In this document: positions 1 through 64,000 of the stretch, piece after piece
Numbering within the stretch: position 1 is the stretch's first letter
How the letters are laid out: each line of letters begins with the position of its first letter
Source: Patescibacteria group bacterium
GTDB lineage: Bacteria; Patescibacteriota; Patescibacteriia; JAQUQO01
Direction: 5' to 3'
NCBI GenBank assembly: GCA_028716045.1
Contig: JAQUQO010000001.1
Coordinates: 320,942-384,941, forward strand
Length of the DNA: 64,000 nucleotides
Notes under the pieces: model-generated
The model's input: the letters and a program-made list of their open reading frames with translations, nothing else
What the model was told of the DNA's origin: nothing
Databases searched by the model: none
Program-made: the position numbers and the translations under genes

Positions 1-2
1 TT

Positions 3-146
3 GAAGATTTAAAGAATAAAATACAAGAGTTGGTTAATCACCCGGAAATAGTGGGAGAACGGGGAGAAAAAGGGAAAGAATTTATAGAAAAAAATTACAA
101 TTGGGATAAAATTGCCGAGGAAACTTTGGAAATATACAAAGGTTGA
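3..146 (+). CDS. C-terminal fragment of a GT4 (family 1) glycosyltransferase; the 5' end lies outside the window
   Basis: Frame 3 reads ...EDLKNKIQELVNHPEIVGERGEKGKEFIEKNYNWDKIAEETLEIYKG*. This is the typical GT4 C-terminal tail. Stop TGA at 144-146. Confidence 0.5.
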   Translation, partial: EDLKNKIQELVNHPEIVGERGEKGKEFIEKNYNWDKIAEETLEIYKG

Positions 147-203
147 ACAAGGCGAGTATTTTTAGTCAATTTTATAAATACGAATTGTTTAATATCTTGG
201 CGC

Positions 204-232
204 TTGACAGGTTTTTAGAATTATGCTATAGT
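204..232 (+). promoter_or_regulatory. sigma70-type promoter, TTGACA-17-TATAGT with TGn
   Basis: TTGACA at 204-209, 17-nt spacer, tgcTATAGT at 224-232. It drives the structured RNA downstream. Confidence 0.55.
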
Positions 233-238
233 ATGGTC

Positions 239-572
239 AGAGAAAGGGTGCGGTAAAAACCGCCCCAAAATAGCATCTCCCCCCGTTGTGCGTTTAACGC
301 GCCGGCGGGAAAAAGGGAGTTTTGTTCTGCCAAAATATTGTATTGAGTTAATTTTAACTTGATACGTCGGGTTTTAGGAGGTATGTCTTTGGCCAAGCGT
401 ACCAGAGAGTTTAGGGGAACGGTTGTTCTCCCTCCCGATGAGTTAGTTCTGGCGACGGATAAAAAGCGCGCAAAAGCGTCACCGGAAAGTCCTCTAGGAA
501 ATTTTTCCTAAAAAACTCTAAAATTATTGCGCCGGGAACCCAGAGGGGGTCTCCGGCGCTTTTTTTTTCTTA
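239..572 (+). ncRNA. structured non-coding RNA of unknown identity, about 330 nt, running from promoter to intrinsic terminator
   Basis: GC content is above the local background. It begins with the hairpin GGGUGCGGUAAAAACCGCCCC and contains GGAAAGUCC at 484-492. It ends in a strong terminator GCGCCGG-N17-CCGGCGC followed by U9 at 529-568. The only long ORF is a GC-rich 47-aa reading frame whose SD lies 1 nt from the ATG. Confidence 0.5.
529..568 (+). terminator. Rho-independent terminator
   Basis: 7-bp GC stem GCGCCGG/CCGGCGC with a 17-nt loop, followed by TTTTTTTTT. Confidence 0.7.
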
Positions 573-594
573 TCAGATAGGGTAAAATATAGCC

Positions 595-2475
595 ATGATT
601 GCCGAAATTATACCGGCAATAAAATTGCCGAGAAATTTTACCTACTTTGACTATTTGGTTCCCGAGGAGCTGAAGAGTAGTCTGCGCGTGGGGCAGATAG
701 TTCAAATACCTTTCCGTGGCCAAAAAATTGAAGGGCTGGTTTATAATATAAAAAAAGGCAGTGAATCAAAATTTAAAAAATTGAAAGCCATAATAAAAAT
801 ACCTATCAACCCGCCGGTTTTTGATAGAGAGGATATTGAGCTAATAAAATGGCTGGCTAATTATTATTTCATTTCTTGGGGGCTGTCCGCCAAACAATTT
901 ATCCCCGATTTTCCCAAAAGAAAATCCCAGTCCCAAGAAATAATCACTTCTAATCTTTCAATTAATTTTGAGGTCAAGCCACGGCCAAGGGGATTGGGTT
1001 ATTTTCAATATAAAAATCAGGACGAAAAACACTCTTTTTATTTAGACACGGTTCGAAAAAATCAGGGGCAAAATAGGCAAACATTGTTTTTATCGCCAAC
1101 TATCAGTGGGGCGATAGAATTGAATAATTTTTTTATTCAGCATTTTAAAGGACAAACATCTCTGTTATTAAATAATTTATCAAAAGGTTCTTTTTATACC
1201 GAGTGGCTCAATATCTTAAATAACAAAAAAAGTATCATTATTGGAACTCGCAGCGCTATCTTTTCTCCCTTGAAAAATATTGGGGCGATTGTTTTGGACG
1301 AAGAATTCAGTGATGATTTTAAACAAGAAGAGCCAAACCCGCGTTACGACGCTCGCAGTTTGGCTATACAAATAAACAAACTTAAAAATATTTCGGTTAT
1401 TTTTTCCAGTCCCCTACCCCGGCTGGAAATGTACCCACAAATAAAATCCGGTAAGATAAAAATTTTAAGCAGTACGGAAATAAAATATGACAATTTAAAA
1501 ATCATAGATTTAAACGAAGAAATTCGAGCCGGTAATTATTCGTTACTAAGCGATTTCCTGGAGGAAAAAATTGCCGGTGTTTTAAAAAATAAAAAACAGA
1601 CACTACTATTTTTAAATCGCCGCGGTGGCGCCACGTACATTTATTGCGGTGATTGTTCCTATGTTTTTTCATGCGGAGAATGCCAATTACCCTTGGCAGA
1701 GTACGGAAAAATTCTACGTTGCCGGCATTGTAATAAAGAGTTTCCTTTTCCGCTTGCCTGCCCCGCCTGTTCCGGGACTAATCTAAAATTTTCCGGCAAA
1801 GGCACACAAAAAGTAGAATTTTTTATAAAAAATAAATTTCCCGACGCGATTTCTTTAAGATTGGATGCTGATGTTGATAAAAAGGATTTAGATCAAAAAA
1901 TACTCGCCAAGGCCGATATTATTATTGGCACAAACTTTATTTGGCAACGTTTAGATTGGAGTAAAATCGGGCTTGTCGGTGTGCTTAATTTTGATAATTT
2001 TATAAACCATCAAGATTTCAGGACCAGAGAAAAGCAAGGCCATTTTTTAGCCAATTTAAAAACGCATTTTGATGGGCCACTTGTTATCCAGACACACTCC
2101 CTGGATAATCCAGTTTTTCAATATTTAAAGAATGGAGATTGGCAGGAATTTTTTAACAAAGAGCTGGAAATTAGGAACTCTTTTTCTTATCCCCCATATT
2201 CGCATCTGATTAAACTTATTTATCAAGATAGTAATGATAAAAAAGCCGAAAGAGAGTCAGCGAAAATTTATAAACTATTAGCAAGTAAAATCAAAGGATT
2301 AGCTGGAGTAGAATTAATTCCCCCGATCCAGTATTATGGTTTAAAAATACGCGGAAAATATCGCTGGAATTTAGTGCTTAAAGTCCGCCAGGATTCTTGG
2401 AATAAAATTTATGAAATTTTGAAAGTCGTGCCGGCAAACTGGTTAATTGATATAGACCCGAGTAATCTTCTTTAG
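595..2475 (+). CDS. priA: primosomal protein N' (PriA) homolog with degenerate helicase motifs
   Basis: N-terminal 3'BD-like region; IIIGTRSAIFSPLKNIGAIVLDEEFSDDFKQEEPNPRYDARSLA aligns to the PriA motif II region; Cys-rich zinc-binding segment CGDCSYVFSCGECQ...CRHCN...CPACSG; C-terminal domain. No GxGKT Walker A motif is present. Confidence 0.85.
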   Translation: MIAEIIPAIKLPRNFTYFDYLVPEELKSSLRVGQIVQIPFRGQKIEGLVYNIKKGSESKFKKLKAIIKIPINPPVFDREDIELIKWLANYYFISWGLSAKQFIPDFPKRKSQSQEIITSNLSINFEVKPRPRGLGYFQYKNQDEKHSFYLDTVRKNQGQNRQTLFLSPTISGAIELNNFFIQHFKGQTSLLLNNLSKGSFYTEWLNILNNKKSIIIGTRSAIFSPLKNIGAIVLDEEFSDDFKQEEPNPRYDARSLAIQINKLKNISVIFSSPLPRLEMYPQIKSGKIKILSSTEIKYDNLKIIDLNEEIRAGNYSLLSDFLEEKIAGVLKNKKQTLLFLNRRGGATYIYCGDCSYVFSCGECQLPLAEYGKILRCRHCNKEFPFPLACPACSGTNLKFSGKGTQKVEFFIKNKFPDAISLRLDADVDKKDLDQKILAKADIIIGTNFIWQRLDWSKIGLVGVLNFDNFINHQDFRTREKQGHFLANLKTHFDGPLVIQTHSLDNPVFQYLKNGDWQEFFNKELEIRNSFSYPPYSHLIKLIYQDSNDKKAERESAKIYKLLASKIKGLAGVELIPPIQYYGLKIRGKYRWNLVLKVRQDSWNKIYEILKVVPANWLIDIDPSNLL

Positions 2476-2477
2476 AG

Positions 2478-2506
2478 TTGACTTTTTTATTGCCAAATAC
2501 TATAAT
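2478..2506 (+). promoter_or_regulatory. sigma70 promoter TTGACT-17-TATAAT for def-fmt
   Basis: TTGACT at 2478-2483, 17-nt spacer, TATAAT at 2501-2506. The ORF-track TTG start at 2509 sits inside the promoter/TSS region. Confidence 0.6.
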
Positions 2507-2526
2507 GTTTGGTCAATATAAAATAT

Positions 2527-2985
2527 ATGGCTAAAAAATTGCCCATAGAAAAGGGTGAAAAAAATAAAATATTGCGCAGAAAGTCGGTGGAGTTAGCCAC
2601 CGAAAAAATTACCTCTTCAGAAATCAAGGAGTTGATTGGCGATATAATAAAGACGATGAAAGAAGAAAAAGGTGTTGGTTTAGCTGCTCCACAAATCGGA
2701 GAAAATATCCGTTTGTTTTGTGTTGATACCAAAGAAAAACCTTTGATTTTTATTAACCCTCGTATAACAAAAAAATCTCTCGGGAAAGAAATAGCCGACG
2801 AGGGATGTTTGTCATTGCCAGGAGTATGGGGTCCAGTAAAGAGAAGTAAAAGCGTAGAAGTGTCTTTTTATAACGAGCAGGGTATAAAAATAAAAATTAA
2901 AGCGAGCGGTCTGCTTGCCCGGGTGATTCAACATGAGTATGACCATTTAGACGGTATTTTATTTATTGACAGATTGAAAAAATAA
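2527..2985 (+). CDS. def: peptide deformylase
   Basis: Motifs GVGLAAPQIG, EGCLSLPG and QHEYDHLDG. Start moved to ATG 2527 (MAKKLPIEKG...) because the upstream TTG overlaps the -10 box. Confidence 0.93.
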   Translation: MAKKLPIEKGEKNKILRRKSVELATEKITSSEIKELIGDIIKTMKEEKGVGLAAPQIGENIRLFCVDTKEKPLIFINPRITKKSLGKEIADEGCLSLPGVWGPVKRSKSVEVSFYNEQGIKIKIKASGLLARVIQHEYDHLDGILFIDRLKK

Positions 2986-2988
2986 AAT

Positions 2989-3016
2989 GGGAGAGCTACA
3001 CAATTATAGCTCTCCC
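2989..3016 (+). promoter_or_regulatory. perfect 10-bp stem hairpin between def and fmt; possible attenuator or RNA-processing site
   Basis: GGGAGAGCTA cacaatta TAGCTCTCCC. No clean T-tract follows it. Confidence 0.3.
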
Positions 3017-3091
3017 CTCTGCCGGGTTGGAGTTGTCTCTTTTGGACAATCGGTTAAATAATATAATATTAAATATTTTTTGTCAATATTA

Positions 3092-4039
3092 ATGTTCAAA
3101 AATAGTAAAAGAGTAATTTTTATGGGCACTTCCGAATTCGCAGTGCCTATTTTAGAAAAACTGATAAAAAATTATCAGATTATTGGCGTATTTACCCAGT
3201 CGGATAAACCACTTGGAAGAAATAAAGAATTGGCAAAATCCCCCGTTAAAGAATTGGCTTTGAAAAATAATCTAACTATTTTCCAACCGCAAAATTTGAA
3301 AGAACAGAATGCGTTAAACCAGATAAAAGAATTAAGCCCCGATTTAATCGTAGTGGTGGCTTATGGGAAAATTATCCCTCAAAATATTATAAAAATTCCT
3401 AAATATGGCGTGATTAATATCCACGGCTCTCTTTTGCCAGAATATCGAGGCGCCTCCCCTATTCAAACAGCAATATTGAATGGTGGGGAAAAAACAGGAG
3501 TAACTATAATGCTTATTGATGAAAAAATGGACCACGGCCCAGTATTGGCAAAGCAGGAATTAGGAATCACGAATAACGACACAACGGAAACGCTTAGCAA
3601 AAAATTGTCTGTTTTAGGAGCTGATTTACTTATTAAGATTTTACCCGATTATTTGTCGGGGAAAATGAAACCTACAGAACAAAATCACGAGCAGGCAACT
3701 TTTACAAAAATAACTACTCGCGAAGATGGCCAAATTGATTGGTTTAAATCAGCCGAAGAAATAGAGCGGCAATGGCGCGCTTTTACTCCCTGGCCGGGAA
3801 TTTTTACTTTTTGGGACGGGAAACGATTAAAATTAAACGCTATTAGGATTTTAAATACGGATAATAACCCGGCGCAAGATATTGGAAAAGTTTTCTTAAT
3901 CGATGACGATAACATGGGGATTTATTGCGGCAAAGGAAGTTTGATTTTAGAAAAACTACAACTTGAAGGCAAAAAGGAATTAACCGGACAAGAATTCAGG
4001 CGAGGATATAAAAATATAATTGGTGCGGAATTAGGATAA
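3092..4039 (+). CDS. fmt: methionyl-tRNA formyltransferase
   Basis: IFMGTSEFAVP and NIHGSLLPEYRGASPIQTAILNGGEKTGVTIM, plus a C-terminal domain. An alternative TTG start lies at 3080. Confidence 0.93.
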   Translation: MFKNSKRVIFMGTSEFAVPILEKLIKNYQIIGVFTQSDKPLGRNKELAKSPVKELALKNNLTIFQPQNLKEQNALNQIKELSPDLIVVVAYGKIIPQNIIKIPKYGVINIHGSLLPEYRGASPIQTAILNGGEKTGVTIMLIDEKMDHGPVLAKQELGITNNDTTETLSKKLSVLGADLLIKILPDYLSGKMKPTEQNHEQATFTKITTREDGQIDWFKSAEEIERQWRAFTPWPGIFTFWDGKRLKLNAIRILNTDNNPAQDIGKVFLIDDDNMGIYCGKGSLILEKLQLEGKKELTGQEFRRGYKNIIGAELG

Positions 4040-4055
4040 ATTTTATAGAAAATAG

Positions 4056-4083
4056 AAAAACCACGGATGATTCCGTGGTTTTT
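4056..4083. terminator. bidirectional intrinsic terminator between fmt (+) and the MBL/cNMP gene (-)
   Basis: AAAAA CCACGGA tgat TCCGTGG TTTTT. Confidence 0.6.
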
Positions 4084-4118
4084 GCGGTATAGTTACAATT
4101 CTTTTTGTTTTTGGAAAG

Positions 4119-6311
4119 CTATGCCTCGGGGCTATATCCTCGCTGAGTGAGGATAAAACGTAGGTGACGACGGACAGAGGGGACAGTGAGATAAAGCTGA
4201 TTAAACTGGGTAGCGTTTATTTTATAAACAGTCACCCTGCTAATCGCTTTAATTGTGGCGGTTCTTTCTTTCTGTAGCTCAAGAGCTACAATTTCGCCCA
4301 CAATATCTCGCGGGCCAAGAACCGCAATCTGCTCCCCTCCTTTTTCCACACTTACTTCGCCCTCAAAGATGACATAACAATCCTTTGAAGTTGTCCCTTC
4401 GTTGATGATAATCATTCCCTCGGGAAAGACCATTTTTTCAGCGAAAGAACTGATTTTCGCGAGCAGTTGAGCTGAAACCTCAGCGAAAATTTTCACCCGA
4501 CGGAGAAAATCTCTTGTTTTCCACATAGTCTGAAGAGCTGAGATTGTTTCGGGATTATGACTTATAAACTCAGTAAAAATTTCTCCGGGAATAGAGAATA
4601 TTTTCACTGGCGAAACGGCTCTAACGGTTGCATTTCGCGGTTTTCGTTGGACAAAAGCCATTTCCCCAAAAATATCCCCGGCTTGCAGTAGGGCAATTTT
4701 CTTTTGAGAAGAATTGGAGCCGACCAATACTTCAAATATGCCACTTAAAACCACATAGACATTGTCCGCTTTACTTCCCTCTTCTATTACTACTGTTCCA
4801 GTCGGTTTATTTTGGATTGTTCCGCTTTGTAGAAAAGCAGAAAGCCAGGATCGGTCAACCCCGAGTTGATTAAGAGCATCTTGGATGCTTATTACATCAA
4901 ATAGGTCGCTGTTACCTGGTACCAGATTAAAATGCTGGGTAGGTCGGAGAAGATGATTTTTGATTTCAGGGGGAAGCTTAGAAGAGTTACTGTGGGTTAA
5001 GAAAATCTTTTCTCTCACTTCCGGGTTACTTTCGATGTAAGAAGCGAAGTCTACGGGTTTCCCATGAAGGGGCGCCCCGCCGGCGTCATAAACGGCCATT
5101 ACTATGTCCTCCCGTTTAGTGGCATTGAGTATTTCCAAGAGGCGATCTCGGCGATTATCCGAAATAACCCCCTTTTGGTGAAGCTCCTCTATGCCGGTCC
5201 AGGAAAGATTATCTCCGCCGATAAGAAGACTTTTCTTTTCTCCGTTACTATCCACTATTGAAAAAGTGAAGCCGATAGTAGGAATACTATGCGCGTTGTA
5301 ATGAGCGGTAATACAACCGCCAGGGATTTTTACCGGTTTAGTCGGAGTAAGGAGGACAAAGTCAAAGTACCCCCTTACCTCGTTTTCGTCGATATCCCAG
5401 ATAGCCGAGATTTTCAGACAGAGTGAGCCGAAAATTTCCGGAGTAGTAATCACTTTTAGCTTTTTGTCCTTGCGGTGAATTGATGATGCGGCCCAGTGGT
5501 CGTCATGGACATGAGTCGGACAGACGGCTTCTATCTGAAGTAAGCTCAATCCCATTCTTTCTACCACTTCGGCTACGTACGGCATAGAATCAATAAGATA
5601 GAAAAGTCCCCTCGCTCCAGCTATAAGACCGCTGCAAGCGTTCTCGGGGTCAAAACCGTTTGACGCACTTAGCACCTCTAAGCCGAGACTTGACGGCTCA
5701 ACAGCTTTGTAGAAAACTGGCAAGGGAAACGGAGGAATTTGTTCTCCTTCAAAATTGAGATTAATAACATCGAGGTCGTTGACCAAAAAGATGTTTTTGT
5801 CGAGTTTAGCGATTTTAACACCTCTAGCCCCTTCTTGAATTACCACTTCTCCCAACTCGTTAAAATAGTGAAAATCCACTAAATCACGAATTTGGAGAAT
5901 TTTACCATCTCTTTTGAGGGCAAAGTGGTCCATTTCGCGGCGGAGCATCTCTGCTACTCCCTTAGAAGTTCCCCAACGTTTCATCTCTTCGTCAGTCGGT
6001 CCTAAAAGAGTAATACGTAAAATCGTCTCAATCTGTTGGCACTGTTTTTTTGTGCCGACGATTATCAATTTTTCTCCTCTAGAAAATCCGCCGGAATTGA
6101 AAAGATGATAATAGAGAATAAATTCAAAGGAGAATTGAGAGTTGCCGCCGACATAAGGGACGGAGGGGGCAACGACAATTCTCACCCTAGGAGAATCGGG
6201 TGTTTGCAATATTTTTTTTACCACCTCGGGTGGCGCGCCAAACAGCACTCCTCCTATTTCCGTTTTAACCAAATAACACCCTTCACAAAGTTTTATTGTT
6301 TGCTCGTTCAT
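4119..6311 (-). CDS. multidomain protein: N-terminal unknown region, metallo-beta-lactamase-fold hydrolase core, and two C-terminal cyclic-nucleotide-binding (CAP-family) domains
   Basis: MBL motif THVHDDHW, with downstream His/Asp residues HYNAHS and DAGGAPLHG. Two cNMP-binding signatures: GDIFGEMAF...RNATVRA and VGEIVALE...RTATIKA. Strong SD AGGAGG lies 7 nt upstream of the ATG. Confidence 0.8.
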   Translation of the reverse strand: MNEQTIKLCEGCYLVKTEIGGVLFGAPPEVVKKILQTPDSPRVRIVVAPSVPYVGGNSQFSFEFILYYHLFNSGGFSRGEKLIIVGTKKQCQQIETILRITLLGPTDEEMKRWGTSKGVAEMLRREMDHFALKRDGKILQIRDLVDFHYFNELGEVVIQEGARGVKIAKLDKNIFLVNDLDVINLNFEGEQIPPFPLPVFYKAVEPSSLGLEVLSASNGFDPENACSGLIAGARGLFYLIDSMPYVAEVVERMGLSLLQIEAVCPTHVHDDHWAASSIHRKDKKLKVITTPEIFGSLCLKISAIWDIDENEVRGYFDFVLLTPTKPVKIPGGCITAHYNAHSIPTIGFTFSIVDSNGEKKSLLIGGDNLSWTGIEELHQKGVISDNRRDRLLEILNATKREDIVMAVYDAGGAPLHGKPVDFASYIESNPEVREKIFLTHSNSSKLPPEIKNHLLRPTQHFNLVPGNSDLFDVISIQDALNQLGVDRSWLSAFLQSGTIQNKPTGTVVIEEGSKADNVYVVLSGIFEVLVGSNSSQKKIALLQAGDIFGEMAFVQRKPRNATVRAVSPVKIFSIPGEIFTEFISHNPETISALQTMWKTRDFLRRVKIFAEVSAQLLAKISSFAEKMVFPEGMIIINEGTTSKDCYVIFEGEVSVEKGGEQIAVLGPRDIVGEIVALELQKERTATIKAISRVTVYKINATQFNQLYLTVPSVRRHLRFILTQRGYSPEA

Positions 6312-6388
6312 TGTAAAAACCTCCTAATTATGGGCACATGGCCCGGGTTAAGAAAAGAGGCCGTCATTTGAGTTCAACCCTTAAAACA

Positions 6389-6437
6389 CTACTAAATATT
6401 TCATGTTTCTTGGTGGTTTGGTCCTACTAAATATTTC
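6389..6437. promoter_or_regulatory. two copies of a 14-bp direct repeat, CTACTAAATATTTC, upstream of the MBL/cNMP gene
   Basis: Exact 14-mer at 6389-6402 and 6424-6437, in the 5' region of the minus-strand gene starting at 6311. Candidate operator. Confidence 0.3.
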
Positions 6438-6551
6438 GGACCCGACCCAAATGCGTTAATGACGACGTACAAACACTGTTTGTCAAAGAACCGTAACTTA
6501 CCGCTAACACAGCTAATATACCCCAAGGGTTTAAAAAAGTCAATATTAAAA

Positions 6552-6574
6552 AACCGCGATTTATTATCGCGGTT
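6552..6574 (-). terminator. intrinsic terminator of the small membrane-protein gene
   Basis: AACCGCGAT aataa ATCGCGGTT followed by TTTTTTAATATT on the minus strand. The stop codon lies in the 3' arm. Confidence 0.5.
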
Positions 6575-6806
6575 AGTGAACACTTTTGGCGATTTTCCAA
6601 AGAAATCTTGCTATAAAAAACAGCAGCAAAAGTGTAAAAAGAACAAAAGTAAGGGTGGGCAAAATTTTTGGTAAAAATTCGGGGTGTTTCCAGTACACAT
6701 CCGCAATTTTAAGCGGAATATAGAGGGTATAAACAGTAATTAAGCCTATGCCCACCTGACAGCACAGAAAAAAAGTTTTTAAGAAAGCAAGTATTTTTCT
6801 CTCCAT
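6573..6806 (-). CDS. small membrane protein with 2 TM segments, hypothetical
   Basis: Start at internal Met (MERKILAFLKTFF...), preceded by AAAGGAGGAGAA. A TATAAT promoter sits immediately upstream. The sequence is hydrophobic. Confidence 0.5.
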   Translation of the reverse strand: MERKILAFLKTFFLCCQVGIGLITVYTLYIPLKIADVYWKHPEFLPKILPTLTFVLFTLLLLFFIARFLWKIAKSVH

Positions 6807-6830
6807 TTCTCCTCCTTTTACAGATTCCGT

Positions 6831-6858
6831 ATTATAGCGCAAAAAATTTATTTGTCAA
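6831..6858 (-). promoter_or_regulatory. sigma70 promoter TTGACA-16-TATAAT (minus strand)
   Basis: Reverse complement reads TTGACAaataaattttttgcgcTATAAT, directly upstream of the SD and start of the small membrane gene. Confidence 0.5.
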
Positions 6859-6882
6859 GACCCGCCGATCGCGACTGAGATG

Positions 6883-8382
6883 TTAAGTACTTGACATAAT
6901 CGCCGATTCAAATAAAGAGCTGCAAAGAATAAGGTATCCGATTCCCAGCGGATGGTTGAGATAAGGGCTGAAAAAATTAGTTCCGATAATAGCGATTAAG
7001 CCCAAAATTGTTCCCAAAATCAAATAACCAGCGCTCTCATTTTTTAAACCTTTCCACTTCACGAATCCTTGTTTAGATATTTTGTAAAGAAGCAGAAGAT
7101 AAATTGCGAGACCAAAAAAACCCAATTTTAACCAAATATCTAAGTATCCCCATTCAAAAGCAGAGGTTGTATAAAGTCCATCAGCAGTGGTTTCTAAAAT
7201 TCGCGGGTCAGAGGTTTTATAAGTTACAGCAGCGCCAAATCCTTCACCGGCAATAGGATTTTTCTTGATTTCTTTCCAAAGTTCCGGAAGAAGTTGCCAA
7301 CGGCTGGAGGCTCCGGCCTCGCTCAAATTAGTGAATCTGTCGCCAAACAAGGAAGCCGAAAATCCGCCTAATACTTTGGGGTAAGGGAAATTCGCCATGG
7401 TATAAACCAAACCAAAACTTATTATTAACAATAAAATAAAATAGAGACAACTTTTTAAAACAGAAACTAGTTGTTTATTGCTTAGCCAAAATAATAAAGG
7501 TAAAAATAAAATTCCCGCCGCCGCCCCGCCCAGCCAAAAGCTTCGGGAAAAACTGATGATAATAACCGCGCCATACGAGATAAAAAGTAAAATCAAAGGT
7601 AAAAAATTTTTATCCTCCAGCCAGACTTTTATTCCCCCACTCTTTTTTATAATCATCGCAATAAAAACAGCGGTGATAAAAATTCCCACCAAAACAAAAA
7701 TTTGCGACTGGATAAATATCCGATAAAAATTTCCCCCCGCAAAAGTAATCTCCCCCACTCCGGAATTTCTTACCCAATGATAAAGAGGAATGCTCACTTC
7801 CCATAAATTATGAGAAAAAATATAAAGCAGAGTGAATGTTTTTAAGGACAGAACGATAGTTGCGGCAAAGAAAATCTGAAGCAGGTTATAAAATTGACTT
7901 TTGTTTTTCAAAATTTCATAAAATGGAAAAATTAAAGCAAAATAAACCCAGGCATTAGCGTCAAAAAAAGCGGCGCTGAACTCATTTCTTAGTAAACCAT
8001 TTACTATCCCCCACCCAATAGCCAGAAAAATTAAAATGTATGGCCAAAACAGTTTTGATTCTCTAAAAAGTATTTTTTTTGTTTTTAGTAATTGCCAAAA
8101 CCAAACAGACATTACCACTAAGAACAAAGCTATTCTCAATGAAATAATTATCCCGTTATACTCAAAGAAAAAAAGATAACCCTTGGACCCGACAAATAAT
8201 TCCCCTAAAAGTATAAAAATTCCATATTCTGGTTTTCTAAGGGACAGAATAAGGGTAATTATTATAATCAAAAAGAAAAAGAGATGGTTTAGGGGCGTAA
8301 ATAAATACCCCAAAAAAGAAAGTAATTCAATAAAAAGAAGTGTGAGGGTAGTAATTTTAAAATATTTTCCGAAGAAGTTCAT
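6883..8382 (-). CDS. polytopic membrane protein, O-antigen ligase / Wzy-like glycan polymerase family
   Basis: About 12 predicted TM helices plus a large extracytoplasmic loop. It sits in a glycosyltransferase cluster. Confidence 0.5.
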   Translation of the reverse strand: MNFFGKYFKITTLTLLFIELLSFLGYLFTPLNHLFFFLIIIITLILSLRKPEYGIFILLGELFVGSKGYLFFFEYNGIIISLRIALFLVVMSVWFWQLLKTKKILFRESKLFWPYILIFLAIGWGIVNGLLRNEFSAAFFDANAWVYFALIFPFYEILKNKSQFYNLLQIFFAATIVLSLKTFTLLYIFSHNLWEVSIPLYHWVRNSGVGEITFAGGNFYRIFIQSQIFVLVGIFITAVFIAMIIKKSGGIKVWLEDKNFLPLILLFISYGAVIIISFSRSFWLGGAAAGILFLPLLFWLSNKQLVSVLKSCLYFILLLIISFGLVYTMANFPYPKVLGGFSASLFGDRFTNLSEAGASSRWQLLPELWKEIKKNPIAGEGFGAAVTYKTSDPRILETTADGLYTTSAFEWGYLDIWLKLGFFGLAIYLLLLYKISKQGFVKWKGLKNESAGYLILGTILGLIAIIGTNFFSPYLNHPLGIGYLILCSSLFESAIMSST

Positions 8383-8389
8383 AAGTTAT

Positions 8390-9160
8390 TTAGAATCCAT
8401 TTTTTATAAAATAATACCAGGCGCTGCGAAAAAACAGCCATTGTTTTTTAATTACTTTTTGCTGGGCAAAACTTTGTCCGCCATAATGGATAATTTTGCC
8501 CAACGGTGCAAAATAAACTTTATAACCATTTTTTTGAGCTCGTTTGCATAAATCAACCTCTTCAAACCAGATAAAAAATTTTTCGTCAAATAACCCAACT
8601 TTTTCAAACAACTCTCTTTTTATAAGTATAAAAGCGCCCATCACCTGCTCAACCTCCGCCATGGATTGGTAATTAAAATCAGTTGCTAAATACCTGCTGA
8701 CAGTGCTTAGATTTGAAAAAAGTTTTGGCAGTTTTAAAAAAATTAAAAATATCGGCCAGAATGAGGGGAATCTGCGAACCGACGGCTGAATTGTTTTATC
8801 TGCATTTAAAATTTGGCAACCGACGATTCCGGCGTCTTTTTTTGATTTAATAAAATCCAGCGTTTTTTCTATGGCCCCATCTAAAATTTCCGTATCCGGA
8901 TTTAAAATTAAAATGAAATCGCCATGGCTTTCTTTAATCCCCTGATTATTCCCTTTAGCAAACCCTTCATTTTTTTTATTCACTATTAATTTAACTTGCG
9001 GAAAATTATTTCTGACCATTTCTGCGCTTCCGTCAGTTGAGGCATTATCAATTACAAAAATTTCAAAAGAGATATTTTTTGTTTCACGATAAATTGATTC
9101 CAGACATTTTTGAAGCAAGTTTTTGACGTTCCAGCTGACGATGATTATAGATAAGTCCAT
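8390..9160 (-). CDS. family 2 glycosyltransferase
   Basis: N-terminus LSIIIVSWNVKNLLQKCLESI...FVIDNASTDGS, a GT2 DxD-type fold. Confidence 0.85.
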   Translation of the reverse strand: MDLSIIIVSWNVKNLLQKCLESIYRETKNISFEIFVIDNASTDGSAEMVRNNFPQVKLIVNKKNEGFAKGNNQGIKESHGDFILILNPDTEILDGAIEKTLDFIKSKKDAGIVGCQILNADKTIQPSVRRFPSFWPIFLIFLKLPKLFSNLSTVSRYLATDFNYQSMAEVEQVMGAFILIKRELFEKVGLFDEKFFIWFEEVDLCKRAQKNGYKVYFAPLGKIIHYGGQSFAQQKVIKKQWLFFRSAWYYFIKNGF

Positions 9161-9168
9161 ATTTCTAG

Positions 9169-9873
9169 TTATAATCCATGTTTCTTTTTAATAATTTCCC
9201 TGGCTGCTTCGTATTTTTTTACAACCTTCGGTTTCCAGCCGATTTTATTCCAGGGAATTTTATATATAAAACTTGGCAACCAATTGCTCATTGTTCCTCC
9301 GGCTTGAGCTCTAAAAAGAAATTCTGGTATCCATTTGCCGACATAACCGCGCTCCAGCATGGTCAGCCACAAATCCCAATCTTGAAATTTTTTTAACGAT
9401 TCATCGAATTCGGGAAAATGTTCGCGGCGAATCAGCGCGGTGGTATGAATGTAAGGATATTGTTTTAATTTTTCGCCGTCAAACTCGTGAAGTTTAAATT
9501 TTTTCCAGCCAAAATAAAACGAGGAATAAACATAAGAAATTTCCGGATTAGCCTCTAAAACTCCTATCATTTTTTGCAGGGCGTCGGGTTTTAAAATTAT
9601 ATCCGCATCGCAAAATAAAATATATCGCCCGCGTGACTCTTGAAATCCCCTGTTTCTCGCCTTCGGCGCCCCTCCATTCTGTTGGTTGATTATTTTAATA
9701 CGAGTTTGATATTTTTCCAATTTTTGAAGAGTGTCATCAATAGAGCCATCATTAACCACAATAACTTCAAAATCCTGGAAAGTTTGGCTAAAAATACTTT
9801 CCAGACAACGGGAAATTGTTTTTCCCGCCTGATAGGCCGGAATAAGTATACTTATTTTGGGAGGTGTTGACAT
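9169..9873 (-). CDS. family 2 glycosyltransferase
   Basis: ISILIPAYQAGKTISRCLESIFSQTFQDFEVIVVNDGSIDDT. Confidence 0.85.
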   Translation of the reverse strand: MSTPPKISILIPAYQAGKTISRCLESIFSQTFQDFEVIVVNDGSIDDTLQKLEKYQTRIKIINQQNGGAPKARNRGFQESRGRYILFCDADIILKPDALQKMIGVLEANPEISYVYSSFYFGWKKFKLHEFDGEKLKQYPYIHTTALIRREHFPEFDESLKKFQDWDLWLTMLERGYVGKWIPEFLFRAQAGGTMSNWLPSFIYKIPWNKIGWKPKVVKKYEAAREIIKKKHGL

Positions 9874-9950
9874 ATTTAGATAAAAATGCTAATTTGATAT
9901 ATAAACCAATAAGAACTTTAACAATTTAATAATCAAAGGAGGAATACGCT

Positions 9951-10217
9951 ATGGAACTTTATGTTAAAGAAAAACACGGAGGAAATACAGTGGAAGTATT
10001 AATAGGGTTGGTAACAGAAAAAGTGGAAAAAGTAAAATATCGGGGAGTGACTGTGAAAGTACCTTCTGAAGGCAAAGCCTATGTTAAAAAGAACAACAAA
10101 GTTCTTTCTTCTATCTTTTTCAGTTTTAAAAAAATGTTTATAGAAAAAATCAAGGTTGAAAGAATTGCCCCGAAAGAAGTAAAAGTAACCATATTTTTTA
10201 AGGAGGTGAAGAAGTGA
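9951..10217 (+). CDS. hypothetical protein (88 aa), first gene of a coupled pair
   Basis: Strong SD AAAGGAGG lies 8 nt upstream. Its stop overlaps the GTG start of the next gene (GTGA). Confidence 0.5.
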   Translation: MELYVKEKHGGNTVEVLIGLVTEKVEKVKYRGVTVKVPSEGKAYVKKNNKVLSSIFFSFKKMFIEKIKVERIAPKEVKVTIFFKEVKK

Positions 10218-10690
10218 AAAAAACCGAGAACCCTGCTTTAATTAAATTTAAAAAAACGGCGCGGTTTTTAGAAAAGGCAAATAACCGGAATCTGGAAAAT
10301 ACTTTCTTTTTCAATTTCCCCTTTGATATTAAACCGGGGCAAAAAAACATCTTACTTTCGGAAATCCTCAGCCATCCGGCAATTAATGATTTGGGTGTTG
10401 TTGCTGTAGAAGTTAATGAACTTGATGATGAAAAAGACAAGGTAATGACTATCCCTAATATCGGAGATGAAAAAATTTGGAATTCCAAGACTGATTATCT
10501 GCTCTTAGAGCTTCTATCTAAAGGATTATCTAAAAGCCGATGTTTTTCGGCAATCAAACAAGAGGGTGAAGTTAAAATTTTGGTTTTTCAAAGATTGAGT
10601 TCCGCGGAACTCACAGTATTATTTTTTGGCTATTTCTATGAAAAAATCAGGGATATTGAAATTGAAATAGTTGAAGTAGTTGAAGAGTAA
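10214..10690 (+). CDS. hypothetical protein (158 aa), GTG start, translationally coupled
   Basis: AGGAGG lies 7 nt upstream of GTG 10214. An acidic C-terminus. Embedded in the glycan cluster. Confidence 0.5.
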   Translation: MKKTENPALIKFKKTARFLEKANNRNLENTFFFNFPFDIKPGQKNILLSEILSHPAINDLGVVAVEVNELDDEKDKVMTIPNIGDEKIWNSKTDYLLLELLSKGLSKSRCFSAIKQEGEVKILVFQRLSSAELTVLFFGYFYEKIRDIEIEIVEVVEE

Positions 10691-10727
10691 CTGCCTTTTA
10701 CCAACAAGTAAGAGGCAGTTTTATTTT
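10691..10727. terminator. hairpin plus T-tract between convergent genes
   Basis: CTGCCT-N16-AGGCAG followed by TTTTATTTT. Confidence 0.4.
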
Positions 10728-11842
10728 AAGAAATTATTAAAATTCTGACAAATAAATTTCTCCCTTACCCCCCTTTCCCCTTGCTCCGCCAGTTGATTAT
10801 ACAATTCTTGATTTAAGAATAACTTAATAATTGCCCCCGTTATTTCTTCCACATTTTCCGGATTTACTAAAAGCCCATTAACACCATTTTTTACTGCATC
10901 GGGAACTCCGCCGCTGCGACCGGCAATAACCGGTTTACCAAATAAATTAGCTTCTAGATAAACTATGCCAAATCCCTCTACATCGCCATTGGCTAATTGT
11001 CGCGAGGGCATTATAAACACATCAGCTAAACTATGGTATAAACCCAAATCTTTCGGCTTTATTCCGCCGATAAAAATCACCTTATCTTCTAAATTGTTTT
11101 TCTCAACTAAACCCCCTAGCCGTTCTTCATCCGCTCCATCGCCAACAATCACATAAATTAAATCGGGAATTTTTAATAAAACTTCGGGCAATGCTTTGAT
11201 TACCATATCTATCCCCTTTCTCTCAACCAACCGGCCAATTGTTAAAAGAATTTTTTTATTTTTTAATCCATACGCATTTTTCAATTTTTCTATATCCTCA
11301 CTTGTTGGTTTTTGATATTGGGATAAATCAAGACAGGGATTGATGATTTTAATTTTTTCTTTCTGAACACCTAATTTATTCACCTCATTGGCAGTAAAAG
11401 AACTGTTGGCAACCACCAGCTCGGCATTTTGAAGAATTTTTACAAGCCAGATTTTTTTTCGCGGATGACTTTGCGGATGAAGTATGTCTAATCCATGCGT
11501 GTAAACAACGTAAGGAATCCGGAAAGTTTTTTTAAAAAGATACGCCACATATCCCATCGGCAAGACGTGGCTGATATGAAGCACTTCTATCTTTTCTTTT
11601 CTGACAATTTTCAGCGCGGGCAAAAAAGCCCTTAACCATTTTGGCCTGAAAATTTTATAAAGTAATTTTTTCCTATAGATTTTATAATTCTGCCTTTTAT
11701 CAAACTCCTTGTCGCCGGAAATTTTATTCGCTAAAACACAAATCCTGTCTTCCGGCAAATGAGAAAAGATATTGTAAAGATAGTTGGCTATCCCTCCAAT
11801 TTGCGGTGGAAATTCAAGAGTAATAAGAAGAATTTTTTTCAT
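10721..11842 (-). CDS. GT4 (family 1) glycosyltransferase
   Basis: EGFGIVYLEANLFGKPVIAGRSGGVPDAV, the Glycos_transf_1 signature. Confidence 0.9.
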   Translation of the reverse strand: MKKILLITLEFPPQIGGIANYLYNIFSHLPEDRICVLANKISGDKEFDKRQNYKIYRKKLLYKIFRPKWLRAFLPALKIVRKEKIEVLHISHVLPMGYVAYLFKKTFRIPYVVYTHGLDILHPQSHPRKKIWLVKILQNAELVVANSSFTANEVNKLGVQKEKIKIINPCLDLSQYQKPTSEDIEKLKNAYGLKNKKILLTIGRLVERKGIDMVIKALPEVLLKIPDLIYVIVGDGADEERLGGLVEKNNLEDKVIFIGGIKPKDLGLYHSLADVFIMPSRQLANGDVEGFGIVYLEANLFGKPVIAGRSGGVPDAVKNGVNGLLVNPENVEEITGAIIKLFLNQELYNQLAEQGERGVREKFICQNFNNFLK

Positions 11843-11848
11843 AAAATC

Positions 11849-13297
11849 TTAAGTGCTATCCTCTTTTTTGAAAAGTGTTCTAAAAATTTTAGTCACATCT
11901 TCTTTGGTTAAACCCCTAACCAACATCAAAAAACCAAAAAAAGAGATAATCCCCGCGGGAACCCCTAAAATCCAGTTTATATACGTTTTAGTATAAAATA
12001 CCATAAAACCCATAAAGACCCCAGAAATCGTCGTTTTAAGGGCAAATTTGAGCAAATTTAGGCCTGTTCCAGGCACAATTCGAAAAACCCAGAACAAATC
12101 CAGTACTAAAAATAAACTATGGCCAGATAGGGCGGAAATTACGGCCCCCAAAAGTCCCAATCGCGGAATAAGTATTATATTTAAAATTATATTTATTAAC
12201 GAGGCAATCCCCATATTGGTTGTATGTGTAGTTTGTTTATCACAAGCATTCATTAAGGAACCGACGGGGTATGTTAAAAATATTGGGATAATGGAAAAAA
12301 TTAAAATCTGTAAAAGCGGGATGGAAGTCAGATAGTTATTACCGTAAACCGTTTTGATAAGCTCGGGTGCCAAGACCGCCGTGCCGATGGCGGTTGGGAT
12401 GGAAATTATCATTAAGTAAAACATTGATTTTTCAAAAATCCCCGACAATTTTTCTTTGGCAGAAACATAACAGGAGCTCATCGCCGGAAAAATAGAAGCG
12501 GCAAAAGCCATGGGAATAAATTGTAAAGCGAAGGTAATTTTATAAGGTACGCTATACCAGCCAACATGCGTTTCGGAAAGCATTTTGGAAATCAAAACTG
12601 AATCCACGGAATTTATTTTTACAAAAATTCCCGCTAAAGCAAAAGGTATGGCTATTTTAAAAAGAAATTTAATTATTTCTTTGTTATACGAAAGGGTTGG
12701 CCAAAATTGGAATTTTTTAACCAGTAAAAGCAGGGAATAGATAAAATTAAATAAGCTATTGCTTAGAACGGCGATAATCAACCAATGTATCGGCCAATGA
12801 AACGCTAGGGCGGAGCCACCGATAATCAAGGTAAGTGTCTGACCGATTATTACGCCCAAAGCTTCGTATTTTAGATTTTGATGAGCGCGAAAAATACCGT
12901 AAAAACTTAAATGAAAAGAATCTAAAAGCATGATAACGCAGGCAATATAAACAAGCTGTCTGGTAATCTCGCTATAACCCAATAAATTAATAAAAATAAT
13001 TACGGCGGCGGAAGCGAGAAAAGAGAGAATCAATTTAACGCCCAAAATATTGTTTAGATATTCAATGGTTTTCCCCTTAAATTTCGCGACCTCGCGAACC
13101 AATACGGACGAAAGGCCTAAATCAACAAAAATAGAAAAAACTGTGGTAAAAGAAAGGGCGAAGAAATATTTACCGGTATCCTCTACTCCGGCTAAACGGG
13201 CAATTAAAGTAAAAAAAATAAAGGACAAAATTTTTTGCCCTATAAACGCTCCAGTCAGATAAGCCGTATTTCTGGTTATTTGCGCCCCTTCTTGCAT
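11849..13297 (-). CDS. polysaccharide flippase (Wzx / MOP superfamily)
   Basis: 482 aa with about 12-14 TM segments. N-terminal pattern typical of Wzx-family polysaccharide biosynthesis proteins. Confidence 0.72.
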   Translation of the reverse strand: MQEGAQITRNTAYLTGAFIGQKILSFIFFTLIARLAGVEDTGKYFFALSFTTVFSIFVDLGLSSVLVREVAKFKGKTIEYLNNILGVKLILSFLASAAVIIFINLLGYSEITRQLVYIACVIMLLDSFHLSFYGIFRAHQNLKYEALGVIIGQTLTLIIGGSALAFHWPIHWLIIAVLSNSLFNFIYSLLLLVKKFQFWPTLSYNKEIIKFLFKIAIPFALAGIFVKINSVDSVLISKMLSETHVGWYSVPYKITFALQFIPMAFAASIFPAMSSCYVSAKEKLSGIFEKSMFYLMIISIPTAIGTAVLAPELIKTVYGNNYLTSIPLLQILIFSIIPIFLTYPVGSLMNACDKQTTHTTNMGIASLINIILNIILIPRLGLLGAVISALSGHSLFLVLDLFWVFRIVPGTGLNLLKFALKTTISGVFMGFMVFYTKTYINWILGVPAGIISFFGFLMLVRGLTKEDVTKIFRTLFKKEDST

Positions 13298-13373
13298 ATA
13301 GTTCTTATATTTTAGCTGATTTTGCAGTAAAAGACAATATTTCTTAAAAATGGTAAAATAACAAAATAAATTT

Positions 13374-14213
13374 ATGGAAACAAACTCTTATAACAATAAA
13401 GACGCCACGAGATATTATATTAAAGACCGGCAACGATTTGGCTGGAGAAATAGGGGCGAAAGAGTTGTAAAATTTACACCCATAAAAGAAGGGTGGACGG
13501 TTTTAGATTTATGTTGCGGACCCGGTTTTACGGCAAAAGTCATTCGCGAACAAATTGGCAAAGAAGGAGAAATAGTCGGCATTGATAATTCCAAACTCTT
13601 TATTAAATATGCTAGGAAATTTTGTAGTTTTAAAAATGCTAAATTTAAACACGGAGACGTTCAAAGTTTAAATAAACTAATAGGTATCCGAAAGTTTGAT
13701 GTTGTGTTGCTTTTAGCTTCGTGGCTGTGGATAAAAAATAAAAAAGCATTGCTTAAAAAAATTGAGAGAGCCCTGGGACCCGATGGGAGATTTGTATTAA
13801 GTTTAACTAGTGATAATTTACTTCATAAAAAAACAAGAAAATTTTATTGGCAATTCAGAAAGAATCTTAAGGAAGCTATTGAAAACCAATATCCAGATAT
13901 AAATCATAGATATTTAGATGATTTGCCAAATTTAAACGCAAAGTATTTAAAAGAAGCTATTTCACTAATAAAAAAGGCTGGCTTTAACCATTTGAATATT
14001 TATGAGGTTAAGAGAAATTTTACTAAAAACGATAAATTGTTTACTTATAAAAATTCCGCCCGAACAGAATGGTTAAGGGGATTACTACCTAAAGATAGGT
14101 TTAAAATTATTAAAAAGGCCCTAATAAAAACTTTTTCTGATTTAAAATTATCTGCAATACAAAGGCATACTTACTATATTGTTTTTAAAAAAATTAAAGC
14201 AAAAAAGGCCTAA
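13374..14213 (+). CDS. class I SAM-dependent methyltransferase
   Basis: Motif I VLDLCCGPGFTAKV; acidic motif II GDVQ. Confidence 0.72.
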   Translation: METNSYNNKDATRYYIKDRQRFGWRNRGERVVKFTPIKEGWTVLDLCCGPGFTAKVIREQIGKEGEIVGIDNSKLFIKYARKFCSFKNAKFKHGDVQSLNKLIGIRKFDVVLLLASWLWIKNKKALLKKIERALGPDGRFVLSLTSDNLLHKKTRKFYWQFRKNLKEAIENQYPDINHRYLDDLPNLNAKYLKEAISLIKKAGFNHLNIYEVKRNFTKNDKLFTYKNSARTEWLRGLLPKDRFKIIKKALIKTFSDLKLSAIQRHTYYIVFKKIKAKKA

Positions 14214-14321
14214 GTGATTTTTAACAGGGGTCCTTTGATAAGTCTTGTAATTTTAATTTATATATGTTAGAATAAAAACGAGATAATCTTTTAATAATTT
14301 TCCATTTGAGGAGGGTTCAAG

Positions 14322-14507
14322 ATGGACAGAAAGCTACTAAAAGAGTGGGATGAGTCACTCCCTGATAATTTTGATGAGGTTTTGGAAGGAAGATTATTGG
14401 CGGAATCAGAAAGGTGGCTTCAAACATGTCATCTTTCTGCGGAAGCAAAAAGTAACATTCATCAAAGGTTGATGCAAAAACGCCAGGAACTCATGAAAGC
14501 CGCTTAA
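14322..14507 (+). CDS. small hypothetical protein (61 aa), member of a two-copy paralog family in this window
   Basis: SD GAGGAGGG upstream. N-terminus MDRKLLKEWDESLPDNFDEVLEGRLLAESERW matches the N-terminus of the 28419-28775 ORF. Confidence 0.5.
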   Translation: MDRKLLKEWDESLPDNFDEVLEGRLLAESERWLQTCHLSAEAKSNIHQRLMQKRQELMKAA

Positions 14508-14544
14508 AAAAGTGGCTTTTTAAATTTGGCAAATACAGCTTATA

Positions 14545-15588
14545 TTAGATAATTAACATCCCATCGCCGAAAGAAAAGAATTTACAATTTTTTTTGATAG
14601 CTTTTTTGTATACTGATAAAAGTTTTTCTCTGCCTATCAGCGCGGCAACGAGCATCAGTAAACTGGATTGTGGTACATGAAAATTGGTGATTAGCCCGTC
14701 TATAGATTTAAATTTATAGCCTTCACTGATAAATAAATCTGTGGTTCCGGACAATTTTTTGATTTTCCCTTGTTTGCCAACCGCCGATTCCAAGGTTCTA
14801 ACCACGGTAGTCCCTACTCCAATAACCGGTCGCCCCGACTTTTTTACTTTAGTCAAAAAATTTGCGGTGTTCCTGTCTATTTTATAATACTCTTTGTGCA
14901 GTCGTCCGGATAAGATGTTCTCTTCGGTAAGCGGGGCAAAAGTCCCGAGATTAACGTGTAAAGTAATAAAGACAGTTTTAATCCCTTGTTTTTTGAGTTT
15001 TGTCAAAAGCCGTTTGGTAAAATGCAAAGAAGCTGTAGGCGCCGCGACTGAACCCGGTTCGCGGGCAAAAATTGTTTGATATTGTTTTTTGATTTCCCTT
15101 GGTGTAAGCGGCGAGTTCTTAATATACGGTGGTATAGGGGCCTCACCTTTTTCATTCAATACCGCAAAAAATTTTTTAAACAAGAATGACGGCTTCAAGA
15201 AATAATATTTACCTTTTTGTTTAATTACCCTTAAGGGCATACTTTTATCTAAATACAAAACGGAAGGGATATTTATTTTGCGGTCAGCCATAACTTTCAA
15301 AACATTTTTCTCTTTACTTAAATATAAAATACGCACCTTACCGCCAGTATCTTTTTTTAAAGTAAGTCGCGCTGGGATAACTTTTGTTTCATTAAAAACC
15401 AAAACCGCCCGGGGCGGGAGATATTTTGGCAGATTAGAAAAAGTGTCCCAAAAAATTGCGCCGTCCTTTCTTCTATAAATCAAAAGTTTGGCTTTATCAC
15501 GAGGAGAAGCCGGTTTTTGAGCGATTAATTTTTTCGGAAGTTTATAATCGTATCTTTTTAAAAACGCTTCAAGATTTTGTGTAGGCAT
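14545..15588 (-). CDS. queA: S-adenosylmethionine:tRNA ribosyltransferase-isomerase
   Basis: IAQKPASPRDKAKLL, VGTTVVRTLES. Confidence 0.93.
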   Translation of the reverse strand: MPTQNLEAFLKRYDYKLPKKLIAQKPASPRDKAKLLIYRRKDGAIFWDTFSNLPKYLPPRAVLVFNETKVIPARLTLKKDTGGKVRILYLSKEKNVLKVMADRKINIPSVLYLDKSMPLRVIKQKGKYYFLKPSFLFKKFFAVLNEKGEAPIPPYIKNSPLTPREIKKQYQTIFAREPGSVAAPTASLHFTKRLLTKLKKQGIKTVFITLHVNLGTFAPLTEENILSGRLHKEYYKIDRNTANFLTKVKKSGRPVIGVGTTVVRTLESAVGKQGKIKKLSGTTDLFISEGYKFKSIDGLITNFHVPQSSLLMLVAALIGREKLLSVYKKAIKKNCKFFSFGDGMLII

Positions 15589-15625
15589 ATCTTGTATTAT
15601 ACCAGATTGAGAGGAAGAATTAGTT

Positions 15626-15658
15626 TAAAAACCGTCCGATAAAATCAGGCGGTTTTTG
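15626..15658. terminator. bidirectional terminator downstream of rpsI
   Basis: AAAA ACCGTCCGA taaaa TCAGGCGGT TTTTT, with one mismatch in the stem. Confidence 0.5.
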
Positions 15659-15709
15659 TATTAAATTAGATTAATTTTAATTCCCGTAAGTTAATTTTTA
15701 TCCGCATTT

Positions 15710-16138
15710 TTAACGTTTGGCCCATTGCGGCGCGCGGCGAGCTCTCTTTAGGCCGGGTTTCTTTCTTTCTTTAACTCTTGGGTCTCTGGTTAAAAATCCT
15801 TCCGCTCGCAATACGGCCTTAAATTCCTCTGGTTTTAATGCTATTAAAGCCCTGGAAATACCATGTCTTACAGCTTCAGATTGACCGTGGACTCCACCGC
15901 CGTTAATTATAACGGAAACATCAACCTTCTTATCAAGGCCGACCAGTTTGAGTGGGGCCAATACATTGCGTTGCTGTTCAACTCTCGGAAAATGTTGTGT
16001 GTAATCCTTCCCGTTTATTTTAATCTCACCTTTGCCTTTCTCATATAAACGAACTCGCGCCGTAGCGCTTTTCCTCCGCCCCACTCCGTAAAAATATTTG
16101 CGCGCGTCTTTAATTGTTTCCGTAGTTTTTATCGCCAT
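15710..16138 (-). CDS. rpsI: 30S ribosomal protein S9
   Basis: GGGVHGQSEAVRHGISRALI...RAPQWAKR. Confidence 0.95.
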   Translation of the reverse strand: MAIKTTETIKDARKYFYGVGRRKSATARVRLYEKGKGEIKINGKDYTQHFPRVEQQRNVLAPLKLVGLDKKVDVSVIINGGGVHGQSEAVRHGISRALIALKPEEFKAVLRAEGFLTRDPRVKERKKPGLKRARRAPQWAKR

Positions 16139-16140
16139 AA

Positions 16141-16503
16141 CTATTTAATAATTAAACGTTTAATCATTTCGTTTCTTAAGGTATTCTTCGGCAACATTCC
16201 CCAAACTGCTTTTTTCAGGGCCTCGGCCATGGAGATATCTTTTAACTTTTTAGCTTTTAATCCGCCCAAATAAAGCGAAGTGTGATAATATGTTTTTTGA
16301 GTTAATTTTTTACCAGTGACTTTTATTTTGTCAGAGTTGCTAACTTCAACAAAATCCCCGCCGTCAACATTGGGGACAAAACTCGCTTTATTTTTTCCGC
16401 GTAAAATCATAGCGATTGTGCTTGCCAATCGTCCGAGGATTTTACCGGTAGCGTCTAGTTTGTAAATTTTTCGTGCTATCTTTTTTACCATAATATTATA
16501 CAA
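16141..16503 (-). CDS. rplM: 50S ribosomal protein L13
   Basis: DATGKILGRLAS...GKNKASFVPNVDGGDFV...LYLGG...GMLPKN. Confidence 0.93.
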   Translation of the reverse strand: MYNIMVKKIARKIYKLDATGKILGRLASTIAMILRGKNKASFVPNVDGGDFVEVSNSDKIKVTGKKLTQKTYYHTSLYLGGLKAKKLKDISMAEALKKAVWGMLPKNTLRNEMIKRLIIK

Positions 16504-16846
16504 ATTCTATTTTTGCCATTCTGGCTCCATCGCCCTTGCGGGGAATTATTTTAGTAATTCTTGTATATCCACCCTTTCTGTCTTTATAACGAGGAGCTAA
16601 ATCTTCAAGTATCTTTTTAACCGCGCTTTCCGTATAAAGAATGCTTAAAAGCTCGCGGCGAACCGTTAGATTGTTTCTTTTTCCTTTGGTGATAAGTTTT
16701 TCCACGAAAGGTCTTAAGGCTTTAGCTTTGGCTTCGGTCGTTTTTATCTTTTCATACAAAATAAAACTAGTCGCCAAGGAACGTAATAGCGCTCCCCGCG
16801 CCGCTTTCGCTCTATCCAAAATTTTGCCCCGCTTTAGATGTCGCAT
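16496..16846 (-). CDS. rplQ: 50S ribosomal protein L17
   Basis: MRHLKRGKILDRAKAARGALLRSLATSFILYEKIKTTEAKAKALRPFVEKLIT. Confidence 0.93.
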   Translation of the reverse strand: MRHLKRGKILDRAKAARGALLRSLATSFILYEKIKTTEAKAKALRPFVEKLITKGKRNNLTVRRELLSILYTESAVKKILEDLAPRYKDRKGGYTRITKIIPRKGDGARMAKIEFV

Positions 16847-16851
16847 AAATA

Positions 16852-17685
16852 TTATTTTTTCGCTTTAGCAGTTTTTTTTACAGCTTTCTTTTTTGTTTCT
16901 TTTTTCTCATTTTTTTCTTCTTCCCCTTTATCATCACTATTTTCTTCTTTAATTTCTCCCTTATCAGCAGATGCCTTTTTCTTTGATTTATTCTCATTTA
17001 CCAAATCCATCAAAAGATTAAAATGGTTAAGTAAAATTTGAACGGACTGTTTAAAGGCCTCCTCCGGAGAGATGGTTCCATCAGTAACCACCTCTAAAAT
17101 CAATTTATCGTAGTTTGTAATCTGACCAACGCGGACATTCTCCGTTTTAAACCCCACATTTTTAGCCGGAGAAAATATGGAATCAATGGCGATTTCCCCT
17201 ATTTCTAAATTTTTTCTGTCTCTCATTTCAGTAGTGATATAACCACGGCCTTGGCTAACGGTAATTTCCATATCTAATTCGGCATCTTTATCGGTCAAGG
17301 TGGCAATATGAAGGTTTTTATTGATAATTTCCACGTCGGACGATTTTGAGATATCATCAGCAGTAACCTCTTTCTCACCCTTTACTTTTAAATTTAATTT
17401 AACCGGTTCTTCGCTAAAAACTTTTAAACGCAATTGTTTTAGGTTTAAAATTATTTCAATCACATCTTCTAAAACGTGAGGAATCGCCGAAAATTCATGG
17501 TCAACACCCTTAACTTTAAAACTGGTCACCGCCGCTCCCGGCAAAGAAGACAGTAAAACTCTTCGTAAGGCGTTTCCTAAAGTCAAACCATAACCAAAAT
17601 AACAAGGGGAGATTGTAAAAATCGCTTTATTTTCCTCCTTGCTTTTAGTTATTTCAACTTGCGAAGGCAAAATTATATTTTCCAT
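16852..17685 (-). CDS. rpoA: DNA-directed RNA polymerase alpha subunit: N-terminal domain only, followed by a Lys/Glu-rich tail (no alpha-CTD)
   Basis: The NTD is conserved (LGNALRRVLLSSLPGAAVT...). The last ~50 aa are low-complexity K/E-rich sequence in place of the ~85-aa DNA-binding CTD. Confidence 0.88.
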   Translation of the reverse strand: MENIILPSQVEITKSKEENKAIFTISPCYFGYGLTLGNALRRVLLSSLPGAAVTSFKVKGVDHEFSAIPHVLEDVIEIILNLKQLRLKVFSEEPVKLNLKVKGEKEVTADDISKSSDVEIINKNLHIATLTDKDAELDMEITVSQGRGYITTEMRDRKNLEIGEIAIDSIFSPAKNVGFKTENVRVGQITNYDKLILEVVTDGTISPEEAFKQSVQILLNHFNLLMDLVNENKSKKKASADKGEIKEENSDDKGEEEKNEKKETKKKAVKKTAKAKK

Positions 17686-17706
17686 AAGTTGAAAATTATT
17701 TTTTGA

Positions 17707-18336
17707 TTATCGAGAATAAAACTCAATAATCATTTTAGTATTAATAATTCCCCTTAATTTATCATCTACCGGATCTTTGACAACTTTGGCGGACGCTTCT
17801 TTGTCATCCCAACTTAACCAGTCAGGAATATTTTCCGGTTTAATATTTTTAATTGTCTCGGCAAAGATATTTTTCTTTTTTGAATTTTCTTTTACTTTGA
17901 TAACATCGCCGGTCCTGACGCTGAAAGAAGGTATATCCGCTCTTTTGTTGTTGACGGTAAAATGCGCGTGAGCGACTAATTGTCTGGCGAGGTTGCGCGA
18001 TTTAGCCAGCCCCAAACGATAAATAACATTGTCCAGGCGCGTTTCCAATAAACGAAGCAGATTATCGCCGGTAACGCCTTTAGTCGTGACAGCTTTCTTA
18101 CAATAATTACGAAATTGTCTTTCTAAAAGACCGTACATGCGTTTAGCCTGCTGTTTTTCCCTAAGCTGAATACCATAGCCGGTCAATCTCGGCTGACCTT
18201 TAACTCCATGCATTCCCGGCGGGTAATTACGCTTAATCAGGGGACATTTAGAAGAAGAACACTTGTCTCCTTTTAGAAAAAGTTTTTTCCCTTCTCGGCG
18301 GCATTGTTTGCATTTTTCGTTTAAATTTCTGGCCAT
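17707..18336 (-). CDS. rpsD: 30S ribosomal protein S4
   Basis: N-terminal zinc-ribbon-like CKQCRREGKKLFLKGDKCSSSKCP, followed by an S4 domain. Confidence 0.95.
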   Translation of the reverse strand: MARNLNEKCKQCRREGKKLFLKGDKCSSSKCPLIKRNYPPGMHGVKGQPRLTGYGIQLREKQQAKRMYGLLERQFRNYCKKAVTTKGVTGDNLLRLLETRLDNVIYRLGLAKSRNLARQLVAHAHFTVNNKRADIPSFSVRTGDVIKVKENSKKKNIFAETIKNIKPENIPDWLSWDDKEASAKVVKDPVDDKLRGIINTKMIIEFYSR

Positions 18337-18339
18337 ACT

Positions 18340-18846
18340 TTATACTCTCCTCGCTCTTCTGGGACGGCAACCGTTATGAGGTATCGGAGTTGTATCCTTA
18401 ATTAATAAAAGATTAAAACCATTGGCATTAAGAGCGCGAATAGCCGCTTCTCTTCCGGCGCCGACTCCTTTGACAAAAACATTCAAATCCTTTAAGCCAT
18501 AGGGTCTGACTTTTTCTGAAACACTGGCTACTATGATTCCCGCGGCGTAAGGAGTCGCTTTCTTGGGCCCCCTAAATCCGCAAATGCCAGCGCTGGACCA
18601 ACCCAAAACATTTCCGTTTTGGTCGGTAATCGTGACAATAGTATTATTATATGTTGATTGGATGTAAGCCCTGCCTTGAGTAACTTGCTTAACCGGTTTT
18701 TTTGCTTTCTTCACTTTTTTTTCTTTACCATCTGCTTCCGACTTTTCTTTGGCTACCGGAGCTACCGCAGCGGCGGCAGCGGCTTCAGAAGAAAAAAAAT
18801 CTTTTTCCTCATCAACTTTAATTGTATTTTTAGAAACTTCTTCCAT
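18340..18846 (-). CDS. rpsK: 30S ribosomal protein S11 with a low-complexity N-terminal extension
   Basis: NNTIVTITDQNGNVLGWSSAG...GFRGPKKATPYAAG. An Ala/Lys-rich extension of about 40 aa precedes it. Confidence 0.93.
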   Translation of the reverse strand: MEEVSKNTIKVDEEKDFFSSEAAAAAAVAPVAKEKSEADGKEKKVKKAKKPVKQVTQGRAYIQSTYNNTIVTITDQNGNVLGWSSAGICGFRGPKKATPYAAGIIVASVSEKVRPYGLKDLNVFVKGVGAGREAAIRALNANGFNLLLIKDTTPIPHNGCRPRRARRV

Positions 18847-18856
18847 AAAAAATAAA

Positions 18857-19246
18857 TTATGTTTTCTGGCCAGCCGGTTTTTTACCGCTGCCCATAGTTC
18901 TTCTGGTGTTACCTCTCACGGTTCTGGAATTAGTTTTAGTTCTCTGTCCGCGAACCGGCAAACCTTTATGATGGCGGGAACCGCGGTAAGAGCCAATCTC
19001 TTTCAACCTTTTTATATTACTCATAATATCACGGCGTAATTCTCCTTCAACGCGATATTCTTTTTCTATAATACTGCGTAATTTATTAACTTCATCATCA
19101 GTCAAGTTTTTAACTCGGGTATCCGGATTCACTTTAGTCCTTTTTAAAATATCCCGCGCGTTATTTATACCAATTCCATAAATATAGCTAAGCGCTACTT
19201 CTACTCTTTTATTGATTGGAATGTTGACTCCGGCTATTCTTGCCAT
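18857..19246 (-). CDS. rpsM: 30S ribosomal protein S13
   Basis: [26 protein letters not shown]...[15 protein letters not shown]. Confidence 0.95.
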
Positions 19247-19251
19247 ATGGT

Positions 19252-19365
19252 TTATCCTTGTCTTTGTTTATGTTTAGGAATTTTACAAATAACACAAACG
19301 CGCCCCTTGCGGCGGACGATTTTGCAATCTTTACAAATTTTTTTAACAGAAGCGCGAACTTTCAT
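19252..19365 (-). CDS. rpmJ: 50S ribosomal protein L36 (37 aa, below the ORF-track cutoff)
   Basis: Reverse-strand translation [37 protein letters not shown]. Canonical position between infA and rpsM. Confidence 0.9.
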
Positions 19366-19367
19366 AA

Positions 19368-19592
19368 TTAAAATCTATAAGTAATTCGTCCCTTAGTTAA
19401 ATCATACGGCGTCATTTCCACTCTTACTTTATCACCCATCAACAGCCTGATTTTATTCATTCTCATTTTTCCGGAAAGATGCCCTAAAATTTCATGGCCG
19501 TTATCCAATTTAACTTTAAAGGAAGCGGCAGGTAATAATTCTATTACCTCCCCCTCCATTTCTAACAAATCTTGATTATTTTTTGAAACCAT
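19368..19592 (-). CDS. infA: translation initiation factor IF-1
   Basis: [62 protein letters not shown]. Confidence 0.95.
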
Positions 19593-19628
19593 TTTTAAGT
19601 AAAAAAAATAGGGCTATCTTTTTATCAG

Positions 19629-19637
19629 TTATCCACA
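19629..19637 (+). promoter_or_regulatory. perfect DnaA-box consensus TTATCCACA
   Basis: Exact 9-mer, about 40 nt upstream of infA, between the operon promoters and the start codon. Confidence 0.35.
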
Positions 19638-19656
19638 GTTATGCGGATTTATTCTA

Positions 19657-19735
19657 ATCTTACAGTAATTTTGGAATACCGTCAAGATATTTAGCCCGCT
19701 TTTTAAAAGTAAGCTTATTATATATTTTTCTCTAA
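19657..19735 (-). promoter_or_regulatory. two tandem sigma70 promoters for the infA-rpmJ-rpsM...rpsI operon
   Basis: P1 is TTGACA-17-TATAAT (19707-19735, minus). P2 is TTGACG-17-TAAGAT (19657-19685, minus). Confidence 0.5.
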
Positions 19736-19778
19736 TTAGTGTCAAGGGCGAATTTTACGGCTAAAATTAGCTAAAAAA

Positions 19779-21638
19779 TTATTCTAAGATTGCTTTTATC
19801 CTGCGGATTCCGGCGCTGGAGGCCTCTTCTTTGATAATCTTAAAATGTCCAAGTTCACCGGTGTTACTGACGTGCGGACCGCCGCAAATTTCCCGACTAA
19901 AAGGGGGTTCCGAACAAACAGAGGAATTATCCCCCACAGTATAGACTTTCACCTTGTCTCCATATTTATATTCAAACAAACCAATGGCGCCCTCCTTCTT
20001 TGCTTCTTCAACTGTTTTAATATCACAATTAATCGGCAGTTTCTTTTTTATCTGTTCGTTAACTAAATTTTCCACTTCCATAATTTCCTGCGGAGTCATT
20101 TTTTGCGGATGGACAAAATCAAATCTCAAACGTTCCTCGGTGATATTACTGCCGCGCTGTTCCACGTGGTCGCCCAAAACTTGACGCAGGGCGGCATGTA
20201 AAAGATGTGTGGCGGTGTGAAGTTTTTTAACTTGCTCCGACGCATCTGCCAACCCGCCCTTAAATTGCCCGACGGAAGCCGTGCGGGAAAGTTCTTGGTG
20301 CTTTTTAAATTCTTCGTTAAATTCCGCTTCCTCAATCTTTAACCCCTTTTCTCTAGCTAATTCTTTTGTAAGTTCCAGGGGAAAACCGTAAGTAGAAAAA
20401 AGATTAAAAGCATCCTTGCCGGAAATTTTTTCTAATTTTTTGAATTCTTTCAATCCCTTTTCTAAGGTTTTAGCAAATTTCTCCTCTTCCTTTTGCAATT
20501 CATGCAAAATCCTTTTTTTATTTTTTTCTAATTCCGAATAGATGTCTTTCATTTGGTTTATTACCACCTCAGCGACTTTAGAAGTAAAAAATTCTTCAAT
20601 GCCAATCTGTTTACCATAACGCACAGTGCGTCGAATCAAACGACGTAATACATACCCTTGCCCAAGATTTGATGGTTCAATACCTCGTTCATCACTAAGA
20701 AGAAATGTCGCAGCACGAACGTGATCAGCGACGATACGAAACGATCTTACAATCTCTGTGGAATTATGAACACCATCATTTCCCCAAACTAAAGGTTGTG
20801 TTTTACTCTTTGATTTTACAATTGCATTATGATTATCGTAATCTACACCAGAAAGACGCCTTATTTCATTAAAGATCTCCTTAAATTCATCTATCTCGTA
20901 AACACTTTTTTTATCGTTCAAAATCGCCACGGTTCGTTCCAGCCCCATTCCCGTATCAATATTTTTCTGTTTTAATTCTTCATATTTACCGTCTGCAGTT
21001 TTATTGTACTGCATAAAAACATCGTTCCAAATTTCTACCCAATCATTTGGATTTTCTCCGGGATTGCCGTGCGGCTCGCCTTCTCCAACCCAATAAAACA
21101 TTTCCGTATCAGGACCGCACGGACCGGTTTTTCCCGCCGGCCCCCACCAATTGTCCTTTTTGCCCAATCTAGCTATCCGCTCTTCGGATAAGCCCAAACT
21201 TTTCCAAATATCATAGGCCTCTTTATCAAAAACCACATCTTCATCGCCAACAAACACGGAAACGGCGATTTTATCTTTATCCAACCCTAACCATTTCTTT
21301 GCGGTCAAAAATTCCCAAGACATTTCTATCGCTTCTTTTTTAAAATAGTCGCCGAGAGACCAATTGCCAAGCATCTCAAAAAAAGTCAGATGCCAATCAT
21401 CGCCTACTTCGTCAATATCGCCAGTGCGAACACATTTTTGAACATTAACCAATCGTTTACCGGCCGGATGTTCTTCACCAAGTAAAAACGGCACCAACGG
21501 GTGCATACCGGCAGTGGTAAAAAGCACTGTCGGGTCATTTTCCGGAATTAAAGAAGCCGAAGGGATAACTTTATGCCCCTTTTCTTCAAAAAATTTCAGA
21601 TATTTTTTGCGTAGTTCGTCGGTAGTCATAATACTCAA
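19779..21638 (-). CDS. alaS: alanine--tRNA ligase, short form (catalytic, tRNA-recognition and editing domains; C-Ala domain absent)
   Basis: N-terminal FTTAGMHPLVPFLLG...KRLVNVQKCVRTGDIDEVG...HLTFFEMLGNWS. Editing-site HTATHLLH and CGGPHV. 619 aa instead of about 870. Its own TTGCCT-17-TACAAT promoter lies immediately upstream. Confidence 0.9.
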   Translation of the reverse strand: MSIMTTDELRKKYLKFFEEKGHKVIPSASLIPENDPTVLFTTAGMHPLVPFLLGEEHPAGKRLVNVQKCVRTGDIDEVGDDWHLTFFEMLGNWSLGDYFKKEAIEMSWEFLTAKKWLGLDKDKIAVSVFVGDEDVVFDKEAYDIWKSLGLSEERIARLGKKDNWWGPAGKTGPCGPDTEMFYWVGEGEPHGNPGENPNDWVEIWNDVFMQYNKTADGKYEELKQKNIDTGMGLERTVAILNDKKSVYEIDEFKEIFNEIRRLSGVDYDNHNAIVKSKSKTQPLVWGNDGVHNSTEIVRSFRIVADHVRAATFLLSDERGIEPSNLGQGYVLRRLIRRTVRYGKQIGIEEFFTSKVAEVVINQMKDIYSELEKNKKRILHELQKEEEKFAKTLEKGLKEFKKLEKISGKDAFNLFSTYGFPLELTKELAREKGLKIEEAEFNEEFKKHQELSRTASVGQFKGGLADASEQVKKLHTATHLLHAALRQVLGDHVEQRGSNITEERLRFDFVHPQKMTPQEIMEVENLVNEQIKKKLPINCDIKTVEEAKKEGAIGLFEYKYGDKVKVYTVGDNSSVCSEPPFSREICGGPHVSNTGELGHFKIIKEEASSAGIRRIKAILE

Positions 21639-21715
21639 ATTGTACTATAAAAACCTATTTAAGGCAAGAAAAACTGCTGTTTTATAGTGATTTTTCCGAC
21701 TTTTTAGGTCGCCTA

Positions 21716-21744
21716 TTGACAGATTTTTAAGGATATGCTAAAGT
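21716..21744 (+). promoter_or_regulatory. sigma70 promoter TTGACA-17-TAAAGT with TGn, divergent from alaS
   Basis: TTGACA at 21716-21721, 17-nt spacer, tgcTAAAGT. Confidence 0.45.
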
Positions 21745-21749
21745 AACAC

Positions 21750-21949
21750 CACAAGATATTATTTTGTTCGTGCCTGTTGTGGTCCCCAGCGCTGTGGTCA
21801 TTTTATAAAGCACGCTATTATTTAATGGCCGTTATAAGTGCTGCATAACCTATTACAGGCTTTGTGGGGGAACCCTTGCCCGCTACCTAGGTATCCTTCG
21901 CTATCGTGCAATGCGGAGAGACAAACTAGAGCGGGCTTTTTATTTTTTT
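21750..21949 (+). ncRNA. candidate small RNA of about 200 nt, identity unknown (possibly 6S-like)
   Basis: No ORF on either strand. Promoter upstream. Internal stems include ACCACAA/TTGTGGT and GCCCGCT...AGCGGGC, followed by TTTTTATTTTTTT. GC-richer than the flanks. Confidence 0.42.
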
Positions 21950-22007
21950 AAAAAAACCAGAAGTAATTTCTCCTGGTTTTTTCTTGGTATTTTTCTGCTT
22001 ATTCCTC

Positions 22008-22172
22008 TTAATTCTTTACTCCGCGCTTAAACTCCTTGTACTTTTCTAACACTGCCTGGTCAAATCTTTTATCAGCTTCTTCGCATTGAGTTGCGAGCTT
22101 TTGACTTTGAGGAACTGGTAAAAAAGTACTTTTCAGGGGTTTCCTTAATTCTTCAAACTTCTTTTTATCCAT
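22008..22172 (-). CDS. small hypothetical protein (54 aa), below the ORF-track cutoff
   Basis: MDKKKFEELRKPLKSTFLPVPQSQKLATQCEEADKRFDQAVLEKYKEFKRGVKN. SD AGGAGGG lies 9 nt upstream. Confidence 0.35.
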   Translation of the reverse strand: MDKKKFEELRKPLKSTFLPVPQSQKLATQCEEADKRFDQAVLEKYKEFKRGVKN

Positions 22173-22287
22173 AATTCTACCCTCCTTCCTTATGTATAGT
22201 ATACCATTTGTAAATTTATAAGCAAATTTTGTCCTTCTGAGTAAGACATGGCATTCACGAACGCCATGTTAAGAAAAAACCACCGTT

Positions 22288-22569
22288 TTACGGTGGTCTA
22301 TTGGCTCGGTATCTTTCTCTAATTCTTCTCCGCCTTTCTCTTAGATATTCCTCATATCTTATTCTAATTTCGTCAATAAACGGTTTTAGTAATAGTTTAA
22401 AGGGAAATACAAGTAGAAAAGCTAGGCCCGCAAAAACTCCAGGCAAGGGACTTTTAATGCCCAAGTACTGGCAACCTTTTGAAAGGGCTATCAACATAAA
22501 TACAATCGCGACGATCAAAACGGCGATTCTGTTATCAGCGGCAGTATTAGCCAATTGTAAATGTTCCAA
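22288..22569 (-). CDS. small protein with one TM helix and an Arg-rich C-terminal tail, hypothetical
   Basis: TTG start with AGGAGG 7 nt upstream. A hydrophobic core is followed by RERRRRIRERYRANRPP. Confidence 0.45.
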   Translation of the reverse strand: MEHLQLANTAADNRIAVLIVAIVFMLIALSKGCQYLGIKSPLPGVFAGLAFLLVFPFKLLLKPFIDEIRIRYEEYLRERRRRIRERYRANRPP

Positions 22570-22649
22570 TTTTAAACCTCCTGTAAAATTAATAGTTCAA
22601 TTTATTATAACAAACGTTGACGGTTTTGTCAATGCCATTCATAAAAGGA

Positions 22650-22675
22650 CCCCTCAATGATTTTTCATTGAGGGG
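22650..22675 (-). terminator. intrinsic terminator (perfect 11-bp stem)
   Basis: CCCCTCAATGA ttt TCATTGAGGGG. On the minus strand it is followed by TCCTTTTAT. Confidence 0.5.
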
Positions 22676-22776
22676 TTTACCCCATGCAGAGGCAACAAAG
22701 CCGATACGCTGTATTCTGGAGCTTGGCTATCGGTGAATTAAGTATAACATTACTACAAAGATAACCGTCGGTGATA

Positions 22777-22935
22777 TTATTTTTCCCTTTTTTCGATTTC
22801 TAACCAGTACCGCTTGCTACTCTTCTTATGAATTCCGGTTGTTTCTTTTTCTGCTCTGATCGCCTGTTTTCGAGCCCATTTTTCAACTTCTTCAGAAGTA
22901 CGAGTATGGCTTAGCTTTTCATTTCTTCGACTCAT
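22777..22935 (-). CDS. small basic hypothetical protein (52 aa)
   Basis: MSRRNEKLSHTRTSEEVEKWARKQAIRAEKETTGIHKKSSKRYWLEIEKREK. SD GAAGGAG upstream. Not in the ORF track. Confidence 0.3.
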   Translation of the reverse strand: MSRRNEKLSHTRTSEEVEKWARKQAIRAEKETTGIHKKSSKRYWLEIEKREK

Positions 22936-23023
22936 TGTTGCTCCTTCTCAGTCTTTTCATCCAATTTTGGGCAGGAAAAATGCCCGTTATCGGGTGGTTA
23001 ATAATTTATGAACGAACTCTTAT

Positions 23024-23383
23024 TTACGTACACCAATCTGGAAATCTCCCTTCATGGTTGTGAGCTTCATAGTAGCTAACTGCCTTGAGTACTGCCTCCC
23101 TTTCTTGTTTTGGCAGGGCGATAAGGCGGTCAAAAAGCTCGGTCCTTTCTTTTATCCCCCCTTTTGTAAATCTTAGTTTAGATTTACAGAAAAATTCCTT
23201 TAAGTCAACCCTTTTTTCATTTTTTATCATTATAGCATATCCTTCATAATTTGTCAAGTATTTCAAGGAGTTAAGCCGCTTTTCTTTCATTTTTAGCCAA
23301 AAATCAGCTGATATTAAAAATAAAAAAGCCCGCTGTTCTCGAACTGAGATTTCAACGGGCTTTATTGTATTCAACTTAATCAT
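23024..23383 (-). CDS. hypothetical protein (119 aa)
   Basis: Intact ORF with no recognisable motif. The RBS is weak. Confidence 0.4.
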   Translation of the reverse strand: MIKLNTIKPVEISVREQRAFLFLISADFWLKMKEKRLNSLKYLTNYEGYAIMIKNEKRVDLKEFFCKSKLRFTKGGIKERTELFDRLIALPKQEREAVLKAVSYYEAHNHEGRFPDWCT

Positions 23384-23500
23384 TCTGCTGGACTGAATTT
23401 TCTTGAATTCCCAGCCCAGCCGCTATTTGCGGGGTGGGTATTTCATTTATTTTGGTCGCACAACCTCCTTTTTGCGACCTGTATGTGCAAGAGCCAGTAT

Positions 23501-24604
23501 TTATTGACTTTTTATCACTCCCCCGCCCAAACATTCGCCATTTTTATAAATCACCAGCGACTGGCCGGGAGTTAAAGCTCTTTGCGGACGAGCGAATATA
23601 ACTTTAAAATCTTTTTTATCTTTTTTTAAAATCGCTTTCTCTAATCTTTGCCTATGCCTTGCTCGAGTTAATACTGACAATGGAATTTTAGGCATCGCGC
23701 CACTTATCCAATGCATTTCCTTTATTCTTGCTTGGCGGCTAAAAAGCAAAGTGTCCTTGGGATTACTGGTCACAATCAACTTTTTTGATTTAAAATTTTT
23801 ACTTACCACAAAATATGGTCCACTGCCACCGATATTCAATCCCGCGCGCTGTCCGATGGTAAAATATTCTAAACCGTCGTGTTTGCCTAAAACCTTACCC
23901 TTAATGTCAACGATATCACCGCGAGTAAATTTTAAATACTTTTTCAAAAATTCCCGCATATTTACTTCACCGACAAAACAAATACCCACGCTGTCTTTTT
24001 TCTCCGCGGTAATAAACCCATAGCATCTTGCGATATTACGCACTTCCGGTTTGGTTAAATTCCCCAGCGGAAACAATGTCTTGCTTAAAATCTTTTGATT
24101 AAGAATGTGAATAAAATATGTTTGGTCTTTTTCTTTATCTTTGGGAATCATTAGGCGATACTGCAGCTCATTTACCATTTGCTGTTTGCCGACTTTAGCA
24201 TAATGACCGGTGGCAATTAAATCCGCTCCATCTTTTATCGCTTTTTTTAAAAATAATTTAAACTTCACTTCCTTATTGCACATTATATCCGGATTGGGCG
24301 TTCGGCCATGTTTATATTCCCGAATAAGATACTTCAAAACCTTTTTTCTATACTCCCTCTCAAAATCGTAGGTCTTAAACGGTATGCCAAGTTTGGCCGC
24401 CACGCGCATCGCGTCCTGCCTCTCCGCCACCCAATTACATTCTCCACCTAATTTTTTAGTGTTGGACCAATTTTTCATAAAAACGCCGGTGACGTCATAA
24501 CCTTGTTTTTTTAGCAATAACGCCGCCACCGAGGAATCCACCCCGCCAGATAAGCCGACGAAAACCTTTTTTCCTTTATTCGATTTGGATAATTTGGTAA
24601 CCAT
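23501..24604 (-). CDS. mnmA: tRNA-specific 2-thiouridylase MnmA
   Basis: PP-loop VFVGLSGGVDSSVAALLL. The start is taken at the internal Met (MVTKLS...) so the overlap with the upstream gene is only 28 nt. Confidence 0.9.
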   Translation of the reverse strand: MVTKLSKSNKGKKVFVGLSGGVDSSVAALLLKKQGYDVTGVFMKNWSNTKKLGGECNWVAERQDAMRVAAKLGIPFKTYDFEREYRKKVLKYLIREYKHGRTPNPDIMCNKEVKFKLFLKKAIKDGADLIATGHYAKVGKQQMVNELQYRLMIPKDKEKDQTYFIHILNQKILSKTLFPLGNLTKPEVRNIARCYGFITAEKKDSVGICFVGEVNMREFLKKYLKFTRGDIVDIKGKVLGKHDGLEYFTIGQRAGLNIGGSGPYFVVSKNFKSKKLIVTSNPKDTLLFSRQARIKEMHWISGAMPKIPLSVLTRARHRQRLEKAILKKDKKDFKVIFARPQRALTPGQSLVIYKNGECLGGGVIKSQ

Positions 24605-24836
24605 ATTTATCAACGTCCTCTTTGCTCCAAAAATTAACATCCTTAGTTCTTAAAACACAAGAAACTTTTTTCTTGATTTCTCTGCCGGTATATTCCCTTG
24701 TTTCCGGATTCCATTCACGAAGCAAAAGTTCGTCACCTTCATTAACCGTAAAATCGCCTAAACGAAGTTCAAATTTTTTACTGCCACTTACTACGTCTTC
24801 AAAATATCTCGGCCAAATCTTTTTTTCTATAACCAT
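24576..24836 (-). CDS. DUF3850 / ASCH-like small protein
   Basis: KIWPRYFEDVVSGSKKFELRLGDFTVNEGDELLLREW...YTGREI matches the DUF3850 pattern. Confidence 0.65.
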   Translation of the reverse strand: MVIEKKIWPRYFEDVVSGSKKFELRLGDFTVNEGDELLLREWNPETREYTGREIKKKVSCVLRTKDVNFWSKEDVDKYGYQIIQIE

Positions 24837-24840
24837 AATT

Positions 24841-25158
24841 TTATATCAGCAAGATAGCCATCACCAAAATCAATACCAGCAAAAACATCCAAATCATGGT
24901 ATGGCCCAAATAAATAAATCCTTCCTTAACATCTTTTTTAAAAAATAAATACGCCGGAATGCCAAAAACCAGCACTCCGCACACAGAAACAGAAAAAACC
25001 AAGAGTCCTAATACCAAAACAATGTTAAGAATGGAATCGCCGGCAACATTTTTGCCCATCCAATTCATAAAAAAAGCCATTAACGCACAATATAAAAGGG
25101 TTACAATAGCCGAAAGTAACCCGCCCCACATGGGTTTTTGAACCAGTTTTGTGCACAT
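24841..25158 (-). CDS. small integral membrane protein (3 TM), hypothetical
   Basis: Hydrophobic profile only. Confidence 0.45.
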   Translation of the reverse strand: MCTKLVQKPMWGGLLSAIVTLLYCALMAFFMNWMGKNVAGDSILNIVLVLGLLVFSVSVCGVLVFGIPAYLFFKKDVKEGFIYLGHTMIWMFLLVLILVMAILLI

Positions 25159-25228
25159 AATTTTATTATTATTTATAATTTATCCCTCGCTTTTTTAAAA
25201 ACGAAGGGTAGAAATATCTTAAATAATC

Positions 25229-26863
25229 TTATTGTTCACGCCGGTGACGCAGAGAATTCAGCGAAATTTCCTCTGCGTTATCATCAACTTTTAATATCGG
25301 CTCCACTTTGTAGGTTTTTTGGGCCGGTAAGGGTTTTTTGTCTTCGCGTTCCAAAGACGCCAGTTGTTCCCTTAATAATTGAGTTTTATCCCGCCGACTT
25401 CTGGCTTTAGCTAAACATTCCCGGCAATAAACCGGACGCACGCCGTCGGGCTTGAAATTTACCATTATCTCCGCCCCACATTCGGCACATTTTGCTGGAT
25501 ATTGGACAATGTCTTTTTTCTCTATTCTTCCGCCCTCTCCTCCTTCGCCCTCCTTTTCTCTTCTGATATTTTCTTTCGCTTCTTCACTAATACTCCAACG
25601 CATAATTTTTTCTTCCACTACCGACCGCGGTTTGGTATAACGTTCTCTGGAAACTTTAATAATCTTTTCCCTATTCTCCTGGCGCTTGGCAATCGGCGGC
25701 AAGGTGGTGGCGGAAAAAGGCATGGTAGCCACGCCGTCAACCATCAGTTTTAGATAAACATCGTATTTTGTCAGGTTAACCAAATCCTGTTCGGTGAATT
25801 GTGGAGCGAACTCTTTTTCCAAGACCTCGGCATCGGCGGCGCCGACGCGAAAACAGACCAGCGTGCCGACGTTGCCAAAAACCGCGGCCTGAACCTTTTC
25901 ATCAAGCTGTTCAATATACTGATGACCGACTATTAAATTCAAATGATATTTGCGGGCTTCCGACAGAACATTGGCGAAAGATTCGGTGGAAAAATTCTGG
26001 AACTCGTCAATATAAAGATAAAAATCCGGCCGGTCCTCTTCCGGCATATCAATTCTTTCCATGGCCGCCAACTGAATTTTGGTAATCATCATCGCGCCGA
26101 GCAAAGAAGAATTATCCTCACCCATTCTGCCCTTGGAAACATTCAAAATTAAAATTTTCCGGTTATCCATAATATCGCGGATGTCAATGGTGGATTTCAC
26201 CTGGCCGACGACATTGCGAATCAAAGGGCTAGATAAAAACTGCCCGACCTTATTTTGAATCGGAGAAATAACTTCCTGTAAAACCCTTTCATTCCATTTG
26301 GAATACTCATCAACCCAAAAAGACCTGACCACGGGGTCGGTAATATTATTGATGACTTTTTTGCGGAAAGATTTGTCGGTTAAAATTCTCATTACGCCGA
26401 GCAAAGTGCTTCCCGGATAATCCAGCAATGCCAAAATGGCATTTCTCAAAATATACTCCAAGCGTGGTCCCCAGGAATCAGCCCAAATCTTTTTGAAAAT
26501 TCCGATAAGCCCCGAAGCGATTAAATGCTGTTGGGCCACGTCAACTTTCTCCAAAACATTAAAAGCAATCGGATATTCCATATCCGCCGGATTGAAATAA
26601 ATCACATCGTTTATCCTGGTGGGCGGAATAAAATCCAAAATTTTTTCGGCCATATCACCATGCGGGTCAACAACCGCCACGCCTTGGCCACTCATTATGT
26701 CCTGCACCACCATATTTTCAATTAAAGTCGTTTTGCCCATGCCGGTTTTACCAATTACATACATATGCCGTCGGCGGTCGTCGGTTCTTATGCCAAATCT
26801 GACCTTTTTATTGCGAAAATTAGTTGTGGCAAAAAAATTTATCTTTTCGGCCATATTATTCAA
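25229..26863 (-). CDS. TraD/VirD4 (T4CP)-like FtsK-HerA superfamily P-loop ATPase, lacking a TM domain, with a C-terminal CxxC-N17-CxxC zinc ribbon
   Basis: Walker A VIGKTGMGKTT; VVDPHGD (cf. DPKGD of TrwB/TraD); Walker B FYLYIDEFQNF; RKYHLNLIVGHQYIEQL; C-terminus CAECGAEIMVNFKPDGVRPVYCRECL. The start overlaps the upstream gene's stop by 8 nt. Confidence 0.7.
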   Translation of the reverse strand: MNNMAEKINFFATTNFRNKKVRFGIRTDDRRRHMYVIGKTGMGKTTLIENMVVQDIMSGQGVAVVDPHGDMAEKILDFIPPTRINDVIYFNPADMEYPIAFNVLEKVDVAQQHLIASGLIGIFKKIWADSWGPRLEYILRNAILALLDYPGSTLLGVMRILTDKSFRKKVINNITDPVVRSFWVDEYSKWNERVLQEVISPIQNKVGQFLSSPLIRNVVGQVKSTIDIRDIMDNRKILILNVSKGRMGEDNSSLLGAMMITKIQLAAMERIDMPEEDRPDFYLYIDEFQNFSTESFANVLSEARKYHLNLIVGHQYIEQLDEKVQAAVFGNVGTLVCFRVGAADAEVLEKEFAPQFTEQDLVNLTKYDVYLKLMVDGVATMPFSATTLPPIAKRQENREKIIKVSRERYTKPRSVVEEKIMRWSISEEAKENIRREKEGEGGEGGRIEKKDIVQYPAKCAECGAEIMVNFKPDGVRPVYCRECLAKARSRRDKTQLLREQLASLEREDKKPLPAQKTYKVEPILKVDDNAEEISLNSLRHRREQ

Positions 26864-35174: not shown

Positions 35175-35303
35175 ACGACCTTGGTAGACTTGAGCTAGTG
35201 GTGAAGGGAGGGACCCGCCCCGATCTTCATTGTGGTAATCCCACAATGTGAAATATTCACTTAAATCGGGTTGCCGTCGTAATCGCGATACGACGGCTTT
35301 TTT
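35162..35303 (+). ncRNA. candidate small RNA of about 105 nt, with promoter, between secA and the HExxH gene
   Basis: TTGACT-17-TAGACT at 35162-35190. The transcript GCUAGUGGUGAAGGGAGGGACCCGCCCC... contains hairpins UUCAUUGUGG/CCACAAUGUGAA and GUGAAauaUUCAC. Terminator GCCGTCGTA-atcgcga-TACGACGGC followed by TTTTTT at 35273-35303. Confidence 0.3.
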
Positions 35304-35383
35304 CTTTTATCTGCCGTGACACTTCTTATATTTCTTCCCACTCCCGCCCCGTCATTCAATGGGACTCTACTCGGTTAAAATTA

Positions 35384-38077
35384 TTAACTATTTTTCCCGC
35401 AACAATGTTTATACTTTTTCGGCGTGCCATCGGGTTTGGTCGCTCCGCACGGGCACGGGTCGTTGCGACCGACTTTTTTTACCTTTTCCACACCCTCTTC
35501 ATTTTTTGTGGTTCTTTCGCTCGTCTTCGCCGGCGCGCTCATTATAAGGTTTTTAGTGAACGGACTCGCCGCTAACGCCGCCTGTGCCAAACCGACTTTA
35601 TAAATACTGTAAACAACTTCTTTCTCAATCATCGCCACCAGTTCGTTGTACATTCTAAATGACTCCTTTTTATATTCTACCAAAGGGTCGCGCTGGCCAT
35701 AACCACGCAAGCCGATGCCGGTGCGCATATAACTCATAGCGTCCAAATGTTCCACCCACAAAGAATCAATGGCGCGAAGCAAAATGTTCTTTTCTATCAT
35801 TACGAATAACGCCGGGTCGGAAAAATTAGCGGCCATTTTTTTATAACTGGCGAGTGCCAAATCGTAAAGATAATTAATAATCACATCGCGCGCCTGCGCG
35901 TCCTGTTCTTTCCCGCCGGCCTTTTCTCTTAAATCATCAAGCTTCAAACGAACGTCATCCGGCAACGGGAAAATAGTACTCACCGCCTCTTTTATTTCTT
36001 CCAAGTCCCAATTTTTTTCTTCATCATGAGCGGTATGAAAAAGAACAATCTGTTCAATTTCCTTTTTAACCATCGCTAAGATTGTTTCCCTTTCTTTATC
36101 AGATTGTAAAACCTCCCGCCGGCGGCGGTAAATCGCTTCTCTTTGCTTATTTAAAACGTCGTCATATTCAACCAAGTGTTTGCGAATATCAAAATGATGG
36201 CCTTCAACTTTGGTTTGGGCTGATTCAATGGATTTAGAAACCAGTCCGTTTTGAATCGGCATGTCCTCCGGAACTTTTAAGGTCGTCATAATGGATTTTA
36301 GGCGGTCGGAACCAAAAATGCGCATCAAATCGTCTTCCAAAGAAAGATAAAATTGCGTCGCGCCCGGATCGCCCTGACGGCCGGCGCGACCGCGCAACTG
36401 ATTATCTATGCGCCGCGACTCATGCCGTTCGGTGCCGATAACGCAAAGCCCACCCAGCTCGCAAACTTTTTTCGCTTCCTCGGCATTCGGCGGATTCCCA
36501 CCCAAAACTATATCCACGCCGCGGCCGGCCATATTAGTGGCAATGGTCACCGCGCCCAATCTGCCGGCTTGCGCGATAATCTCCGCCTCTTTCTCGTGGT
36601 GCTTGGCGTTCAAAACCTGATGCGGCACGCCTTCCCTTTCCAAAATTTCACTTAGCATTTCATTTTTTTCTATGGAAATCGTGCCCACCAGCACCGGCTG
36701 ACCCTTAGTATGACGCTCTTTAATTTCTTTGGCCACGGCCGTAAATTTTCCCATTTCCGTTTTATAAATCTTATCGGAATAATCGCGGCGAATCATGGGT
36801 TTATTGGTTGGGATGGCTGAAACTTCCAGTTTATAAATTTTTGAGAACTCTTCTGCTTCGGTGACGGCCGTGCCAGTCATGCCGGATAATTTTTTATACA
36901 AACGGAATAAATTTTGAAAAGTAATGGTGGCCATGGTCTGGCTCTCGCGTTTAATCTCCACGCCTTCTTTGGCTTCAATCGCCTGATGCAAGCCCTCGCT
37001 GTAACGCCGTCCGTACATCAAGCGTCCGGTGAATTCATCAACAATCAAAATCTCGCCGTCCTTAACCACGTAATCTCGGTCTATTTTAAATAAAGTATGG
37101 GCTTTCAACGCCTGCTCTATGTGATGGACGGTGGAAATCCCGCCGCTGGTGTAGATATTGTCCACGCCCAGCCATTTTTCCATTTTGGAAATACCCTCGG
37201 CGCTTAAAGTGGCGGTGCGCATTTTTTCGTCAATGTTATAATCCTCATTTTCTTTGAGCTGGCTTACCAAATTGGCAAATTGATAATACTGTTCCGTTGA
37301 TTCTTCGGCCGGAGCAGAAATAATCAACGGCGTGCGCGCTTCATCAATCAAGATACTGTCAACTTCATCCACGATAGCGTAATTTAATTCCCGCTGGGAA
37401 ACCTGCTCTAAATTAATCGCCATATTGTCGCGCAGATAATCAAAACCAAATTCATTATTGGTCCCGTAAAGGATATCGCAGGCGTAGGCCTCGCGGCGCG
37501 ACACCGGCCGCAAAAAATCCTGGCGCACTTTAAATCCGCCTTCAATATCTCTCTTTTCATCTTCCTCCGCGCTGGCGAAAGAGGCGTCATAAACAAAAGA
37601 GCTTTCGTGCTGGATACAGCCGACTGAAAGCCCTAAAAAATTATGAACTTGCCCCATCCAAACGGCATCGCGACGCGACAAATAATCATTGACTGTCACC
37701 ACGTGCACACCCGCGCCGGTTAAAGCGTTGAGATACGACGGCAGGGTTGCCACCAAAGTTTTTCCTTCACCGGTTTTCATTTCAGCAATCTGCCCCCAAT
37801 GTAAAACTATGCCGCCAATAAGCTGAACATCATAATGCCGCTGACCGAGAGTACGGCGGGCGGCTTCACGGACCACCGCAAACGCTTCAGGTAAAATATC
37901 ATCAAGTGTTTTCCCCTGCGCCAGCTCCGCTTTAAATCTCGCTGTTTGCGATTTTAATTCCTCATCAGACATTGGCCGGAATTTATTTTCCAAAAGGTTT
38001 ATTTTTTCAATAATCGGCCTGACTTTTTTTAGAACTTTTTCATTCGGGTCGCCGAAAATCTTTGTTAAAAACGACAT
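35384..38077 (-). CDS. secA: preprotein translocase ATPase SecA
   Basis: N-terminal SecA signature, DEAD-like motor, C-terminal zinc finger [20 protein letters not shown]. Confidence 0.95.
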
Positions 38078-38215
38078 ATTTTAAAATATTTTATACAATT
38101 AGATTGCTTTCATTGTATCTTAAATATGGATTTAAAGCAAGATATTGACAAAAATTTTAAAAAGGTTATTATTAAGCAATGAGTTCTTTCATAAACAAAA
38201 AACAGGGAGTTAAAA

Positions 38216-38500
38216 ATGTCTGAAAAGAAATCAAACGGCTATATCGTCGTATTCCAGTACACAGAAAAAGCTGGTCTTTATGCCGGGAGGATTAGCTGGA
38301 CAGAATACGCAAGCAAGAGGGAGTTTGACCAAAAATACAGAGAAAAAATTAAAAAGAAAGGACACAAAAAAATAATTGCCGAAGGAGTTATGTCAAAAAA
38401 AGCCGCGGAAATGCCTATGATAATACTAGAACCGATCTGTCTAAAACCACTTGAAATCAAAGCTAGAATTGTGACGATTAAAATGAAAAATGGGAAATAG
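38216..38500 (+). CDS. hypothetical protein (94 aa)
   Basis: SD AGGGAG 8 nt upstream; terminator immediately downstream. Confidence 0.45.
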   Translation: MSEKKSNGYIVVFQYTEKAGLYAGRISWTEYASKREFDQKYREKIKKKGHKKIIAEGVMSKKAAEMPMIILEPICLKPLEIKARIVTIKMKNGK

Positions 38501-38511
38501 CTCCAAAACAT

Positions 38512-38553
38512 AAAATCCCCGCACATCTAAATGTGGCGAGGATTTTTTATTTT
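38512..38553. terminator. bidirectional intrinsic terminator (for the 94-aa gene and tdk)
   Basis: Bulged stem TCCCCGCACAT ctaa ATGTGGCGAGGA, flanked by A/T tracts on both strands. Confidence 0.5.
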
Positions 38554-38562
38554 AAAATAATA

Positions 38563-39126
38563 CTATCCCCTAATAAAACATTTCTCGCAGACGGATTTAT
38601 AAGTATAGGTGCCATCTTCGGGAATAACCGGCGGCAGGCCGCTAAGCAACGGCTCCGAGTTTTTAAACACTTGCGTATATTCCGCTTCCAGATTGCCGCA
38701 ATCTTCGCAAATCGCCTTTTTATAAAAAACATTTTTGGGGTTTAACTCCAATAAATTTTGAACCAGCCGAAACGTTTCTCCGCGATAATCTATATTAAGT
38801 CCGGCGGCCACCACTTCTATCCCCCGCTCTAAAATTTTCCTTATAATCTCCGCTTCTGATTCTTCAAACATATGCAGTTCATCAACCCCGATAATCGGAA
38901 CATCGCTGTCCAGAACTTCGGTTAAATTTTCCACTTTTTTAGCGTCCAGTTCCAACCCTGCCCGCGACCAAATTTTTTCGTCGCGGACATTTTTTATTGA
39001 ATGAAACATTAAAAATTTTGTTCCGTTATCTTTCAGGGAGTTAAAATGATTTATCAAATGCAAAGATTTGCCGCTTTTCATCGGCCCCAAAATAAGAGTC
39101 AGATTTGTTTGATTTTGAAATCCCAT
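38563..39126 (-). CDS. tdk: thymidine kinase
   Basis: P-loop ILGPMKSGKS; C-terminal zinc ribbon CEDCG...CEKCF. Confidence 0.9.
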   Translation of the reverse strand: MGFQNQTNLTLILGPMKSGKSLHLINHFNSLKDNGTKFLMFHSIKNVRDEKIWSRAGLELDAKKVENLTEVLDSDVPIIGVDELHMFEESEAEIIRKILERGIEVVAAGLNIDYRGETFRLVQNLLELNPKNVFYKKAICEDCGNLEAEYTQVFKNSEPLLSGLPPVIPEDGTYTYKSVCEKCFIRG

Positions 39127-39128
39127 AA

Positions 39129-40091
39129 CTAAAATCCTATAAATTGCACTTCCTCCTCTAATCTCAAACCAAACTTAGCAAAAACTTTTTCTTTAATCAA
39201 GTTGGTTAAATTTAAAATATCTTTAGCCGTGGCCTTATTCTGATTTAAAATAAAATTGGCGTGCTTTATGGAAACTCGCGCTCCGCCGATTATCTGTCCT
39301 TTTAATCCGCACTGCTCTATAAGCCAACCGGCGGGAATTATCCCTTTTAACGAAAATTCTTCCCGAACGATTGCGCTGACTCTTTCTTTTTCTTTCCCGT
39401 CTAATTTATCCAAATAAACATTTTTAAACATACAGCCGGCCGTTGGATGCGAAACGTCCTGACCTTGCGTCTTTTTTGTCAGATATTCCTGAATCTTCCG
39501 ATTGCTGGCTTCCTTATCGCCCGGTTTTAGATTAAGCACGGCCCGCAAAATTATATCTCCATTATTTTTAAAATCGCTGTGTCGATAAGAAAAACCGCAA
39601 CTTTTATTATCCAAAATAACTATTTCTCCGTTTCGTAAAACTTCCACGCTTTCCACTATGTCTTTAATTTCCCCGCCCCACGCGCCGGCATTGCCGCGAA
39701 TCGCTCCGCCCAAAGTTCCGGGAATCCCCGCCGCCCATTCCAATCCGCTTAAATTATTATTCACTGAAAACATCAATAATTTATTTAAATTAACTCCCGC
39801 TCCGGCCGTGATTTTATCAGCGGATATTTTAAGTTCGTCAAAATCAATCTTAATAACCAAACCGGCAAATCCCTCATCCGCAACAAGGATATTGCTTCCC
39901 CCGCTCAAAACAAAAACGGGAAGATTGTCTTCCCCTGCCGCTCTTATCGCGCTTTTTAATTCCTCAATGTCTTTTACCTCCAGAAAATATCTGGCCGGTC
40001 CGCCGATTTTAAAAGTGGTGTATGGCGCTAAAGGTTCGTCTATTTTTATATTTTGTAATTTATTTAATTCTGACATACAACGAATTAACAA
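39129..40091 (-). CDS. murB: UDP-N-acetylenolpyruvoylglucosamine reductase
   Basis: FAD-binding region GGPARYF...VFVLSGGSNILV and the MurB C-terminal domain. Confidence 0.9.
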   Translation of the reverse strand: MLIRCMSELNKLQNIKIDEPLAPYTTFKIGGPARYFLEVKDIEELKSAIRAAGEDNLPVFVLSGGSNILVADEGFAGLVIKIDFDELKISADKITAGAGVNLNKLLMFSVNNNLSGLEWAAGIPGTLGGAIRGNAGAWGGEIKDIVESVEVLRNGEIVILDNKSCGFSYRHSDFKNNGDIILRAVLNLKPGDKEASNRKIQEYLTKKTQGQDVSHPTAGCMFKNVYLDKLDGKEKERVSAIVREEFSLKGIIPAGWLIEQCGLKGQIIGGARVSIKHANFILNQNKATAKDILNLTNLIKEKVFAKFGLRLEEEVQFIGF

Positions 40092-40117
40092 GTTGAGAGA
40101 TACGAAGCAAAAATTAT

Positions 40118-40180
40118 GAATTAGGAATTAGGAGTTAGGAGTTAGGAGTTACAAGTTATAAGTTACGAGTTGCGAGTTTT
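40118..40180. repeat. heptanucleotide tandem repeat, 9 units of NAGTTAN
   Basis: gaattag gaattag gagttag gagttag gagttac aagttat aagttac gagttgc gagtttt. It spans the murB-murC intergenic region and the last codons and stop of murC. Confidence 0.7.
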
Positions 40181-41565
40181 AATTTCTGAATTATCTTCAC
40201 TGGCATATCCCCTGCCCCCAAAAGCAAAATCACGTCTGTTTGGTCAAGGACACGCGCGATTTCCCTTTCAGTATAATCTATATCCGGCGTATAAATCACC
40301 TCCCTCTCGCGATTATTTGATTTGTCATGCCTTTTTATGGCTTCCACCAGTTTTTGCGAATTTACATCCTCATCGTCTTTTTCCTCACGACCGGCCACAT
40401 CGTATATTTCATTAATAATAACCAAATCGGCTTCGTCCAGAGATTTTACAAAATTTACAAATAAATTCTTGGTGCGATTATGCTGATGGGGCTGGAAAAC
40501 CGCCACCACGCGCCGATGCGGATAAAAATCCTTAGCCGCTCTCAAAACCGCGCGCAAAGACGTGGGATGATGGGCATAATCGGAAATAAAAATCGCGCCA
40601 TCTTTCTCGCCGATTTTTTCAAACCTCCGCCAAGCCCCCTGATAATTTTCTAACGCTTTTTTAATTCTCTTAACGCTGATTTTTAAGTGAAACCCCAAAG
40701 CAATGACTGCCAAAGCATTATAAACATTGTGCCGTCCCGGGATATTCAAAGAAAAAGTGTCAATTTTTTTACCGTTATGATAAACGTCAAAATATTGTTT
40801 GCCGTTCTCGCTGTAAATGTCTTTAGCCGTGACATTGGCTAAATTGTCTATTCCGTACGTAATCCGGCTTCTCATCGTTTTTATTTCCATGGAATTGGCG
40901 TCATCGGCATTGCAGATAAAAACTCCCTGCTCCGGCAATTTATCTATGAATGACTGGAAGGTTGATTTAATATGGTCTATGCCGGTATAAAAATCCAAAT
41001 GGTCTTCTTCAATGTTAGTGAGCAGAATTATTTTAGGTTCAAGGTTCAGCATGTGAGCCCGATATTCGCAGGCCTCTACGACAAAATTTTCCCCCTTGCC
41101 AAATCTTAAATTACCATCCGTAAAATTTTCCACCTTACTGCCCACAACCACCAGCGGGTCAAACTTGCCGGCTTCCAAAAGCAAGCCAGCCATAGAAGTG
41201 GTAGTTGTTTTGCCGTTAGTTCCACAGATGGCGATAGTATCTTTTTCTTTACTGATTAATCCCAGTACTTCCGGATAACTTAATTGCGGGATGTCAAACT
41301 CCCGCGCTTTTTTTCTCTCCGGATTTTTCTCGGGCACGGCCGCGGAATAAACGACCAGCTCGGTCTTGGGGTCAAGATTGCCGCTTTTGTGTTTGCTAAA
41401 AAAATTTATCTGATATTTTTTTAAATCCTCGGTGATGGCCGTTTCTTCCAGGTCCGAACCGGAAACTTTTTTCCCCTGTTTGGCAAAAAGTTTAGCCAGA
41501 GCCGAAATGCCGATTCCGCCCACTCCGATAAAGTGAATTTTTTTAATTTTTCCTAACTCCACCAT
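40156..41565 (-). CDS. murC: UDP-N-acetylmuramate--L-alanine ligase
   Basis: IHFIGVGGIGISALAKL...GKKVSGSD and ICGTNGKTTTTSM. The start is taken at the internal Met. An alternative start at 41613 is possible. Confidence 0.9.
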   Translation of the reverse strand: MVELGKIKKIHFIGVGGIGISALAKLFAKQGKKVSGSDLEETAITEDLKKYQINFFSKHKSGNLDPKTELVVYSAAVPEKNPERKKAREFDIPQLSYPEVLGLISKEKDTIAICGTNGKTTTTSMAGLLLEAGKFDPLVVVGSKVENFTDGNLRFGKGENFVVEACEYRAHMLNLEPKIILLTNIEEDHLDFYTGIDHIKSTFQSFIDKLPEQGVFICNADDANSMEIKTMRSRITYGIDNLANVTAKDIYSENGKQYFDVYHNGKKIDTFSLNIPGRHNVYNALAVIALGFHLKISVKRIKKALENYQGAWRRFEKIGEKDGAIFISDYAHHPTSLRAVLRAAKDFYPHRRVVAVFQPHQHNRTKNLFVNFVKSLDEADLVIINEIYDVAGREEKDDEDVNSQKLVEAIKRHDKSNNREREVIYTPDIDYTEREIARVLDQTDVILLLGAGDMPVKIIQKLKLATRNL

Positions 41566-41999
41566 ATAATGAAAATTATTGAGGTTATAAAGAGGCCCAA
41601 AATTATCCCCCAAAATACTTCTCTTAGATTATGACCAATGAGATTTTTCCATTCAATGCCCTCAAAACTGCCATGGAAAATTTTGGCAAAAATTTTGTTG
41701 ACAATATCTTCCTGATGCTGGGCAAAAACGCGGTCGCCGATAACGTCGCGGATGACTATTAAAGAAAACACCAAAGAGGCTATAAACAAGGTGGTAATAC
41801 CTTCGTAAAGAAAAATTCCCAAAGTCAGGGATGTAACCACCGCCGTATGTGTGGAAGGCATGCCGGCGGCCATCAAAAGGTAACGCCAATGGAACCCGGC
41901 ATTTTTGCGGGAATAAATAATCGCCTTTATTGCCTGGGAAATGAGGTCAGAAAAAAGACAACTCAAAATGATTGGGTTGGTAATCAATTCTTTTAGCAT
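41553..41999 (-). CDS. divergent PAP2 family membrane protein (DUF212, YuiD-like)
   Basis: MAAGMPSTHTAVVTS (cf. GGMPSSHSA), 4 TM. Start chosen at MLKEL. Confidence 0.6.
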   Translation of the reverse strand: MLKELITNPIILSCLFSDLISQAIKAIIYSRKNAGFHWRYLLMAAGMPSTHTAVVTSLTLGIFLYEGITTLFIASLVFSLIVIRDVIGDRVFAQHQEDIVNKIFAKIFHGSFEGIEWKNLIGHNLREVFWGIILGLFITSIIFIIWWS

Positions 42000-42175
42000 A
42001 TTATTACATATTAGCACCAAAAAGACGGGGGTTCAAGGGGGTGTATTTTGTAGAAAAACGATTAATCGCGTTTCTACGGGAGGAATGTTTCGGCGATAAA
42101 ATAAAAAACAACCGCTAATTAACGGCTGTTTGCGGAAATTTGTTACTTAATCGTTTTTGGTCTTTTTCTGTTGTG

Positions 42176-42349
42176 CTATAAAAAATCACGATTTTCTTCA
42201 TACACATCAACGCCCTTCTCTAAAAGTAACGAAAGACCGGTGATAATCGGATAAGTAATCACCCAAAAAATTAACGCAATGGTCAAAAGAAAAAATAAAC
42301 CTGACATGATCGCCGCTCGCTTCATTCTCTTTTTAGACTCCTGCTTCAT
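42176..42349 (-). CDS. small membrane protein (57 aa), hypothetical
   Basis: MKQESKKRMKRAAIMSGLFFLLTIALIFWVITYPIITGLSLLLEKGVDVYEENRDFL. AGGAGG 7 nt upstream. Not in the ORF track. Confidence 0.4.
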   Translation of the reverse strand: MKQESKKRMKRAAIMSGLFFLLTIALIFWVITYPIITGLSLLLEKGVDVYEENRDFL

Positions 42350-42379
42350 TTCGATGCCTCCTATTCAGTTTTCAAACTT

Positions 42380-43090
42380 CTATTTTTGTAAAATGCTTAC
42401 TAAATTTTTACCAGTAAACCAATGACCTTTTGTTCCTTTTAAACTATAATAATTCTCTAAAATTGTCAAACCAGAAAGAACGGCTAATTTTTGAATTTCT
42501 TTTTTAGTAAAAGAATGATAATATCTCTTCACTTTTTCTTGACCAAAAGGAACTAAACAATCACCGAAATCCAGCGGAGATTTACCGATAAGCTTTAACA
42601 AGCTATACTTAATAATAAGCGGCCTGTATTTCTTTTGATATAGATTCCAATTAGTCATCAATAAATATCCATCGGGCTTTAAAACCCGCTTCACATTATT
42701 TAAAACTTGGAGTCGAAGCTCTTTTGATGGAAGATGATTTAATACTGCTACCATCATTACCGCGTCAAAATGGTTGTCGGGGAAATTTAAATCCAGCGCA
42801 TCTCCGACTTGGAATTTATCGGCAATTTCCGGATATTTCTTTTTCGCTTCATTTATAAGGGCCTCCGAATTATCAACGCCAAAATAATTTATTGATTTAT
42901 TTTTCAAAAAATCGTATAATCTGCCATTGCCACAGCCCAAATCCAAAACCTTATCCCCCGCTTTAATATATTTGCCAAAAATTTCCAAGTCCGGCCAAAT
43001 ATAACCGCGGGTAGCGGAAAAGTCCCCACTGATTATGTTATAACTTTCCTTAACTTTTTTTAATAATTTTTGCGCAATTTCTTCTTTCAT
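42380..43090 (-). CDS. class I SAM-dependent methyltransferase
   Basis: Motif I VLDLGCGNGRLY. Confidence 0.8.
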   Translation of the reverse strand: MKEEIAQKLLKKVKESYNIISGDFSATRGYIWPDLEIFGKYIKAGDKVLDLGCGNGRLYDFLKNKSINYFGVDNSEALINEAKKKYPEIADKFQVGDALDLNFPDNHFDAVMMVAVLNHLPSKELRLQVLNNVKRVLKPDGYLLMTNWNLYQKKYRPLIIKYSLLKLIGKSPLDFGDCLVPFGQEKVKRYYHSFTKKEIQKLAVLSGLTILENYYSLKGTKGHWFTGKNLVSILQK

Positions 43091-43125
43091 TTGTATATTT
43101 GTAAATTATTCGTAATTCGTATTCC

Positions 43126-44790
43126 ATGCAAGAACAGTTTATCAAAGAAATCATAAAATTAAAACCCCGGACTCCCAACCGGATGTCTAAAATAAAAAGG
43201 CGCCTAGCCAAGCGTTTTGGTATTCCTATTGTTCCCAATTCGGAAGTTTTAAAATATTATCATGAACTATTAGCTAAAAATAAGATTAAACCGGATAAAC
43301 AATTTGAAGATTTAATCAAAAAACGCTCCATTCGCACCCTCTCCGGTGTAGCTCCCGTTACCTTGCTCACCAAGCCCTATCCTTGCCCAGGAACTTGCGC
43401 CTATTGCCCCTCGGAGCCCAATATGCCCAAAAGCTACCTTTCCAACGAACCAGCGGCCATGCGCGCGGTTTTAAACAAATTTGACCCCTATAAACAGGTC
43501 CATTACCGCATTAAAGCGCTGGAAGCCAACGGCCACGATACAGATAAAATTGAATTGATTGTCCTCGGCGGCACTTGGTCTTATTATCCCAAAAAATACC
43601 GTGAATCATTTATTAAATCCTCTTTTGCCGCCGCCAATGATTATCCCAAATTCAATAAATCTTCGGCCAAAAAAAGCTTAAAAGAATTGCAAAAGAAAAA
43701 TGAAACGGCCAAACACCGCATCATCGGCCTGTCTTTGGAAACCCGCGCTGACTATGTAACGCCCAAAGAAATCGCTCACCTGCGCGAACTTGGTTGTACA
43801 CGTATTCAGCTTGGCGTCCAATCAATCTATGACAGCATTTTAAAATTGAACAAACGCGGGCATGGAATCCAAGAAGTAATTAAAGCGACTAAACTTTTTA
43901 AAGATGCCGGTTTTAAAGTTGACTATCACCTGATGCCCAACCTACCGGGTTCTAATCCTAAAAAAGATTTGGAAATGTTTAGGCAACTGTTCTCCAATTC
44001 TGTCTTCCAACCGGACCAACTTAAAATTTATCCCTGTATTGTCAATAAATATTCTTTGCTTTATCAATGGTTTAAACAAGGGAAATTTAAGCCGTACAGC
44101 GATAAGGAACTTTCAGACCTGCTGATTAAAATCAAAGCGCTTATCCCCTACTATGTTCGTTTGAATCGCCTCGTGCGCGATATTCCCAAGGAAAGCATTG
44201 AAGCGGGAAATAAAATCACCAACCTGCGCGAGTATTTACAAAAAAGAATAAAAGAACGAGGCCTGCGTTGCAAATGTATCCGCTGTCGCGAAGCCCGCAA
44301 TAAAACCGCCAACCTTAAACAAGCGAAATTATTTATAGAAAAATACCCCGCCTCCGGTGGAATAGAATACTTTTTGAGTTATGAAAATAAAGACCGCACC
44401 ATTCTTTACGCTTTTGTCCGCCTGCGCTTGCCATCTTTTTATTATTCTAAGCCCGATTTGAAAAAAAATTCGGGTTCAGATTCTTCCCCCGCTAAGCGGG
44501 GTCAGAATGACATATTTAGATTTATTCCGGAAATAAAAGATTGCGCCCTGATTCGCGAATTGCACACTTATGGCCAGCTTATGCCCCTGCGTTCCGAAAA
44601 AAATCTAAAAACAAAAATTCAACATCAGGGTTTTGGCAAAATGCTGATGGCGCAAGCGGAAAAGATTGCTGTCAAAGAAGGGTTTAAAAAAATCGCCGTT
44701 ATTGCCGGCGTGGGCGTGCGGGGTTATTACAAAAAACTGGGGTATAAATTAAAAGGAACTTATATGATTAAACACTTGACAAAAATCTGA
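43126..44790 (+). CDS. Elp3-like radical-SAM / GNAT protein (tRNA wobble-uridine modification family)
   Basis: Cys cluster PYPCPGTCAYCP; IELIVLGGTWSYYP; C-terminal acetyltransferase motif QHQGFGKMLMAQAEKIA. Confidence 0.85.
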   Translation: MQEQFIKEIIKLKPRTPNRMSKIKRRLAKRFGIPIVPNSEVLKYYHELLAKNKIKPDKQFEDLIKKRSIRTLSGVAPVTLLTKPYPCPGTCAYCPSEPNMPKSYLSNEPAAMRAVLNKFDPYKQVHYRIKALEANGHDTDKIELIVLGGTWSYYPKKYRESFIKSSFAAANDYPKFNKSSAKKSLKELQKKNETAKHRIIGLSLETRADYVTPKEIAHLRELGCTRIQLGVQSIYDSILKLNKRGHGIQEVIKATKLFKDAGFKVDYHLMPNLPGSNPKKDLEMFRQLFSNSVFQPDQLKIYPCIVNKYSLLYQWFKQGKFKPYSDKELSDLLIKIKALIPYYVRLNRLVRDIPKESIEAGNKITNLREYLQKRIKERGLRCKCIRCREARNKTANLKQAKLFIEKYPASGGIEYFLSYENKDRTILYAFVRLRLPSFYYSKPDLKKNSGSDSSPAKRGQNDIFRFIPEIKDCALIRELHTYGQLMPLRSEKNLKTKIQHQGFGKMLMAQAEKIAVKEGFKKIAVIAGVGVRGYYKKLGYKLKGTYMIKHLTKI

Positions 44791-44844
44791 TATTCTGATA
44801 AAAAAACAATAGAAGCTCCTTAACAACAAGAAACCGGAGGGAAA

Positions 44845-45156
44845 ATGAGTACTGAAGAATTAAATAAAATGCTAAAAAAATGCCCTGTAAATACCCTTTT
44901 ATTTATCAAAATAAACTCGGAAGAAGTTGAAAAGGAAACTAATCGGGAATTATTTTCCAAATTAATTGAGGAAAAGCCCGATGATATTTTATGCTATTTT
45001 GAAAAAAAATTGAGCGATGAAAACCAAACAGGGGTTATTATAGTGGAGGAAATCAGCGAAAAAAGAGAAAAAATTACACTCCACGCCCGACATATCAGCG
45101 AAATCCATATTATTGAAAAAAGCGTGGCCAAAGCCATGCTCGCAAAAAATTTTTAA
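44845..45156 (+). CDS. hypothetical protein (103 aa)
   Basis: SD GGAGGG upstream; clean terminator downstream. Confidence 0.45.
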   Translation: MSTEELNKMLKKCPVNTLLFIKINSEEVEKETNRELFSKLIEEKPDDILCYFEKKLSDENQTGVIIVEEISEKREKITLHARHISEIHIIEKSVAKAMLAKNF

Positions 45157-45161
45157 GTTTA

Positions 45162-45208
45162 ATCCCGCCTTAGGCAATCTAAACCAAGGCGGGATTTTTA
45201 TTTTTCTT
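45162..45208 (+). terminator. intrinsic terminator
   Basis: ATCCCGCCTT-N14-AAGGCGGGAT followed by TTTTTATTTTT. Confidence 0.6.
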
Positions 45209-45217
45209 ATTCTCTTT

Positions 45218-45368
45218 TTGTCTTTGCGAGGAGGAGTCCCGAAAACTCGGGACGACGACGAAGCAATCTCTAATACAGCGCCCTTGCCCAAAGCTACGTA
45301 TCAGAGATTGCTTCCCCCTCGACGGCTCGGCCAGAGCTCGCCGAAGTCAAGCTCGGGGTCGCAATGAC
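45218..45368. repeat. GC-rich MITE/REP-like element, copy B (151 bp)
   Basis: Same TIRs TGTCTTTGCGA...TCGCAATGACA and same core GAAGCAATCTCTAATACA...CAAAGCTA..TATCAGAGATTGCTTC as copy A, but the flanking hairpin arms are exchanged and inverted relative to copy A. Confidence 0.55.
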
Positions 45369-45387
45369 ATTAAAGTTTTATTTCTTG

Positions 45388-45416
45388 AAATTAATAATAA
45401 AAACTCGTATACTAAA
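45388..45416 (+). promoter_or_regulatory. candidate glyA promoter TTGAAA-17-TATACT
   Basis: Sequence inspection only. Confidence 0.35.
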
Positions 45417-45443
45417 AACAACTCATCAACTTATTTTAAAACT

Positions 45444-46724
45444 ATGTCTTATCTATCAAAATTTGATTCGGAAATCGCCGGCGGGCTGGAAAATGAATTA
45501 AACCGCCAACGGCACGGCTTGGAAATGATTGCTTCGGAAAATATCGTCTCGCGGGCGGTACTGGAGGCCCTGGGTTCGGTTTTAACCAATAAATATTCGG
45601 AGGGGTATCCGAATAAAAGATACTACGGCGGAAACGAATTTATTGATGTTTGCGAAAATTTAGCCATACAAAGAGCCAAAGAACTTTTCGGCGCGGAACA
45701 CGCCAATGTCCAGCCGCATGCCGGCTCGCAGGCCAATATGGCTGCTTACTTTGCCTTGCTTGCTCCGGGCGACAAACTAATGGCTATGAATCTGGCGCAC
45801 GGCGGACATCTGACGCACGGCAATCCGGTAAATTTTTCCGGCCGGTATTATCAAATAATTGCCTACGGTGTCAGGCGCGATAACCAGTTAATTGATATGG
45901 AGGAAGTCCGCGAGATTGCCTTGAAAGAAAAACCAAAACTAATTCTCGCCGGAGCGACCGCTTATCCGAGAAAAATTGACTTTAAAAAATTCCGAGAAAT
46001 TGCCGATGAAGTCGGAGCTTATTTTATGGTGGATATGGCGCATATTGCCGGTCTGGTAGCCGCTAAAATCCATCCAGACCCTATCCCCTATGCCGATGTG
46101 ATTACCACCACCACTCACAAAACTTTGTGCGGCCCTCGCGGGGCGATGATTTTATGTAAAATTGAAGACCGCTTAAATCCCAAAGATAAAAAAAATCTGG
46201 CGCAAAAGATAGACAGCGCCGTTTTCCCCGGACTCCAGGGCGGACCCTTGGAGCACGCCATCGCCGCCAAGGCCGTGGCTTTTAAAGAAGCGTTGGAATC
46301 GGAATTTAAAATTTATCAAAAGCAAATAGTCAAAAACGCTCAAGCTCTCGGACAAGCGCTCCTCGGCCAAGGCATTGACCTTGTTTCCGGCGGAACCGAT
46401 AACCATTTGCTTCTGCTTGACCTTACTAAAACCGGCGTCTCTGGAAAAGAAGCTGAAACCGCGCTGGACGCAGTAGGAATTTATACCAATAAAAATATGA
46501 TACCTTATGACACCCGCAAACCCATGGACCCGTCGGGACTGCGAGTGGGAACAGCCGCCCTAACTACGCGGGGATTGAAAGAAAGTGAAATGGAAATAAT
46601 CGGCGAAATGATGGCAAAAATTATTAAAAATCCCAATGACGAGGCGATTAAAACGGAAGTTAGAAACCAAGTCAAGGAGATTACGGAAAAATATCCGATT
46701 TATCCGGATTTAAGTTATTTATAA
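45444..46724 (+). CDS. glyA: serine hydroxymethyltransferase
   Basis: HGGHLTHG; PLP-Lys [13 protein letters not shown]. Confidence 0.95.
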
Positions 46725-46729
46725 AAACC

Positions 46730-47584
46730 ATGAACATAATTGACGGGAAAGAAATAGCCAAAAAAATAAGGGCTGATATAAAAAAAGAAGTAAAGAATCT
46801 TGGATTCACGCCAGGGCTCGCCACTATTTTAGTTGGCTCTGACCCGGCTTCCCATCTTTATGTCAAATTAAAACAAAAGGCCGCGGAAAAAGCGGGAATC
46901 AAAAACGAAGTTTATCTTTATTTCGCTTCTGTCCCCGAAAAAGAAATAATTGAAAAAATTAAAGAATTAAGCCAGCGCACTGACATTCACGGAATACTTG
47001 TCCAACTCCCCCTGCCGGAACATCTGGATACGAATAAAATAATCGGTTCAATAGACCCGCGAAAAGACGTTGATGGTTTTCATCCTGATAATTTGAAAAA
47101 ATTGGCGGAGGGCCAGCCGTATATTTTGCCCGGATTAGCACTTGGTATTAGGAAATTGATAGAAGCTACCGAAGTGAATCTTGAAAATAAAAAAGCATTG
47201 ATTGTTTGTAATAGTGGTGTCTTTGCCGAACCCATTGAACGAGTTTTGGCTGCAGACAAAATTATTGCCAGCCACGCCAACCCCGATGATATCCAACTTC
47301 AAGAAAAAACTAAAAAAGCGGATATTTTGGTCGTGGCCATAGGCCGTCCGAACTTTGTCGGCAAAGAAATGATAAAAACCGGCGCCATTATAATTGATGT
47401 CGGAACCAACCGTACGGAAGAAGGCGTAGTCGGCGATGTGGATTTTGCCAGCGTCAAAGATACCCCTGGCTTTATCACGCCCGTGCCGGGCGGAGTGGGG
47501 CCCGTAACGGTAGCTATGTTATTACAAAACACATTGAAAATAGCCAACAACTCAAAAAGAAAAACGAACGACGCCCTGAACTAA
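46730..47584 (+). CDS. folD: bifunctional methylenetetrahydrofolate dehydrogenase / cyclohydrolase
   Basis: GILVQLPLP, DVDGFHP, PGGVGPVTVAML. The C-terminal tail is atypical (see the remnant). Confidence 0.93.
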   Translation: MNIIDGKEIAKKIRADIKKEVKNLGFTPGLATILVGSDPASHLYVKLKQKAAEKAGIKNEVYLYFASVPEKEIIEKIKELSQRTDIHGILVQLPLPEHLDTNKIIGSIDPRKDVDGFHPDNLKKLAEGQPYILPGLALGIRKLIEATEVNLENKKALIVCNSGVFAEPIERVLAADKIIASHANPDDIQLQEKTKKADILVVAIGRPNFVGKEMIKTGAIIIDVGTNRTEEGVVGDVDFASVKDTPGFITPVPGGVGPVTVAMLLQNTLKIANNSKRKTNDALN

Positions 47585-47591
47585 GTTGAAG

Positions 47592-47669
47592 GGCGGAGTG
47601 GGGCCCATGACCGTGGCCATGCTTTTATATAATACTTTGGAAATTGCCAAAAGGGTTGACAACTATTAG
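47592..47669 (+). pseudogene. diverged duplicate of the folD 3' end (remnant)
   Basis: Translates GGVGPMTVAMLLYNTLEIAKRVDNY*, about 75% nt identical to folD 47482-47550. This reading is closer to a canonical FolD C-terminus than the gene's own end. Confidence 0.5.
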
Positions 47670-47788
47670 ATAATTAATTAATATATAATTTGTATTCCTG
47701 GTGGTACTTTTGCTGAAATGGGCGCATTAAATTTATCTATCAATAAACAAAATACTTTGAAAACAAAAAATACTGGAAGGAGTAGAAA

Positions 47789-48133
47789 ATGAAAGAAAAC
47801 ACAACGACAAAACCCCAATTTTATATCAAAGAAAAAGGCGAATTTAAATCAACGGAATTAACCCATAATGACCGAATTAGGGTCTTTACTTACCGTTCAG
47901 AAGAGATACATCTATTCAGAGGAAAGAAACGTATCTATATAAAAATAAACCCACAAAACAAAAAACCGAAAAAATGTATAATAAAAACTAGAATGCGCTT
48001 TTATTCTGTAAACGAAGAAGATATGGTACCGCTAATAATGGCCTGTATGTCTCTTTTACTACCAGTTGGGTTGGCTCTAGAGACAAATCCTAAATGCGAG
48101 AAAGAAATAATAATAAAAAAAACGAACTCCTAA
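47789..48133 (+). CDS. hypothetical protein (114 aa)
   Basis: Strong SD GGAAGGAG. A candidate promoter TTGACA-17-TAATAT at 47655-47683 takes its -35 from the folD remnant. Confidence 0.45.
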   Translation: MKENTTTKPQFYIKEKGEFKSTELTHNDRIRVFTYRSEEIHLFRGKKRIYIKINPQNKKPKKCIIKTRMRFYSVNEEDMVPLIMACMSLLLPVGLALETNPKCEKEIIIKKTNS

Positions 48134-48146
48134 ATCTAAGATTGCA

Positions 48147-48174
48147 AAGCCGTGTAAATAACACGGCTTTTTTA
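48147..48174. terminator. bidirectional terminator between the 114-aa gene and the giant gene
   Basis: AAGCCGTGT aaata ACACGGCTT TTTT. Confidence 0.55.
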
Positions 48175-48195
48175 ATCTTTATAATTTTTTATATT

Positions 48196-51100
48196 TTAAT
48201 AAAATCCCGTATCTATATCATCCATAATATCCTTGCCTTTTTCTCCCGAATCTACTTTCGGTTCTTGCTGAGCATCTTTAATCTCTGCTGGAGCCGGGGG
48301 AATTTCTTTTTTTATTTCTGGACTCGCTGCCGGTCTTGATAGTGGAACTTCCGGGGCTGGCGGGGCTGAAATCCCCATTCCTTCTGTTGATTTCTCTAAG
48401 GGCATATCCAGGGTAATCGCGCCGGCTTTTTCTTTGGCTAAATCAATCGGTGAAGATTTATATGATTTGTAATCCTCTCTTTCGGAAGTAAGATAATAAA
48501 CGTTCGGGCCAACCAAGAACCCGTATCGGCCGGCGGAATCAGTAACTTGAGCCGCTAGTAATTTATTGAATTGAATATCAAAAATGCGAACCACGGCTTT
48601 GCCCAAAGGTTTTTTCGTCCCCTTATCATAAACAATACCCCAACCCTTTGGTTTTGAAGGATAAGCCAAGCGGCGGAACAAGAAATAAAGCATAAAATGA
48701 AGCGCCACCAAAATTCCCATCAGTAGTTTAGGCACAATGGCAAAGGTGACAATTGACAAGCCCAATCCGGAAAGCGAAATGCCATTTTGCACCCGACGAC
48801 CGACGGCCAAAGCTAAAATCTTTCTGTTCGGCTTGTCTTCTTTCACCGGGTCAAGCGGGATATTGGCGGTAATAACAGCTCCGCTTGCTTCTACTTTTAT
48901 GTTTTCCCCGTGGTATAAATCAAGGAACGCCATATCCTCTTTTTTCTCTCCCAACAATGACGTGGGATATTTAAATTCCACTTTTTTCACCTCTATCCGA
49001 TAAGTCCCCGCTTCTTTAATTATCAGATTATAACGCCCTTGTTTGTCGGTAATTTGCGTCTGAACTAAAGTTCCGTTTTGGACATTAATCAAGCGGACAA
49101 TAGCCAAATCAATCGGCTCCTTGGAAATAGAATTATACACCGTCCCCCAGCCCTTCCTCTTGCGACGCGATAATAATCTAAAAGGTTCGGTGAAAATAAA
49201 CTGTAAATAAGGAATGAGATACACAAAAGAGATAGCCGTGGAAGCATTAACCGCCACCACCGCCACTAAAGTCGGGGCGACGTAATTTTGAGCGGCTTTT
49301 TCCACCTGCGGGTCATCAGCCAGCTCTCCCACGGTATTAACTATAACTTCAACTGTTCCCACAAGGGAATTGAGGAAATCCGCAACCGGTGATTCCACTA
49401 TGTCCTCTTCGTTATTGTCATCAATACTCAAACACCCCGCGTCAGCCGGATAATCCGTCTGACCATCTCCATCATTATCCGCCCCGTCAAAACAAGCAGG
49501 GAGAGAAACGGTGAATTCTTCTACGTTGGAGATTATTTTGTATTCCTTGGCTATCTCATCATAAACTCTGACGTAAGATTTATGCGCTCCCGGAGGCAAA
49601 GAAATTTTTATATTTTCCGCCCATTCCTCGTTCTGCGGCGTAAATTCATACTTGTAAATCTCGCTCTCCACGACTAATTCATATGTTTTGCCAATTTCGG
49701 CATTATGCATAATAACGGTAATGCCAGCATCCATTAATTTGCTTTCCGCGGACACTTTGCCTTGCCGCACCTCACTAAGTTTAACTCCCTCCAAGCGAGC
49801 GGCTATTTCTTTGATATTTATTTCACCAATAGTCACTCTTATTATCGTATCTCTTATTTTCTCGCCGATTTCTTCTTCCTGCTCCTCTTTTATTTCTTCC
49901 GCTGTTTTCTCTGTTACTTTAAACTCAAACAAAGAAGAATAAACTTCTCCCACTTTCACTCTTAAAGTATGCGCCCCAAATAATAATTCATCCGTTAAAG
50001 TATAGCTGAAAAAACCTTCGCTGTTAGCTTTCGTGCTGTCCAGATATTCTCCGTCCAAATAAATATCCACTGCGCCGTTGCTGACATAAGCGTTACCCCT
50101 GATAGTCGGCGCTGTGTCAGTAATTTCGGAATTGTCCCCGGGATATGTGATAACCGGTGGTTTTTGTTCTGCTTTTTTATATAATCCAAAATACGCCGAA
50201 CCCTTGCCGCCGCGTTCCAAATCCACGGTTACCATTTCCGAAGTAGTCAGAGTGTATCCGGAAGGCAAAACCAGAGAATATTTCCCTTTTTCTATCTTTC
50301 CGATTTTAACAAAATGTTTTCCCGCTCTTCTGCCATCCACCGTAGAATGCCCCCCTGCCACGGAACTCACGGAATACACATTAACTTCTGTTTCCTGCGG
50401 ACCACTCAAAGCCCCGTCTCCATTCAAATCATAATAAACGAGCGTTCTGATTCCTTGCACACCCTTCTCGCCCTTGTCATATTGGCCATTATTGTTGCCG
50501 TCAAAAAAAGTAAAAATATCAATGGCGCCGGCGCTGACCGGATTTAAAAGGGTGTTGGAGGTAGCAGATTTATTTTCTCCGTTTTGCGTATATTCGGCTT
50601 TAGCCACATTAGAAATAGTATGGGGCACACTTTGCTTTACCTCATCAGGCGAAACTTTAAAGGGTAATGTCAGATAACCTGACTGACCGGCTTTTACTTC
50701 TCCCAAATTAAATATTATTTCGCAAGAGCTGGTCTCCTCTTCCCCTGCACATTTTAGAAAATCTTCCAACCGGCCAACCGACTCGCTATTTTTCTTCAAA
50801 TAACCGTCGTCAAAAATAACTGAATCTATTTTATCTTTTATAACTACGTTTTTCAGATCGTCTTTCGTTTGATTGATATAATCAATCTGATAAACAATAC
50901 TGTCTTCCGGCTGCACTGCCACGCCATTGCCGGCGTAATTTTCCACTTTTATTGAAGCATCATTTAATCCGGCCATGGTAGCCATCATCGCCACTTTCAC
51001 TATTCCCAAAACAACTGCCATTGCTAAAGTGGAATAGGCCTTTCTCTCAAATCTTATTCTCACCATGGAACGCGCGGCTCGATTCCACAAAACCAGATGA

Positions 51101-54100
51101 TAGCTTAAAATAACCAAAGAAATCAAAATAAAAAAAGACATCACCGCTGAAAAATTTCTAAGATACTTTAGATTCTCCAGCGGCTGGATTTTTGTTCCGA
51201 TATTTAAAGAGGAGCTTAAAACCGCGGAGCCCTTCACTTCTCCCTGCCCCGGTTCCTTAATGACCGCTGTTTTAATAAGCGTGAAAGACGGGGGCAAGGT
51301 TTTGGCCGTGAGCGCTTCTGACCAGGGCGTGTCAACTCCTCCGCCATTTCGTCCCCTGGCGCGAATAGTATAAGAAGTGTCGGGTTTTAAATTGCCAAAG
51401 GTAAAACTATTTTGTCCGGCGGCGAATTCCGAAGCCAGCGGTGTTCCGTCTTCCGGAATTCTATCTCCCTCGTAGATTTCAAAAGTCACTCCCGCTTGCT
51501 CCCAATCCGTCCCGACCGGGAAAGAATAATTATCCACGCTCGCCCATAAAGAAGTAGTGAGCGCCGCCTGCAAGGTCGGCTTAGACGGCGGTTCAGCTAA
51601 AGTCCAAACAGCGGGACAAACCGCGCAATCTCCCGAATAAGCATTGGTTATTTTATTTTTTACGCAAACCTTGCGGCCATCAAGTTTAGTATTATATTTT
51701 AATCCTTCCTTCGAACTCTCCTCGTAAAAGCCAAAATATTCCTGCGTAAAATACGCATAAACAGTGGACTCCTTCGCCGGAATCCAGGACTTTAAATACT
51801 GGTCGGTATTGTAAACAGCCGTCAAATATCCGGACCAAGGAGTGGTGTACCCGGAAGAAACCACATCCACCATTTTGTCAGAGGTCACAAAAGGAACAAA
51901 TTCCAGATTATCCCTGTCGGATTCGTTCAAAAAATCAATGGGAAAATCCACCACCCAAATAATAGCATGCCCTTCTCTGCCCCCATAAGAACTGGCGTCA
52001 AATCCTCCGAAGCCGCGGCAATTGGTCGCGTTAACCATAAACCCGGCCGCGATATCTTCGGCATAATTTAAAGTGACATTATAAATTATGGGCGTATCCG
52101 TATCCGGCGTTAATACGGCCTTCCATCTCAAATCGCTTCCGCTGGTGGCAAAAACGTATTCCACCCCATTCGTCACCGCCACCCAAGTGGTCCCGCCATC
52201 ATTGCTTAAATAATAGGCAATAGTGGAAGCGCCCGGCAGATAATGTTCGGCCGTTAAGGTGGCTCTTAAGATATTTCTCCCAGGATTGGCCATGGCAACG
52301 GATTGAGCGATATAAGTGCCGGCGGTTTGAGTTAATTGCGGAGTGAAAATAAAGGAATCGCCCGAAGAATAAGCGACCAGCAGTTCTTTCATGGAGTCGC
52401 GATTAATGTCATGGGCGAAAACCGCGGAGGAAGGTGCGGCGCTTAATAATTCCACGGTAAAATCGCCCCGACCGTCGTTCCGGTAAATATATGTTCCTGC
52501 GGCGCCACCAACTAAATATAAATCAACATCTCCGTCATTATCCAAATCATCGCCCCGGAAAATTCCCGTCGTGCCCAATGACTGTTTAGTAAATGAGCCT
52601 TGGCCATTATTCCAATAGATGGCGGAGTTTATATCGGAATTAGAAACGACGACGTCTTTCCAGCTATCGCCGTTTAAATCGGCGGAAACTATATTATCTG
52701 TGCTGCCTTCTCCGAATTGGCTTTCCCGTATAAATGTTCCGCTGCCATTATTCCTGTATAAAAAATTCTGCTGGCTTACTCTATCACCCACCAAAATATC
52801 CACGTCTCCGTCATTATCTATGTCATCCGTGTATCCCTGAAGCGTGTTCTCCCACGCCAAACCCAAATCTTCCTGAATAAAAGTTGAACCATCGCCGTTG
52901 TTTCTAAAAATAAAATTCTGGCCGTTTTCAAAAATAATAATATCCTGGTCGCCATCCCCTTCCACGTCCGCCGGCCAAAGCTGTCTTTCATTACCAATAC
53001 TTACTATTTGGGTTATAGTGCTGAAATTGCCCGCGCCGTCATTGAAATAAACGCAATCCCAGCCGTTATCAGCCCCCACTAAAATATCCAGATACCCGTC
53101 GCCGTTAAAATCAGCCGCGCCATCAATATCATTATTGGCGCAAGAAACATTGGTAAAGGGAGCGGTGGCCGTAAATCCCCCACCACCATCGCCCAGATAG
53201 ATTTTACTGCTGGTGGCGGCATCGGCTCCGGACAGCACCGCCAAATCTTCATAACCATCATAATTCACATCCCCCAAAGGCATTATTTTTGAAGTCTGCG
53301 CGGGGAAATTGGCTCCGCCGTAAAGTTGCGCCCAACCGCCATCGGCGTCATTATTATGAAGATTATTTTCATAAATATAATTTTGGTCATCGGCATCGGC
53401 GCAAGTTCCGCCGATACAAGAAAAATAATGAATGATATCCTCATCGCCGTCTTTATCTATATCCGCAGCCGCCAAGTTATCCGCCTTATCAACATTAGCT
53501 GACCCACTGGCGAAATATCCGGTTTCTTCCGTAAAAGTCCCGCTGCCCTTATTGCGCAACAGGCCGTTGATGCCCACGCCGCTCGCTATGACCGCCAAAT
53601 CCATATCACCGTCCAAATCGGCGTCAACGTCAATCATTTTGGCGTAATTAAAACTAAAAGCGGCATTGGCCGTAAAAGTTCCTTGCCCGTTATTTTGATA
53701 TAAAAATAAACTCGCGCCATTTGAAGCAATGATGTCCTCATCTCCGTCATTATCAAAATCATTAACCACCAAACTATCGTTGCCGCTACCGGCCGCATAA
53801 GCCAAAGTGCTCGCCAAAGTAAAGGCGCCCGTCCCATCATTAGTATAAATTTTCGCGCCAACGCCGTTATCGCAAACAATGACGTCCATGTCTCCGTCAA
53901 CGTCAACGTCAACGGCTTTAATGGTCCGAGTGTCGCCAGCGTTGAAAGTGTCACTGGAAGTGAACGTGCCATCACCGTCATTGAGCCAGAGTTTATCCTG
54001 CGCGGCGGTTCCTTCCAAGATATCAACATCGCCGTCCTTATTAACATCGGCCGCGTCCAAAGATTGGGTATTGCTGGCACCAAATCCCGAGTATTCGCTG

Positions 54101-57100
54101 GCCGCGCCAAAAGTTCCGCTGCCATTATTCAAATAATAATAATTTTGACCATTGTTGCCTTGAATAATATCCTTATCACCATCCTCGTCTAAATCCACGG
54201 CTAAAAGCGTATTGGTATTTCTGCTCGTGCCGCCGTCGGGAAAAGGAGTTGATTCTGTAAAAGTTCCGCTGCCATTGTTCTTGTATAAATACATTGGGTT
54301 GCCATAATTGCCCGCTACAATATCCTGATCTCCATCAGTATCAATATCAACGGACAGAATAAAGGAGGTGTCATTGGCCGCGGCCGCCGGACTTAAAGCG
54401 GCGCTGCCGACAGCGAAAGTATTGGTCGCTGGCGCCCGAATCACCTCTCCGACAGCGCTCCATTCGGTCGTAGTGGTGGCGCTATCGCGCCAAACTGTGG
54501 TGTCAAAAGTATCAGTAATGCTTCCCCTGATGGCGGTAAAAGAAAAAGTGGCGCTATAAGCTGTGCCGCCGTTTTCATCAACGCCCGCCACCCTCCAATA
54601 ATAAGTCGTCTTGGGGGTTAAAGTATATTTCGCGGGTAAGGTGAAAGAAGCCGTATCTCCGGAATTATAAAAATTGACCTGCGACCATCCCAGAGAATCA
54701 TCTTTGACATACCAGATATTGTCTTCTTTTTGGTAAAAAGTTAAAACATCTTTGTTAAACGATGAATCCGCGGCGATTTCCAAAATATAATGCAGAGTAT
54801 CACTATCCGTATCCGTAGTGGAAAATTCAAAAGTGGGGTTTAAAGAAACTCCGGTCGCTCCGTCAGCCGGCGCGGTTAAAGAGGGTGTCCCGGGGTTGGT
54901 GTTGCCGTAAGTTATGGAAATATCAGAAATTGACGCCGAATAAGCGACATCCGTGGTGGCTAATATCGCCTTCCATCTTAAATCTGAACCAGTGGTTGTA
55001 AAAGTATGCGCTACTCCGGAAGTGGCCGCCTCCCAAGTTCTGCCGCCATTGTTGGATAAATAATAAGTGACAGAAGTGTTGGTCGGAGTAGTGGCCGTGG
55101 CTGTAAGAGTAGCCACATTTATATTTTCCACCGTGCTATCAACTATCTTGGATAGTATTGTGCTGTTATTATATTTATAAGAAAAGCTCTGCTCTAATTC
55201 GCCATAACCGCTCAAAAATATTTTTTTATCAACGTCATAATTAGGAGAGACAACTAAGGACTTATAATTAACGTCAGCCAGAGAGCTTCTGCTTTTCCAA
55301 ATTAAATCAATTGAAGTATCGTCGGTAAAAATAGTGTCCGAACTGTTGTGGGAAACTCCGCGCAAATCCAGATAACCATTATTATCCATATCGATAAGAC
55401 AGATGCTTGCGTCCGGACCGTAATCACTGGCTGGCTCGCCCGGGTCATAGGTGTAATCCGCGGTAGTGTTAAAAGTAGGGGCTCCATAATAGGCATAAAA
55501 CTTTCCGCGATGAAAAGTTTCTCCCGCTGACGCCCGATAATCCGGAGCCGCCACGACGACATCATCATAACCATCTTTATCTACATCGGCTGCTTCTACT
55601 AATTCGCCAAAATCGCTGCCGCTATCGTCAGCAGAATCATTGATAGTGCTATTGGCAGAAACGGTTGTCAGAGTGGATGCCAGTGAAGCGCTGCCGTTAA
55701 AAACATAAACACGCCCATCGCCGTCGCCAGCAGCACGAGAAGCTCCCACCACAATATCGTTATACCCATCGCCATTCACATCACCGGCAAGGGATAAATC
55801 TATGCCAAAAACATCACCAGCATCACCGGTTAAGGTGACGTCAGCCGTTGTATCAAAAGATTTTCCGCCGTAATAAATATAAACCCGCCCGGTATTAGCG
55901 CTGTAACTGGGCGCGCTAATCGCCAAATCATCAAACCCGTCGCCATTAACATCACCGGCACTCACCGCCGCTCCAAAAAGGTCGCCAGCCGCCGCGCCGG
56001 ACAAAGCATAATCATACACGTCATTAAAAAGTTTTCCCCCAAAATAAATCACCACTCCGCCCTGATTAGCTCCCTCTCCATTATTGTAGGTATATATACC
56101 TACAATAATATCTTTAAAACCATCGCCATTGATATCGGCAATAGTCACGCCATTATCACTGATTGTTTCAGCCGTAACATCCACATCGTCTAACGTATAA
56201 TCAACCACTGTATTAAACGTACTGCCGCCCAATAATACTTCAAGATTGGCGCCGTTTTTATCTAGCACATCCGCATAACCATCACCGTTAATATCGCCTC
56301 CGGCATAGATATTATTAAGCGTGTAATCTGCCGTGTTATCAATTCCGGCGGTGGCATTTAAAAATATACTCGTGGCATTAGCCAAATCCTCCAAACCGTC
56401 ACCGTTAATATCGCCCAAATTAACCCCTCTCTTTTGCTCCGCGTAAGAAGAGCCAAAAGCGCTGGGCATTAAATTCCAATTCTTAGCCGTGCCGCTATTA
56501 GAACTCACATATATTTGCGGAGTATCATTAAAACCTGCCCAAATACGTTTGTCACTGCCGCTATAATTATAATCTGGGGAAATGGCTATAGTCCGCAGGA
56601 TCTCTGTCATTCCTGTCGGCGTTATATCTGAAGCTCCCCCTTCAAAACGGTCCACTGTCATATATAAACTGACAGTGGTGTTGCTCCAAACCCAAGCCAC
56701 GCATTTTTCCGGATTGGCAACGCAATTAGCGGTTCCATCAAATTGCGGAGCTAATAACAAATGGTCCCAGCTCCCTCCGGGAATCACCGCCCAGCTAGTA
56801 CCACCATCTATTGTTACTAGACGGGCGCCGGTAGTGGTGGCAAGAACCTCGCTATCAGTTGCGAAGTTTGGGGATATTTTTATATCTGTCACTTCATTTA
56901 CCACATTTGTTCCCGCGTCAAAAGTGGCTCCGGAATCGATGGATTCGTAAATTTTACCGCCGGCCGTGCCTAAAAATAAATTTGCGGAATTTGCCGGGGA
57001 AATAGCAATGACAGTAATGCGATCATACGTTGTGCCAACGGGAGCACAGGAAATAGTGGAGGCCGTCTGGGCCCAAGTAGCACCGCCATCAGTGCTTTTA

Positions 57101-58863
57101 TAAAATTTACAGGCAGTGGCGTTGATTCCCCATTCACCGGCGTAAATAGTACTATCAGTAATATAATTAGGAGAAAGTTGATAAGCGGAAATATAAGAAG
57201 TGGCGGCGGTGATTCTCGTCCAAGTTATTCCGCCATCGGTTGATTTATAAATAAAACCATTGCAGATATTTTCTCCGGCCACATCACCCTCTTGGGAGCA
57301 GGCAAATATCGTGTTGTCACTGGCAAAATTCGGAGATACTTGAACATCTATTAAATCCCCGAGCGATAGACCAGTTAGATAAGAAACTGTCCATACTCCT
57401 CCGCTATTAACGGCTTTTTGCAACCCCTGCCCAAGGGTGCTCATTATTATAGTGCCATCAGTAGTATAATTAGGTGACATGTCTCCATCGGTCACTTTCC
57501 TCATTGTTCCATCGGTTGTAAGGTCAGCTATTTGCGAACATTCCACGCCCAAAGCCAGACCCCCCCCATCATCAACACACTGCCAAGAACCCCAGTTTTG
57601 TATTTCCCAATGTTGGTTGAAATAATAAATCTCATCTTCGGCACTGTAAGCGGCGCTATTATACGCCGGAGAAATTTCTAAACCGTCCTGCGCCATGGCT
57701 GCTATATTTTTAGACCAAGCGCAAGCCGAAACATTTGGGTCATTACAAGTAGTGGTCTTAAACGTTTGGCCCGTATAAGTCGGCGCGCTTCCGCCGGAAA
57801 CGGCTAAAATCGTATTGTCAGTATTATAAGCCGGAGAAAATTCTATATCATTAATATATCCTTCACCCCCAGGAGTCGGGAGGGTTACGCCAGTATTTAT
57901 CTCCGTCAAAGTGCAGGTGGCGGCCGCGGCTGTACAATCGCCGGAACCAAAAAATCCGCTGCCTTCAGTTCCTACAATAATCGTGCCGTCAGTAGCGTAT
58001 GCCGGAGAAACTTTTAAAACAGTAATATCCCCCGCAGCGGTGGAAGCTACTGCCGCGTTACCATTATCCCAGGTGACACCCTTGTCATGGCTTTTATAAA
58101 TAGCTTGGCCGGTGGAACCGAAAAGAGTGCAGCCAGTTGGCGTCGTGACGCAATCGGCCGTAGTATCACTATAAGAAGTGGCAGGCATTAAAGCTAAAGC
58201 AACGGGGGCTGTAAAACTAGCCCAAGTTGAACCACCGTCAGTACTTTTATAATTGCCATAAGTAAGGGTCGTGTAATCCAAGACCAGAACAAAAATAGTT
58301 GAATCATTATCATAATCAGGCGACAGAGCATACAAACTAACAACTTTCCCGCTGACTATTTTAGTGGCGTTATCAATAGACCAACCACCGCCCGCTAAAG
58401 TATCGGTCCAAGTCGCACCCTTGTCCTCACTTTTATATAAACCGCCGTTAAATCTGACAAACATCGTGCAGTTTGCCGGGTTAGCTCCACAATTCGCTTC
58501 ATTTTCATTATAAGAAGGGCTTAAGGCGGGCGTATCAGGTGAGCTGGCCGTATCAAACCCGCTCCCTGAAATATCCCATAAACCATCACCTGCTAAAGAC
58601 GTTACCGTGCCGGCCGAAGAATTCCACGAGGCCGTAGAATGCGCCAAGTCCAAATTAGCGCCGGTAGAAAGGTTGTCGATGAAAGTGTACCCCGTAGCTT
58701 TGGCGTTTCTGTCCGTCCACAAGTTTATGCCGTAAATCAAAGACAATACCAAAGAAATAATAGCTAAAACCGAAACAAACCCAAAAAGTTTTCTGAGGCC
58801 GAAAAGGTCGCGGCAAAAATGTAAATACTGGCCAAAAAGTTTATTGGCTTTCCCTCGTTTCAT
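48196..58863 (-). CDS. giant multidomain surface protein (3555 aa): signal anchor, BNR/Asp-box beta-propeller, FG-GAP/VCBS repeat arrays, Fn3-like repeats, SdrD-B/Cna-B-like and CarbopepD_reg-like domains, several TM segments
   Basis: Repeated YKS(T/E)DGG(A/S)TW Asp-box motifs. More than 25 D(I/V/L)(N/D)xDGxxD(I/L)(I/V)VG FG-GAP-type repeats. A duplicated segment YYLSN(N/D)GG(R/T)TW...GSDLRWKA(I/V)L. FFDGNNNGQYDKGEKGVQG. A Cys-rich CFDGADNDGDGQTDYPADAGC. Three internal hydrophobic helices. Confidence 0.85.
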   Translation of the reverse strand: MKRGKANKLFGQYLHFCRDLFGLRKLFGFVSVLAIISLVLSLIYGINLWTDRNAKATGYTFIDNLSTGANLDLAHSTASWNSSAGTVTSLAGDGLWDISGSGFDTASSPDTPALSPSYNENEANCGANPANCTMFVRFNGGLYKSEDKGATWTDTLAGGGWSIDNATKIVSGKVVSLYALSPDYDNDSTIFVLVLDYTTLTYGNYKSTDGGSTWASFTAPVALALMPATSYSDTTADCVTTPTGCTLFGSTGQAIYKSHDKGVTWDNGNAAVASTAAGDITVLKVSPAYATDGTIIVGTEGSGFFGSGDCTAAAATCTLTEINTGVTLPTPGGEGYINDIEFSPAYNTDNTILAVSGGSAPTYTGQTFKTTTCNDPNVSACAWSKNIAAMAQDGLEISPAYNSAAYSAEDEIYYFNQHWEIQNWGSWQCVDDGGGLALGVECSQIADLTTDGTMRKVTDGDMSPNYTTDGTIIMSTLGQGLQKAVNSGGVWTVSYLTGLSLGDLIDVQVSPNFASDNTIFACSQEGDVAGENICNGFIYKSTDGGITWTRITAATSYISAYQLSPNYITDSTIYAGEWGINATACKFYKSTDGGATWAQTASTISCAPVGTTYDRITVIAISPANSANLFLGTAGGKIYESIDSGATFDAGTNVVNEVTDIKISPNFATDSEVLATTTGARLVTIDGGTSWAVIPGGSWDHLLLAPQFDGTANCVANPEKCVAWVWSNTTVSLYMTVDRFEGGASDITPTGMTEILRTIAISPDYNYSGSDKRIWAGFNDTPQIYVSSNSGTAKNWNLMPSAFGSSYAEQKRGVNLGDINGDGLEDLANATSIFLNATAGIDNTADYTLNNIYAGGDINGDGYADVLDKNGANLEVLLGGSTFNTVVDYTLDDVDVTAETISDNGVTIADINGDGFKDIIVGIYTYNNGEGANQGGVVIYFGGKLFNDVYDYALSGAAAGDLFGAAVSAGDVNGDGFDDLAISAPSYSANTGRVYIYYGGKSFDTTADVTLTGDAGDVFGIDLSLAGDVNGDGYNDIVVGASRAAGDGDGRVYVFNGSASLASTLTTVSANSTINDSADDSGSDFGELVEAADVDKDGYDDVVVAAPDYRASAGETFHRGKFYAYYGAPTFNTTADYTYDPGEPASDYGPDASICLIDMDNNGYLDLRGVSHNSSDTIFTDDTSIDLIWKSRSSLADVNYKSLVVSPNYDVDKKIFLSGYGELEQSFSYKYNNSTILSKIVDSTVENINVATLTATATTPTNTSVTYYLSNNGGRTWEAATSGVAHTFTTTGSDLRWKAILATTDVAYSASISDISITYGNTNPGTPSLTAPADGATGVSLNPTFEFSTTDTDSDTLHYILEIAADSSFNKDVLTFYQKEDNIWYVKDDSLGWSQVNFYNSGDTASFTLPAKYTLTPKTTYYWRVAGVDENGGTAYSATFSFTAIRGSITDTFDTTVWRDSATTTTEWSAVGEVIRAPATNTFAVGSAALSPAAAANDTSFILSVDIDTDGDQDIVAGNYGNPMYLYKNNGSGTFTESTPFPDGGTSRNTNTLLAVDLDEDGDKDIIQGNNGQNYYYLNNGSGTFGAASEYSGFGASNTQSLDAADVNKDGDVDILEGTAAQDKLWLNDGDGTFTSSDTFNAGDTRTIKAVDVDVDGDMDVIVCDNGVGAKIYTNDGTGAFTLASTLAYAAGSGNDSLVVNDFDNDGDEDIIASNGASLFLYQNNGQGTFTANAAFSFNYAKMIDVDADLDGDMDLAVIASGVGINGLLRNKGSGTFTEETGYFASGSANVDKADNLAAADIDKDGDEDIIHYFSCIGGTCADADDQNYIYENNLHNNDADGGWAQLYGGANFPAQTSKIMPLGDVNYDGYEDLAVLSGADAATSSKIYLGDGGGGFTATAPFTNVSCANNDIDGAADFNGDGYLDILVGADNGWDCVYFNDGAGNFSTITQIVSIGNERQLWPADVEGDGDQDIIIFENGQNFIFRNNGDGSTFIQEDLGLAWENTLQGYTDDIDNDGDVDILVGDRVSQQNFLYRNNGSGTFIRESQFGEGSTDNIVSADLNGDSWKDVVVSNSDINSAIYWNNGQGSFTKQSLGTTGIFRGDDLDNDGDVDLYLVGGAAGTYIYRNDGRGDFTVELLSAAPSSAVFAHDINRDSMKELLVAYSSGDSFIFTPQLTQTAGTYIAQSVAMANPGRNILRATLTAEHYLPGASTIAYYLSNDGGTTWVAVTNGVEYVFATSGSDLRWKAVLTPDTDTPIIYNVTLNYAEDIAAGFMVNATNCRGFGGFDASSYGGREGHAIIWVVDFPIDFLNESDRDNLEFVPFVTSDKMVDVVSSGYTTPWSGYLTAVYNTDQYLKSWIPAKESTVYAYFTQEYFGFYEESSKEGLKYNTKLDGRKVCVKNKITNAYSGDCAVCPAVWTLAEPPSKPTLQAALTTSLWASVDNYSFPVGTDWEQAGVTFEIYEGDRIPEDGTPLASEFAAGQNSFTFGNLKPDTSYTIRARGRNGGGVDTPWSEALTAKTLPPSFTLIKTAVIKEPGQGEVKGSAVLSSSLNIGTKIQPLENLKYLRNFSAVMSFFILISLVILSYHLVLWNRAARSMVRIRFERKAYSTLAMAVVLGIVKVAMMATMAGLNDASIKVENYAGNGVAVQPEDSIVYQIDYINQTKDDLKNVVIKDKIDSVIFDDGYLKKNSESVGRLEDFLKCAGEEETSSCEIIFNLGEVKAGQSGYLTLPFKVSPDEVKQSVPHTISNVAKAEYTQNGENKSATSNTLLNPVSAGAIDIFTFFDGNNNGQYDKGEKGVQGIRTLVYYDLNGDGALSGPQETEVNVYSVSSVAGGHSTVDGRRAGKHFVKIGKIEKGKYSLVLPSGYTLTTSEMVTVDLERGGKGSAYFGLYKKAEQKPPVITYPGDNSEITDTAPTIRGNAYVSNGAVDIYLDGEYLDSTKANSEGFFSYTLTDELLFGAHTLRVKVGEVYSSLFEFKVTEKTAEEIKEEQEEEIGEKIRDTIIRVTIGEINIKEIAARLEGVKLSEVRQGKVSAESKLMDAGITVIMHNAEIGKTYELVVESEIYKYEFTPQNEEWAENIKISLPPGAHKSYVRVYDEIAKEYKIISNVEEFTVSLPACFDGADNDGDGQTDYPADAGCLSIDDNNEEDIVESPVADFLNSLVGTVEVIVNTVGELADDPQVEKAAQNYVAPTLVAVVAVNASTAISFVYLIPYLQFIFTEPFRLLSRRKRKGWGTVYNSISKEPIDLAIVRLINVQNGTLVQTQITDKQGRYNLIIKEAGTYRIEVKKVEFKYPTSLLGEKKEDMAFLDLYHGENIKVEASGAVITANIPLDPVKEDKPNRKILALAVGRRVQNGISLSGLGLSIVTFAIVPKLLMGILVALHFMLYFLFRRLAYPSKPKGWGIVYDKGTKKPLGKAVVRIFDIQFNKLLAAQVTDSAGRYGFLVGPNVYYLTSEREDYKSYKSSPIDLAKEKAGAITLDMPLEKSTEGMGISAPPAPEVPLSRPAASPEIKKEIPPAPAEIKDAQQEPKVDSGEKGKDIMDDIDTGFY

Positions 58864-58957
58864 ATAAAATATAATCTCTAACCATTATTGGATTATACAA
58901 TAAATCCTGAAAAATATCGCTGTGGATAAAAACTTCAAACAGTAAACTTAAAAAATT

Positions 58958-60109
58958 CTACGCGATAATCCTCCAAAGTTCATAAATTATGGCTAAAACA
59001 AAAATTATAAATAAAAAATTTCCTATCGCTCCCCATCGGCCAATTGAAAATTCCGTCTCCCTATCCCCTGTTTTTTTGGACTTTTTATAAATTAAAATCG
59101 TCAAAATGCCCACCGCACTGCCACTTAAAGCTCCGACTAAGCTGATTACTCCAATAAAACTTCTCGGTCCGAAGATAAAAATAATCAAGGGAATGGCCAT
59201 AGTCAATAGCCAAGACAGAGCGTGATTTAGCTTATAATCTCGGATAAAGGTGGTTTTCAAATTCAAACCAATCACCAAAAAAGACGTAGCCACGGCCAAA
59301 AACCCAAAAATTGAACCAATCAAAGTTATCTCCGGCCCCAAAACTCCGCCCAATCCGCCCATAGCCTCTTCGGAAACGTGAGTTCCGGAAACTCCCAATA
59401 CTACAAAAGTAAAAATTAAATAGATAAAAGCCGGCAAAAGAGTTCCGACTATTAGTATCTTTTTTAACGTCTTTTTATTCTTCAACATCCCTGCTACCTC
59501 GGGGATTGCCGACATTCCCGACAAAGAAAACCAAATAACACCATAAGGCAAAAAGGTGTCGCGCCAGTTTATAAATCCTATATCCAAAAAATTCTCTAAT
59601 CTTACACAAGACAAACCTTTTAAAATAATAATGGCGGCCGTTAATAATAAAAGAATGGTCATTACCAATTCGCCTTCGGAAATGAGTTTTATCCCCCAAT
59701 AAATAAAAGCTCCGCCGATGATAAAAAAAATGAGGCTGTAAAAAACCGGACCACCGCCAAAAATCCCGCCGAAGATATTATTCAAAAATTCACCGGAAAC
59801 AATCAAATAGGCCAGCAATGCTCCGTAAAAATCAAATAAAACAAAAAAAGTGGACAATATCTTGCCACGGCCGCCAAAATATCTCTCCGCGTAGCCGACC
59901 ATCCGATGGTCGCCCTTGGTCCTCAAAATAATTTCTCCGAAAAACAAATGGACAAAAACCATGGCCACACTTAAAACAACTAAATAAATAAGGCCGGCCG
60001 CTAGGCCTGATTTTGAGACGGCATAAGGGATGCCAAACATTCCCACTCCGACAATCGTTCCCACTAAAACCGACAGCGCCAAAAAAAATTCCTTATTTTT
60101 ATTTAACAT
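58958..60109 (-). CDS. polytopic membrane transporter, amino-acid permease-like (APC/HAAAP superfamily)
   Basis: 383 aa with about 11 TM segments; N-terminal GIPYAVSKSG-type motif. The family assignment is tentative. Confidence 0.45.
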   Translation of the reverse strand: MLNKNKEFFLALSVLVGTIVGVGMFGIPYAVSKSGLAAGLIYLVVLSVAMVFVHLFFGEIILRTKGDHRMVGYAERYFGGRGKILSTFFVLFDFYGALLAYLIVSGEFLNNIFGGIFGGGPVFYSLIFFIIGGAFIYWGIKLISEGELVMTILLLLTAAIIILKGLSCVRLENFLDIGFINWRDTFLPYGVIWFSLSGMSAIPEVAGMLKNKKTLKKILIVGTLLPAFIYLIFTFVVLGVSGTHVSEEAMGGLGGVLGPEITLIGSIFGFLAVATSFLVIGLNLKTTFIRDYKLNHALSWLLTMAIPLIIFIFGPRSFIGVISLVGALSGSAVGILTILIYKKSKKTGDRETEFSIGRWGAIGNFLFIIFVLAIIYELWRIIA

Positions 60110-60237
60110 AAATTAGCTGATAGCTTATGGCTTACGGCAAATAGCGAATTAATAAATTATAACATTTCTGGAAAGATTTTTAAATAAAAAGAGAAGGCAC
60201 GAGTTTATGTCTTCTCTTAATAATTCGAACTGGCGAT

Positions 60238-61239
60238 TTAAGGCAAAAGGTTATTTTCTTTTAGAAAATCGGCATACAAAATAGCCGCCGCGTCATTGGG
60301 GTGCCAGGAGTCCCCCGGAATTTCCTGTACTTCAATCCCCGCATTAATAGCTTGCTCCGCTATGGGCGAAAGGTCAAAGTGGCGAATATTTAGTTTTTCA
60401 AGAATCTTTAGCGCGGCTTTTTGATTATCCTTTTCCTCATATGACCATGTTTGGTAGGGCTTGAGGATGGGTAGCACCAAAACCGTCAATTTTGCTCCAT
60501 CCTGCATCGTGAGATTTTTCAACTCTAATAAAGCCGCTTCAACCTCGCTTTCAATAACACTCCTGTCTTTCTCCTCATTCAAAAGCGATCCTAGATATAA
60601 TCGGTAGATAGAGCTATTTTGAAGGAGCCACGGGCTGACACCTTGAATGGATATTTGCGGTGTGTAGTAAATAACAAGCTGATTCTGGTTGTCAAAAAAA
60701 ACGGCTGCCGTTACTCTAAAATCGCTGTTATGAAAACCGAGGATTACGTGGTCTGGGGCGATTTTACGATTATATCGCTTATAAAAAGCGACCTCCTGAA
60801 CCGTGGCAAATGCCGACACACCGGCGTTCCAGTATTCAAACTCCTCACCGTAACAAAACCGCAACGCTCTAACAACCCGCCCGATTTCCGTAGTTGAATC
60901 CCCGATAAAAAGGAGGCGAACTACGCCGGGACGTTTTTCCATGGTATAGGAATTGCGTAAAGTCCCCGCTTCAGAATAACGTTTAACACCGAGGATTGGT
61001 CGGAAACCGAATTCAGGGTCTACTGTAAACTCTTTGGTTCTATCCTCTTTTTCTTTCCACACCCATGGTATCTCGGTTTCGGTGGAGAAAGAATGAAAGT
61101 GATAAACACCGGAAAAATAGATACGGGAATAAATCATATCGGCTACTATAATAGCGCAAACTAAACCGAATGCCAAAAGGGCCAAAAGGACTATTCTAAA
61201 CAAAAACAATTTTCGGGCGCTTATTTTTTGTTTTTCCAT
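60238..61239 (-). CDS. membrane-anchored SGNH/GDSL-family hydrolase
   Basis: N-terminal TM; LLFIGDSTT (GDS block); C-terminal DSWHPN (catalytic DxxH). Confidence 0.65.
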   Translation of the reverse strand: MEKQKISARKLFLFRIVLLALLAFGLVCAIIVADMIYSRIYFSGVYHFHSFSTETEIPWVWKEKEDRTKEFTVDPEFGFRPILGVKRYSEAGTLRNSYTMEKRPGVVRLLFIGDSTTEIGRVVRALRFCYGEEFEYWNAGVSAFATVQEVAFYKRYNRKIAPDHVILGFHNSDFRVTAAVFFDNQNQLVIYYTPQISIQGVSPWLLQNSSIYRLYLGSLLNEEKDRSVIESEVEAALLELKNLTMQDGAKLTVLVLPILKPYQTWSYEEKDNQKAALKILEKLNIRHFDLSPIAEQAINAGIEVQEIPGDSWHPNDAAAILYADFLKENNLLP

Positions 61240-61360
61240 CTCTTGTCTCCTTCTTTATTATTAATTTTCAAGATACAAACAACTAACTAATATAGCATAT
61301 TCTAAAATAAAGTCAAGAAAAAAGAGAAGACATATTTTATGTCTCCTCTTTTAGAAATCA

Positions 61361-62710
61361 CTAAGGAGAGGGAAGAACAAAGCGAGCGAAAATGTCGTCA
61401 ACGTGTTTAACGGCATTTTTGAGATTAAAACAATCTTCAATCTCTTGCTCCGTCAAAAATTCTCTGACCCGTTCATTTTCTTTAGCAAGGTCGCGGAGAT
61501 GTTTGCCCTGTTCCGTCTTCTCTGGCTCAAAAGCCGCGAAAGCCAAGTCCTGAACGAGTTTATAGGCCTCTTGGCGGGGCATGCCCTTGTCTTCAAGGGC
61601 AGTGCGCAACCAACGGCTAAAAACGGCACCGTTAGTCAACTCAATATTTTTGAGCATCCGTTCGGGATAAACTAAGAGTTTTTCCATCACCCCGCAAAAC
61701 CGCTCCAGCTGAAAATGGGTAAGGAGAAAAATGTCCGGTATATTTACTCTTTCCACGATGGAATTAGAAAGGTCCCGTTCATGCCAGGTGGCTTGGGATT
61801 CCAGAAGAGCAAAAACATAACCTCGCACCATCCTTGCCGCGCCGGAAACATTCTCGTCCATAATCGGATTACGTTTATGCGGCATAGCCGAACTGCCCTT
61901 TTGTTCTCCCTTTTTGAAAAATTCCTGCACTTCGCAAGTTTCCGTACGCTGGAGATTACGGATTTCGATGGAGAATCTTTCCAACTCTCCCATCAAAATC
62001 GCGATTACGGAAAAATAATGGGAAAACATATCGCGCGGCAGAATCTGCGTTGAATGTAACGCCGGAGATAGACCAAGTTTTTGACAGGCCTTAAGTTCCA
62101 CTTCCGGCGGCAAAGAATACATACCCACCGCTCCGGAAATTTTACCCATAGATAGTTGTTTGAGGGCCTCGTTTAAATTATCTTGAATTCTCTCTAAACT
62201 ATCCCTCCAACCAAGCAACTTCCAACCGAAAGTGATTGGCTCCGCATGAACACCATGTGTGCGGCCGATTTGATAAGAATATTTGTGCTCTTCGGCTCTG
62301 GCTATTATAATATCTATCAACTTTCCTAAGGACTTGTCTATAAGGAAGTGTGCTTCGCAGATACGCAAGATATTAGCCGTATCCTGTAAGTCATAAGAAG
62401 TCAAATCCTGCGCATAAACCGCCGCTTCGGCCGAGGTCAGCTCGGCTCTCTTGATAAGATGGTCTAAAAAAGCATTAACATCGTGCCGCGTCACTTTTTC
62501 TATCTCGTCAATCTGCCGTGCATCTTCTTCGGTAAGCATTAAATGGATGAGTTTGAAAAAAGCTGATTGTATAGGGGGAGGGGTAGAAGAGATTATTACC
62601 GAATCCATTCTTGCCCCAAGCACGGAGCAAAGAACTTCAAGCATTTTTTGCCACTTATGTTCCTCCGACCAAATATCTACCATCTCTTTTTTTGCATACC
62701 TGTTTAACAT
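61361..62710 (-). CDS. purB: adenylosuccinate lyase
   Basis: Fumarate-lyase signature GSSAMPHKRNP; N-terminal pattern YAKKEMVDIWSEEHKWQKMLEV. Confidence 0.9.
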   Translation of the reverse strand: MLNRYAKKEMVDIWSEEHKWQKMLEVLCSVLGARMDSVIISSTPPPIQSAFFKLIHLMLTEEDARQIDEIEKVTRHDVNAFLDHLIKRAELTSAEAAVYAQDLTSYDLQDTANILRICEAHFLIDKSLGKLIDIIIARAEEHKYSYQIGRTHGVHAEPITFGWKLLGWRDSLERIQDNLNEALKQLSMGKISGAVGMYSLPPEVELKACQKLGLSPALHSTQILPRDMFSHYFSVIAILMGELERFSIEIRNLQRTETCEVQEFFKKGEQKGSSAMPHKRNPIMDENVSGAARMVRGYVFALLESQATWHERDLSNSIVERVNIPDIFLLTHFQLERFCGVMEKLLVYPERMLKNIELTNGAVFSRWLRTALEDKGMPRQEAYKLVQDLAFAAFEPEKTEQGKHLRDLAKENERVREFLTEQEIEDCFNLKNAVKHVDDIFARFVLPSP

Positions 62711-62830
62711 CTTTCTTTTCCTTTCTTTATGTTTATTTCATTGTTAACGAACAAAACTAAATTAAACCAGCTTAACATTTGAGGTAATTTAAGTCAAGGT
62801 GAGCGTGGAAAAGCTGTGTATCCCCTCCTC

Positions 62831-62859
62831 TTGATTTATTTGATCCAAAATCGTAAGAT
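62831..62859 (+). promoter_or_regulatory. candidate dnaB promoter TTGATT-17-TAAGAT
   Basis: Sequence inspection only. Confidence 0.4.
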
Positions 62860-62877
62860 AGAGAAACAATAAAAACT

Positions 62878-64000
62878 ATGGCTGATAATTTAGCAAAATT
62901 ACCACCCCAAAATTTAGAGGCCGAGCAATCCCTTCTAGGAGCGCTCCTGATAGACAGAGACGCGATTGTTAAAATTGCTGACATTGTCACGGCGGAAGAT
63001 TTTTATAAAGAATCCCATCGCCTTATTTTTGAAACTATCGCCGACTTATTCTCCCGCCACGAACCGATTGATATTTTAAGCGTCGGCAGCCGGCTGGAAG
63101 AAAGAGGCCAACTGGAACAAATCGGCGGCCGAAGCTATGTCGCGGACCTCACCAACGCCGTCCCGACCTCGTCCCACGTCGTCCACTATGCCAACATCGT
63201 CAAGAAGAAAGCTACTCTGCGACGCATGCTTAGCGCCGCCAGTGAAATCGTGGAATCGGTTTATGAAGAGAACGAAGAAGACGTGGAAAAACTTCTGGAC
63301 AAAGCGGAACAGAAACTTTTTAACGTTTCCCAAAAATATCTCAAACAAATTTTCATCCCGATAAAAAATGTCTTAATGGAGGCCTTTGAGCGCATTGATG
63401 AACTGCATAGAGACAAAGGCAAACTGCGCGGCATACCGACCGGCTTCAAAGAGCTGGATAATATTCTCGCCGGACTGCAAAAATCCGATTTAATCGTTCT
63501 GGCCGCCCGCCCGAGCGTGGGCAAAACCAGCTTGGCTTTGGATATCGCCCGCCAAGTGGCCGTGAAAGAAAAAATTCCCGTGGGAATTTTCAGCTTGGAA
63601 ATGTCCAAAGAACAATTAGTGGATAGAATGCTCTGCGCCGAAGCCGGTATTGATTTATGGAAAATGCGCACCGGCAACCTGTCCACCGGACCCGATGACC
63701 AGGATTTCCCCCGCATCAACCATGCCATGGGCGCCCTTTCCGAGGCCCCGATTTTCATTGACGATTCAGCCACGGCCAACATTATGGAAATCCGCACCAA
63801 GGCGCGCCGTCTGCAAGCCGAGCATGGTTTAGGTTTAATTGTCGTGGATTATTTACAATTAATGGAATCGCGCAGCCGGATTGAAAACCGCGTGCAGGAA
63901 GTGGCGGAAATCACTCGTTCCCTCAAAGCCATCGCCCGCGAACTCAATATCCCGGTGCTCGCCCTTTCCCAGCTTTCCCGCGCCGTGGAAATGTCCCGGC
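62878..64000 (+). CDS. dnaB: replicative DNA helicase DnaB; the 3' end runs past the window (absent from the ORF track because no stop is reached)
   Basis: N-terminal LPPQNLEAEQSLLGALL; Walker A ARPSVGKTSLALDIA; IVVDYLQLM; arginine finger region. Confidence 0.9.
   Translation, partial: MADNLAKLPPQNLEAEQSLLGALLIDRDAIVKIADIVTAEDFYKESHRLIFETIADLFSRHEPIDILSVGSRLEERGQLEQIGGRSYVADLTNAVPTSSHVVHYANIVKKKATLRRMLSAASEIVESVYEENEEDVEKLLDKAEQKLFNVSQKYLKQIFIPIKNVLMEAFERIDELHRDKGKLRGIPTGFKELDNILAGLQKSDLIVLAARPSVGKTSLALDIARQVAVKEKIPVGIFSLEMSKEQLVDRMLCAEAGIDLWKMRTGNLSTGPDDQDFPRINHAMGALSEAPIFIDDSATANIMEIRTKARRLQAEHGLGLIVVDYLQLMESRSRIENRVQEVAEITRSLKAIARELNIPVLALSQLSRAVEMSR

Follow-up and report, generated by a model that had tools for sequence, protein, structure and literature searches.

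Near the beginning of the window, which is the whole stretch of 64,000 nucleotides from a Patescibacteria group bacterium analysed here, a segment of about 330 nt lies immediately upstream of priA, and the question is what it encodes: an RNA with a gene of its own, a leader of the operon that follows, a short messenger or a rearranged copy of a housekeeping RNA. The genomes of Patescibacteria (CPR) are tiny and contain hardly any non-coding DNA, so a transcription unit of 330 nt with a near-consensus promoter, whose fold is maintained by compensatory changes, is unlikely to be idle. The reading that is favoured here, with moderate confidence, is that positions 239-568 are the gene of a stable and highly structured ncRNA, which is transcribed separately and belongs to an uncatalogued family. 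Its functional part would be a conserved core of about 185 nt (340-523). The features of the locus, by position in the window, are:

204-232, + strand, promoter: TTGACA at 204-209, a 17-nt spacer with TG at 224-225, and TATAGT at 227-232
239-339, + strand, variable 5' domain: hairpin H1 (246-266), long hairpin H2 (272-326) and an A-rich linker
340-365, + strand, hairpin H3, the first element of the core
365-381, + strand, invariant single-stranded tract CGUCGGGUUUU(A)GGAGG
380-403, + strand, hairpin Px, with the loop UUUGGCC, an 8-nt palindrome UUGGCCAA and UUG389
389-511, + strand, possible short ORF of 40 aa with a UUG start, which overlaps the conserved core; a conserved protein is improbable
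406-519, + strand, 3' domain, in which helix A (406-412/513-519) closes a junction of hp1, joiner, hp2 and hp3
413-433, + strand, hp1, in the helix A junction
434-439, + strand, joiner CCCGAU between hp1 and hp2
440-494, + strand, hp2 with a 4x4 tandem G.A internal loop, in the helix A junction
495-510, + strand, hp3, in the helix A junction
510-523, + strand, invariant A-rich block AAAAACUCUAAAA, which holds the 3' strand of helix A
529-568, + strand, intrinsic terminator: stem-loop at 529-559, then U9 at 560-568
583-597, + strand, -10-like box TAAAAT of priA itself, exactly 6 nt before ATG595; not part of the RNA

The promoter at 204-232 matches 11 of the 12 consensus positions and carries in addition the TG of an extended -10 element; only two sites with 11 of 12 matches are found in the first 3 kb, this one included. 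Judged from this promoter, transcription would start near A239. It would end at the nine uridines that follow the terminator hairpin (G529-C559), which has 12 pairs (8 + 4), one A.C mismatch, a 5-nt loop and an energy of about -23 kcal/mol (RNAfold). A simple terminator scan skipped this site because of the internal mismatch, and RNAfold recovers the hairpin. The GC content is 44-46% over 226-600, versus 28-32% upstream and 30-38% in most of the next 3 kb. The initial annotation, made by reading the letters, had reported the TTGACA-17-tgcTATAGT promoter, the strong terminator with U9 and the GC enrichment, and all of them are present. The 334-nt transcript has a minimum free energy of -126.4 kcal/mol, compared with -99.5 +/- 5.4 kcal/mol for dinucleotide shuffles (z = -5.0), and none of the 100 shuffles matches the stability of the native sequence. 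Both strands of the locus fold well.

A single homolog of the RNA was found. It lies upstream of priA in the Logan contig L010 (ERR15087765; protein P0003), whose PriA is 55% identical to that of the window. The L010 unit has its own TTGACA-17-TATATT promoter, its own terminator and the same order of helices, and folds with z = -7. The two RNAs, which span 330-375 nt in length, share by segment-wise folding the order H1 and H2, A-rich linker, H3, CGUCGGGUUUU(A)GGAGG, Px, helix A junction, AAAAACUCUAAAA and terminator, and their identical blocks are GTCGGGTTTT(A)GGAGG, AGAGTTT..AGGGGAA and AAAAACTCTAAAA. In L010 the core covers 227-419. The terminators occupy the same place and are unrelated in sequence. 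The 5' domain of L010 also consists of two hairpins, which differ from those of the window in size and sequence; the covariance model of H1-H2 of the window (R3) has no match in the L010 5' domain, where nucleotide identity is 44%.

Hairpin H3 keeps 9 of its 9 pairs in both RNAs in A5, a MAFFT alignment made without regard to structure; two of these pairs differ on both sides and two on only one. The single-stranded tract that comes after it is the same in L010 except for one deleted A, and its GGAGG is Shine-Dalgarno-like. The pairs of Px are also kept in the MAFFT alignment with L010, and a U-A pair is changed on both sides to C-G. The Px loop reads UUUGG(G)CC in the two RNAs, and the L010 palindrome, UGGGCCCA, differs from that of the window by a symmetric U/A to G/C change that keeps its self-complementarity; such a loop would permit a kissing-loop dimer. 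In the 3' domain, helix A is formed by AGAGUUU and AAACUCU, the 13-mer at 511-523 is identical in L010, and the joiner has in both RNAs the consensus CCYGAUGrGUU. The hp2 hairpin has tandem G.A pairs beside its stem in both RNAs, UUAG/AGUC in the window and UUGA/GACG in L010, and tandem G.A pairs are a common protein-binding or tertiary-contact motif. One C.A mismatch of hp2 in the window is a G-C pair in L010. The sequence GUCGGG (366-371), directly 3' of H3, is complementary to CCCGAU (434-439), and the corresponding segments of L010 (249-255 with 336-342) are GUCGGGU and ACCUGAU, in which one G-C pair becomes G.U. GUCGGG probably pairs with the junction strand CCYGAU as a candidate pseudoknot, which would stack on H3 and join the two halves of the RNA into one compact fold.

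All 49 modelled pairs are kept in both RNAs, and 8-19 of them are changed on both sides. In the 3' domain, each of the 34 pairs is standard in the window RNA and in L010, and double changes affect 16 of them, versus 0-3 in the slid controls; this larger count comes from a model-fitted alignment, in which the register of hp1 and hp2 is displaced. A hand count of hp2 and hp3, aligned by sequence, gives about 5-8 double changes and no disrupted pair. In the H3-Px segment, aligned by structure-blind MAFFT, 15 of 15 pairs are standard in both RNAs, with three double and two single-side changes, and the slid controls, in which partners were moved by 1-3 columns, have no double change. The structure is also obtained with RNAalifold, where covariation contributes -8.5 kcal/mol. 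Model R2, which was built from the 3' domain of the window only, with no input from L010, finds positions 282-419 of L010 (44.7 bits, E 5e-10), and model R1 scores the two RNAs at 98 and 78 bits, with no credible match among 708 kb from other loci. The nucleotide identity of the core (55-62%) is not above that of the priA coding sequence (64%) and no pair is lost, therefore the retention of pairing reflects selection on the fold. In this comparison of two sequences, which are too few for a statistical covariation test such as R-scape, the helices of the core are maintained by compensatory substitutions.

The known family has two members, the window RNA and L010, both from metagenomic lineages. 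A protein search with PriA returned four clade members and many distant ones. Three relatives have 55-57% identity, two have 42-43%, and all others stay at or below 39%. Among the fetched contigs only L010 carries the RNA. In L005, L006 and L011 (proteins P0002 and P0004) a similarly placed promoter is followed by a Lys-rich ORF of 57-58 aa, without a terminator, and tblastn with the Lys-rich protein found nothing. In L007 and L008 just 71 nt separate the upstream glycosyltransferase gene from priA and there is no RNA; L009 has at this place an unrelated GC-rich piece of 110 nt with no fold signal; and in the more distant relatives L084-L087 priA overlaps an AMMECR1 gene. A PriA-based scan of GTDB genomes gave only two loci, distant and irrelevant, and a search with an N-terminal PriA profile gave a single fragment, whose contig has adapter sequence and no RNA. 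Scanning JGI metagenomes with the pattern GTCGGGTTTTN{0,1}GGAGGN{12,36}AGAGTTT returned three chance matches in coding DNA, and of 68 IMG/VR viral loci picked up with a 15-mer none was confirmed by model R1. A phage blastn of the RNA had no match, the 64-kb window holds no repeats or paralogs of it, and a literature search on structured RNAs and RNase P RNA of CPR bacteria found nothing relevant.

The whole 64-kb window has no match to Rfam 15 at gathering thresholds, and at E <= 10 positions 100-700 of the window and 1-520 of L010 match no RNase P, tmRNA, 6S, SRP, riboswitch or T-box model. The sub-threshold matches are driven by the terminators, belong to unrelated sRNA and leader models and differ between the two RNAs. 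The cmscan comparison that the initial annotation had proposed, with RNaseP_bact_a/b, tmRNA, 6S and SRP, is thus negative for each of these, and its remark that a tmRNA tag ORF and a CCA end are lacking holds. ARAGORN detects neither a tRNA nor a tmRNA, standard or permuted, in the window, and the Rfam tmRNA model has no match. SRP RNA was rejected for want of an Rfam match, and tmRNA likewise, since it has no ARAGORN match, tRNA-like domain, T-arm, CCA end or tag ORF. Likenesses noted by eye to a hammerhead core (CUGAUGA...GAAA, GUC), a box C/D K-turn, domain V of group II introns, the T-box and tmRNA P2 were dropped, as their invariant positions are not found in both RNAs and no Rfam model matches.

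The RNase P likeness deserves closer attention, since it was the origin of the first of three options in the initial annotation (RNase P RNA in a reduced or rearranged form, something akin to 6S RNA, or a structured RNA of a new kind). The two strings on which it was based are present, the opening string GAAAGGGTGCGGTAAAAACCGCCCC at 242-266 and the string likened to the CR-I/P4 5' strand, GGAAAGTCC, at 484-492. A 15-nt string of the window RNA probably matches E. coli M1 RNA, and GAAAGGGUGCGGUAA, housed in the 5' domain, presumably resembles the M1 specificity domain. GAAAGGGUGCGGUAA lies at the very 5' end, within the domain over which the two RNAs cannot be aligned, and GGAAAGUCC (484-492) consists of G484-A487 of the 3' strand of hp2, A488-C491, which is half of the 4x4 internal loop, and C492; L010 reads AGAAUGACGCC at this place. 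No CR-V-like strand (ACAGAA..CGGCUUA-like) occurs in either RNA. RNase P RNA was rejected because there is no model match, no P4 3' strand and no P1 helix, and the strings are absent from L010. The 6S-like option failed as well, with no Rfam 6S match and a conserved fold of hairpins and a branched junction, while the third option, a new structured RNA, stood: there is no Rfam match, and a homolog has the same architecture with compensatory changes.

Four other explanations can be weighed against an independent noncoding gene. That the RNA is a divergent or rearranged housekeeping RNA, whether RNase P, 6S, tmRNA or SRP RNA, is hardly credible. Its size of 330-375 nt would suit RNase P RNA or tmRNA, GGAAAGUCC resembles the P4 5' strand, and the 64-kb window holds no canonical copy of any of these four RNAs; but neither RNA has a match to them at E <= 10, the RNase P-like strings GGAAAGUCC and GAAAGGGUGCGGUAA are unconserved in L010, the P4 3' strand is lacking, the shared structure leaves the 5' and 3' ends unpaired with each other, a tRNA-like domain, a T-arm, a CCA end and a tag ORF are all missing, the branched junction is unlike the 6S rod with its central bubble, and sister lineages have no RNA at this locus. 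Two short RNase P strings can arise by chance in an unrelated RNA. A messenger or dual-function RNA, in which GGAGG, a 6-nt spacer and UUG start a short peptide, and the output is translation itself (perhaps stalling at Pro-Pro-Asp or Pro-Pro-Pro) or the peptide, is less far-fetched and still quite unlikely. The initial annotation had given a 47-aa ORF with a Shine-Dalgarno sequence that abuts its ATG. The frame has in fact 42 aa from ATG383 or 50 aa from TTG359, and AGGAGG (376-381) does adjoin ATG383; overlooked was UUG389, at the proper spacing of 6 nt. GGAGG, spacer and UUG are conserved in both RNAs, the UUG lies in a hairpin loop, a GGAGG Shine-Dalgarno is used by some genes of this organism, two 3-nt indels leave the frame from UUG intact for the first ~10 codons, which read (R/Q)EF(L)RG, and both ORFs run into proline codons, LPPD in the window and IPPP in L010. 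A conserved ribosome-binding site and a frame kept over ~10 codons are unexpected for a purely noncoding RNA, and they count against the noncoding reading. Against a peptide stand the lengths of the ORFs, 40 aa in the window and 23 aa in L010, and the lack of significant similarity by tblastx of the window RNA against L010 (best E 0.07, in other frames). After ~10 codons a 20-nt difference in the size of hp1 breaks the frame, the stop codon of the L010 ORF falls within the conserved CCUGAUG block, and the later conserved blocks are out of frame. The differences at codons 2-6 are due to the compensatory changes of Px, and the codons that are identical belong to a strand of helix A with an equally invariant partner: GAGUUU and AGGGGA are 100% identical, without a synonymous-site pattern, and are paired. 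The proline codons are a by-product of C-rich helix strands. Pfam and NCBIfam have no match to either ORF, and HMMER against 1.84 billion representative proteins gave only a chance match, the repeat-rich 885-aa protein P0122, which owes its score to three weak repeat matches added together. No gene was called at the locus in the deposited assembly (GCA_028711565.1, contig JAQTRY010000001.1). The comparison excludes a conserved protein; there may still be translation of a short leader ORF that is not conserved. The initial annotation had named amino-acid conservation in place of base-pair covariation as the outcome that would speak against a structured RNA, and it is the base pairs that covary and the amino-acid conservation that is absent.

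More serious, though still unlikely, is a cis-acting leader or attenuator of the priA-def-fmt operon, in which the promoter at 204-232 drives the operon and the terminator at 529-568 sets readthrough according to a sensed signal or by leakage. The layout makes it a rival to an independent gene: promoter, structured RNA, terminator and, 26 nt later on the same strand, priA, in both genomes. Only 9-10 nt separate the terminator from helix A, which closes a multi-helix junction in the manner of a riboswitch P1 helix, and L005 and L011, which have similar promoters at the same place, have promoter, small ORF and priA with no terminator between them, so that the promoter may feed priA. The priA gene is also without a Shine-Dalgarno sequence, as are many ORF starts in the window according to a crude survey. 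A simple duplex scan of the two sequences, however, found no antiterminator common to both RNAs; the best partners of the 5' strand of the terminator differ and reach -13 to -15 kcal/mol, versus -21 to -22 kcal/mol for the terminator. The models of known riboswitches and of the T-box find no match, the RNA is missing from close relatives, and in more distant ones priA overlaps the upstream gene. All six orthologous loci have the priA block TTTTnTTTT..TAAAAATArrGTAAAATA, whose TAAAAT box always precedes the ATG by exactly 6 nt. L007 is among them, although it has neither RNA nor upstream promoter and its priA comes after the terminator of another gene, with only 71 nt between. This arrangement would suit a leaderless or near-leaderless mRNA with its own promoter, and we infer that the RNA is a transcription unit separate from priA. 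An independent gene is ranked above an attenuator because the two RNAs share no terminator sequence and no alternative pairing, and because the priA box is kept in six loci. A non-functional remnant, that is, a decayed gene, a scar of a mobile element or hairpin-rich DNA such as a PriA recognition site, is very unlikely. The slot between GT4 and priA does vary among relatives (RNA, small protein gene, GC-rich 110-nt piece or nothing), the good folding of both strands would fit hairpin-rich DNA, and the known distribution is extremely narrow. Compensatory changes, on the other hand, hold pairs across lineages whose PriA is only 55% identical, a strand-specific promoter and terminator are both retained, and the G.U pairs in H3, Px, hp2 and hp3 are usable only in the + strand RNA. 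There are no repeats elsewhere in the window, no phage match and no similarity to AMMECR1; an origin as an AMMECR1 pseudogene was rejected for this last reason.

If the locus is an independent gene, the RNA would be transcribed from near A239, by the near-consensus extended -10 promoter, to the U9 terminator, and priA would be transcribed from its own -10 box. The RNA would then be neither a messenger nor a switch of priA and may act through its fold by binding a partner, which could be a protein or the small ribosomal subunit. The probable contact surfaces are the U4(A)GGAGG tract, which is exposed, and the two loops, that of Px and the G.A loop. Its neighbours encode Memo-like, GT4, priA, def and fmt, with no evident partner protein among them. 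A bolder proposal, which we regard as rather doubtful, is that the RNA is the founding member of a compact pseudoknotted class in a Patescibacteria lineage, an RNA-only or RNA-protein machine (e.g. ribosome- or 30S-binding, or self-dimerising by the Px loop), interchangeable with the Lys-rich 57-aa protein that sister lineages have at the same slot. If such an exchange took place, it would be a replacement of a protein by an RNA. As a stand-alone gene, the new family would join the short list of mid-sized bacterial RNAs with no assigned function, in a lineage whose RNA biology is almost unexplored; as a leader, it would give the priA-def-fmt replication-restart helicase operon its first reported regulatory RNA.

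Among known systems, the 6S RNA resembles the window RNA in that both look like abundant, housekeeping-type sRNAs whose gene has a strong promoter and a terminator, but it is a rod of ~180 nt with a central bubble and paired 5' and 3' halves, whereas the window RNA is made of local hairpins and a branched junction. RNase P RNA is similar to it in length, and the window RNA holds the likenesses GAAAGGGUGCGGUAA and GGAAAGUCC, but it has no covariance match, P4 3' strand or P1, the order of the elements is wrong and the fold is different. Riboswitch and attenuator leaders have the same promoter, domain closed by a terminal helix, terminator and nearby gene on the same strand; the window RNA, in contrast, has no conserved antiterminator and no known aptamer, it is dispensable in sister lineages, and priA keeps its box in relatives without the RNA. 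The dual-function sRNAs SgrS/SgrT, RNAIII/hld and SR1/SR1P are also structured and terminator-ended, with an internal ribosome-binding site and a short ORF, but their peptides are conserved, while here the peptides differ and the ORF overlaps conserved helices.

A further comparison is with OLE, ROOL, GOLLD and raiA, which, like the window RNA, are stand-alone, GC-richer and multi-helix RNAs with conserved junctions, a probable pseudoknot and no assigned function. They share with it their discovery signature, a GC-rich intergenic region in an AT-rich genome. The window RNA is smaller (330-375 nt, with a core of ~185 nt), has no match to any of their Rfam models and, unlike them, has a conserved element like a ribosome-binding site and a distribution of two metagenomic lineages. 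Self-association has been reported for several RNAs of this type, and the self-complementary hairpin loop of the window RNA hints that it may self-associate too.

The start region of priA in this clade was compared in an alignment of the regions upstream of the gene from six orthologous loci (A11). The following features are relevant.

Window 595-2475: priA, with homologs P0001-P0006
Window 583-597 and L010 479-494, also in L005, L011, L007 and L009: -10-like box before the priA ATG
Window 2478-2506: second near-consensus promoter, TTGACT-17-TATAAT, directly upstream of def

TAAAAT or TAGAAT lies exactly 6 nt 5' of the priA ATG in five of the six loci, and in these same five priA has no Shine-Dalgarno sequence. 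The exception is L009, the contig of the P0006 lineage, where the candidate box TATGAT is only 2 nt ahead of the ATG. The spacing of the box together with the missing Shine-Dalgarno sequence suggests, at the sequence level, that the priA mRNA is leaderless in this clade. Several other ORFs of the window also have a TATAAT-like box 6-11 nt upstream of their start. Given the promoter before def, priA, def and fmt may each be transcribed from their own putative promoter.

PriA of this clade (window and P0001-P0006) is short, 626-643 aa, and its precomputed Pfam matches comprise only the 3'-DNA-binding and C-terminal domains, the DEAD/helicase and Zn-ribbon being absent from them. In the Pfam matches of more distant PriAs, which have 720-830 aa, all of these are present. 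The helicase core of the clade PriA may be highly divergent.

The more distant Patescibacteria contigs L084, L086 and L087 carry Memo-like, AMMECR1, priA, NYN, def and fmt in this order, with priA overlapping AMMECR1 and NYN on the opposite strand. The window's clade has, instead of AMMECR1, a GT4 glycosyltransferase gene followed by a variable slot, which is occupied by the structured RNA in the window and L010 and elsewhere by other elements or by none.

L009 2012-2132: GC-rich stretch of ~110 nt in this slot, upstream of priA
L005 545-718, L006 187-360 and L011 88-264: basic ORF of 57-58 aa between the glycosyltransferase gene and priA

The GC-rich stretch is dissimilar to the RNA, has no Rfam match and does not fold better than its shuffles (z = -0.4 and +0.1). 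The whole window (1-64000) yields no tRNA, tmRNA or any other Rfam family at threshold. A single ORF of ~3555 aa occupies ~48196-58863 on its minus strand; such giant proteins are typical of CPR genomes. Separately, ENA contig k141_684749 (L083) starts with Illumina adapter sequence at 1-30 (…AGACGTGTGCTCTTCCGATCT), an assembly artefact.

The ORF of 57-58 aa (MVKKKKKKKNRSLVALSAIINRPSAGAFRNKKKDKKLRRQKDKNHCSKNNYGGFIFG) is very basic and well conserved in the sister lineages, whose PriA is 56-57% identical to that of the window. The ORF starts after a good Shine-Dalgarno sequence, behind a promoter positioned like that of the RNA. Its product has no match in Pfam, NCBIfam or PDB, and its likeness to the ribosome-rescue factor ArfA is one seen by eye, supported by no test.

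Follow-up and report, generated by a model that had tools for sequence, protein, structure and literature searches.

A Patescibacteria PriA with an eroded ATP site, probably kept as a fork-recognition and helicase-loading scaffold

Introduction

PriA proteins without motor activity are already known from nature. The PriA of Deinococcus radiodurans has neither ATPase nor helicase activity but binds its cognate DnaB as well as single-stranded DNA and fork DNA (Lopper et al. 2015; PMC4504706), in a species that has no PriB or DnaT homologues (PMC4504706). By its published description, the hallmark of the Deinococcus-Thermus form is a Lys-to-Arg change within a recognisable GKT context, together with poor matches to motifs I and II (PMC4504706). 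With the Escherichia coli allele priA300, which encodes PriA K230R, restart proceeds both in vivo and in vitro (PMC5778457), and PriA K230A loads DnaB in a reconstituted assay (PMC10175261); these proteins are ATPase- and helicase-dead and are still competent for primosome assembly and for the PriA-PriB restart pathway in vivo (PMC5778457). They are single laboratory changes in an otherwise intact 732-residue enzyme that has its winged-helix domain; PriB and DnaT are required for their function, and the PriA-PriC pathway does not work with them. To our knowledge, PriB is not expected outside the proteobacteria, and PriB, PriC, and DnaT are not expected in the organism studied here. The PriA of Mycobacterium tuberculosis is flagged by UniProt as lacking detectable helicase domains; the papers on actinobacterial PriA that our search found say nothing on this point.

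Here we describe a PriA encoded in the window, by which we mean the whole 64-kb stretch of Patescibacteria DNA that was analysed. The protein shares with D. radiodurans PriA that it is a natural orthologue with degenerate motifs I and II, and it would follow the same idea of a scaffold minus its motor. It differs from the Deinococcus-Thermus form, which belongs to another phylum, in that it has lost the entire P-loop, the Q motif, motifs III, V, and VI, and its winged-helix domain; compared with the K230R and K230A proteins, it is a natural and multiply eroded form of 626 residues. The idea of a PriA pseudohelicase is not new, and the lineage of the window is a larger and more eroded case of a known kind. 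In our literature search, no paper connected PriA with Patescibacteria (CPR) as regards ATPase loss, and nothing relevant was found on DciA or helicase loaders in CPR.

Results

Identity and domain structure of the protein

We identify the product of the priA reading frame (Table 1) as a PriA orthologue on the evidence of its sequence, and the earlier note, made from the sequence alone, had named it correctly: Pfam, TIGR00595, and PDB matches all agree. The Pfam domains PriA_3primeBD (PF17764, 4e-20) and PriA_C (PF18074, 2e-10) match residues 12-104 and 534-622, respectively. The TIGR00595 priA model scores 334.2 bits against a cutoff of 230.35, which passes the equivalog threshold, and the more specific sub-models of PRK05580 all score under their cutoffs. 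In phmmer alignments to the PDB, structures of E. coli and Klebsiella pneumoniae PriA are matched at E of about 1e-62. Gene order also argues for orthology, since priA-def-fmt is shared by the window, 13 degenerate CPR-type loci, and loci with canonical PriA (Geobacter, Syntrophomonas, and Omnitrophota). A paralogue was considered as an alternative and, for the gene at this locus, rejected, this synteny being common to the canonical loci.

The AF2 model of the 626-residue protein has a pLDDT of 88.7 and a pTM of 0.88, and both RecA-like lobes are predicted with high confidence. Foldseek aligns the model to 8fak_H, E. coli PriA in a complex with a fork and PriB, with a TM score of 0.85, and matches to PriA structures reach E values down to 1.7e-49. 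The model appears to resemble the apo conformers less closely than the fork-bound "pore" form.

The predicted fold and the gene neighbourhood are those of canonical PriA (TIGR00595; 4NL4, 6DGD, and 8FAK), as is the domain order: 3' DNA-binding domain (3'BD), lobe 1, lobe 2 with a Cys4-Cys4 insert, and C-terminal domain. In contrast to canonical PriA, the window protein is without the ATPase motifs and the winged-helix domain and is ~100 residues shorter. Between the equivalents of E. coli positions 105 and 221 it has 30 residues, predicted to be disordered, against a median of 111 in canonical and 37 in degenerate PriAs. The winged-helix domain is not universal, however: some PriAs with intact motifs also lack it, the minimum there being 40 residues.

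Table 1. Window coordinates of priA, its motifs and domains, and the two downstream genes
Feature	Position	Strand	Details and basis
priA coding sequence, degenerate (probable pseudohelicase)	595..2475	+	626 aa plus stop codon; ORF list, Pfam, TIGR00595, PDB
3' DNA-binding domain, residues 1-104	595..906	+	PF17764; F18-D19-Y20 and K64 pocket for leading-strand 3' end
Short linker, residues 105-133, replacing winged-helix domain	907..993	+	pLDDT <50 at 112-129
Former motif I (Walker A), YKNQDEKH (E. coli GVTGSGKT, 224-231)	1009..1032	+	Residues 139-146; phmmer, MAFFT
Motif Ib block GTRSAIFSP, DNA-binding part of lobe 1	1243..1269	+	G217 and P225 invariant in A1
Motif II remnant DEEF (E. coli DEEH)	1297..1308	+	Residues 235-238; alignments, translation
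Aromatic-rich loop (motif IIa) KQEEPNPRY	1321..1347	+	K243 and P249 invariant, Q244, R250, and Y251 at least 90% in A1
Motif III remnant SSPLP (E. coli GSATP)	1405..1419	+	Motif alignments, translation
Motif IV LFLNRRG	1606..1626	+	N341 and G344 invariant in A1; retained relative to canonical PriAs
Cysteine-rich region, four CxxC pairs, two predicted Zn sites	1645..1770	+	Includes D353 (E. coli PriB-docking D438)
Motif V remnant IGTNFIWQR (E. coli IGTQMLAKG)	1924..1950	+	Retains G-T but not Q, M, K, or G
Motif VI remnant NLKTH (E. coli QVAGRAGR)	2053..2067	+	Shortened, with neither arginine present
PriA C-terminal domain, residues 513-626	2131..2472	+	PF18074; R527, P533, and P534 invariant in A1
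def (peptide deformylase), downstream neighbour	2509..2985	+	PF01327 gene call in locus L030; synteny
fmt (methionyl-tRNA formyltransferase), downstream neighbour	3080..4039	+	PF00551 and PF02911 in locus L030; synteny

Loss of the ATPase motifs

The earlier note had reported a lost Walker A motif, and the loss is real, no glycine being left at the site; the place it gave for the motif was about eight residues too far downstream. The span that it covered, 1033..1308, translates to SFYLDTVRKNQGQ...IIIGTRSAIFSPLKNIGAIVLDEEF and has DEEF as its last residues. In the alignment, FYLDTVRKNQGQ is the helix after the P-loop and the counterpart of E. coli EVYLSVLENVLAQ. At the true motif I site, K145 holds the position of the Walker lysine, every glycine and Ser/Thr is gone, and the acidic residues D143 and E144 occupy the phosphate loop. 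The reported change of DEEH to DEEF was found as described. Phenylalanine at this position (E. coli H323) is confined to the window protein's close relatives (P0001-P0004); the degenerate group at large has E in 36%, H in 21%, and Q in 10%.

The erosion extends beyond the motifs that the earlier note had listed, to motifs III, V, and VI (Table 1) and the Q motif, which is missing. Among 135 canonical PriAs, G229, K230, T231, D320, E321, Q580, G583, and R584 are each conserved at 100% and R587 at 99%, so the changes in the window protein go beyond normal-range drift. Of the features that mark an active SF2 helicase (Walker A, DExH/Q in motif II, SAT in motif III, and QxxGRxGR in motif VI), none is found. 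Two profile alignments start late: the Pfam DEAD match, which is under cutoff, begins at profile position 37, and that of TIGR00595 begins only at profile position 12 (query residue 147). A cryptic P-loop elsewhere in the protein had been named as an observation that would overturn the reading; neither proper alignment nor a scan of the whole protein with the regular expressions GxGK[ST], GK[ST], [AG]x4GK[ST], and GxxGxG found one. As far as can be judged from the residues present, the canonical SF2 nucleotide site is destroyed, and we infer that ATP binding is lost. The view of the earlier note, that a protein so changed is unable to hydrolyse ATP in the canonical way, is supported to the same extent.

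In the degenerate group as a whole, the position of the Walker lysine is K in 58% and R in 19%, and the D/E residues of motif II are fairly conserved (76-85%). The retained lysine and acidic residues may have a structural role.

Elements that remain conserved

Conservation in the degenerate group is distributed unevenly along the protein. Of 127 positions conserved at 85% or more in canonical PriAs, the group keeps 70 and loses 57, and the lost positions are those of the nucleotide-contacting motifs. The kept positions lie in the 3'BD, motif Ib, D320/E322, the aromatic-rich loop, motif IV, the eight cysteines, GxGT, the G-T of motif V, PDFR..E, Q-T, and R625/PP of the C-terminal domain. On average, the 3'BD is as conserved in degenerate as in canonical PriAs, and the C-terminal domain has mean values of 0.42 and 0.40, respectively, whereas the mean for the RecA lobes falls from ~0.63 in canonical to ~0.42 in degenerate PriAs; the contrast is semi-quantitative, since the two sets are unequal in phylogenetic depth. 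An alignment of 30 sequences at 28-58% identity (A1) has 23 invariant and 45 nearly invariant columns.

The pocket that holds the leading-strand 3' end (D17, Y18, and K61 in E. coli), as defined in earlier work (PMC5778457), is largely present in the degenerate group, with Y at 100%, K at 91%, and D at 67%. The equivalents of G302, R304, A306, F308, and P310 in motif Ib are conserved at 76-98%. K243, Q244, P249, R250, and Y251 of the aromatic-rich loop, which contacts the fork junction (PMC5175346, PMC10175261), are all retained relative to canonical PriAs. The eight cysteines, the IIIGTRSAIFSP block, and the PRYDARSLA block are present as the earlier note had stated; all eight cysteines are invariant in A1 and conserved at 99-100% in both canonical and degenerate groups. 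The position of D353 is D in 89% of the degenerate group, compared with 46% of canonical PriAs.

Distribution among relatives and genomic setting

Motifs I and VI are missing in 127 of 265 PriA sequences collected as cluster representatives from two homologue searches, and all 127 are full-length (606-711 residues). When a profile of the degenerate clade was used for searching, more than 100 of the 150 best cluster representatives at 50% identity shared the loss of the ATP site; a later homologue search with the clade profile added at least three further degenerate sequences. Every locus that carries a Falkow-, Uhr-, Buchanan-, or Parcubacteria label has a degenerate PriA, and every locus with a PriA of a type other than the short CPR one has intact motifs; non-CPR neighbours are intact. 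Taxonomic breadth is read here from matches that carry organism names and from cluster representatives, the species-representative genome scan covering genomes other than the window's own. On these sequences, the same eroded state is common to a large and old radiation of Patescibacteria PriAs, and the trait is a property of a large lineage and not of the window genome alone. Loss of the ATPase may have happened repeatedly among Patescibacteria.

A protein identical over all 626 residues occurs in GCA_028711565.1 (JAQTRY01), in two separate assemblies of SRA runs, and in a 927-kb contig, and the flanks of priA are likewise identical in independent assemblies. Protein identity to the nearest non-identical relatives reaches only 55-58%, a distance at which saturation of synonymous sites is expected. 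Within the 64-kb window, a comparison of 41 ORFs with Pfam found no DnaB, DnaC/DnaI, DciA, SSB, PriB, DnaT, RecG, or Rep/UvrD, and the structured region upstream of priA matched no credible family in Rfam.

Discussion

The evidence on sequence and predicted structure favours, with good confidence, a pseudohelicase that has been kept as a scaffold for fork recognition and helicase loading. The protein probably works only as a docking platform, because the residues for ATP are lost, the fork-binding and zinc-finger parts are kept, and many of its relatives are alike in both respects. The scaffold-only reading proposed in the earlier note fits the pattern of conservation well: the fork-binding, zinc-finger, and C-terminal parts are kept, and relaxation appears limited to positions that contact the nucleotide.

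Two readings can be set aside with little difficulty. The source is a metagenome-assembled genome, so that a sequencing, assembly, or binning artefact had to be considered, and the earlier note had itself raised an artefact unshared by relatives; with the same protein and flanks in an NCBI assembly, in two independent SRA-run assemblies, and in a further long contig, and with the same motif state in many other genomes, this reading is refuted and its probability is negligible. That the gene is a decaying relic, or a pseudogene of a genome under reduction, might be thought from the many lost catalytic motifs and from RecA lobes less conserved than in canonical PriAs. The reading frame, however, runs uninterrupted over its full length in this genome and in 127 divergent representatives, the invariant and nearly invariant columns of A1 include the eight cysteines, the 3'BD and the C-terminal domain match those of active PriAs in their degree of conservation, and the fold is predicted at high confidence. 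Intact frames and conserved columns effectively refute decay, and we regard it as extremely improbable.

The other two readings accept a functional protein and differ as to its function. PriA could still be a nucleotide-dependent motor through a non-canonical or second site, or through catalytic residues that a partner or oligomerisation provides in trans: K145 stands at the Walker lysine position, D235, E236, and E237 remain, both RecA-like lobes are confidently predicted, and work on E. coli PriA has proposed an additional, weaker nucleotide site, its location unspecified (PMC5778457). Against this, the P-loop has none of its glycines left, two acidic residues sit at the phosphate-loop position, there is no alternative P-loop, and the losses also take in the Thr of motif I, the Q motif, motif III, the Q, K, and G of motif V, and both arginines of a shortened motif VI; moreover, the same positions vary freely across the 127 relatives, which argues that contact with the ligand is gone. 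We consider a motor very unlikely. A re-purposed PriA, one that acts as a general or origin-dependent DnaB loader or as a recombination factor binding DNA structures and is not a restart factor, is less improbable than a motor, though still unlikely. Patescibacteria genomes are reduced, the mycobacterial PriA has been described as a primosome helicase loader in the absence of DnaC, DnaT, PriB, and PriC (PMC5694481), and D353, on the surface of the zinc region, is more conserved than in canonical PriAs, which hints at a lineage-specific partner. Yet the elements that give specificity for forks (the 3'-end pocket, the aromatic-rich loop, and the lobes that bind the lagging strand) are the best conserved, the gene retains its ancestral position next to def and fmt, and there is no sign of another substrate.

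A scaffold of the kind favoured here would still recognise abandoned forks and D-loops. The aromatic-rich loop would wedge at the fork junction, and binding of the single-stranded lagging-strand template would fall to lobe 2, the zinc region, and the C-terminal domain. PriA would then be a platform to which the replicative helicase DnaB is recruited without the use of ATP, either directly or via SSB or a loader, in the manner of E. coli PriA K230R and K230A and of D. radiodurans PriA. It would itself be unable to unwind a duplex lagging arm, so that forks with such an arm would be rare, left alone, or prepared by another enzyme. The seemingly pore-like model and the conserved surface of the zinc region could point to a platform that is constitutively "switched on," and the partner docking at this surface may be SSB, DnaB, DciA, or an analogue of PriB. 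As a tentative extension, which we put forward as a possibility with the odds against it, much of Patescibacteria would have reduced PriA to a motorless, winged-helix-less, ATP-independent fork sensor, a switched-on platform to which a partner docks. If this were true, it would be a minimal replication-restart system that reveals the essential purpose of PriA.

The window lineage is a second one in which the PriA motor appears to have gone, and its ATP site is erased much more thoroughly; fork-recognition and zinc-finger elements are still under constraint. This would be natural evidence that the conserved core job of PriA is structure-specific recognition of forks and assembly of a platform, and not unwinding. 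The results suggest that the automatic label "replication restart helicase" is wrong for these genomes. At 626 residues, the protein also offers a compact natural scaffold for structural and biochemical study of helicase loading without PriB or DnaT. An engineered E. coli protein with its winged-helix domain deleted, 6DCR, is the second-best match of the AF2 model to the PDB in Foldseek; it shares this deletion with the window protein but, unlike it, has an intact ATPase.

Loss of the ATPase motifs in a full-length PriA

The protein encoded by priA is PriA, as the earlier note had stated. Pfam PriA_3primeBD matches residues 12-104 (4e-20) and PriA_C residues 534-622 (2e-10), the TIGR00595 priA score is 334 bits (cutoff 230), PDB PriA chains of E. 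coli and K. pneumoniae match at E ~1e-62, and def and then fmt follow the gene. An AlphaFold2 model with 30 relatives as input has a mean pLDDT of 88.7 and a pTM of 0.88, with residues 112-129 the only low-confidence part. Its best Foldseek match is the E. coli PriA chain of the complex with fork DNA and PriB (8fak_H, TM 0.85, rmsd 4.5), followed by E. coli PriA with the winged helix deleted (6dcr, TM 0.72) and further by apo and dsDNA-bound K. pneumoniae PriA structures (TM 0.71-0.73).

The equivalent of the E. coli P-loop GVTGSGKT (224-231) reads YKNQDEKH (residues 139-146): The glycine-rich loop is gone, K145 still fills the Walker lysine position but is not followed by Ser/Thr, and the phosphate-binding place is taken by the acidic D143 and E144. 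The ATP loop is destroyed, as the earlier note had claimed, but its placement of the loop was off by about eight residues, FYLDTVRKNQGQ being the helix after the P-loop position. Its reading of DEEF for DEEH holds; the span 1033..1308 translates as SFYLDTVRKNQGQ...IIIGTRSAIFSPLKNIGAIVLDEEF and finishes on DEEF. No cryptic P-loop takes over: GxGK[ST], GK[ST], and [AG]x4GK[ST] are absent across the whole protein.

Motif III reads SSPLP (E. coli GSATP), motif V IGTNFIWQR (IGTQMLAKG), and motif VI a shortened NLKTH (QVAGRAGR), and the winged-helix segment (E. coli 105 to 221) is reduced to 30 residues compared with a canonical median of 111. Judged from these alignments, the erosion reaches far past motifs I and II. 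In agreement with this, the Pfam DEAD match is sub-threshold and starts only from profile position 37, and the TIGR00595 alignment begins at profile position 12.

Spread among relatives

An assembly artefact is ruled out by identical copies elsewhere and by the same loss in relatives: NCBI assembly GCA_028711565.1 (contig JAQTRY010000001.1, 812 kb), assemblies of two separate SRA runs, and another, 927-kb contig all contain the identical protein between identical flanks. A pseudogene is likewise ruled out, the closest homologues being full-size with the same motif loss. Every one of the nearest homologues is 610-650 aa long, and those with a named source are labeled Patescibacteria, Buchananbacteria, Falkowbacteria, or Parcubacteria.

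Among 265 collected PriA sequences, motifs I and VI are both absent in 127 (the degenerate group) and both present in 135 (the canonical group); when a profile is run against 1.84 billion cluster representatives, most of the best 150 matches are degenerate. In GTDB species representatives, all Falkow-, Uhr-, Buchanan-, and Parcubacteria-labeled loci are degenerate, a breadth within Patescibacteria that is based on names for part of the sequences, as are several "uncultured Gammaproteobacteria"-labeled MAGs with a PriA of the same short type. Chloroflexi, Omnitrophota, Geobacter, Syntrophomonas, and other loci have GxTGSGKT and DE[EC][HQ] intact and, with the exception of locus L027, also QxxGRxGR. 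The unexpectedly labeled short degenerate sequences (loci L003, L006, L009, and L025 and protein P0287) comprise one protein labeled Candidatus Omnitrophica, the rest being "uncultured Gammaproteobacteria" MAGs. In L003, L006, and L009, def and fmt are also ~50% identical to those of the window. These labels are probably wrong, or the Omnitrophica case is a separate loss.

In a neighbour-joining tree built without the ATPase-motif columns, a single pure clade holds 109 degenerate sequences, and a few small degenerate groups (P0243, P0172, P0199, P0140, P0148, and P0261; P0259, P0224, P0244, P0181, and P0033; P0246 and P0072) are placed among short motif-intact PriAs. The ATPase may have been lost repeatedly, or the outlying groups may be a tree artefact, between which a distance tree cannot decide. 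The order priA-def-fmt is common to the window, 13 degenerate loci, and canonical loci (Geobacter, Syntrophomonas, Omnitrophota, and others), and the degenerate gene therefore sits at the ancestral priA position. The analysis covers the window and 10-kb flanks, beyond which a second priA may lie. Many relatives (L002-L007, L009, L011, L013, and L015) have an opposite-strand gene of ~180-200 aa between priA and def, absent from the window, with a conserved SGDSD[FY] motif that suggests a NYN/LabA-like domain.

Positions kept and lost

We compared the 127 E. coli-numbered positions with at least 85% conservation in the 135 canonical sequences. The degenerate group keeps 70 and loses 57 of them.

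Compared positions in the degenerate group (E. coli numbering)
Region	Kept	Lost
3' DNA-binding domain (3'BD)	Y18 (100%), G29, V32, P35, G44	
Motif I and next residue		G224 to E232 (225 not compared)
Motif Ib	G302, R304, A306, F308, P310	
Aromatic-rich loop	K328, Q329, next Pro, Y335	
Motif IV	N426, R427, G429	
Cysteines	all eight	
Motif VI		Q580 to R587 (582, 585 not compared)
C-terminal domain	F617, E621, R625, P631, P632, K700, D726, P729	
Others	D320, E322; G488, G490; G538, T539; D560; P566-D567-F568-R569; E572; Q597-T598	Q203; E254, T258; E321, H323; G355, A357, T358; R380, R509; Q540, M541, K544, G545

Conservation of the Q motif, present in E. coli, is also lost across the degenerate group. 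Mean conservation, indicative only given the unequal depth of the two sets, is 0.47 in the degenerate and 0.43 in the canonical group for the 3'BD, 0.42 and 0.40 for the C-terminal domain, 0.51 and 0.58 for the zinc region, 0.43 and 0.63 for RecA lobe 1, and 0.40 and 0.64 for lobe 2. Despite the unequal depth the pattern is clear: As aligned, relaxation is limited to the nucleotide site, and the predicted DNA-contact and platform elements are all conserved while the ATP site is not. The Walker lysine position is K in 58% and Arg in 19% of the degenerate group, and the motif II Asp/Glu are retained in 76-85%. The retention of K145, D235, and E237 despite the erased P-loop may reflect a structural salt bridge. 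As far as sequence analysis goes, these data support the helicase-dead scaffold proposed in the earlier note.

Proposed mechanism and comparison with known systems

The aromatic-rich loop contacts or wedges the fork junction (PMC5175346; PMC10175261). PriA bound to a fork surrounds the lagging-strand ssDNA with a pore built from the zinc region, lobe 2, and the C-terminal domain, and its pivoted zinc region bares the PriB docking surface, D438 included (PMC10175261). ATPase-dead PriA K230R supports restart in vivo (PMC5778457) and K230A supports DnaB loading in vitro (PMC10175261); Deinococcus radiodurans PriA has no ATPase or helicase activity, yet binds forks and DnaB (PMC4504706). The window PriA would similarly bind abandoned forks or D-loops with no requirement for ATP and recruit DnaB directly or via SSB or a loader; a duplex lagging arm would be beyond its power to clear. 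By Foldseek the model is nearer to fork-bound than to apo conformers, a hint in favor of this mechanism. D353 (E. coli D438) is Asp in 89% of the degenerate group versus 46% of canonical PriAs, a hint that a conserved partner docks onto the zinc region; no partner proteins are found among the 41 window ORFs.

The nearest known case, the same in concept, is the Deinococcus-Thermus PriA pseudohelicase, which has Lys changed to Arg in a recognizable P-loop and poor motifs I and II (PMC4504706). The window PriA belongs to another phylum and is more widely eroded: Its winged helix is missing and, unlike the Deinococcus-Thermus form, its lineage has lost the Q motif along with motifs I, III, V, and VI. 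A 2017 review considered helicase activity conserved "except in Deinococcus" (PMC5778457). In the literature searched on PriA with Patescibacteria or the candidate phyla radiation, we found nothing on ATPase loss. To our knowledge, UniProt carries a caution that M. tuberculosis PriA has no detectable helicase domains. Rather than a new kind, the degenerate PriAs are a large new lineage, and a more extreme one, of a kind already described. Their main value would be as natural evidence of PriA's essential purpose, and the window PriA would offer a compact scaffold for helicase-loading studies without PriB or DnaT.

Neighboring features

Features of the window
Feature	Position	Strand
Apparent upstream transcription unit	204-575	+
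Near-consensus promoter TTGACA, 17 nt, TG-TATAGT (11/12 matches)	204-232	+
42-codon ORF MSLAKRTREFRG..., preceded by AGGAGG site	383-511	+
Hairpin and U-run, ending 20 nt before priA start codon	~530-575	+
priA, 1,881 nt, 626 aa (ORF list)	595..2475	+
P-loop equivalent, with K145	1009-1032	+
Motif II D235, E237	1297-1305	+
730-aa protein	4119-6311	-
TrwB/VirD4-like gene and 470-aa ORF	25229-28268	-
SecD with isomerase domain	29691-31727	-
3,555-aa ORF	48196-58863	-

The segment upstream of priA looks like a separate transcription unit. Within it, a part richer in G+C (47%, compared with 40% window-wide) has a much more stable predicted fold than its shuffled versions (z = -4.8). The region is identical in three assemblies; BLAST of more distant relatives gave no match, and no Rfam family reached its gathering score. 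Expression of priA may depend on read-through of the upstream terminator.

In the 730-aa protein, a pair of cyclic-nucleotide-binding domains lies at the C-terminal end, and the ~480 N-terminal residues have no Pfam match. A 544-aa ATPase that resembles the TrwB/VirD4 coupling proteins and has a treble-clef zinc finger at its C-terminal end is overlapped by the 470-aa ORF, which has no Pfam match; together they may form a module for DNA transfer or uptake. In SecD, a PPIC-type peptidyl-prolyl isomerase domain (Rotamase_3, residues 247-361) is inserted or fused. The 3,555-aa ORF, with many FG-GAP/FG-GAP_3 repeats and fn3, CarboxypepD_reg, and BNR segments, is likely a giant surface protein.

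What the first reader, a model, noticed from the sequence alone, without database searches (positions are those of the whole stretch)
4119..6311. Fusion of an MBL-fold hydrolase with two cyclic-nucleotide-binding domains
One 730-aa protein carries an N-terminal region with no recognisable motifs of about 220 aa. It is followed by a metallo-beta-lactamase core with an intact HxHxDH metal site (THVHDDHW), and then two CAP-type cNMP-binding domains (GDIFGEMAF...RNATVRA and VGEIVALE...RTATIKA). By analogy with MBL-fold class II cAMP phosphodiesterases and MBL/beta-CASP nucleases, I infer a cNMP-gated phosphodiesterase or nuclease: a self-contained sense-and-degrade module for a cyclic nucleotide. 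Two exact 14-bp direct repeats (6389-6437) sit in its 5' region and are candidate operators.
Basis: partly seen in the sequence, partly recalled or inferred. Interest (0 to 1): 0.65.

Follow-up and report, generated by a model that had tools for sequence, protein, structure and literature searches.

The report
Cyclic-nucleotide-activated phosphodiesterase, bacterial GbpA/GbpB homologue
This gene most likely encodes an enzyme that destroys a cyclic-nucleotide signal and is switched on by that same signal; this enzyme type has been known in the slime mould Dictyostelium since 2002, so the find is a new bacterial member, not a new kind of system.

Summary
ORF 4119-6311 (-) encodes 730 aa in four parts:
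- a conserved N-terminal domain (1-205);
- a metallo-beta-lactamase (MBL) domain in which every metal ligand is invariant across 42 homologues;
- two PKA-R/PKG-like cNMP-binding domains with intact phosphate-binding cassettes;
- no C-terminal HTH.

The architecture is not new. A profile of the N+MBL module matches a dictyostelid protein named "cAMP/cGMP-stimulated cAMP/cGMP phosphodiesterase" (E 6e-60). BLASTP with the window protein is collinear through the N domain, MBL and both cNMP-binding domains (1e-22 and 4e-11). This is the Dictyostelium GbpA/GbpB (PdeD/PdeE, class IIb) family, in which cNMP binding activates the MBL phosphodiesterase.

Bacterial members are numerous (516 clusters at E<=1e-30) and carry generic names. 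I found no paper that characterises one. No gene neighbour is conserved, and no cyclase lies among the ORFs of at least 150 aa in the 64-kb window.

The motif-less N domain belongs to the family module. Its fold resembles a degenerate MBL half.

The two 14-bp repeats are real (0 of 5000 shuffles) and are conserved upstream of the 49%-identical homologue. They sit in a roughly 200-nt leader whose helices covary, so an RNA element fits better than DNA operators.

Verdict: new member of a known kind, moderate interest.

The parts
4119..6311 (-). Whole gene: 730-aa GbpA/GbpB-type cNMP-binding MBL phosphodiesterase (stop codon included)
5697..6311 (-). N-terminal family-specific domain, residues 1-205. 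No sequence match to Pfam or PDB. Its fold resembles a degenerate MBL half that lacks the metal ligands.
4902..5696 (-). Catalytic MBL domain, residues 206-470
5496..5516 (-). THVHDDH metal-binding motif (residues 266-272). It fits the [T/S]HxHxDH signature of atypical class II PDEs.
   Evidence: PMC9293780
4512..4853 (-). cNMP-binding domain A (about residues 487-600). Phosphate-binding cassette G549-E550...R559-N-A-T lies at nt 4623-4670.
4143..4502 (-). cNMP-binding domain B (about residues 604-723). Phosphate-binding cassette G672-E673...R683-T-A-T lies at nt 4251-4301.
6320..6325 (-). Shine-Dalgarno AGGAGG, 8 nt before the ATG
6424..6437 (-). Repeat copy 1, GAAATATTTAGTAG. Proposed 13-nt loop plus closing G of hairpin HP1 (stem 6438-6442 / 6420-6424). 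This helix is only weakly supported.
6389..6402 (-). Repeat copy 2, GAAATATTTAGTAG. 13-nt loop plus closing G of hairpin HP2 (stem 6403-6408 / 6384-6389). The stem covaries with L004.
6360..6466 (-). Leader domain closed by helix P1 (6459-6466 pairs with 6360-6367). It encloses both repeats, and P1 covaries with L004.
6332..6344 (-). Small hairpin HP3 (GGGC-CATGT-GCCC) just upstream of the Shine-Dalgarno. One compensatory change relative to L004.
6515..6543 (-). Promoter-like site TTGACT-17-TATATT, at the same aligned position as TTGACA in L004. It implies a leader of about 200 nt.
4056..4083 (-). Terminator-like hairpin after the stop codon. With the upstream terminator-like site at 6552-6574, it suggests a single-gene unit.

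Best explanation
The gene encodes a cytoplasmic 3',5'-cyclic-mononucleotide phosphodiesterase of the GbpA/GbpB (PdeD/PdeE, 'class IIb' or atypical class II) family.

Shown:
- The MBL domain (206-470) keeps every ligand of a binuclear metal site.
- Its closest solved sequence relatives are the cNMP phosphodiesterases Apyc1 and YhfI.
- The two C-terminal cNMP-binding domains keep the Gly-Glu and Arg residues of the phosphate-binding cassette.
- The whole chain is collinear with a dictyostelid enzyme of this type.

Inferred from the Dictyostelium enzymes:
- Binding of cAMP and/or cGMP to the tandem cNMP-binding domains relieves autoinhibition and raises hydrolysis of the same nucleotide to 5'-NMP.
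- This would clip cNMP peaks by substrate-activated negative feedback.

More speculative:
- The N-terminal domain (1-205) is a catalytically dead, MBL-like half. It may pack against the active MBL domain in place of the second subunit of the homodimer that single-domain class II PDEs form, in the manner of long RNase Z.
- Expression is probably from its own promoter through a structured leader of about 200 nt that carries the two 14-nt repeats.
For: Domains and residues.

The THVHDDH motif fits the [T/S]HxHxDH signature of atypical class II PDEs (PMC9293780).

A profile of residues 1-470 against PDB sequences gives Apyc1 7u2s (E 6.3e-8), YhfI 6kns (8.7e-8), BA1088 1zkp and ELAC1 as best hits. 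Apyc1 and YhfI are cNMP phosphodiesterases, and YhfI prefers cAMP/cGMP (PMC9117128).

Foldseek places the C-terminal half with the tandem cNMP-binding domains of PKA-R and PKG (E about 1e-19).

Family link:
- The N+MBL profile finds 3314 proteins at E<=1e-3 and 516 at E<=1e-30.
- Among them is P0338 (E 6.4e-60, profile positions 4-436).
- P0338 is named 'cAMP/cGMP-stimulated cAMP/cGMP phosphodiesterase [Cavenderia fasciculata]'.
- BLASTP of the window protein against P0338 gives E 1e-22 over residues 10-533 and 4e-11 over 537-723.
- P0338 has an MBL domain plus two cNMP_binding domains.

Mechanism of GbpA/GbpB: PMC11988041 and PMC8684759.

The AF2 model is confident, with pLDDT 92.4 and pTM 0.91.

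N domain:
- The top 13 Foldseek hits are all MBL-fold phosphodiesterases or RNase Z, but the match is weak: best E 1.5e-3, none below 1e-3, TM 0.35-0.47.
- The order of secondary-structure elements matches that of the MBL domain.
- A weak collinear hhalign match pairs LFGxPPE with LIDxPP.

No conserved neighbours in five lineages.
Against: - Nothing has been measured. Substrate identity (cAMP, cGMP or pyrimidine cNMPs) and the direction of regulation are transferred from Dictyostelium across about 23% identity.
- The name of the dictyostelid match is itself an annotation.
- In the window protein the Pfam MBL match is below threshold, and the Apyc1 model PF23023 does not match it at all.
- No nucleotidyl cyclase was found among the ORFs of at least 150 aa in the 64-kb window, nor among the genes called with Pfam hits in the 5.9 kb beyond its start. 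The source of the signal is therefore unknown, and the organism is labelled as a reduced-genome Patescibacteria MAG.
- In nine aligned members (the closest clade) the Arg of cassette A is replaced. In many gammaproteobacterial members cassette B is degenerate. Regulation therefore need not be uniform across the family.
- The pseudo-dimer idea for the N domain rests on modest TM-scores (0.35-0.47) and a non-significant hhalign match (P 0.077).
Confidence: 0.72

Rival explanations
1. A cNMP-gated nuclease: an RNase Z-like or beta-CASP-like RNA/DNA phosphodiesterase whose cutting is switched by a cyclic nucleotide, in the manner of signal-activated effector nucleases.
For: The MBL domain is also distantly similar to RNase Z/ELAC1 (NCBIfam RNase_Z E 0.004; ELAC1 3zwf E 6e-7). 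Atypical class II PDEs are thought to derive from RNase Z (PMC9293780).
Against: - RNase Z models score 14-16 bits against cut-offs of 252-293.
- There is no beta-CASP domain. RNase J and CPSF73 match only at E>0.05.
- The best solved relatives are cNMP phosphodiesterases.
- The full-length homologue of this architecture is a cNMP phosphodiesterase by name.
Confidence: 0.07
2. A Pycsar-related component: a host enzyme that senses and degrades cCMP/cUMP defence signals (an Apyc1-like domain fused to PycTIR-like sensor domains), either tuning or disarming anti-phage signalling.
For: - PADLOC gives PycTIR E 4e-34 and other Pycsar effector models.
- PDB PycTIR 8jsk matches at E 1e-10.
- Homologues show weak PF23023 (Apyc1) hits.
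- Hobbs et al. raise the possibility that host Apyc1-like enzymes regulate cNMP signalling (PMC9117128).
Against: - The PADLOC hits cover only the cNMP-binding region and score no better than generic Pfam cNMP_binding (116 against 129 bits).
- PKG and PKA-R are closer than PycTIR (79-88 against 44 bits).
- PF23023 hits reach 19-23 bits against a cut-off of 50 and cover only the HxHxDH region.
- No PycC cyclase or defence genes are adjacent, here or in four other lineages. The neighbours are priA-def-fmt, Wzy and glycosyltransferases.
Confidence: 0.06
3. A cNMP receptor whose MBL module is not a cNMP hydrolase. It would act on some other ester or phosphodiester substrate, so that the cyclic nucleotide controls an unrelated metabolic step.
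For: The MBL superfamily is chemically diverse. The profile also touches arylsulfatase, lactonase and paraoxonase entries at E 1e-4 to 1e-2. Substrate-pocket residues were not analysed.
Against: Those hits cover only the HxHxDH neighbourhood. The nearest relatives, and the characterised enzymes with the same architecture, hydrolyse cNMPs.
Confidence: 0.1
4. About the repeats only: they are DNA operators, tandem half-sites for a repressor or activator of the gene.
For: - The two copies are exact and 35 bp apart.
- Both copies, and their spacing (35-36 bp), are conserved upstream of the 49%-identical homologue.
- The whole-leader fold energy is no better than shuffles (z -0.07).
- No Rfam family matches.
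Against: - The repeats lie 70-120 nt downstream of the only good promoter-like site, inside the presumed transcript.
- In an automatic alignment, RNAalifold finds a closing helix and a hairpin around repeat 2, with 5 pairs changed on both sides and still paired, and none broken.
- The conserved core is the loop and the variable flanks are the stem. That is the pattern of an RNA hairpin, not of a protein-bound DNA site.
Confidence: 0.3

Closest known systems
Dictyostelium GbpA (PdeD/PDE5) and GbpB (PdeE/PDE6), 'class IIb' cNMP-stimulated phosphodiesterases
   Same: Same order of parts: conserved N-terminal region, MBL catalytic domain, two cNMP-binding domains. Collinear sequence homology to a dictyostelid member across all of them. 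In GbpA/GbpB the bound nucleotide activates hydrolysis (PMC11988041).
   Different: The window protein is bacterial and shorter: 730 aa against 1105 aa for the matched dictyostelid protein, whose module starts at residue 245. Identity is only about 23%. Substrate and activator are unknown. The link to the tested D. discoideum proteins runs through an annotated orthologue, not a direct comparison.
Atypical class II MBL phosphodiesterases: phage Apyc1, B. subtilis YhfI, M. tuberculosis Rv1339
   Same: Closest solved sequence relatives of the catalytic domain (E 6e-8). Same [T/S]HxHxDH signature. These enzymes are cNMP hydrolases (PMC9117128, PMC9293780).
   Different: Those are single-domain homodimers of about 250 aa with no sensor. 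The window protein does not reach the Pfam PF23023 or PF12706 thresholds. It adds an N-terminal MBL-like domain and two cNMP-binding domains.
Regulatory subunits of PKA and the regulatory region of PKG (tandem CNB-A/CNB-B)
   Same: Best structural and sequence matches of residues about 480-725. Both phosphate-binding cassettes are intact.
   Different: In the kinases the tandem domains inhibit a kinase domain. Here they are fused to a hydrolase.
Long-form RNase Z (ELAC2): an inactive N-terminal MBL half plus an active C-terminal MBL half (comparison from my own knowledge)
   Same: A possible parallel: a degenerate MBL-like domain precedes the active one in the same chain. ELAC1/ELAC2 appear among the Foldseek hits of the N domain.
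   Different: The resemblance is only at fold level (TM 0.3-0.47). The N domain is about 190 aa and seems to cover only part of an MBL fold. I could not examine inter-domain packing.
Bd1971 of Bdellovibrio, a cAMP-sensing EAL c-di-GMP phosphodiesterase (PMC6717892; I saw only its title and the start of its abstract)
   Same: A bacterial precedent for a cNMP-binding domain fused to, and regulating, a nucleotide phosphodiesterase.
   Different: A different catalytic fold (EAL) and a different substrate (c-di-GMP). It gives cross-talk, not self-feedback.

Membership tests
GbpA/GbpB (PdeD/PdeE) class IIb cNMP-stimulated phosphodiesterases | MBL catalytic domain with a complete metal-ligand set | tested here: met
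   D241, H267, H269, D271, H272, H341, D367, H416 and H440 are invariant in 42 members.
GbpA/GbpB (PdeD/PdeE) class IIb cNMP-stimulated phosphodiesterases | Two cNMP-binding domains downstream of the MBL domain | tested here: met
   Pfam cNMP_binding matches twice, E 8.8e-38. Tandem CNB fold. Architecture as described in PMC11988041.
GbpA/GbpB (PdeD/PdeE) class IIb cNMP-stimulated phosphodiesterases | Sequence homology to a dictyostelid member along the whole chain | tested here: met
   Profile against P0338 (Cavenderia fasciculata cAMP/cGMP-stimulated PDE) gives E 6.4e-60. BLASTP gives 1e-22 (residues 10-533) plus 4e-11 (537-723), collinear. I could not compare directly with D. discoideum GbpA/GbpB because I had no sequence for them.
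GbpA/GbpB (PdeD/PdeE) class IIb cNMP-stimulated phosphodiesterases | cNMP hydrolysis that is stimulated by cNMP binding | not testable with these tools
   This needs enzyme assays.
Atypical class II PDE (Apyc1 / YhfI / Rv1339; Pfam PF23023, PF12706) | [T/S]HxHxDH signature motif | tested here: met
   T266-HVHDDH-272. Signature as defined in PMC9293780.
Atypical class II PDE (Apyc1 / YhfI / Rv1339; Pfam PF23023, PF12706) | Match to the family models above their curated cut-offs | tested here: not met
   The window protein has no PF23023 or PF12706 hit. Homologues score 19.8-23.1 bits against a cut-off of 50 for PF23023. PF12706 is above its cut-off only in some (32.2 against 27 in P0056).
Atypical class II PDE (Apyc1 / YhfI / Rv1339; Pfam PF23023, PF12706) | Single-domain homodimer of about 250 aa | tested here: not met
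   The protein is a 730-aa four-domain chain. Its oligomeric state cannot be tested here.
CRP/FNR transcription factors | C-terminal helix-turn-helix DNA-binding domain after the cNMP-binding domain | tested here: not met
   No HTH_Crp family in Pfam at E<=1. The chain ends about 7 residues after the last helix of CNB-B. The NCBIfam CRP model scores 72.7 against a cut-off of 266.
RNase Z / beta-CASP nucleases | Match to the RNase Z equivalog models, or presence of a beta-CASP domain | tested here: not met
   TIGR02651 scores 16.2 against 292.95, and NF000801 scores 14.1 against 252. No beta-CASP in Pfam. RNase J and CPSF73 match only at E>0.05.
Pycsar effectors / PycC | cNMP-binding domain fused to a TIR or TM effector and encoded next to a pyrimidine cyclase | tested here: not met
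   PADLOC hits cover only the cNMP-binding domains. No TIR or TM domain. No cyclase among the neighbours here or in four other lineages.
Any Rfam family (for the 5' leader) | Covariance-model match | tested here: not met
   No match on the gene strand at E<=1. The only hit was a spurious rli40 match on the + strand, 20 bits against 100. Nothing in L004. No gathering-level hit anywhere in the window.

The most novel reading that the evidence does not exclude
The leader of about 150-200 nt upstream of the gene is an undescribed cis-regulatory RNA. A closing helix encloses hairpins that present the same 13-nt loop (GAAAWAUUHAGUA) twice, followed by a small hairpin next to the Shine-Dalgarno. It would sense a protein or a small ligand, possibly the cyclic nucleotide itself. 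The phosphodiesterase would then be controlled at two levels, RNA and allostery, in a reduced-genome Patescibacteria lineage that shows no cyclase nearby.

A second, independent novelty that the evidence does not exclude: the N-terminal domain is a dead MBL copy that forms an intramolecular pseudo-dimer. That would explain how this family dispenses with the homodimer of other class II PDEs.
Probability: 0.3. Interest if true: 0.65.

Novelty: new member of a known kind. Interest (0 to 1): 0.38.

Why it matters
1. It ties a large set of bacterial proteins to an enzyme class with known biochemistry. The set comprises at least 516 clusters at 50% identity, spread across Spirochaetes, Gammaproteobacteria, Verrucomicrobia, Myxococcales, candidate division FCPU426 and others. 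These proteins are currently named only "cyclic nucleotide-binding domain-containing protein" or "CRP-like". This gives a testable function, substrate-activated cNMP degradation, and suggests where the amoebal GbpA/GbpB enzymes may have come from.
2. It shows that the unannotated N-terminal 200 residues are a conserved part of the catalytic module.
3. Its presence in a Patescibacteria MAG of under 1 Mb, with a conserved structured leader, hints that cNMP signalling is retained and tightly regulated in at least one reduced-genome lineage.

None of this changes what is known about how such enzymes work.

Tried and rejected
- Sequence searches with the N domain alone found nothing in PDB or Pfam.
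- hhalign of the N domain against the MBL domain gave only a weak match (P 0.077).
- Conserved gene neighbourhood: none in five lineages.
- Cyclase search: Pfam gave no cyclase among the 27 ORFs of at least 150 aa scanned from 14-64 kb. It matched nothing at all for four of them (26856-28268, 34497-35246, 60238-61239, 63261-63800). The ORFs below 14 kb, and the 5.9 kb beyond the window start, were read only from precomputed Pfam hits. I could not scan the rest of the genome.
- Recent horizontal transfer judged from composition: rejected. Gene GC is 0.442, against a window gene mean of 0.394 with sd 0.041. secA and SHMT are higher.
- Defence-system reading: PADLOC hits are limited to the cNMP-binding domains.
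- Riboswitch or sRNA identity of the leader: no Rfam match. The global fold energy is not unusual (z -0.07).
- More copies of the leader: a metagenome scan for the repeat pair returned two unrelated low-complexity loci. nhmmer over all 79 held loci found only the window's own organism and L004.
- A 7-codon uORF overlapping repeat 2 is not conserved in L004, so I dismissed it.
- A kissing interaction between the two loops through AAAUAUUU is not conserved in L004, so I dismissed it.
- Literature searches found no paper on a bacterial enzyme of this architecture. The library lacks the original 2002 papers.
Full report
**Observation**

The window carries one long ORF on the minus strand, 4119..6311, ATG start, 730 aa. 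Pfam finds two cNMP_binding domains (E 8.8e-38). It finds only a sub-threshold Lactamase_B match, 15.1 bits against 22.7. NCBIfam adds nothing specific. The CRP, FtrB and RNase Z models all score far below their cut-offs.

THVHDDH lies at residues 266-272. The two phosphate-binding cassettes are G549-E550...R559-N-A-T and G672-E673...R683-T-A-T. No HTH follows the second cNMP-binding domain. The two exact 14-bp repeats lie at 6389-6402 and 6424-6437. They do not arise by chance: 0 of 5000 shuffles of the intergenic region gave a repeat of 14 nt or more.

**Is the MBL domain catalytic?**

The exact protein is on record as a "cyclic nucleotide-binding domain-containing protein" of a Patescibacteria-group MAG. 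About 110 full-length homologues of 705-750 aa have the same layout. In several of them Lactamase_B or Lactamase_B_2 passes Pfam's threshold.

In a 42-sequence alignment, D241, H267, H269, D271, H272, H341, D367, D409, H416 and H440 are invariant. That is the full ligand set of a binuclear MBL site.

A profile of residues 1-470 searched against PDB sequences gives these best hits:
- phage and bacterial Apyc1 (7u2s, E 6.3e-8);
- B. subtilis YhfI (6kns, 8.7e-8);
- BA1088 (1zkp);
- human ELAC1.

Apyc1 and YhfI are homodimeric class II cNMP phosphodiesterases, and YhfI prefers cAMP/cGMP (PMC9117128). The motif also fits the [T/S]HxHxDH signature proposed for the "atypical class II" PDEs YhfI, CpdA and Rv1339 (PMC9293780).

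The precomputed PF23023 (Apyc1) labels on homologues are weak. They reach 19-23 bits against a cut-off of 50 and cover only the first 70 profile positions. I therefore do not file the protein under Apyc1.

**What the whole protein is**

The architecture of an MBL domain followed by two cNMP-binding domains is that of Dictyostelium GbpA and GbpB. [quoted passage not shown] GbpA is a cGMP-stimulated cGMP PDE, and GbpB is a cAMP/cGMP-stimulated PDE that prefers cAMP (PMC11988041; PMC8684759).

To test homology and not just resemblance, I searched 1.84 billion cluster representatives with the N+MBL profile, leaving out the cNMP-binding domains. This gave 3314 hits at E<=1e-3 and 516 at E<=1e-30.

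Among the top 150 is P0338 (1105 aa). It is matched over profile positions 4-436 with E 6.4e-60. Its sources name it [quoted passage not shown], XP_004358696.1.

BLASTP of the window protein against P0338 is collinear. Residues 10-533 align with 250-820 (E 1e-22, 23% identity), and 537-723 align with 894-1090 (E 4e-11). P0338 has an MBL domain plus two cNMP_binding domains.

The window protein is therefore a bacterial member of the GbpA/GbpB family, not merely a look-alike. One caveat applies. The dictyostelid name is an annotation, and I could not align directly to the D. discoideum proteins that were assayed.

**The N-terminal 205 residues**

At sequence level these residues match nothing in Pfam or PDB. 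They are strongly conserved, with motifs LFGxPPEVxK, EFxLYxFLF and LLRxTLLGP. They are shared with the dictyostelid enzyme. They are part of the family's core module.

A separate AF2 model is confident (pLDDT 92.6). Its 13 best Foldseek matches in the PDB are all MBL-fold phosphodiesterases or RNase Z:
- Apyc1 7u2r (E 1.5e-3);
- the Brucella AMP/GMP-bound proteins 3qh8 and 3md7 (TM 0.47);
- ELAC1;
- YhfI;
- 1zkp.

No match reaches E<=1e-3.

The order of secondary-structure elements in residues 5-184 mirrors that of residues 209-364 in the catalytic domain. hhalign lines up LFGxPPE with LIDxPP, and IVLPD with LTHxHDDH, though not significantly (P 0.077).

My reading is that this is a degenerate, ligand-less copy of part of an MBL fold. 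It may stand in for the second subunit of the dimer that single-domain class II PDEs form, as in long RNase Z (that comparison is from my own knowledge). The fold libraries needed for a firmer test were not available.

**The sensor half**

Residues about 480-725 match the tandem CNB-A/CNB-B of PKA regulatory subunits and PKG, by sequence (79-88 bits) and by fold (E about 1e-19). PycTIR's cNMP-binding domain is a weaker match (44 bits).

PADLOC hits to PycTIR and other Pycsar models cover only these domains and score no better than generic cNMP_binding.

Both cassettes of the window protein keep the Gly-Glu pair and the Arg that hold the ribose and the phosphate (the roles of these residues are from established knowledge of PKA and CAP). 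In part of the family one cassette is degenerate.

**Context and distribution**

The gene stands alone. A terminator-like hairpin (6574-6552) ends the upstream 77-aa ORF. A promoter-like TTGACT-17-TATATT follows at 6543-6515, and another terminator-like hairpin follows the stop codon at 4083-4056.

The neighbours are priA-def-fmt on one side and Wzy-type and glycosyltransferase genes on the other. Four other lineages have unrelated neighbours. No cyclase or defence gene is adjacent anywhere.

Pfam gave no nucleotidyl cyclase among the ORFs of at least 150 aa from 14-64 kb, and it matched nothing for four of those ORFs. The ORFs below 14 kb were read from precomputed Pfam hits only.

Species-level genomes that carry the family are mostly MAGs:
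- candidate division FCPU426 (the closest named group, 33-35% identity);
- Leptospirales, Turneriella, Brevinematales and Brachyspira;
- Verrucomicrobia;
- Pseudohongiella and other Pseudomonadales;
- Myxococcales;
- Lindowbacteria;
- Riflebacteria.

No other Patescibacteria appear in that list. Eukaryotic members include Rhodelphis, Mesostigma and Paratrimastix.

The gene's GC (0.442) lies within the spread of housekeeping genes in the window. Composition gives no sign of recent transfer.

**The repeats**

The only close homologue (P0002, 49% identity, locus L004) sits in a different gene context. Yet its upstream region aligns with the window's from the promoter-like site to the start codon. 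Both repeat copies are kept (GAAAAATTAAGTAG and GAAATATTCAGTAG) at 36-nt spacing. The blocks CATTTGGG, TCCGAAA, CTCAAATGAC and AACCGGG..CCCAT are also kept. At this protein divergence, such intergenic conservation implies function.

Each sequence folded on its own gives a long-range helix that encloses both repeats, plus a small hairpin before the Shine-Dalgarno. The tool's own MAFFT and RNAalifold run recovers two helices:
- P1, where 6459-6466 pairs with 6360-6367;
- a hairpin whose 13-nt loop is repeat 2, with stem 6403-6408 / 6384-6389.

In that run, 5 pairs changed on both sides and stayed paired, and none broke.

My hand alignment adds a weaker hairpin around repeat 1 and the hairpin HP3. 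In total it has 23 pairs: 14 unchanged, 2 changed on one side, 5 compensatory and 2 broken.

Conserved loops with covarying stems, all downstream of the promoter, fit an RNA element better than DNA operators.

The evidence is thin:
- there are only two sequences;
- 5 of 7 double changes keeping a pair is not far above the roughly 44% expected by chance (my own estimate);
- the global fold energy is unremarkable (z -0.07);
- there is no Rfam match;
- no further copies were found.

I put the RNA reading at about one half, the operator reading at about 0.3, and the remainder as unknown.

**Mechanism**

Shown: the domain composition, the intact catalytic and ligand-binding residues, the family membership and the stand-alone gene organisation.

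Inferred from the characterised relatives: the enzyme hydrolyses a 3',5'-cyclic mononucleotide at the binuclear metal site. Occupancy of the tandem cNMP-binding domains by the same class of nucleotide raises activity. The result is substrate-activated negative feedback that limits the height and length of cNMP peaks.

Unknown: which nucleotide is involved, where it comes from in this organism, and what the leader senses.

**Verdict**

The protein belongs to an enzyme type described more than twenty years ago, so this is a new member of a known kind.

Three things are modestly new:
- the size and breadth of the uncharacterised bacterial branch, and its presence in a Patescibacteria MAG;
- the likely MBL-derived nature of the N-terminal domain;
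- the conserved structured leader that carries the repeats.

Noticed in passing
window 48196-58863 (-): A 3555-aa ORF with many FG-GAP / FG-GAP_3 repeats, fn3 and CarboxypepD_reg-like domains. It is probably a giant surface or adhesion protein, and it takes up about 17% of the window.
   Followed up: no
window 29691-31727 (-): A SecD-like protein with a PPIC-type peptidyl-prolyl isomerase (rotamase) domain at residues 247-361, inserted between the SecD first P1 segment (99-158) and the P1 head (394-489). This is an unusual fusion of a foldase into the translocon accessory subunit. SecF follows at 28805-29716.
   Followed up: no
window 25229-28268 (-): A TrwB/VirD4-like coupling ATPase with a treble-clef zinc finger (25229-26863). 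Immediately upstream, overlapping it by 8 nt, is a 470-aa ORF with no Pfam match (26856-28268). Together they may be a remnant or minimal DNA-transfer or uptake module.
   Followed up: no
window 6573-6858 (-): A small hydrophobic ORF called as 77 aa in the public record. It has a perfect TTGACA-16-TATAAT promoter-like site (6858-6831) and its own terminator-like hairpin (6574-6552), directly upstream of the phosphodiesterase unit.
   Followed up: partly
proteins P0320, P0224, P0314, P0333: The N+MBL+CNB module also occurs in other proteins. In eukaryotes it carries extra domains: Rhodelphis marinus adds a class I PDEase_I domain, giving two different PDE folds in one chain, and Paratrimastix adds cyclin domains. 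It also occurs in bacterial giants of 2196-2403 aa (Omnitrophota).
   Followed up: partly
L001 21025-22193 (about 5 kb beyond window position 1): A RelA/SpoT-type (p)ppGpp synthetase/hydrolase gene (HD_4, RelA_SpoT, TGS) lies about 9 kb from the phosphodiesterase gene. It is another nucleotide second-messenger enzyme in this small genome.
   Followed up: no
window 6384-6408 (-) and 6312-6356 (-): A 7-codon uORF (ATG AAA TAT TTA GTA GTG TTT TAA) overlaps repeat 2 but is not conserved in L004. In both lineages the Shine-Dalgarno can pair with a nearby pyrimidine-rich stretch, though with a different partner segment in each.
   Followed up: partly
whole window: No tRNA genes and no Rfam family at gathering threshold in 64 kb. 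From about 16 kb to 64 kb most genes are on the minus strand and GC skew is persistently negative.
   Followed up: no

Follow-up and report, generated by a model that had tools for sequence, protein, structure and literature searches.

A heptanucleotide repeat across the murC stop codon of a Patescibacteria group bacterium, probably a decaying, lineage-specific simple-sequence repeat

We analyzed a 64-kb stretch of DNA from a Patescibacteria group bacterium, here called the window, and found that the heptanucleotide array at the end of its murC gene is probably a lineage-specific simple-sequence repeat, born by replication slippage, now decaying and with no dedicated function. As it stands, the tract is one more heptanucleotide simple-sequence repeat and matters little. 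Its arrangement is instructive in one respect: a repeat is self-buffering when its unit includes a stop codon and its period is not divisible by three, and such a repeat can spread into the 3′ end of an essential gene while leaving the length of the encoded protein intact.

The array consists of 10 units, which read in mRNA sense AAAACTC, GCAACTC, GTAACTT, ATAACTT, GTAACTC, CTAACTC, CTAACTC, CTAATTC, CTAATTC and ATAATTT (Table 1). The nine units quoted in the original prediction are present at exactly 40118-40180 on the + strand, and a tenth, degenerate unit extends the array at 40111-40117 (+ strand aaattat). As had been claimed, the array covers the murC stop codon and enters the murC-murB spacer: the TAA at 40158-40156 lies in unit 4 and is followed by a further 45 nt of repeat. 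The C-terminus of MurC reads ...KLKLATRNL*, its last 7-8 codons being built from units 1-4. The gene order on the minus strand is a DUF212 protein, murC, the 79-nt spacer, murB, thymidine kinase and secA; the curated NCBIfam cutoffs for the two Mur models are 335.1 bits (murC, TIGR01082) and 259 bits (murB, NF010480), and the MS... start of murB matches that of a relative's murB, which opens ATG AGT. Two + strand ORFs, at 39658-40119 (153 aa) and 40170-40415 (81 aa), lie antisense to murB and murC, the first ending and the second starting at the array; in all likelihood both are spurious and bounded by the repeat's stop codons. Elsewhere in the window, a 3555-residue ORF (48196-58863, minus strand) combines many FG-GAP repeats with matches to fibronectin type III, CarboxypepD_reg and BNR, and is a probable giant surface protein.

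Table 1. Coordinates of the array, its flanking genes and the second, shorter array (positions are those of the window unless a locus is named)
Feature	Position	Strand	Basis or remark
Heptanucleotide array, 10 units	40111..40180	-	Unit reading, Tandem Repeats Finder and pattern match
Longest perfect period-7 tract, TTAGGAG x3.4 (24 nt)	40128..40151	no strand	Perfect-tract scan
murC (UDP-N-acetylmuramate--L-alanine ligase, 469 aa)	40156..41565	-	TIGR01082, 451.7 bits
murC TAA stop, inside unit 4 (ATAACTT)	40156..40158	-	
murC-murB spacer, 79 nt	40077..40155	-	First 45 nt array, last 34 nt unique sequence
murB (UDP-N-acetylmuramate dehydrogenase, 315 aa), downstream of the array	39129..40076	-	NF010480, 312 bits
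Second mini-array, GTAACTT ATAACTC AAAACTT GTAGCTT	L131 2965-2997 (also L132 714-746)		About 6.4 kb beyond the window start

The periodicity is well beyond chance. Tandem Repeats Finder reports two overlapping period-7 alignments, one of 5.7 copies with 93% matches at 40112-40151 and one of 7.3 copies with 86% matches at 40128-40178, and their scores of 52-62 are the highest among all tandem repeats in the 64 kb. The pattern AGTTANN x3, with at most 2 mismatches allowed, has 7 matches in the window against a chance expectation of 0.16; all of them overlap at the array, and none of 100 shuffled sequences reached that number. The array thus has the properties by which long simple-sequence repeats are recognized, namely tandem units of 5-11 nt and a length exceeding chance, and its description as a heptanucleotide repeat of the slippage type holds. 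Appreciable slippage potential is confined to the 24-nt perfect tract; no other notable perfect tract of period 7 occurs in the window.

We next consider what a change in unit number would do to the two genes. Each of the 10 units was deleted and then duplicated in a simulation (20 cases), and the resulting MurC tail was translated. The tail was 14 residues long in 20/20 simulated cases. Deleting or duplicating any of units 4-10 left MurC unchanged, and deleting or duplicating units 1-3 altered 1-3 residues (for example LATRNL to LVTYNL) at identical length. The explanation lies in the unit itself. Every unit from the third onward contains TAA in mRNA sense, and 7 equals 1 modulo 3; therefore each sense frame carries three TAA codons, and the next in-frame stop keeps the same absolute position. 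All three sense frames are closed every 21 nt across the array, and on the + strand no frame stays open either. The affected residues are C-terminal to GAGDM, the last conserved block of MurC, in a tail whose length and sequence differ among relatives, and the alignment to the murC model stops at residue 454 of 469. Because these residues are non-conserved, the effect of unit number on the MurC C-terminus carries no functional weight. The expectation that gain or loss of a unit would alter that C-terminus is consequently reduced to at most three residues of a non-conserved tail, at identical length, with no meaningful change; the companion expectation, that it would alter the distance from the murC stop to murB, is correct.

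The order of the units is informative about how the array arose. Neighboring units differ at a mean of 1.2 positions, units at a separation of 8-9 at about 3, and identical units stand next to one another (CTAACTC twice, CTAATTC twice). Because neighbors are most alike, the pattern is that of a stepwise local duplication history, in which units mutate and are then duplicated, and not of drift around a selected binding consensus. 

Five relatives with MurC identities of 53-72% were compared, all of which have murC directly upstream of murB. Their murC-murB spacers measure 3, 18, 37, 91 and at least 135 nt and are unrelated to one another and to that of the window. A heptamer array was sought in these five spacers and is wholly missing from all of them, so that the syntenic site is repeat-free, as expected of a lineage-specific simple-sequence repeat. 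The MurC protein search returned no sequence between 100% and 72% identity, and unit number therefore cannot be traced across strains. In the nearest relative whose tail is comparable, murC ends ...AAA AAC TTA TAG (K-N-L-stop); AACTTAT is therefore ancestral and older than the array, and is a plausible seed for it. Two coding units of the array upstream of this seed (AACTC, AACTC) stand where relatives have the non-periodic AATTG and AAATA, and the tail length is kept. We infer that the array spread into the end of murC, the unchanged tail length being what frame buffering predicts. Across the clade, the murC-murB junction varies from 3 to more than 135 nt, which indicates that tight translational coupling of the two genes is not required. 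In the relative at 72% MurC identity (ERR15087767, locus L005, positions 2905-3043), there is no tight murC-murB junction; instead, the murC stop is followed by a G+C-rich insert of at least 135 nt with a CCCCCTTTGCTAAAGGGGG hairpin, which may represent a small RNA, a terminator or a miniature mobile element.

These observations can be assembled into a mechanism. Replication slippage would have been seeded at the ancestral murC 3′ end, AACTTATAA (AAC TTA TAA, N-L-stop); the array would have grown through repeated duplication of adjacent units, and point mutation would now be eroding it. It is probably tolerated, as a neutral tract, because the MurC tail is non-conserved, because its length is buffered by the recurring TAA and because this clade allows the spacer to vary. 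There is a predicted side effect on translation. In a near relative, the murC stop is 3 nt from the murB ATG, a spacing short enough for termination-reinitiation coupling, and such coupling is nearly lost at intergenic distances of about 20 nt (PMC10666635). The array would have pushed murB to 79 nt from the murC stop, so that murB would be initiated afresh and not through termination-reinitiation coupling, on an unstructured, G-poor leader that has no Shine-Dalgarno motif. Uncoupling of murB translation from murC, as a side effect of the array, is therefore likely.

Four assemblies (the window, GCA_028711565.1, and the Logan assemblies of SRR22315508 and SRR22315506) carry the array without a single base difference; they represent one near-clonal population and were compared as assembled sequence, so that rare unit-number variants could escape. 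Independent assemblies agree on this sequence, which rules out an artefact of assembly. MurC has the same protein sequence as MDD5043263.1 and MDD5490527.1, both from a Patescibacteria group bacterium. One assembly with an identical MurC, GCA_028711565.1 (contig JAQTRY010000001.1, 812 kb), carries one SNP relative to the window, at 51908 (A, against T in the window), inside the giant ORF; the Logan contig of SRR22315506 matches the window across 12.5 kb. Because the Logan contigs of both runs pass through the tract unbroken, we infer that neither sample holds a common length variant. Unit number is thus invariant across these assemblies, and the identity of the four gives weak but consistent support for a stable array.

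We then asked where else such arrays occur. The home-genome survey covered 82 kb (the window and its 10-kb flanks), about 10% of the genome. No further TAAYT-N2-TAAYT doublets are found in the 64-kb window, against 2.27 expected by chance. A second, shorter array lies about 47 kb from the murC array, 5 nt past the stop of a Clp ATPase gene (Table 1), and shares the 13-mer GTAACTTATAACT with it; in 82 kb, the expected number of matches of this quality (three units, at most 1 mismatch) is 0.013. The absence of similar arrays elsewhere, by which the original prediction would have recognized a neutral microsatellite, therefore holds for the rest of the window and fails at this one locus. AACT-rich ends are found in 2/63 ORFs of the 82 kb, those of murC and the Clp ATPase gene only. 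The gene next to the mini-array is convergent, so that the mini-array is not upstream of a co-directional gene, which argues against a simple leader function. The mini-array hints at a recurrent, perhaps selected, gene-end motif, which a purely one-off event does not explain. On its 3′ side there is a hairpin followed by a T-run, terminator-like by eye; its 10-nt loop exceeds the limit of 8 nt in our terminator scan, which did not call it.

Beyond the home genome, a survey of one genome per bacterial or archaeal species with the pattern ARTTANN x4 returned at least 120 stretches from many phyla. In the matches listed, Nostoc has perfect AGTTAGG x8-13 arrays, a sponge symbiont has AATTAGG x5, a Bacteroidetes MAG has 24 units of AGTTATT/AGTTATC, and Saccharibacteria have short arrays; the units AGTTAGG and AATTAGG also appear there in Bacteroidota, Ignavibacteria and Selenomonadaceae, among other groups. 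Among the matches listed, as classified with a crude ORF caller, 10 fall within a called ORF, 24 at locus edges and the others between genes; between co-directional genes there is no orientation bias (37 sense versus 44 antisense), and convergent contexts number 27 versus 6 divergent ones. Many arrays of this core in other bacteria, among the matches listed, adjoin a stop codon. In the same listing, inverted pairs of heptamer arrays of this core 140-200 bp apart are frequent (e.g., AATTAGG x5 ... CCTAATT x5), as at loci L018, L069, L071, L079 and L043. That such a tract should be unexpected in a reduced genome, as the original prediction had it, is not well borne out, since heptamers are reported to be in excess among bacterial simple-sequence repeats (PMC4692102) and, in the summary of Mrazek et al. 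2007 given in PMC4679880, to be the commonest type of long repeat in the majority of the genomes examined. At the syntenic site, related genomes are often without such a repeat, or have it at a length that differs in steps of 7 nt (PMC4679880). The murC array resembles the long prokaryotic heptanucleotide repeats, including cyanobacterial ones, in the features that later accounts give of them (Mrazek et al. 2007 via PMC4679880, PMC4692102): head-to-tail 7-nt units, a length beyond chance, a non-coding and lineage-specific location, and shorter, repeat-free spacers in close relatives. It departs from the typical case, as those accounts portray it, in being short and degenerate, in residing in a small Patescibacteria genome and in having its first units absorbed into an essential gene.

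Several other kinds of element were sought at the locus. In the RNA of the array, 69 nt include 19 C against 3 G, and the predicted mRNA fold leaves the tract unpaired. An RNA family or structure was rejected: an Rfam search of the region with E up to 1 gave no match, and the fold of the region is not more structured than that of shuffled sequence (z = +0.83). A promoter or terminator in the spacer was likewise rejected, none being called on the gene strand; the one weak promoter-like site on the + strand, at 40085-40114, is within chance expectation. A dispersed or mobile element was set aside, the spacer having no second copy in the window. The CUCCU that occurs three times in the mRNA might suggest an anti-Shine-Dalgarno mimic, but there is no nearby Shine-Dalgarno-like partner to sequester. 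On the + strand, the array reads UAG-N4-UAG-N4-UAG-N4-UAG, with the spacing of HutP sites; a HutP/TRAP-type array was rejected, since this strand is antisense to both genes and offers no credible promoter or ORF.

Four alternatives to a decaying simple-sequence repeat were weighed, and the most probable of them, itself unlikely, is that the array is a functional mRNA leader. The comparison that motivates it is with the TAACTGA direct repeats of marine Beggiatoaceae, cyanobacteria and Bacteroidetes (MacGregor 2015, PMC4679880), which, judged by sequence in their Beggiatoaceae form, are the closest published relative of the array. The Guaymas Beggiatoaceae genome has 169 such sets; in Beggiatoaceae they are mostly forward, lie just upstream of starts that have no Shine-Dalgarno motif, and sometimes overlap the end of the upstream ORF, and a role in translation has been proposed, not demonstrated (PMC4679880). 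By analogy, a forward TAACT-type array might recruit ribosomes, or an S1-, Csp- or CsrA-like RNA-binding protein, to murB. The murC array likewise has a TAACT core, is oriented in the sense direction toward a murB ATG that, as in most genes of the window, has no Shine-Dalgarno motif, and is G-poor and unpaired, with no predicted RNA structure. In both systems, sets are interrupted by related heptamers and each unit has a stop codon, so that overlap with the upstream ORF is limited; the murC array overlaps that ORF's end as 14 of the TAACTGA sets do (PMC4679880), and there is a second array of TAACT-type unit within 82 kb of the home genome. However, the murC units are TAACTCC, TAACTTR and TAATTCC and differ from TAACTGA at positions 6-7, and the last of them ends 34 nt before the ATG, versus one to a few nucleotides in the Beggiatoaceae genome. 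The home genome shows two loci in 82 kb, the second of which follows a stop codon and faces a convergent gene. The units are degenerate and patterned by duplication history, relatives manage without the array, arrays of this core have no orientation bias across bacteria among the matches listed, and the function of the TAACTGA arrays is itself a hypothesis.

The other three alternatives are less probable. Ranked next, and very unlikely, is an array of DNA sites for a transcription regulator, which by analogy with the TTTTGAT heptads of Vibrio cholerae ctxAB (10.1101/2021.05.14.444153) would govern an internal murB promoter. Both are tandem heptads and candidate protein-binding arrays, ctxAB shows that heptad arrays are able to recruit regulators, the murC units share the core TAACT/TAATT, and GTAACTTATAACT recurs at the Clp ATPase locus. 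The ctxAB heptads, however, belong to a defined promoter with known regulators bound (10.1101/2021.05.14.444153), whereas the murB strand has no called promoter-like site within the array or downstream of it, the core drifts through AAACT, CAACT, TAACT and TAATT along its length, and no cognate regulator is identified. An array of this kind is expected at a promoter and with a core conserved in every unit; the murC array shows neither, the window has no further doublets where 2.27 were expected, and relatives have no array. The original suggestion of regulator binding sites thus gives way to a duplication history. Third, and hardly probable, is a Rho-utilisation (rut) site, at which Rho would load on 70 nt of C-rich, G-poor, unstructured RNA and impose polarity on murB once translation of murC ends. 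The composition that defines such a site (about 70 nt, C-rich, G-poor, unstructured) is indeed present, the excess of C over G lying in the top 0.2%, and the G-poverty in the top 0.1%, of 70-nt windows on this strand, with the tract unpaired in the predicted fold. It is, however, a trivial by-product of the repeat unit; several stretches in the window are more extreme in C over G, termination ahead of an essential gene would be costly, and relatives have no such tract. Last comes the slipped-strand contingency locus of the original prediction, in which frequent gain and loss of units would switch or tune MurC or MurB, a reading that is barely credible and by now largely refuted. The 7-bp period is out of frame, and the length of the murB leader would follow unit number, much as in Haemophilus influenzae hmw1A and hmw2A, where 7-bp repeats upstream of the gene set the distance from upstream signals to the start and, in the account given in PMC2651432, modulate expression. 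The hmw tracts as described there (Dawid 1999 via PMC2651432), switches with experimental support, are perfect, hold 13-38 copies, vary between strains and serve surface adhesins; the murC array holds no more than 3.4 perfect units, is invariant across four assemblies with contigs unbroken through it, and flanks housekeeping cell-wall enzymes, not surface or restriction-modification genes. Phase-variable tracts are recognized by a long run of identical units (typically at least 6), by unit-number variation between strains, samples or reads and by on/off switching of a product through frameshift or promoter spacing; the array has no such run, its unit number is the same in all four assemblies, and no single-unit change affects the length or domain of MurC, which is not switched.

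The preferred reading, a decaying simple-sequence repeat, treats the murC array as a local event, and the mini-array behind the Clp ATPase gene allows a broader one. Both arrays could be members of a genome-wide set of TAACT-type arrays at gene boundaries, recognized at the mRNA level by an RNA-binding protein or the ribosome, which we consider quite improbable; no more probable, by analogy, is that such a set would be the counterpart of the proposed Beggiatoaceae TAACTGA network in an organism mostly devoid of Shine-Dalgarno motifs. If many gene-boundary arrays did occur genome-wide, they would constitute a second, independent case for TAACT-type heptamers acting in translation.

Translation starts in the window have one further characteristic. 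Several ORFs have a TATAAT-like hexamer 5-12 nt before their start, for example upstream of 14545-15588 (minus strand), 26856-28268 (minus strand) and 2509-2985 (+ strand), which, with most ORFs of the window having no Shine-Dalgarno motif, suggests that many mRNAs of this organism are leaderless or have a very short leader.

Follow-up and report, generated by a model that had tools for sequence, protein, structure and literature searches.

Can one open reading frame that fills 16.7% of the window encode a single protein and, if so, how would that protein be held at the cell surface and what would it do there? The window is the whole 64,000 nucleotide stretch of DNA analysed here, from a Patescibacteria group bacterium. 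Much of bacterial diversity belongs to the Patescibacteria, most of which live attached to other cells. To our knowledge, how they hold a host has been worked out only in a few Saccharibacteria, where type IV pili serve this purpose. A first-pass annotation of the window had described one giant ORF of 3555 aa, covering about 17% of the DNA. This description is correct, and we add that the gene lies on the minus strand. The suggestion of ultra-small cells was also a fair guess, since NCBI names for proteins of the window say Patescibacteria (CPR). Table 1 lists the features of the locus.

Table 1. Features of the giant gene and its flanks (positions in the window).
Feature	Residues	Coordinates	Strand	Basis
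Whole gene, 3555 aa plus stop	1-3555	48196..58863	-	ATG start, no internal stop
Basic cytoplasmic N-terminus (predicted) and hydrophobic signal anchor (26-48)	1-50	58714..58863	-	hydropathy 2.55
Predicted tandem Asp-box (BNR) beta-propeller with C-x6-8-C loops	56-800	56464..58698	-	motifs, homology, AF2/Foldseek
FG-GAP 7-bladed propeller 1	801-1200	55264..56463	-	Pfam 131.6 bits; 7 DxDxDG loops at 818-1158
Duplicated domain, copy A, YYLSNNGGRTW...GSDLRWKA, with Asp-box	about 1225-1320	54904..55191	-	57% identical to 2196-2251
Fn3/Ig-like sandwich, weak	1321-1445	54529..54903	-	Pur_ac_phosph_N and Ig_Rha78A_N, both below cut-off
FG-GAP_3 (VCBS-type) propellers 2 and 3	1496-2190	52294..54378	-	Pfam 255.8 bits, 12 stretches
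Duplicated domain, copy B	2191-2290	51994..52293	-	match to copy A
Fibronectin type III	2456-2530	51274..51498	-	Pfam fn3 (PF00041) 31.4 bits, cut-off 25, at 2467-2520
TM2, basic 17-aa loop NRAARSMVRIRFERK, TM3 (hairpin)	2571-2633	50965..51153	-	hydropathy 2.41, 2.13
Outside region 2 (predicted), Ig-like sandwich stalk	2634-3120	49504..50964	-	all Pfam matches weak or sub-threshold
Single Cys-bracketed DGD loop CFDGADNDGDGQTDYPADAGC	3124-3144	49432..49494	-	regex match
Conserved C-terminal module	3170-3495	48379..49356	-	profile/homology search, orthologue identity, AF2
Low-complexity Pro/Glu/Lys tail, ending DIDTGFY	3496-3555	48199..48378	-	...DTGFY kept in orthologue
Terminator-like hairpin AAAGCCGTGT-AAATA-ACACGGCTTT, between convergent gene ends		48146..48170	.	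10-pair stem, then T run
Putative extended -10-like element TGTATAAT		58892..58899	-	about 29 nt upstream of ATG; by reading sequence

A frame of this size could result from ordinary genes joined through sequencing or assembly error. We find this hardly credible. Three near-identical assemblies carry the same 3555-aa ORF. The protein from Logan contig SRR22315506_171256 is identical (3555 aa), and NCBI entries MDD5490535.1 and MDD5043255.1 are the same protein, 1 aa apart, with a second MAG represented. An orthologue from another sample, P0001 (3595 aa), is 57% identical and aligns as a single segment (1-3555 versus 1-3595). Its locus is syntenic; FolD, SHMT and an Elp3-like radical SAM enzyme neighbour both genes. 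The orthologous frame is unbroken over 3595 codons. Because this syntenic orthologue is collinear throughout, the ORF is not a frameshift artefact. The scenario in which frameshifts or stops divide the frame into several ordinary genes, raised in the first-pass annotation, is thus contradicted. No DNA-level tandem repeats, which would be a sign of assembly artefact, occur across the gene, and the window contains no tRNA or Rfam elements. The hairpin downstream is terminator-like for both strands. Upstream, TGTATAAT might act as a promoter -10-like element; it is absent from the listed two-hexamer sites.

We consider it probable that the product is a single, very large integral membrane protein at the surface of a Patescibacteria cell, with the domains, anchoring and attachment role set out below. 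The predicted membrane topology is drawn from hydropathy and the positive-inside rule. At the N-terminus, the signal anchor proposed earlier is present. A possible signal-peptidase site, AKA↓T (residues 53-56, arrow marking the cut), follows it, and the orthologue retains the motif A-[KR]-A-TGY. The protein may be cleaved there.

Residues 56-800 are predicted, from sequence and structural modelling, to form a tandem Asp-box propeller with a GH74/Ycf48-like fold. More than six Asp-box (SxDxGxTW) blades had been claimed, and nine motifs were counted: seven within residues 145-690, where they alternate with eight SPxYxxDxTI motifs, and one in each copy of the duplicated domain. The region is homologous to PSII_BNR/Sortilin-Vps10/BNR proteins of about 800 aa (E to 1.9e-81, 74-92% of the query). 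All Pfam scores for it are below cut-off (BNR, PF02012, 25.5 against 27, Sortilin-Vps10 27.5 against 33 and BNR_2 15.4 against 31.4 bits). In a Foldseek search of the PDB with the AF2 model (pLDDT 73), the top 13 matches were GH74 double propellers, all xyloglucanases. Hence, the protein could be mainly an enzyme, with the GH74-like double propeller acting as a glycoside hydrolase on host or environmental polysaccharide and the remainder providing carbohydrate-binding and spacing modules. A partial match to the NCBIfam 'F510_1955 family glycosylhydrolase' (E 4.5e-14) and a PDB sequence match to 3b7f, 'glycosyl hydrolase, BNR repeat' (E 0.0011), point the same way. However, the NCBIfam match reaches 52 bits, far under the 175-bit cut-off, identity to the GH74 proteins is only 12-15% with TM-scores of 0.25-0.39, and the sequence relatives are Ycf48-like/BNR proteins without demonstrated activity. 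GH74 xyloglucanases and double propellers of the Ycf48/sortilin type share the fold and repeat pattern of residues 56-800 but, at such low identity, differ in that the region here is one part of a membrane protein. We regard a mainly enzymatic protein as quite unlikely. An enzymatic role instead of, or besides, adhesion would nevertheless fit the modelled GH74-like fold.

The surface protein that we favour continues with FG-GAP propellers. Against the whole protein, Pfam FG-GAP (PF01839) scores 269.3 bits (cut-off 26.9) in 17 stretches and FG-GAP_3 (PF13517) scores 111.1 (cut-off 22.1). Twenty strict DxDxDG loops, plus one variant read from the translation (VEGDGDQD near residue 1965), give 21 in total. 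These group 7+7+7, with a spacing of 39-65 aa. The loops of propeller 2 fall at 1506-1801 (seven) and those of propeller 3 at 1865-2152 (six strict and the variant). Two long FG-GAP/VCBS arrays had been proposed; the repeats are strong but, because of this grouping, they are better described as three seven-bladed propellers. We infer that the DxDxDG loops bind calcium. The propellers are of the type found in integrin alpha and bacterial FG-GAP (VCBS) proteins, which have seven blades and DxDxDGxxD loops of the calcium type. Integrin alpha also resembles the protein in having a big extracellular part, one or more membrane spans and a cytoplasmic part, the last of these predicted here. In contrast to integrin alpha, there are three propellers per chain, no beta-subunit partner is known, and five extra helices with predicted folded cytoplasmic domains replace a short tail. 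A GFFKR-type motif (GFF[KR]R) was not found in the whole protein, which has six hydrophobic helices in total.

Two further domains flank propellers 2 and 3. The duplication proposed for them is real (1246-1301 versus 2196-2251, 57% identity, E 1e-18). The accompanying label 'Fn3-like' is unverified, because no Pfam model, fn3 included, matches the duplicated domain. A PDB sequence search with this domain returned designed or irrelevant weak matches only. A Cys-containing region separates copy B from the fibronectin type III domain. Of the 31 cysteines in the protein, 30 fall in regions predicted to be outside, most of them as C-x6-8-C pairs, in line with an outside location. The earlier view that the modules are extracellular, adhesin-type and of the calcium-binding kind is supported.

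Beyond the propellers, the membrane is met again. Hydropathy identified five internal hydrophobic helices (2574-2592, 2613-2631, 3197-3225, 3362-3378 and 3380-3399), not the three previously placed in the C-terminal third. The first two, TM2 and TM3, are predicted to form a hairpin linking two outside regions. In the orthologue, the hairpin is 65% identical and gap-free, and other family members have similar internal TM pairs. An arrangement in which two separately translated genes were fused at Met2601 was rejected; this Met is not conserved, which leaves a second gene without a start codon of its own, and the orthologue reads through in one frame. A different proposal is that the product is a polyprotein. 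Here, TM3 (2610-2632) would be an internal signal peptide, which signal peptidase I would cleave at TMA↓G. The products would be a propeller protein held by TM2-TM3, and by TM1 if uncut, and a stalk protein held by the conserved module. The junction does look as if a signal peptide came after a C-terminal anchor (helix, basic NRAARSMVRIRFERK, helix, small-x-Ala). In six other family members, the internal pair ends with a helix that is followed by S/G-x-A↓Q, whose -3/-1 residues are typical. However, small-x-Ala will often follow a helix by chance, the hairpin has been kept as a single in-frame unit, and Met2601 is not conserved in the orthologue, leaving no separate start. We consider cleavage into two proteins unlikely.

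In the continuous chain that we prefer, TM3 leads into the stalk. Its putative modules are DUF11-like, SdrD-B/CnaB-like with a DGNNNGQYD loop, Big_7 and one more. The SdrD-B-like sandwiches noted at first pass are sub-threshold: the best SdrD_B (PF17210) scores, 25.8-28.8 bits against a cut-off of 29.7, overlap the CarboxypepD_reg domain, and an SdrD_B-like match at 2787-2809 scores 18.4 bits. What had been called a Cys-rich DGD repeat is a motif that occurs once. CFDGADNDGDGQTDYPADAGC is predicted to be a MopE-type metal-binding motif; PF11617 matches the homologue P0035, and 28 of 142 family members have a Cys-bracketed DGD loop before TM4.

The remaining three helices belong to the most conserved part of the protein, which is 71-81% identical to the orthologue compared with 45-63% elsewhere. 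This module begins with an outside helix, TM4, a basic KGWG and a first transthyretin-like sandwich (3227-3345). A TM5/TM6 hairpin with a turn of 1-2 residues (3362-3399), a second basic KGWG and sandwich 2 (3403-3495) complete it. An internal duplication (3220-3282 versus 3388-3451) lies within. Motifs in alignment A1 are a basic xWG, VTDxxGR, D[LI]YHG, NIPxDP, the TM-P-TM hairpin and a second basic xWG. We searched for relatives exhaustively with HMMER, using a C-terminal query, and in a further search with a 331-aa query. The HMMER search gave 4759 matches at E<=1e-3, and 954 clusters (50% identity) at E<=1e-30. All of the best 150 of 954 cover query positions 815-1137, nearly always at the C-terminus with a median of 15 aa following. 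Top matches are 40-49% identical to the module. Going by the names attached to matches, the named carriers are all Patescibacteria, of Parcubacteria-type lineages. In GTDB genome contigs, two scans, one using the C-terminal third and the other the module by itself, gave no confirmed relative.

The heads joined to the module are diverse: cohesin, Big_5, He_PIG, DUF4215, PT-HINT, fn3, FG-GAP and type IV prepilin. No type IV pilus genes were found beside the short relatives with a prepilin head. Neither Pfam nor NCBIfam has a model for the composite module, a PDB sequence search with the C-terminal third gave no match, and a description was not found in the full-text literature searched. By its conservation across these sequences, the module is a strongly conserved, previously unnamed element of Patescibacteria, with three predicted TM helices and two transthyretin-like domains. 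Internal TM helices had been considered unusual in a presumed extracellular protein. They are no oddity of this protein, because three belong to a module common to many Patescibacteria proteins and the other two form the conserved basic-loop hairpin.

On which side of the membrane do the two sandwiches lie? The AF2 model of the module has a pLDDT of 88.9 and a pTM of 0.70. Foldseek found only single-domain matches to the module in the PDB (TM-score <=0.27), and the sandwich alone matches the carboxypeptidase D transthyretin-like domain (5aq0, target TM-score 0.80-0.82). Consistent with this, CarboxypepD_reg (PF13620) matches two stretches at 47.3-56.8 bits (cut-off 32.3). Hence, the carboxypeptidase-regulatory modules named in the first-pass annotation stand, but probably not the surface location given to them. 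In 62 family members, K+R counts give a net charge of +4.7 after TM4, +4.0 before TM5 and about +3 after TM6; the outer side of the module helices has a net charge of -1.4. The positive-inside rule, applied to these 62 members, puts both sandwiches in the predicted cytoplasmic compartment. Such a location would be unusual, because all PDB structural relatives of the sandwich (CnaB, SdrD B and the carboxypeptidase D transthyretin-like domain) are extracellular. Moreover, in the AF2 model the 30 hydrophobic residues of TM4 are kinked and take the form of two helices interrupted by a break. TM4 could be re-entrant, flipping the side of everything after it. The sandwiches would then lie outside, as wall-proximal spacers or as peptidoglycan- or S-layer-binding domains like Gram-positive CnaB and SdrD-B. 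Both the extracellular relatives and the broken TM4 fit this arrangement. Against it, three conserved K/R clusters sit beside the helices on the sandwich side while the outer side is acidic, the module has no cysteines although the outside regions carry 30, and the TM5/TM6 turn is only 1-2 residues. We therefore judge outside sandwiches to be very unlikely.

With the sandwiches presumed to be in the cytoplasm, the protein can be compared with known surface systems. Sortase-anchored adhesins (MSCRAMMs such as SdrD; SpaA-type pilins) share CnaB/prealbumin-like stalks, calcium B-type repeats and a C-terminal anchor. Here, however, the anchor is a 320-aa three-helix module with sandwiches predicted to be inside. 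No LPxT[GASN] or NPxTG motif occurs in the whole protein, which thus lacks LPXTG. PEP-CTERM, PGF-CTERM and GlyGly-CTERM tags (PMC3237569) similarly place one C-terminal element on many unrelated surface proteins per lineage. Those tags have one helix in about 20-30 aa and a dedicated enzyme removes them, whereas the module is ten times larger, folded and gives no sign of removal.

In Patescibacteria, giant membrane proteins that carry integrin, fn3 and DUF11 domains have been proposed as host-attachment factors (PMC8080830; PMC13059738), and this reading is already standard for such proteins. The giants of Vampirococcus lugosii (PMC8080830) and 'S. methylophilicida' (PMC13059738) share with ours the phylum-level group, TM or signal regions and the proposed role. 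They span >1500-4000 aa and, as here, combine integrin (FG-GAP), fibronectin III and DUF11 domains. The sections of these reports consulted give domains only, with no conserved C-terminal three-TM module or internal TM hairpins there. Their organisms are Absconditabacteria, and the named relatives here are of Parcubacteria-type lineages.

The proposed mechanism for the surface protein would run as follows. The N-terminal signal would direct export through the Sec machinery; the window also contains SecA and SecD genes. The cell would then display some 2500 aa of propellers outside, together with about 560 aa of stalk, and calcium in the DxDxDG loops would stiffen the propellers. The propellers and GH74-like domain could then recognise ligands carried by another cell or a polymer; glycans or proteins on a host bacterium are the most plausible. 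Five helices, not a cell-wall sorting signal, would provide the membrane hold. The module would set its two beta-sandwiches and the charged tail in the cytoplasm and may be a general anchoring, sorting or coupling device for many different outside regions. A role in host attachment is one that we only infer.

A bolder extension is possible but doubtful. Here, the module would be a Patescibacteria-wide installing system, a membrane dock whose cytoplasmic sandwiches tie varied heads to a common intracellular partner. Coupling could be integrin-like, outside-in or inside-out, and hairpins with signal-peptidase-like sites would let one gene deliver several surface pieces. The heads in such a dock would be giant propeller adhesins, cohesin, HINT-toxin-like domains and type IV prepilin.

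Giant surface proteins are suspected to act in cell contact, and this gene is a clean, complete and conserved case. The module is worth more than the single gene. A large group of Patescibacteria surface proteins carries it, amounting to at least 954 clusters (50% identity), and a profile of it would allow surface proteins to be listed directly in any Patescibacteria genome. Such a profile would also provide a defined target for topology and partner-finding work, and a handle on whether surface binding couples to the cytoplasm in minimal cells.

The giant ORF opens with ATG and continues for 3555 codons without interruption (48196..58863, minus strand). It fills 16.7% of the window, in line with the first-pass annotation. 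Tandem Repeats Finder identified a 37-bp AT-rich array as the sole tandem repeat inside the gene. Hence, the repeats of the protein are old and diverged, rather than assembly stutter. The exact protein is encoded by an independent 18.5 kb Logan contig (SRR22315506). Its NCBI entry is MDD5490535.1, from a 927,681-bp contig and named 'FG-GAP-like repeat-containing protein [Patescibacteria group bacterium]'. In the copy on an 812 kb contig of a second MAG, 1 of 3555 residues is changed. An exhaustive HMMER search recovered a syntenic orthologue, P0001 (3595 aa, sample ERR15087767). BLASTP aligned the two proteins as a single segment (1-3555 to 1-3595, 57% identity, 102 gap positions). Gene neighbours also match: FolD, SHMT, a small ORF and an Elp3-like radical SAM enzyme. 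The frame is thus open over 10.7 kb despite 43% amino-acid divergence, which rules out frameshifts or a split into several ordinary genes. With exact or one-residue-different copies in other assemblies, and the frame and neighbours kept in P0001, an assembly artefact is virtually excluded. We conclude, on four lines of evidence, that the ORF is one gene. Domain order is collinear end to end in P0001, and the same plan recurs in P0052 (2844 aa; Sortilin/BNR, Big_5, FG-GAP, fn3, TM pair, DUF11, module). The G+C content of the giant gene (50001..58000) is 0.445-0.472, above most of the window (0.34-0.43), and probably reflects Gly/Ala/Asp-rich composition rather than foreign origin.

Features of the giant protein and its gene (residues of the 3555-aa protein; nucleotides of the window)
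Feature	Position	Content or evidence	Identity to P0001
Extended -10-like element TGTATAAT, minus strand	~29 nt upstream of ATG	read in sequence	
Basic N-terminus, hydrophobic helix 26-48	residues 1-50	hydropathy	
Asp-box propeller region	residues 56-800	seven Asp-boxes alternating with eight SPxYxxDxTI motifs	
FG-GAP propeller 1, classical	residues 801-1200	seven DxDxDG loops	
Duplicated ~90-aa domain	residues ~1225-1320 and ~2191-2290	YYLSNxGGxTW, GSDLRWKA; copies 57% identical over 56 aa	
Fn3/Ig-like sandwich, weak	residues 1321-1445		
FG-GAP_3 repeats, two further propellers	residues 1496-2190	255.8 bits on segment	
Region with four Cys, no domain assigned	residues 2291-2455		
fn3	residues 2467-2520	above Pfam cut-off	
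TM2/TM3 hydrophobic helices	residues 2571-2633	basic loop NRAARSMVRIRFERK between; hydropathy	
Stalk	residues 2634-3120	weak DUF11, SdrD-B-type DGNNNGQYD loop, Big_7/Big_13, one more sandwich; weak Pfam	
Single Cys-bracketed loop	residues 3124-3144	CFDGADNDGDGQTDYPADAGC	
TM4			81%
Sandwich 1			77%
TM5-6			81%
Sandwich 2			71%
Outside regions			45-70%
Pro/Glu/Lys-rich tail	residues 3496-3555	ends DIDTGFY	
Hairpin, 10-bp stem	48146-48170	between giant gene's stop codon and convergent 114-aa ORF	

We searched 1.84 billion cluster representatives with phmmer, using residues 2356-3555 as the query. Matches numbered 4759 at a threshold of E<=1e-3, of which 954 reached E<=1e-30. In the best 150, the orthologue excepted, only query positions ~815-1137 aligned (residues ~3170-3492), with 33-55% identity. 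The shared segment, here the C-terminal module (residues 3170-3495 of the giant protein), comprises TM4, a transthyretin-like sandwich, the TM5/TM6 hairpin and a second sandwich. It is also the best-conserved part of the giant protein relative to P0001. The 150 proteins range from 334 to 3858 aa (median 1103). The module is nearly always C-terminal, a median of 15 residues lying beyond, and 104 of the 133 Met-starting proteins have an N-terminal hydrophobic segment. Named carriers are Uhrbacteria, Falkowbacteria, Buchananbacteria, Magasanikbacteria, Andersenbacteria, Parcubacteria and 'Patescibacteria group'; database names are 'hypothetical' or 'carboxypeptidase regulatory-like domain-containing protein'. 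Pfam recognises two CarboxypepD_reg sandwiches only, which bears out the carboxypeptidase-regulatory-like domains first reported. NCBIfam has nothing over the region, and neither database has a model spanning the composite. Full-text literature searches found no description of the module; one may exist elsewhere.

Residues 3220-3282 and 3388-3451 are 39% identical and, judged by sequence, the module is an ancient internal duplication. Family-wide motifs are xWGxVY...KxPxDLAxVRL, VTDxxGR, D[LI]YHG, NIPxDP, TM5-Pro-TM6 and a second xWG...TDxxGRY. An AF2 model from 62 sequences (pLDDT 88.9, pTM 0.70) places helices at module residues 2-13, 16-41 and 44-63, a hairpin at 177-207 and 211-231, and sandwiches at 71-170 and 240-320. 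Foldseek matches in the PDB were to single sandwiches only (SdrD B, SpaA/CnaB, the carboxypeptidase D transthyretin-like domain), with query TM-scores <=0.27. Hence, the module as a whole has no counterpart among solved structures. Beyond it, the tail end (48199..48219, minus strand, residues 3549-3555) reads DVDTGFY in P0001, the remaining tail being only 45% identical, and may be a C-terminal docking motif.

Charges were counted in 62 family members. Net charge is +4.7 in the 15 residues after TM4, +4.0 in the 15 before TM5 and about +3 after TM6; the segment before TM4 carries -1.4, the TM5/TM6 turn none. The positive-inside rule is an established principle of membrane-protein topology. On this basis, we predict that the N-terminus is inside, 50-2570 outside, the 2595-2610 loop inside, 2634-3195 outside, and the sandwiches and tail inside. 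Cysteines fit this arrangement, short of proof: all except Cys17 fall in predicted outside parts. All known structurally related sandwiches are extracellular, so the module's could be too. However, positive charge flanks TM4, TM5 and TM6 on the sandwich side and the module is Cys-free, making outside sandwiches unlikely.

Extra hydrophobic segments upstream of the module occur in 37 of the best 150 of 4759 matches. In six giants (P0034, P0051, P0052, P0096, P0111 and P0124) a TM pair lies 300-420 aa upstream, with a conserved basic loop of ~55 aa (LIWxLLTKEPAxVF...). Since such pairs recur in module-bearing giants, the TM2/TM3 hairpin looks like a relic or working copy of a 'C-terminal anchor plus next signal peptide'. 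In the same six, small-x-Ala|Gln follows the second helix and resembles an internal signal peptide; these proteins may undergo polyprotein-style processing. We regard polyprotein processing of the giant protein itself, with signal peptidase cutting after TM3 (TMA|G), as doubtful.

The module is attached to varied heads: cohesin, Big_5, He_PIG, DUF4215, pretoxin-HINT, fn3, MopE motifs and FG-GAP. Seven relatives of 516-580 aa (P0182, P0210, P0219, P0235, P0239, P0262, P0263) join it to a type IV prepilin N-terminus with the canonical RG|FTLxELLV (PF07963). To our knowledge, no described type of pilin combines such a head with a multi-pass C-terminal anchor. The short prepilin-headed gene of two genomes (L002 8001-9656; L004 8001-9557) directly follows Fpg-type base-excision repair genes and is itself followed by PAP2 and YceG/MltG; genes for pilus machinery are absent from the surroundings. 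The neighbourhood is shared by two different genomes, and this gene looks like a housekeeping orthologue of the module.

The N-terminal signal anchor first annotated was recovered. Its helix precedes AKA|TGY (ARA|TGY in P0001), and the segment may either remain in place as an anchor or be cleaved off as a signal peptide. The Asp-box count likewise agrees with the more than six blades claimed. Despite scores just under the Pfam cut-offs for BNR, Sortilin-Vps10 and BNR_2, residues 56-800 by homology clearly belong with a large family of PSII_BNR/Sortilin/BNR 'Ycf48-like' proteins of ~800 aa (E down to 1.9e-81, 25-30% identity, 74-92% coverage). The region contains eight C-x6-20-C pairs. Its AF2 model (50 relatives in the alignment, mean pLDDT 73) is all-beta with repeated blades. 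GH74 xyloglucanases are tandem 7-bladed Asp-box propellers, and account for all 13 best Foldseek PDB matches; even so, we consider a GH74-like enzyme role unlikely. Of the two long FG-GAP/VCBS arrays proposed, the strong FG-GAP/FG-GAP_3 repeats stand, while the loops group as three propellers (the second and third with seven loops at 1506-1801 and six strict plus one variant at 1865-2152). The duplicated domain is real; its 'Fn3-like' label is unproven, since neither Pfam nor PDB sequence search gave a match. The supposed Cys-rich DGD repeat reduces to one loop, of a type scoring as PF11617 (MopE) in homologue P0035.

The neighbouring genes in the window serve common housekeeping functions of bacteria (SecA, SecD, Mur ligase, AlaRS, SHMT, FolD, ADSL, PriA), and NCBI assigns all their proteins to 'Patescibacteria group bacterium'. 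The flanking ORFs (60238..61239, minus, 333 aa; 47789..48133, plus, 114 aa) are 'hypothetical' in NCBI and without Pfam match. At the P0001 locus, no gene is listed between the giant gene and FolD, the site of the 114-aa ORF. In the 678-aa SecD/SecF-type translocase subunit (29691..31727, minus), named simply SecD by NCBI, a peptidyl-prolyl isomerase (rotamase) domain of PPIC type occupies residues ~247-361 as an insertion between the SecD P1 subdomains. A coupling ATPase resembling TrwB/VirD4, with a treble-clef zinc finger at its C-terminus, adjoins a 470-aa ORF without Pfam match (25229..26863 and 26856..28268, both minus); they may be part of the machinery for type IV secretion or DNA uptake in Patescibacteria. 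In a 730-aa protein (4119..6311, minus), the only recognised domains are two that bind cyclic nucleotides (128.6 bits).

The giant protein has the domain make-up of calcium-dependent adhesins and receptors. PMC8080830 and PMC13059738 already propose a role in host recognition for giant Patescibacteria membrane proteins that contain integrin, fn3 and DUF11 domains. For both reasons, we favour, with some reserve, a membrane-anchored, calcium-stiffened binding protein. Outside propellers, held at the membrane by anchors and stiffened by calcium, would bind a partner. Motif searches found no sortase-, PEP- or PGF-type signal, unlike surface proteins with such C-terminal signals, and no GFFKR motif, unlike integrin.

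Giant Patescibacteria adhesin candidates are already known as a kind, and this gene is annotated in NCBI. What is new is that its internal helices, first described as unusual, belong to a conserved multi-pass design recurring across module-bearing relatives. Our principal finding is that its C-terminus is a widespread, unnamed and structurally unprecedented composite module, with folded domains predicted to lie in the cytoplasm.
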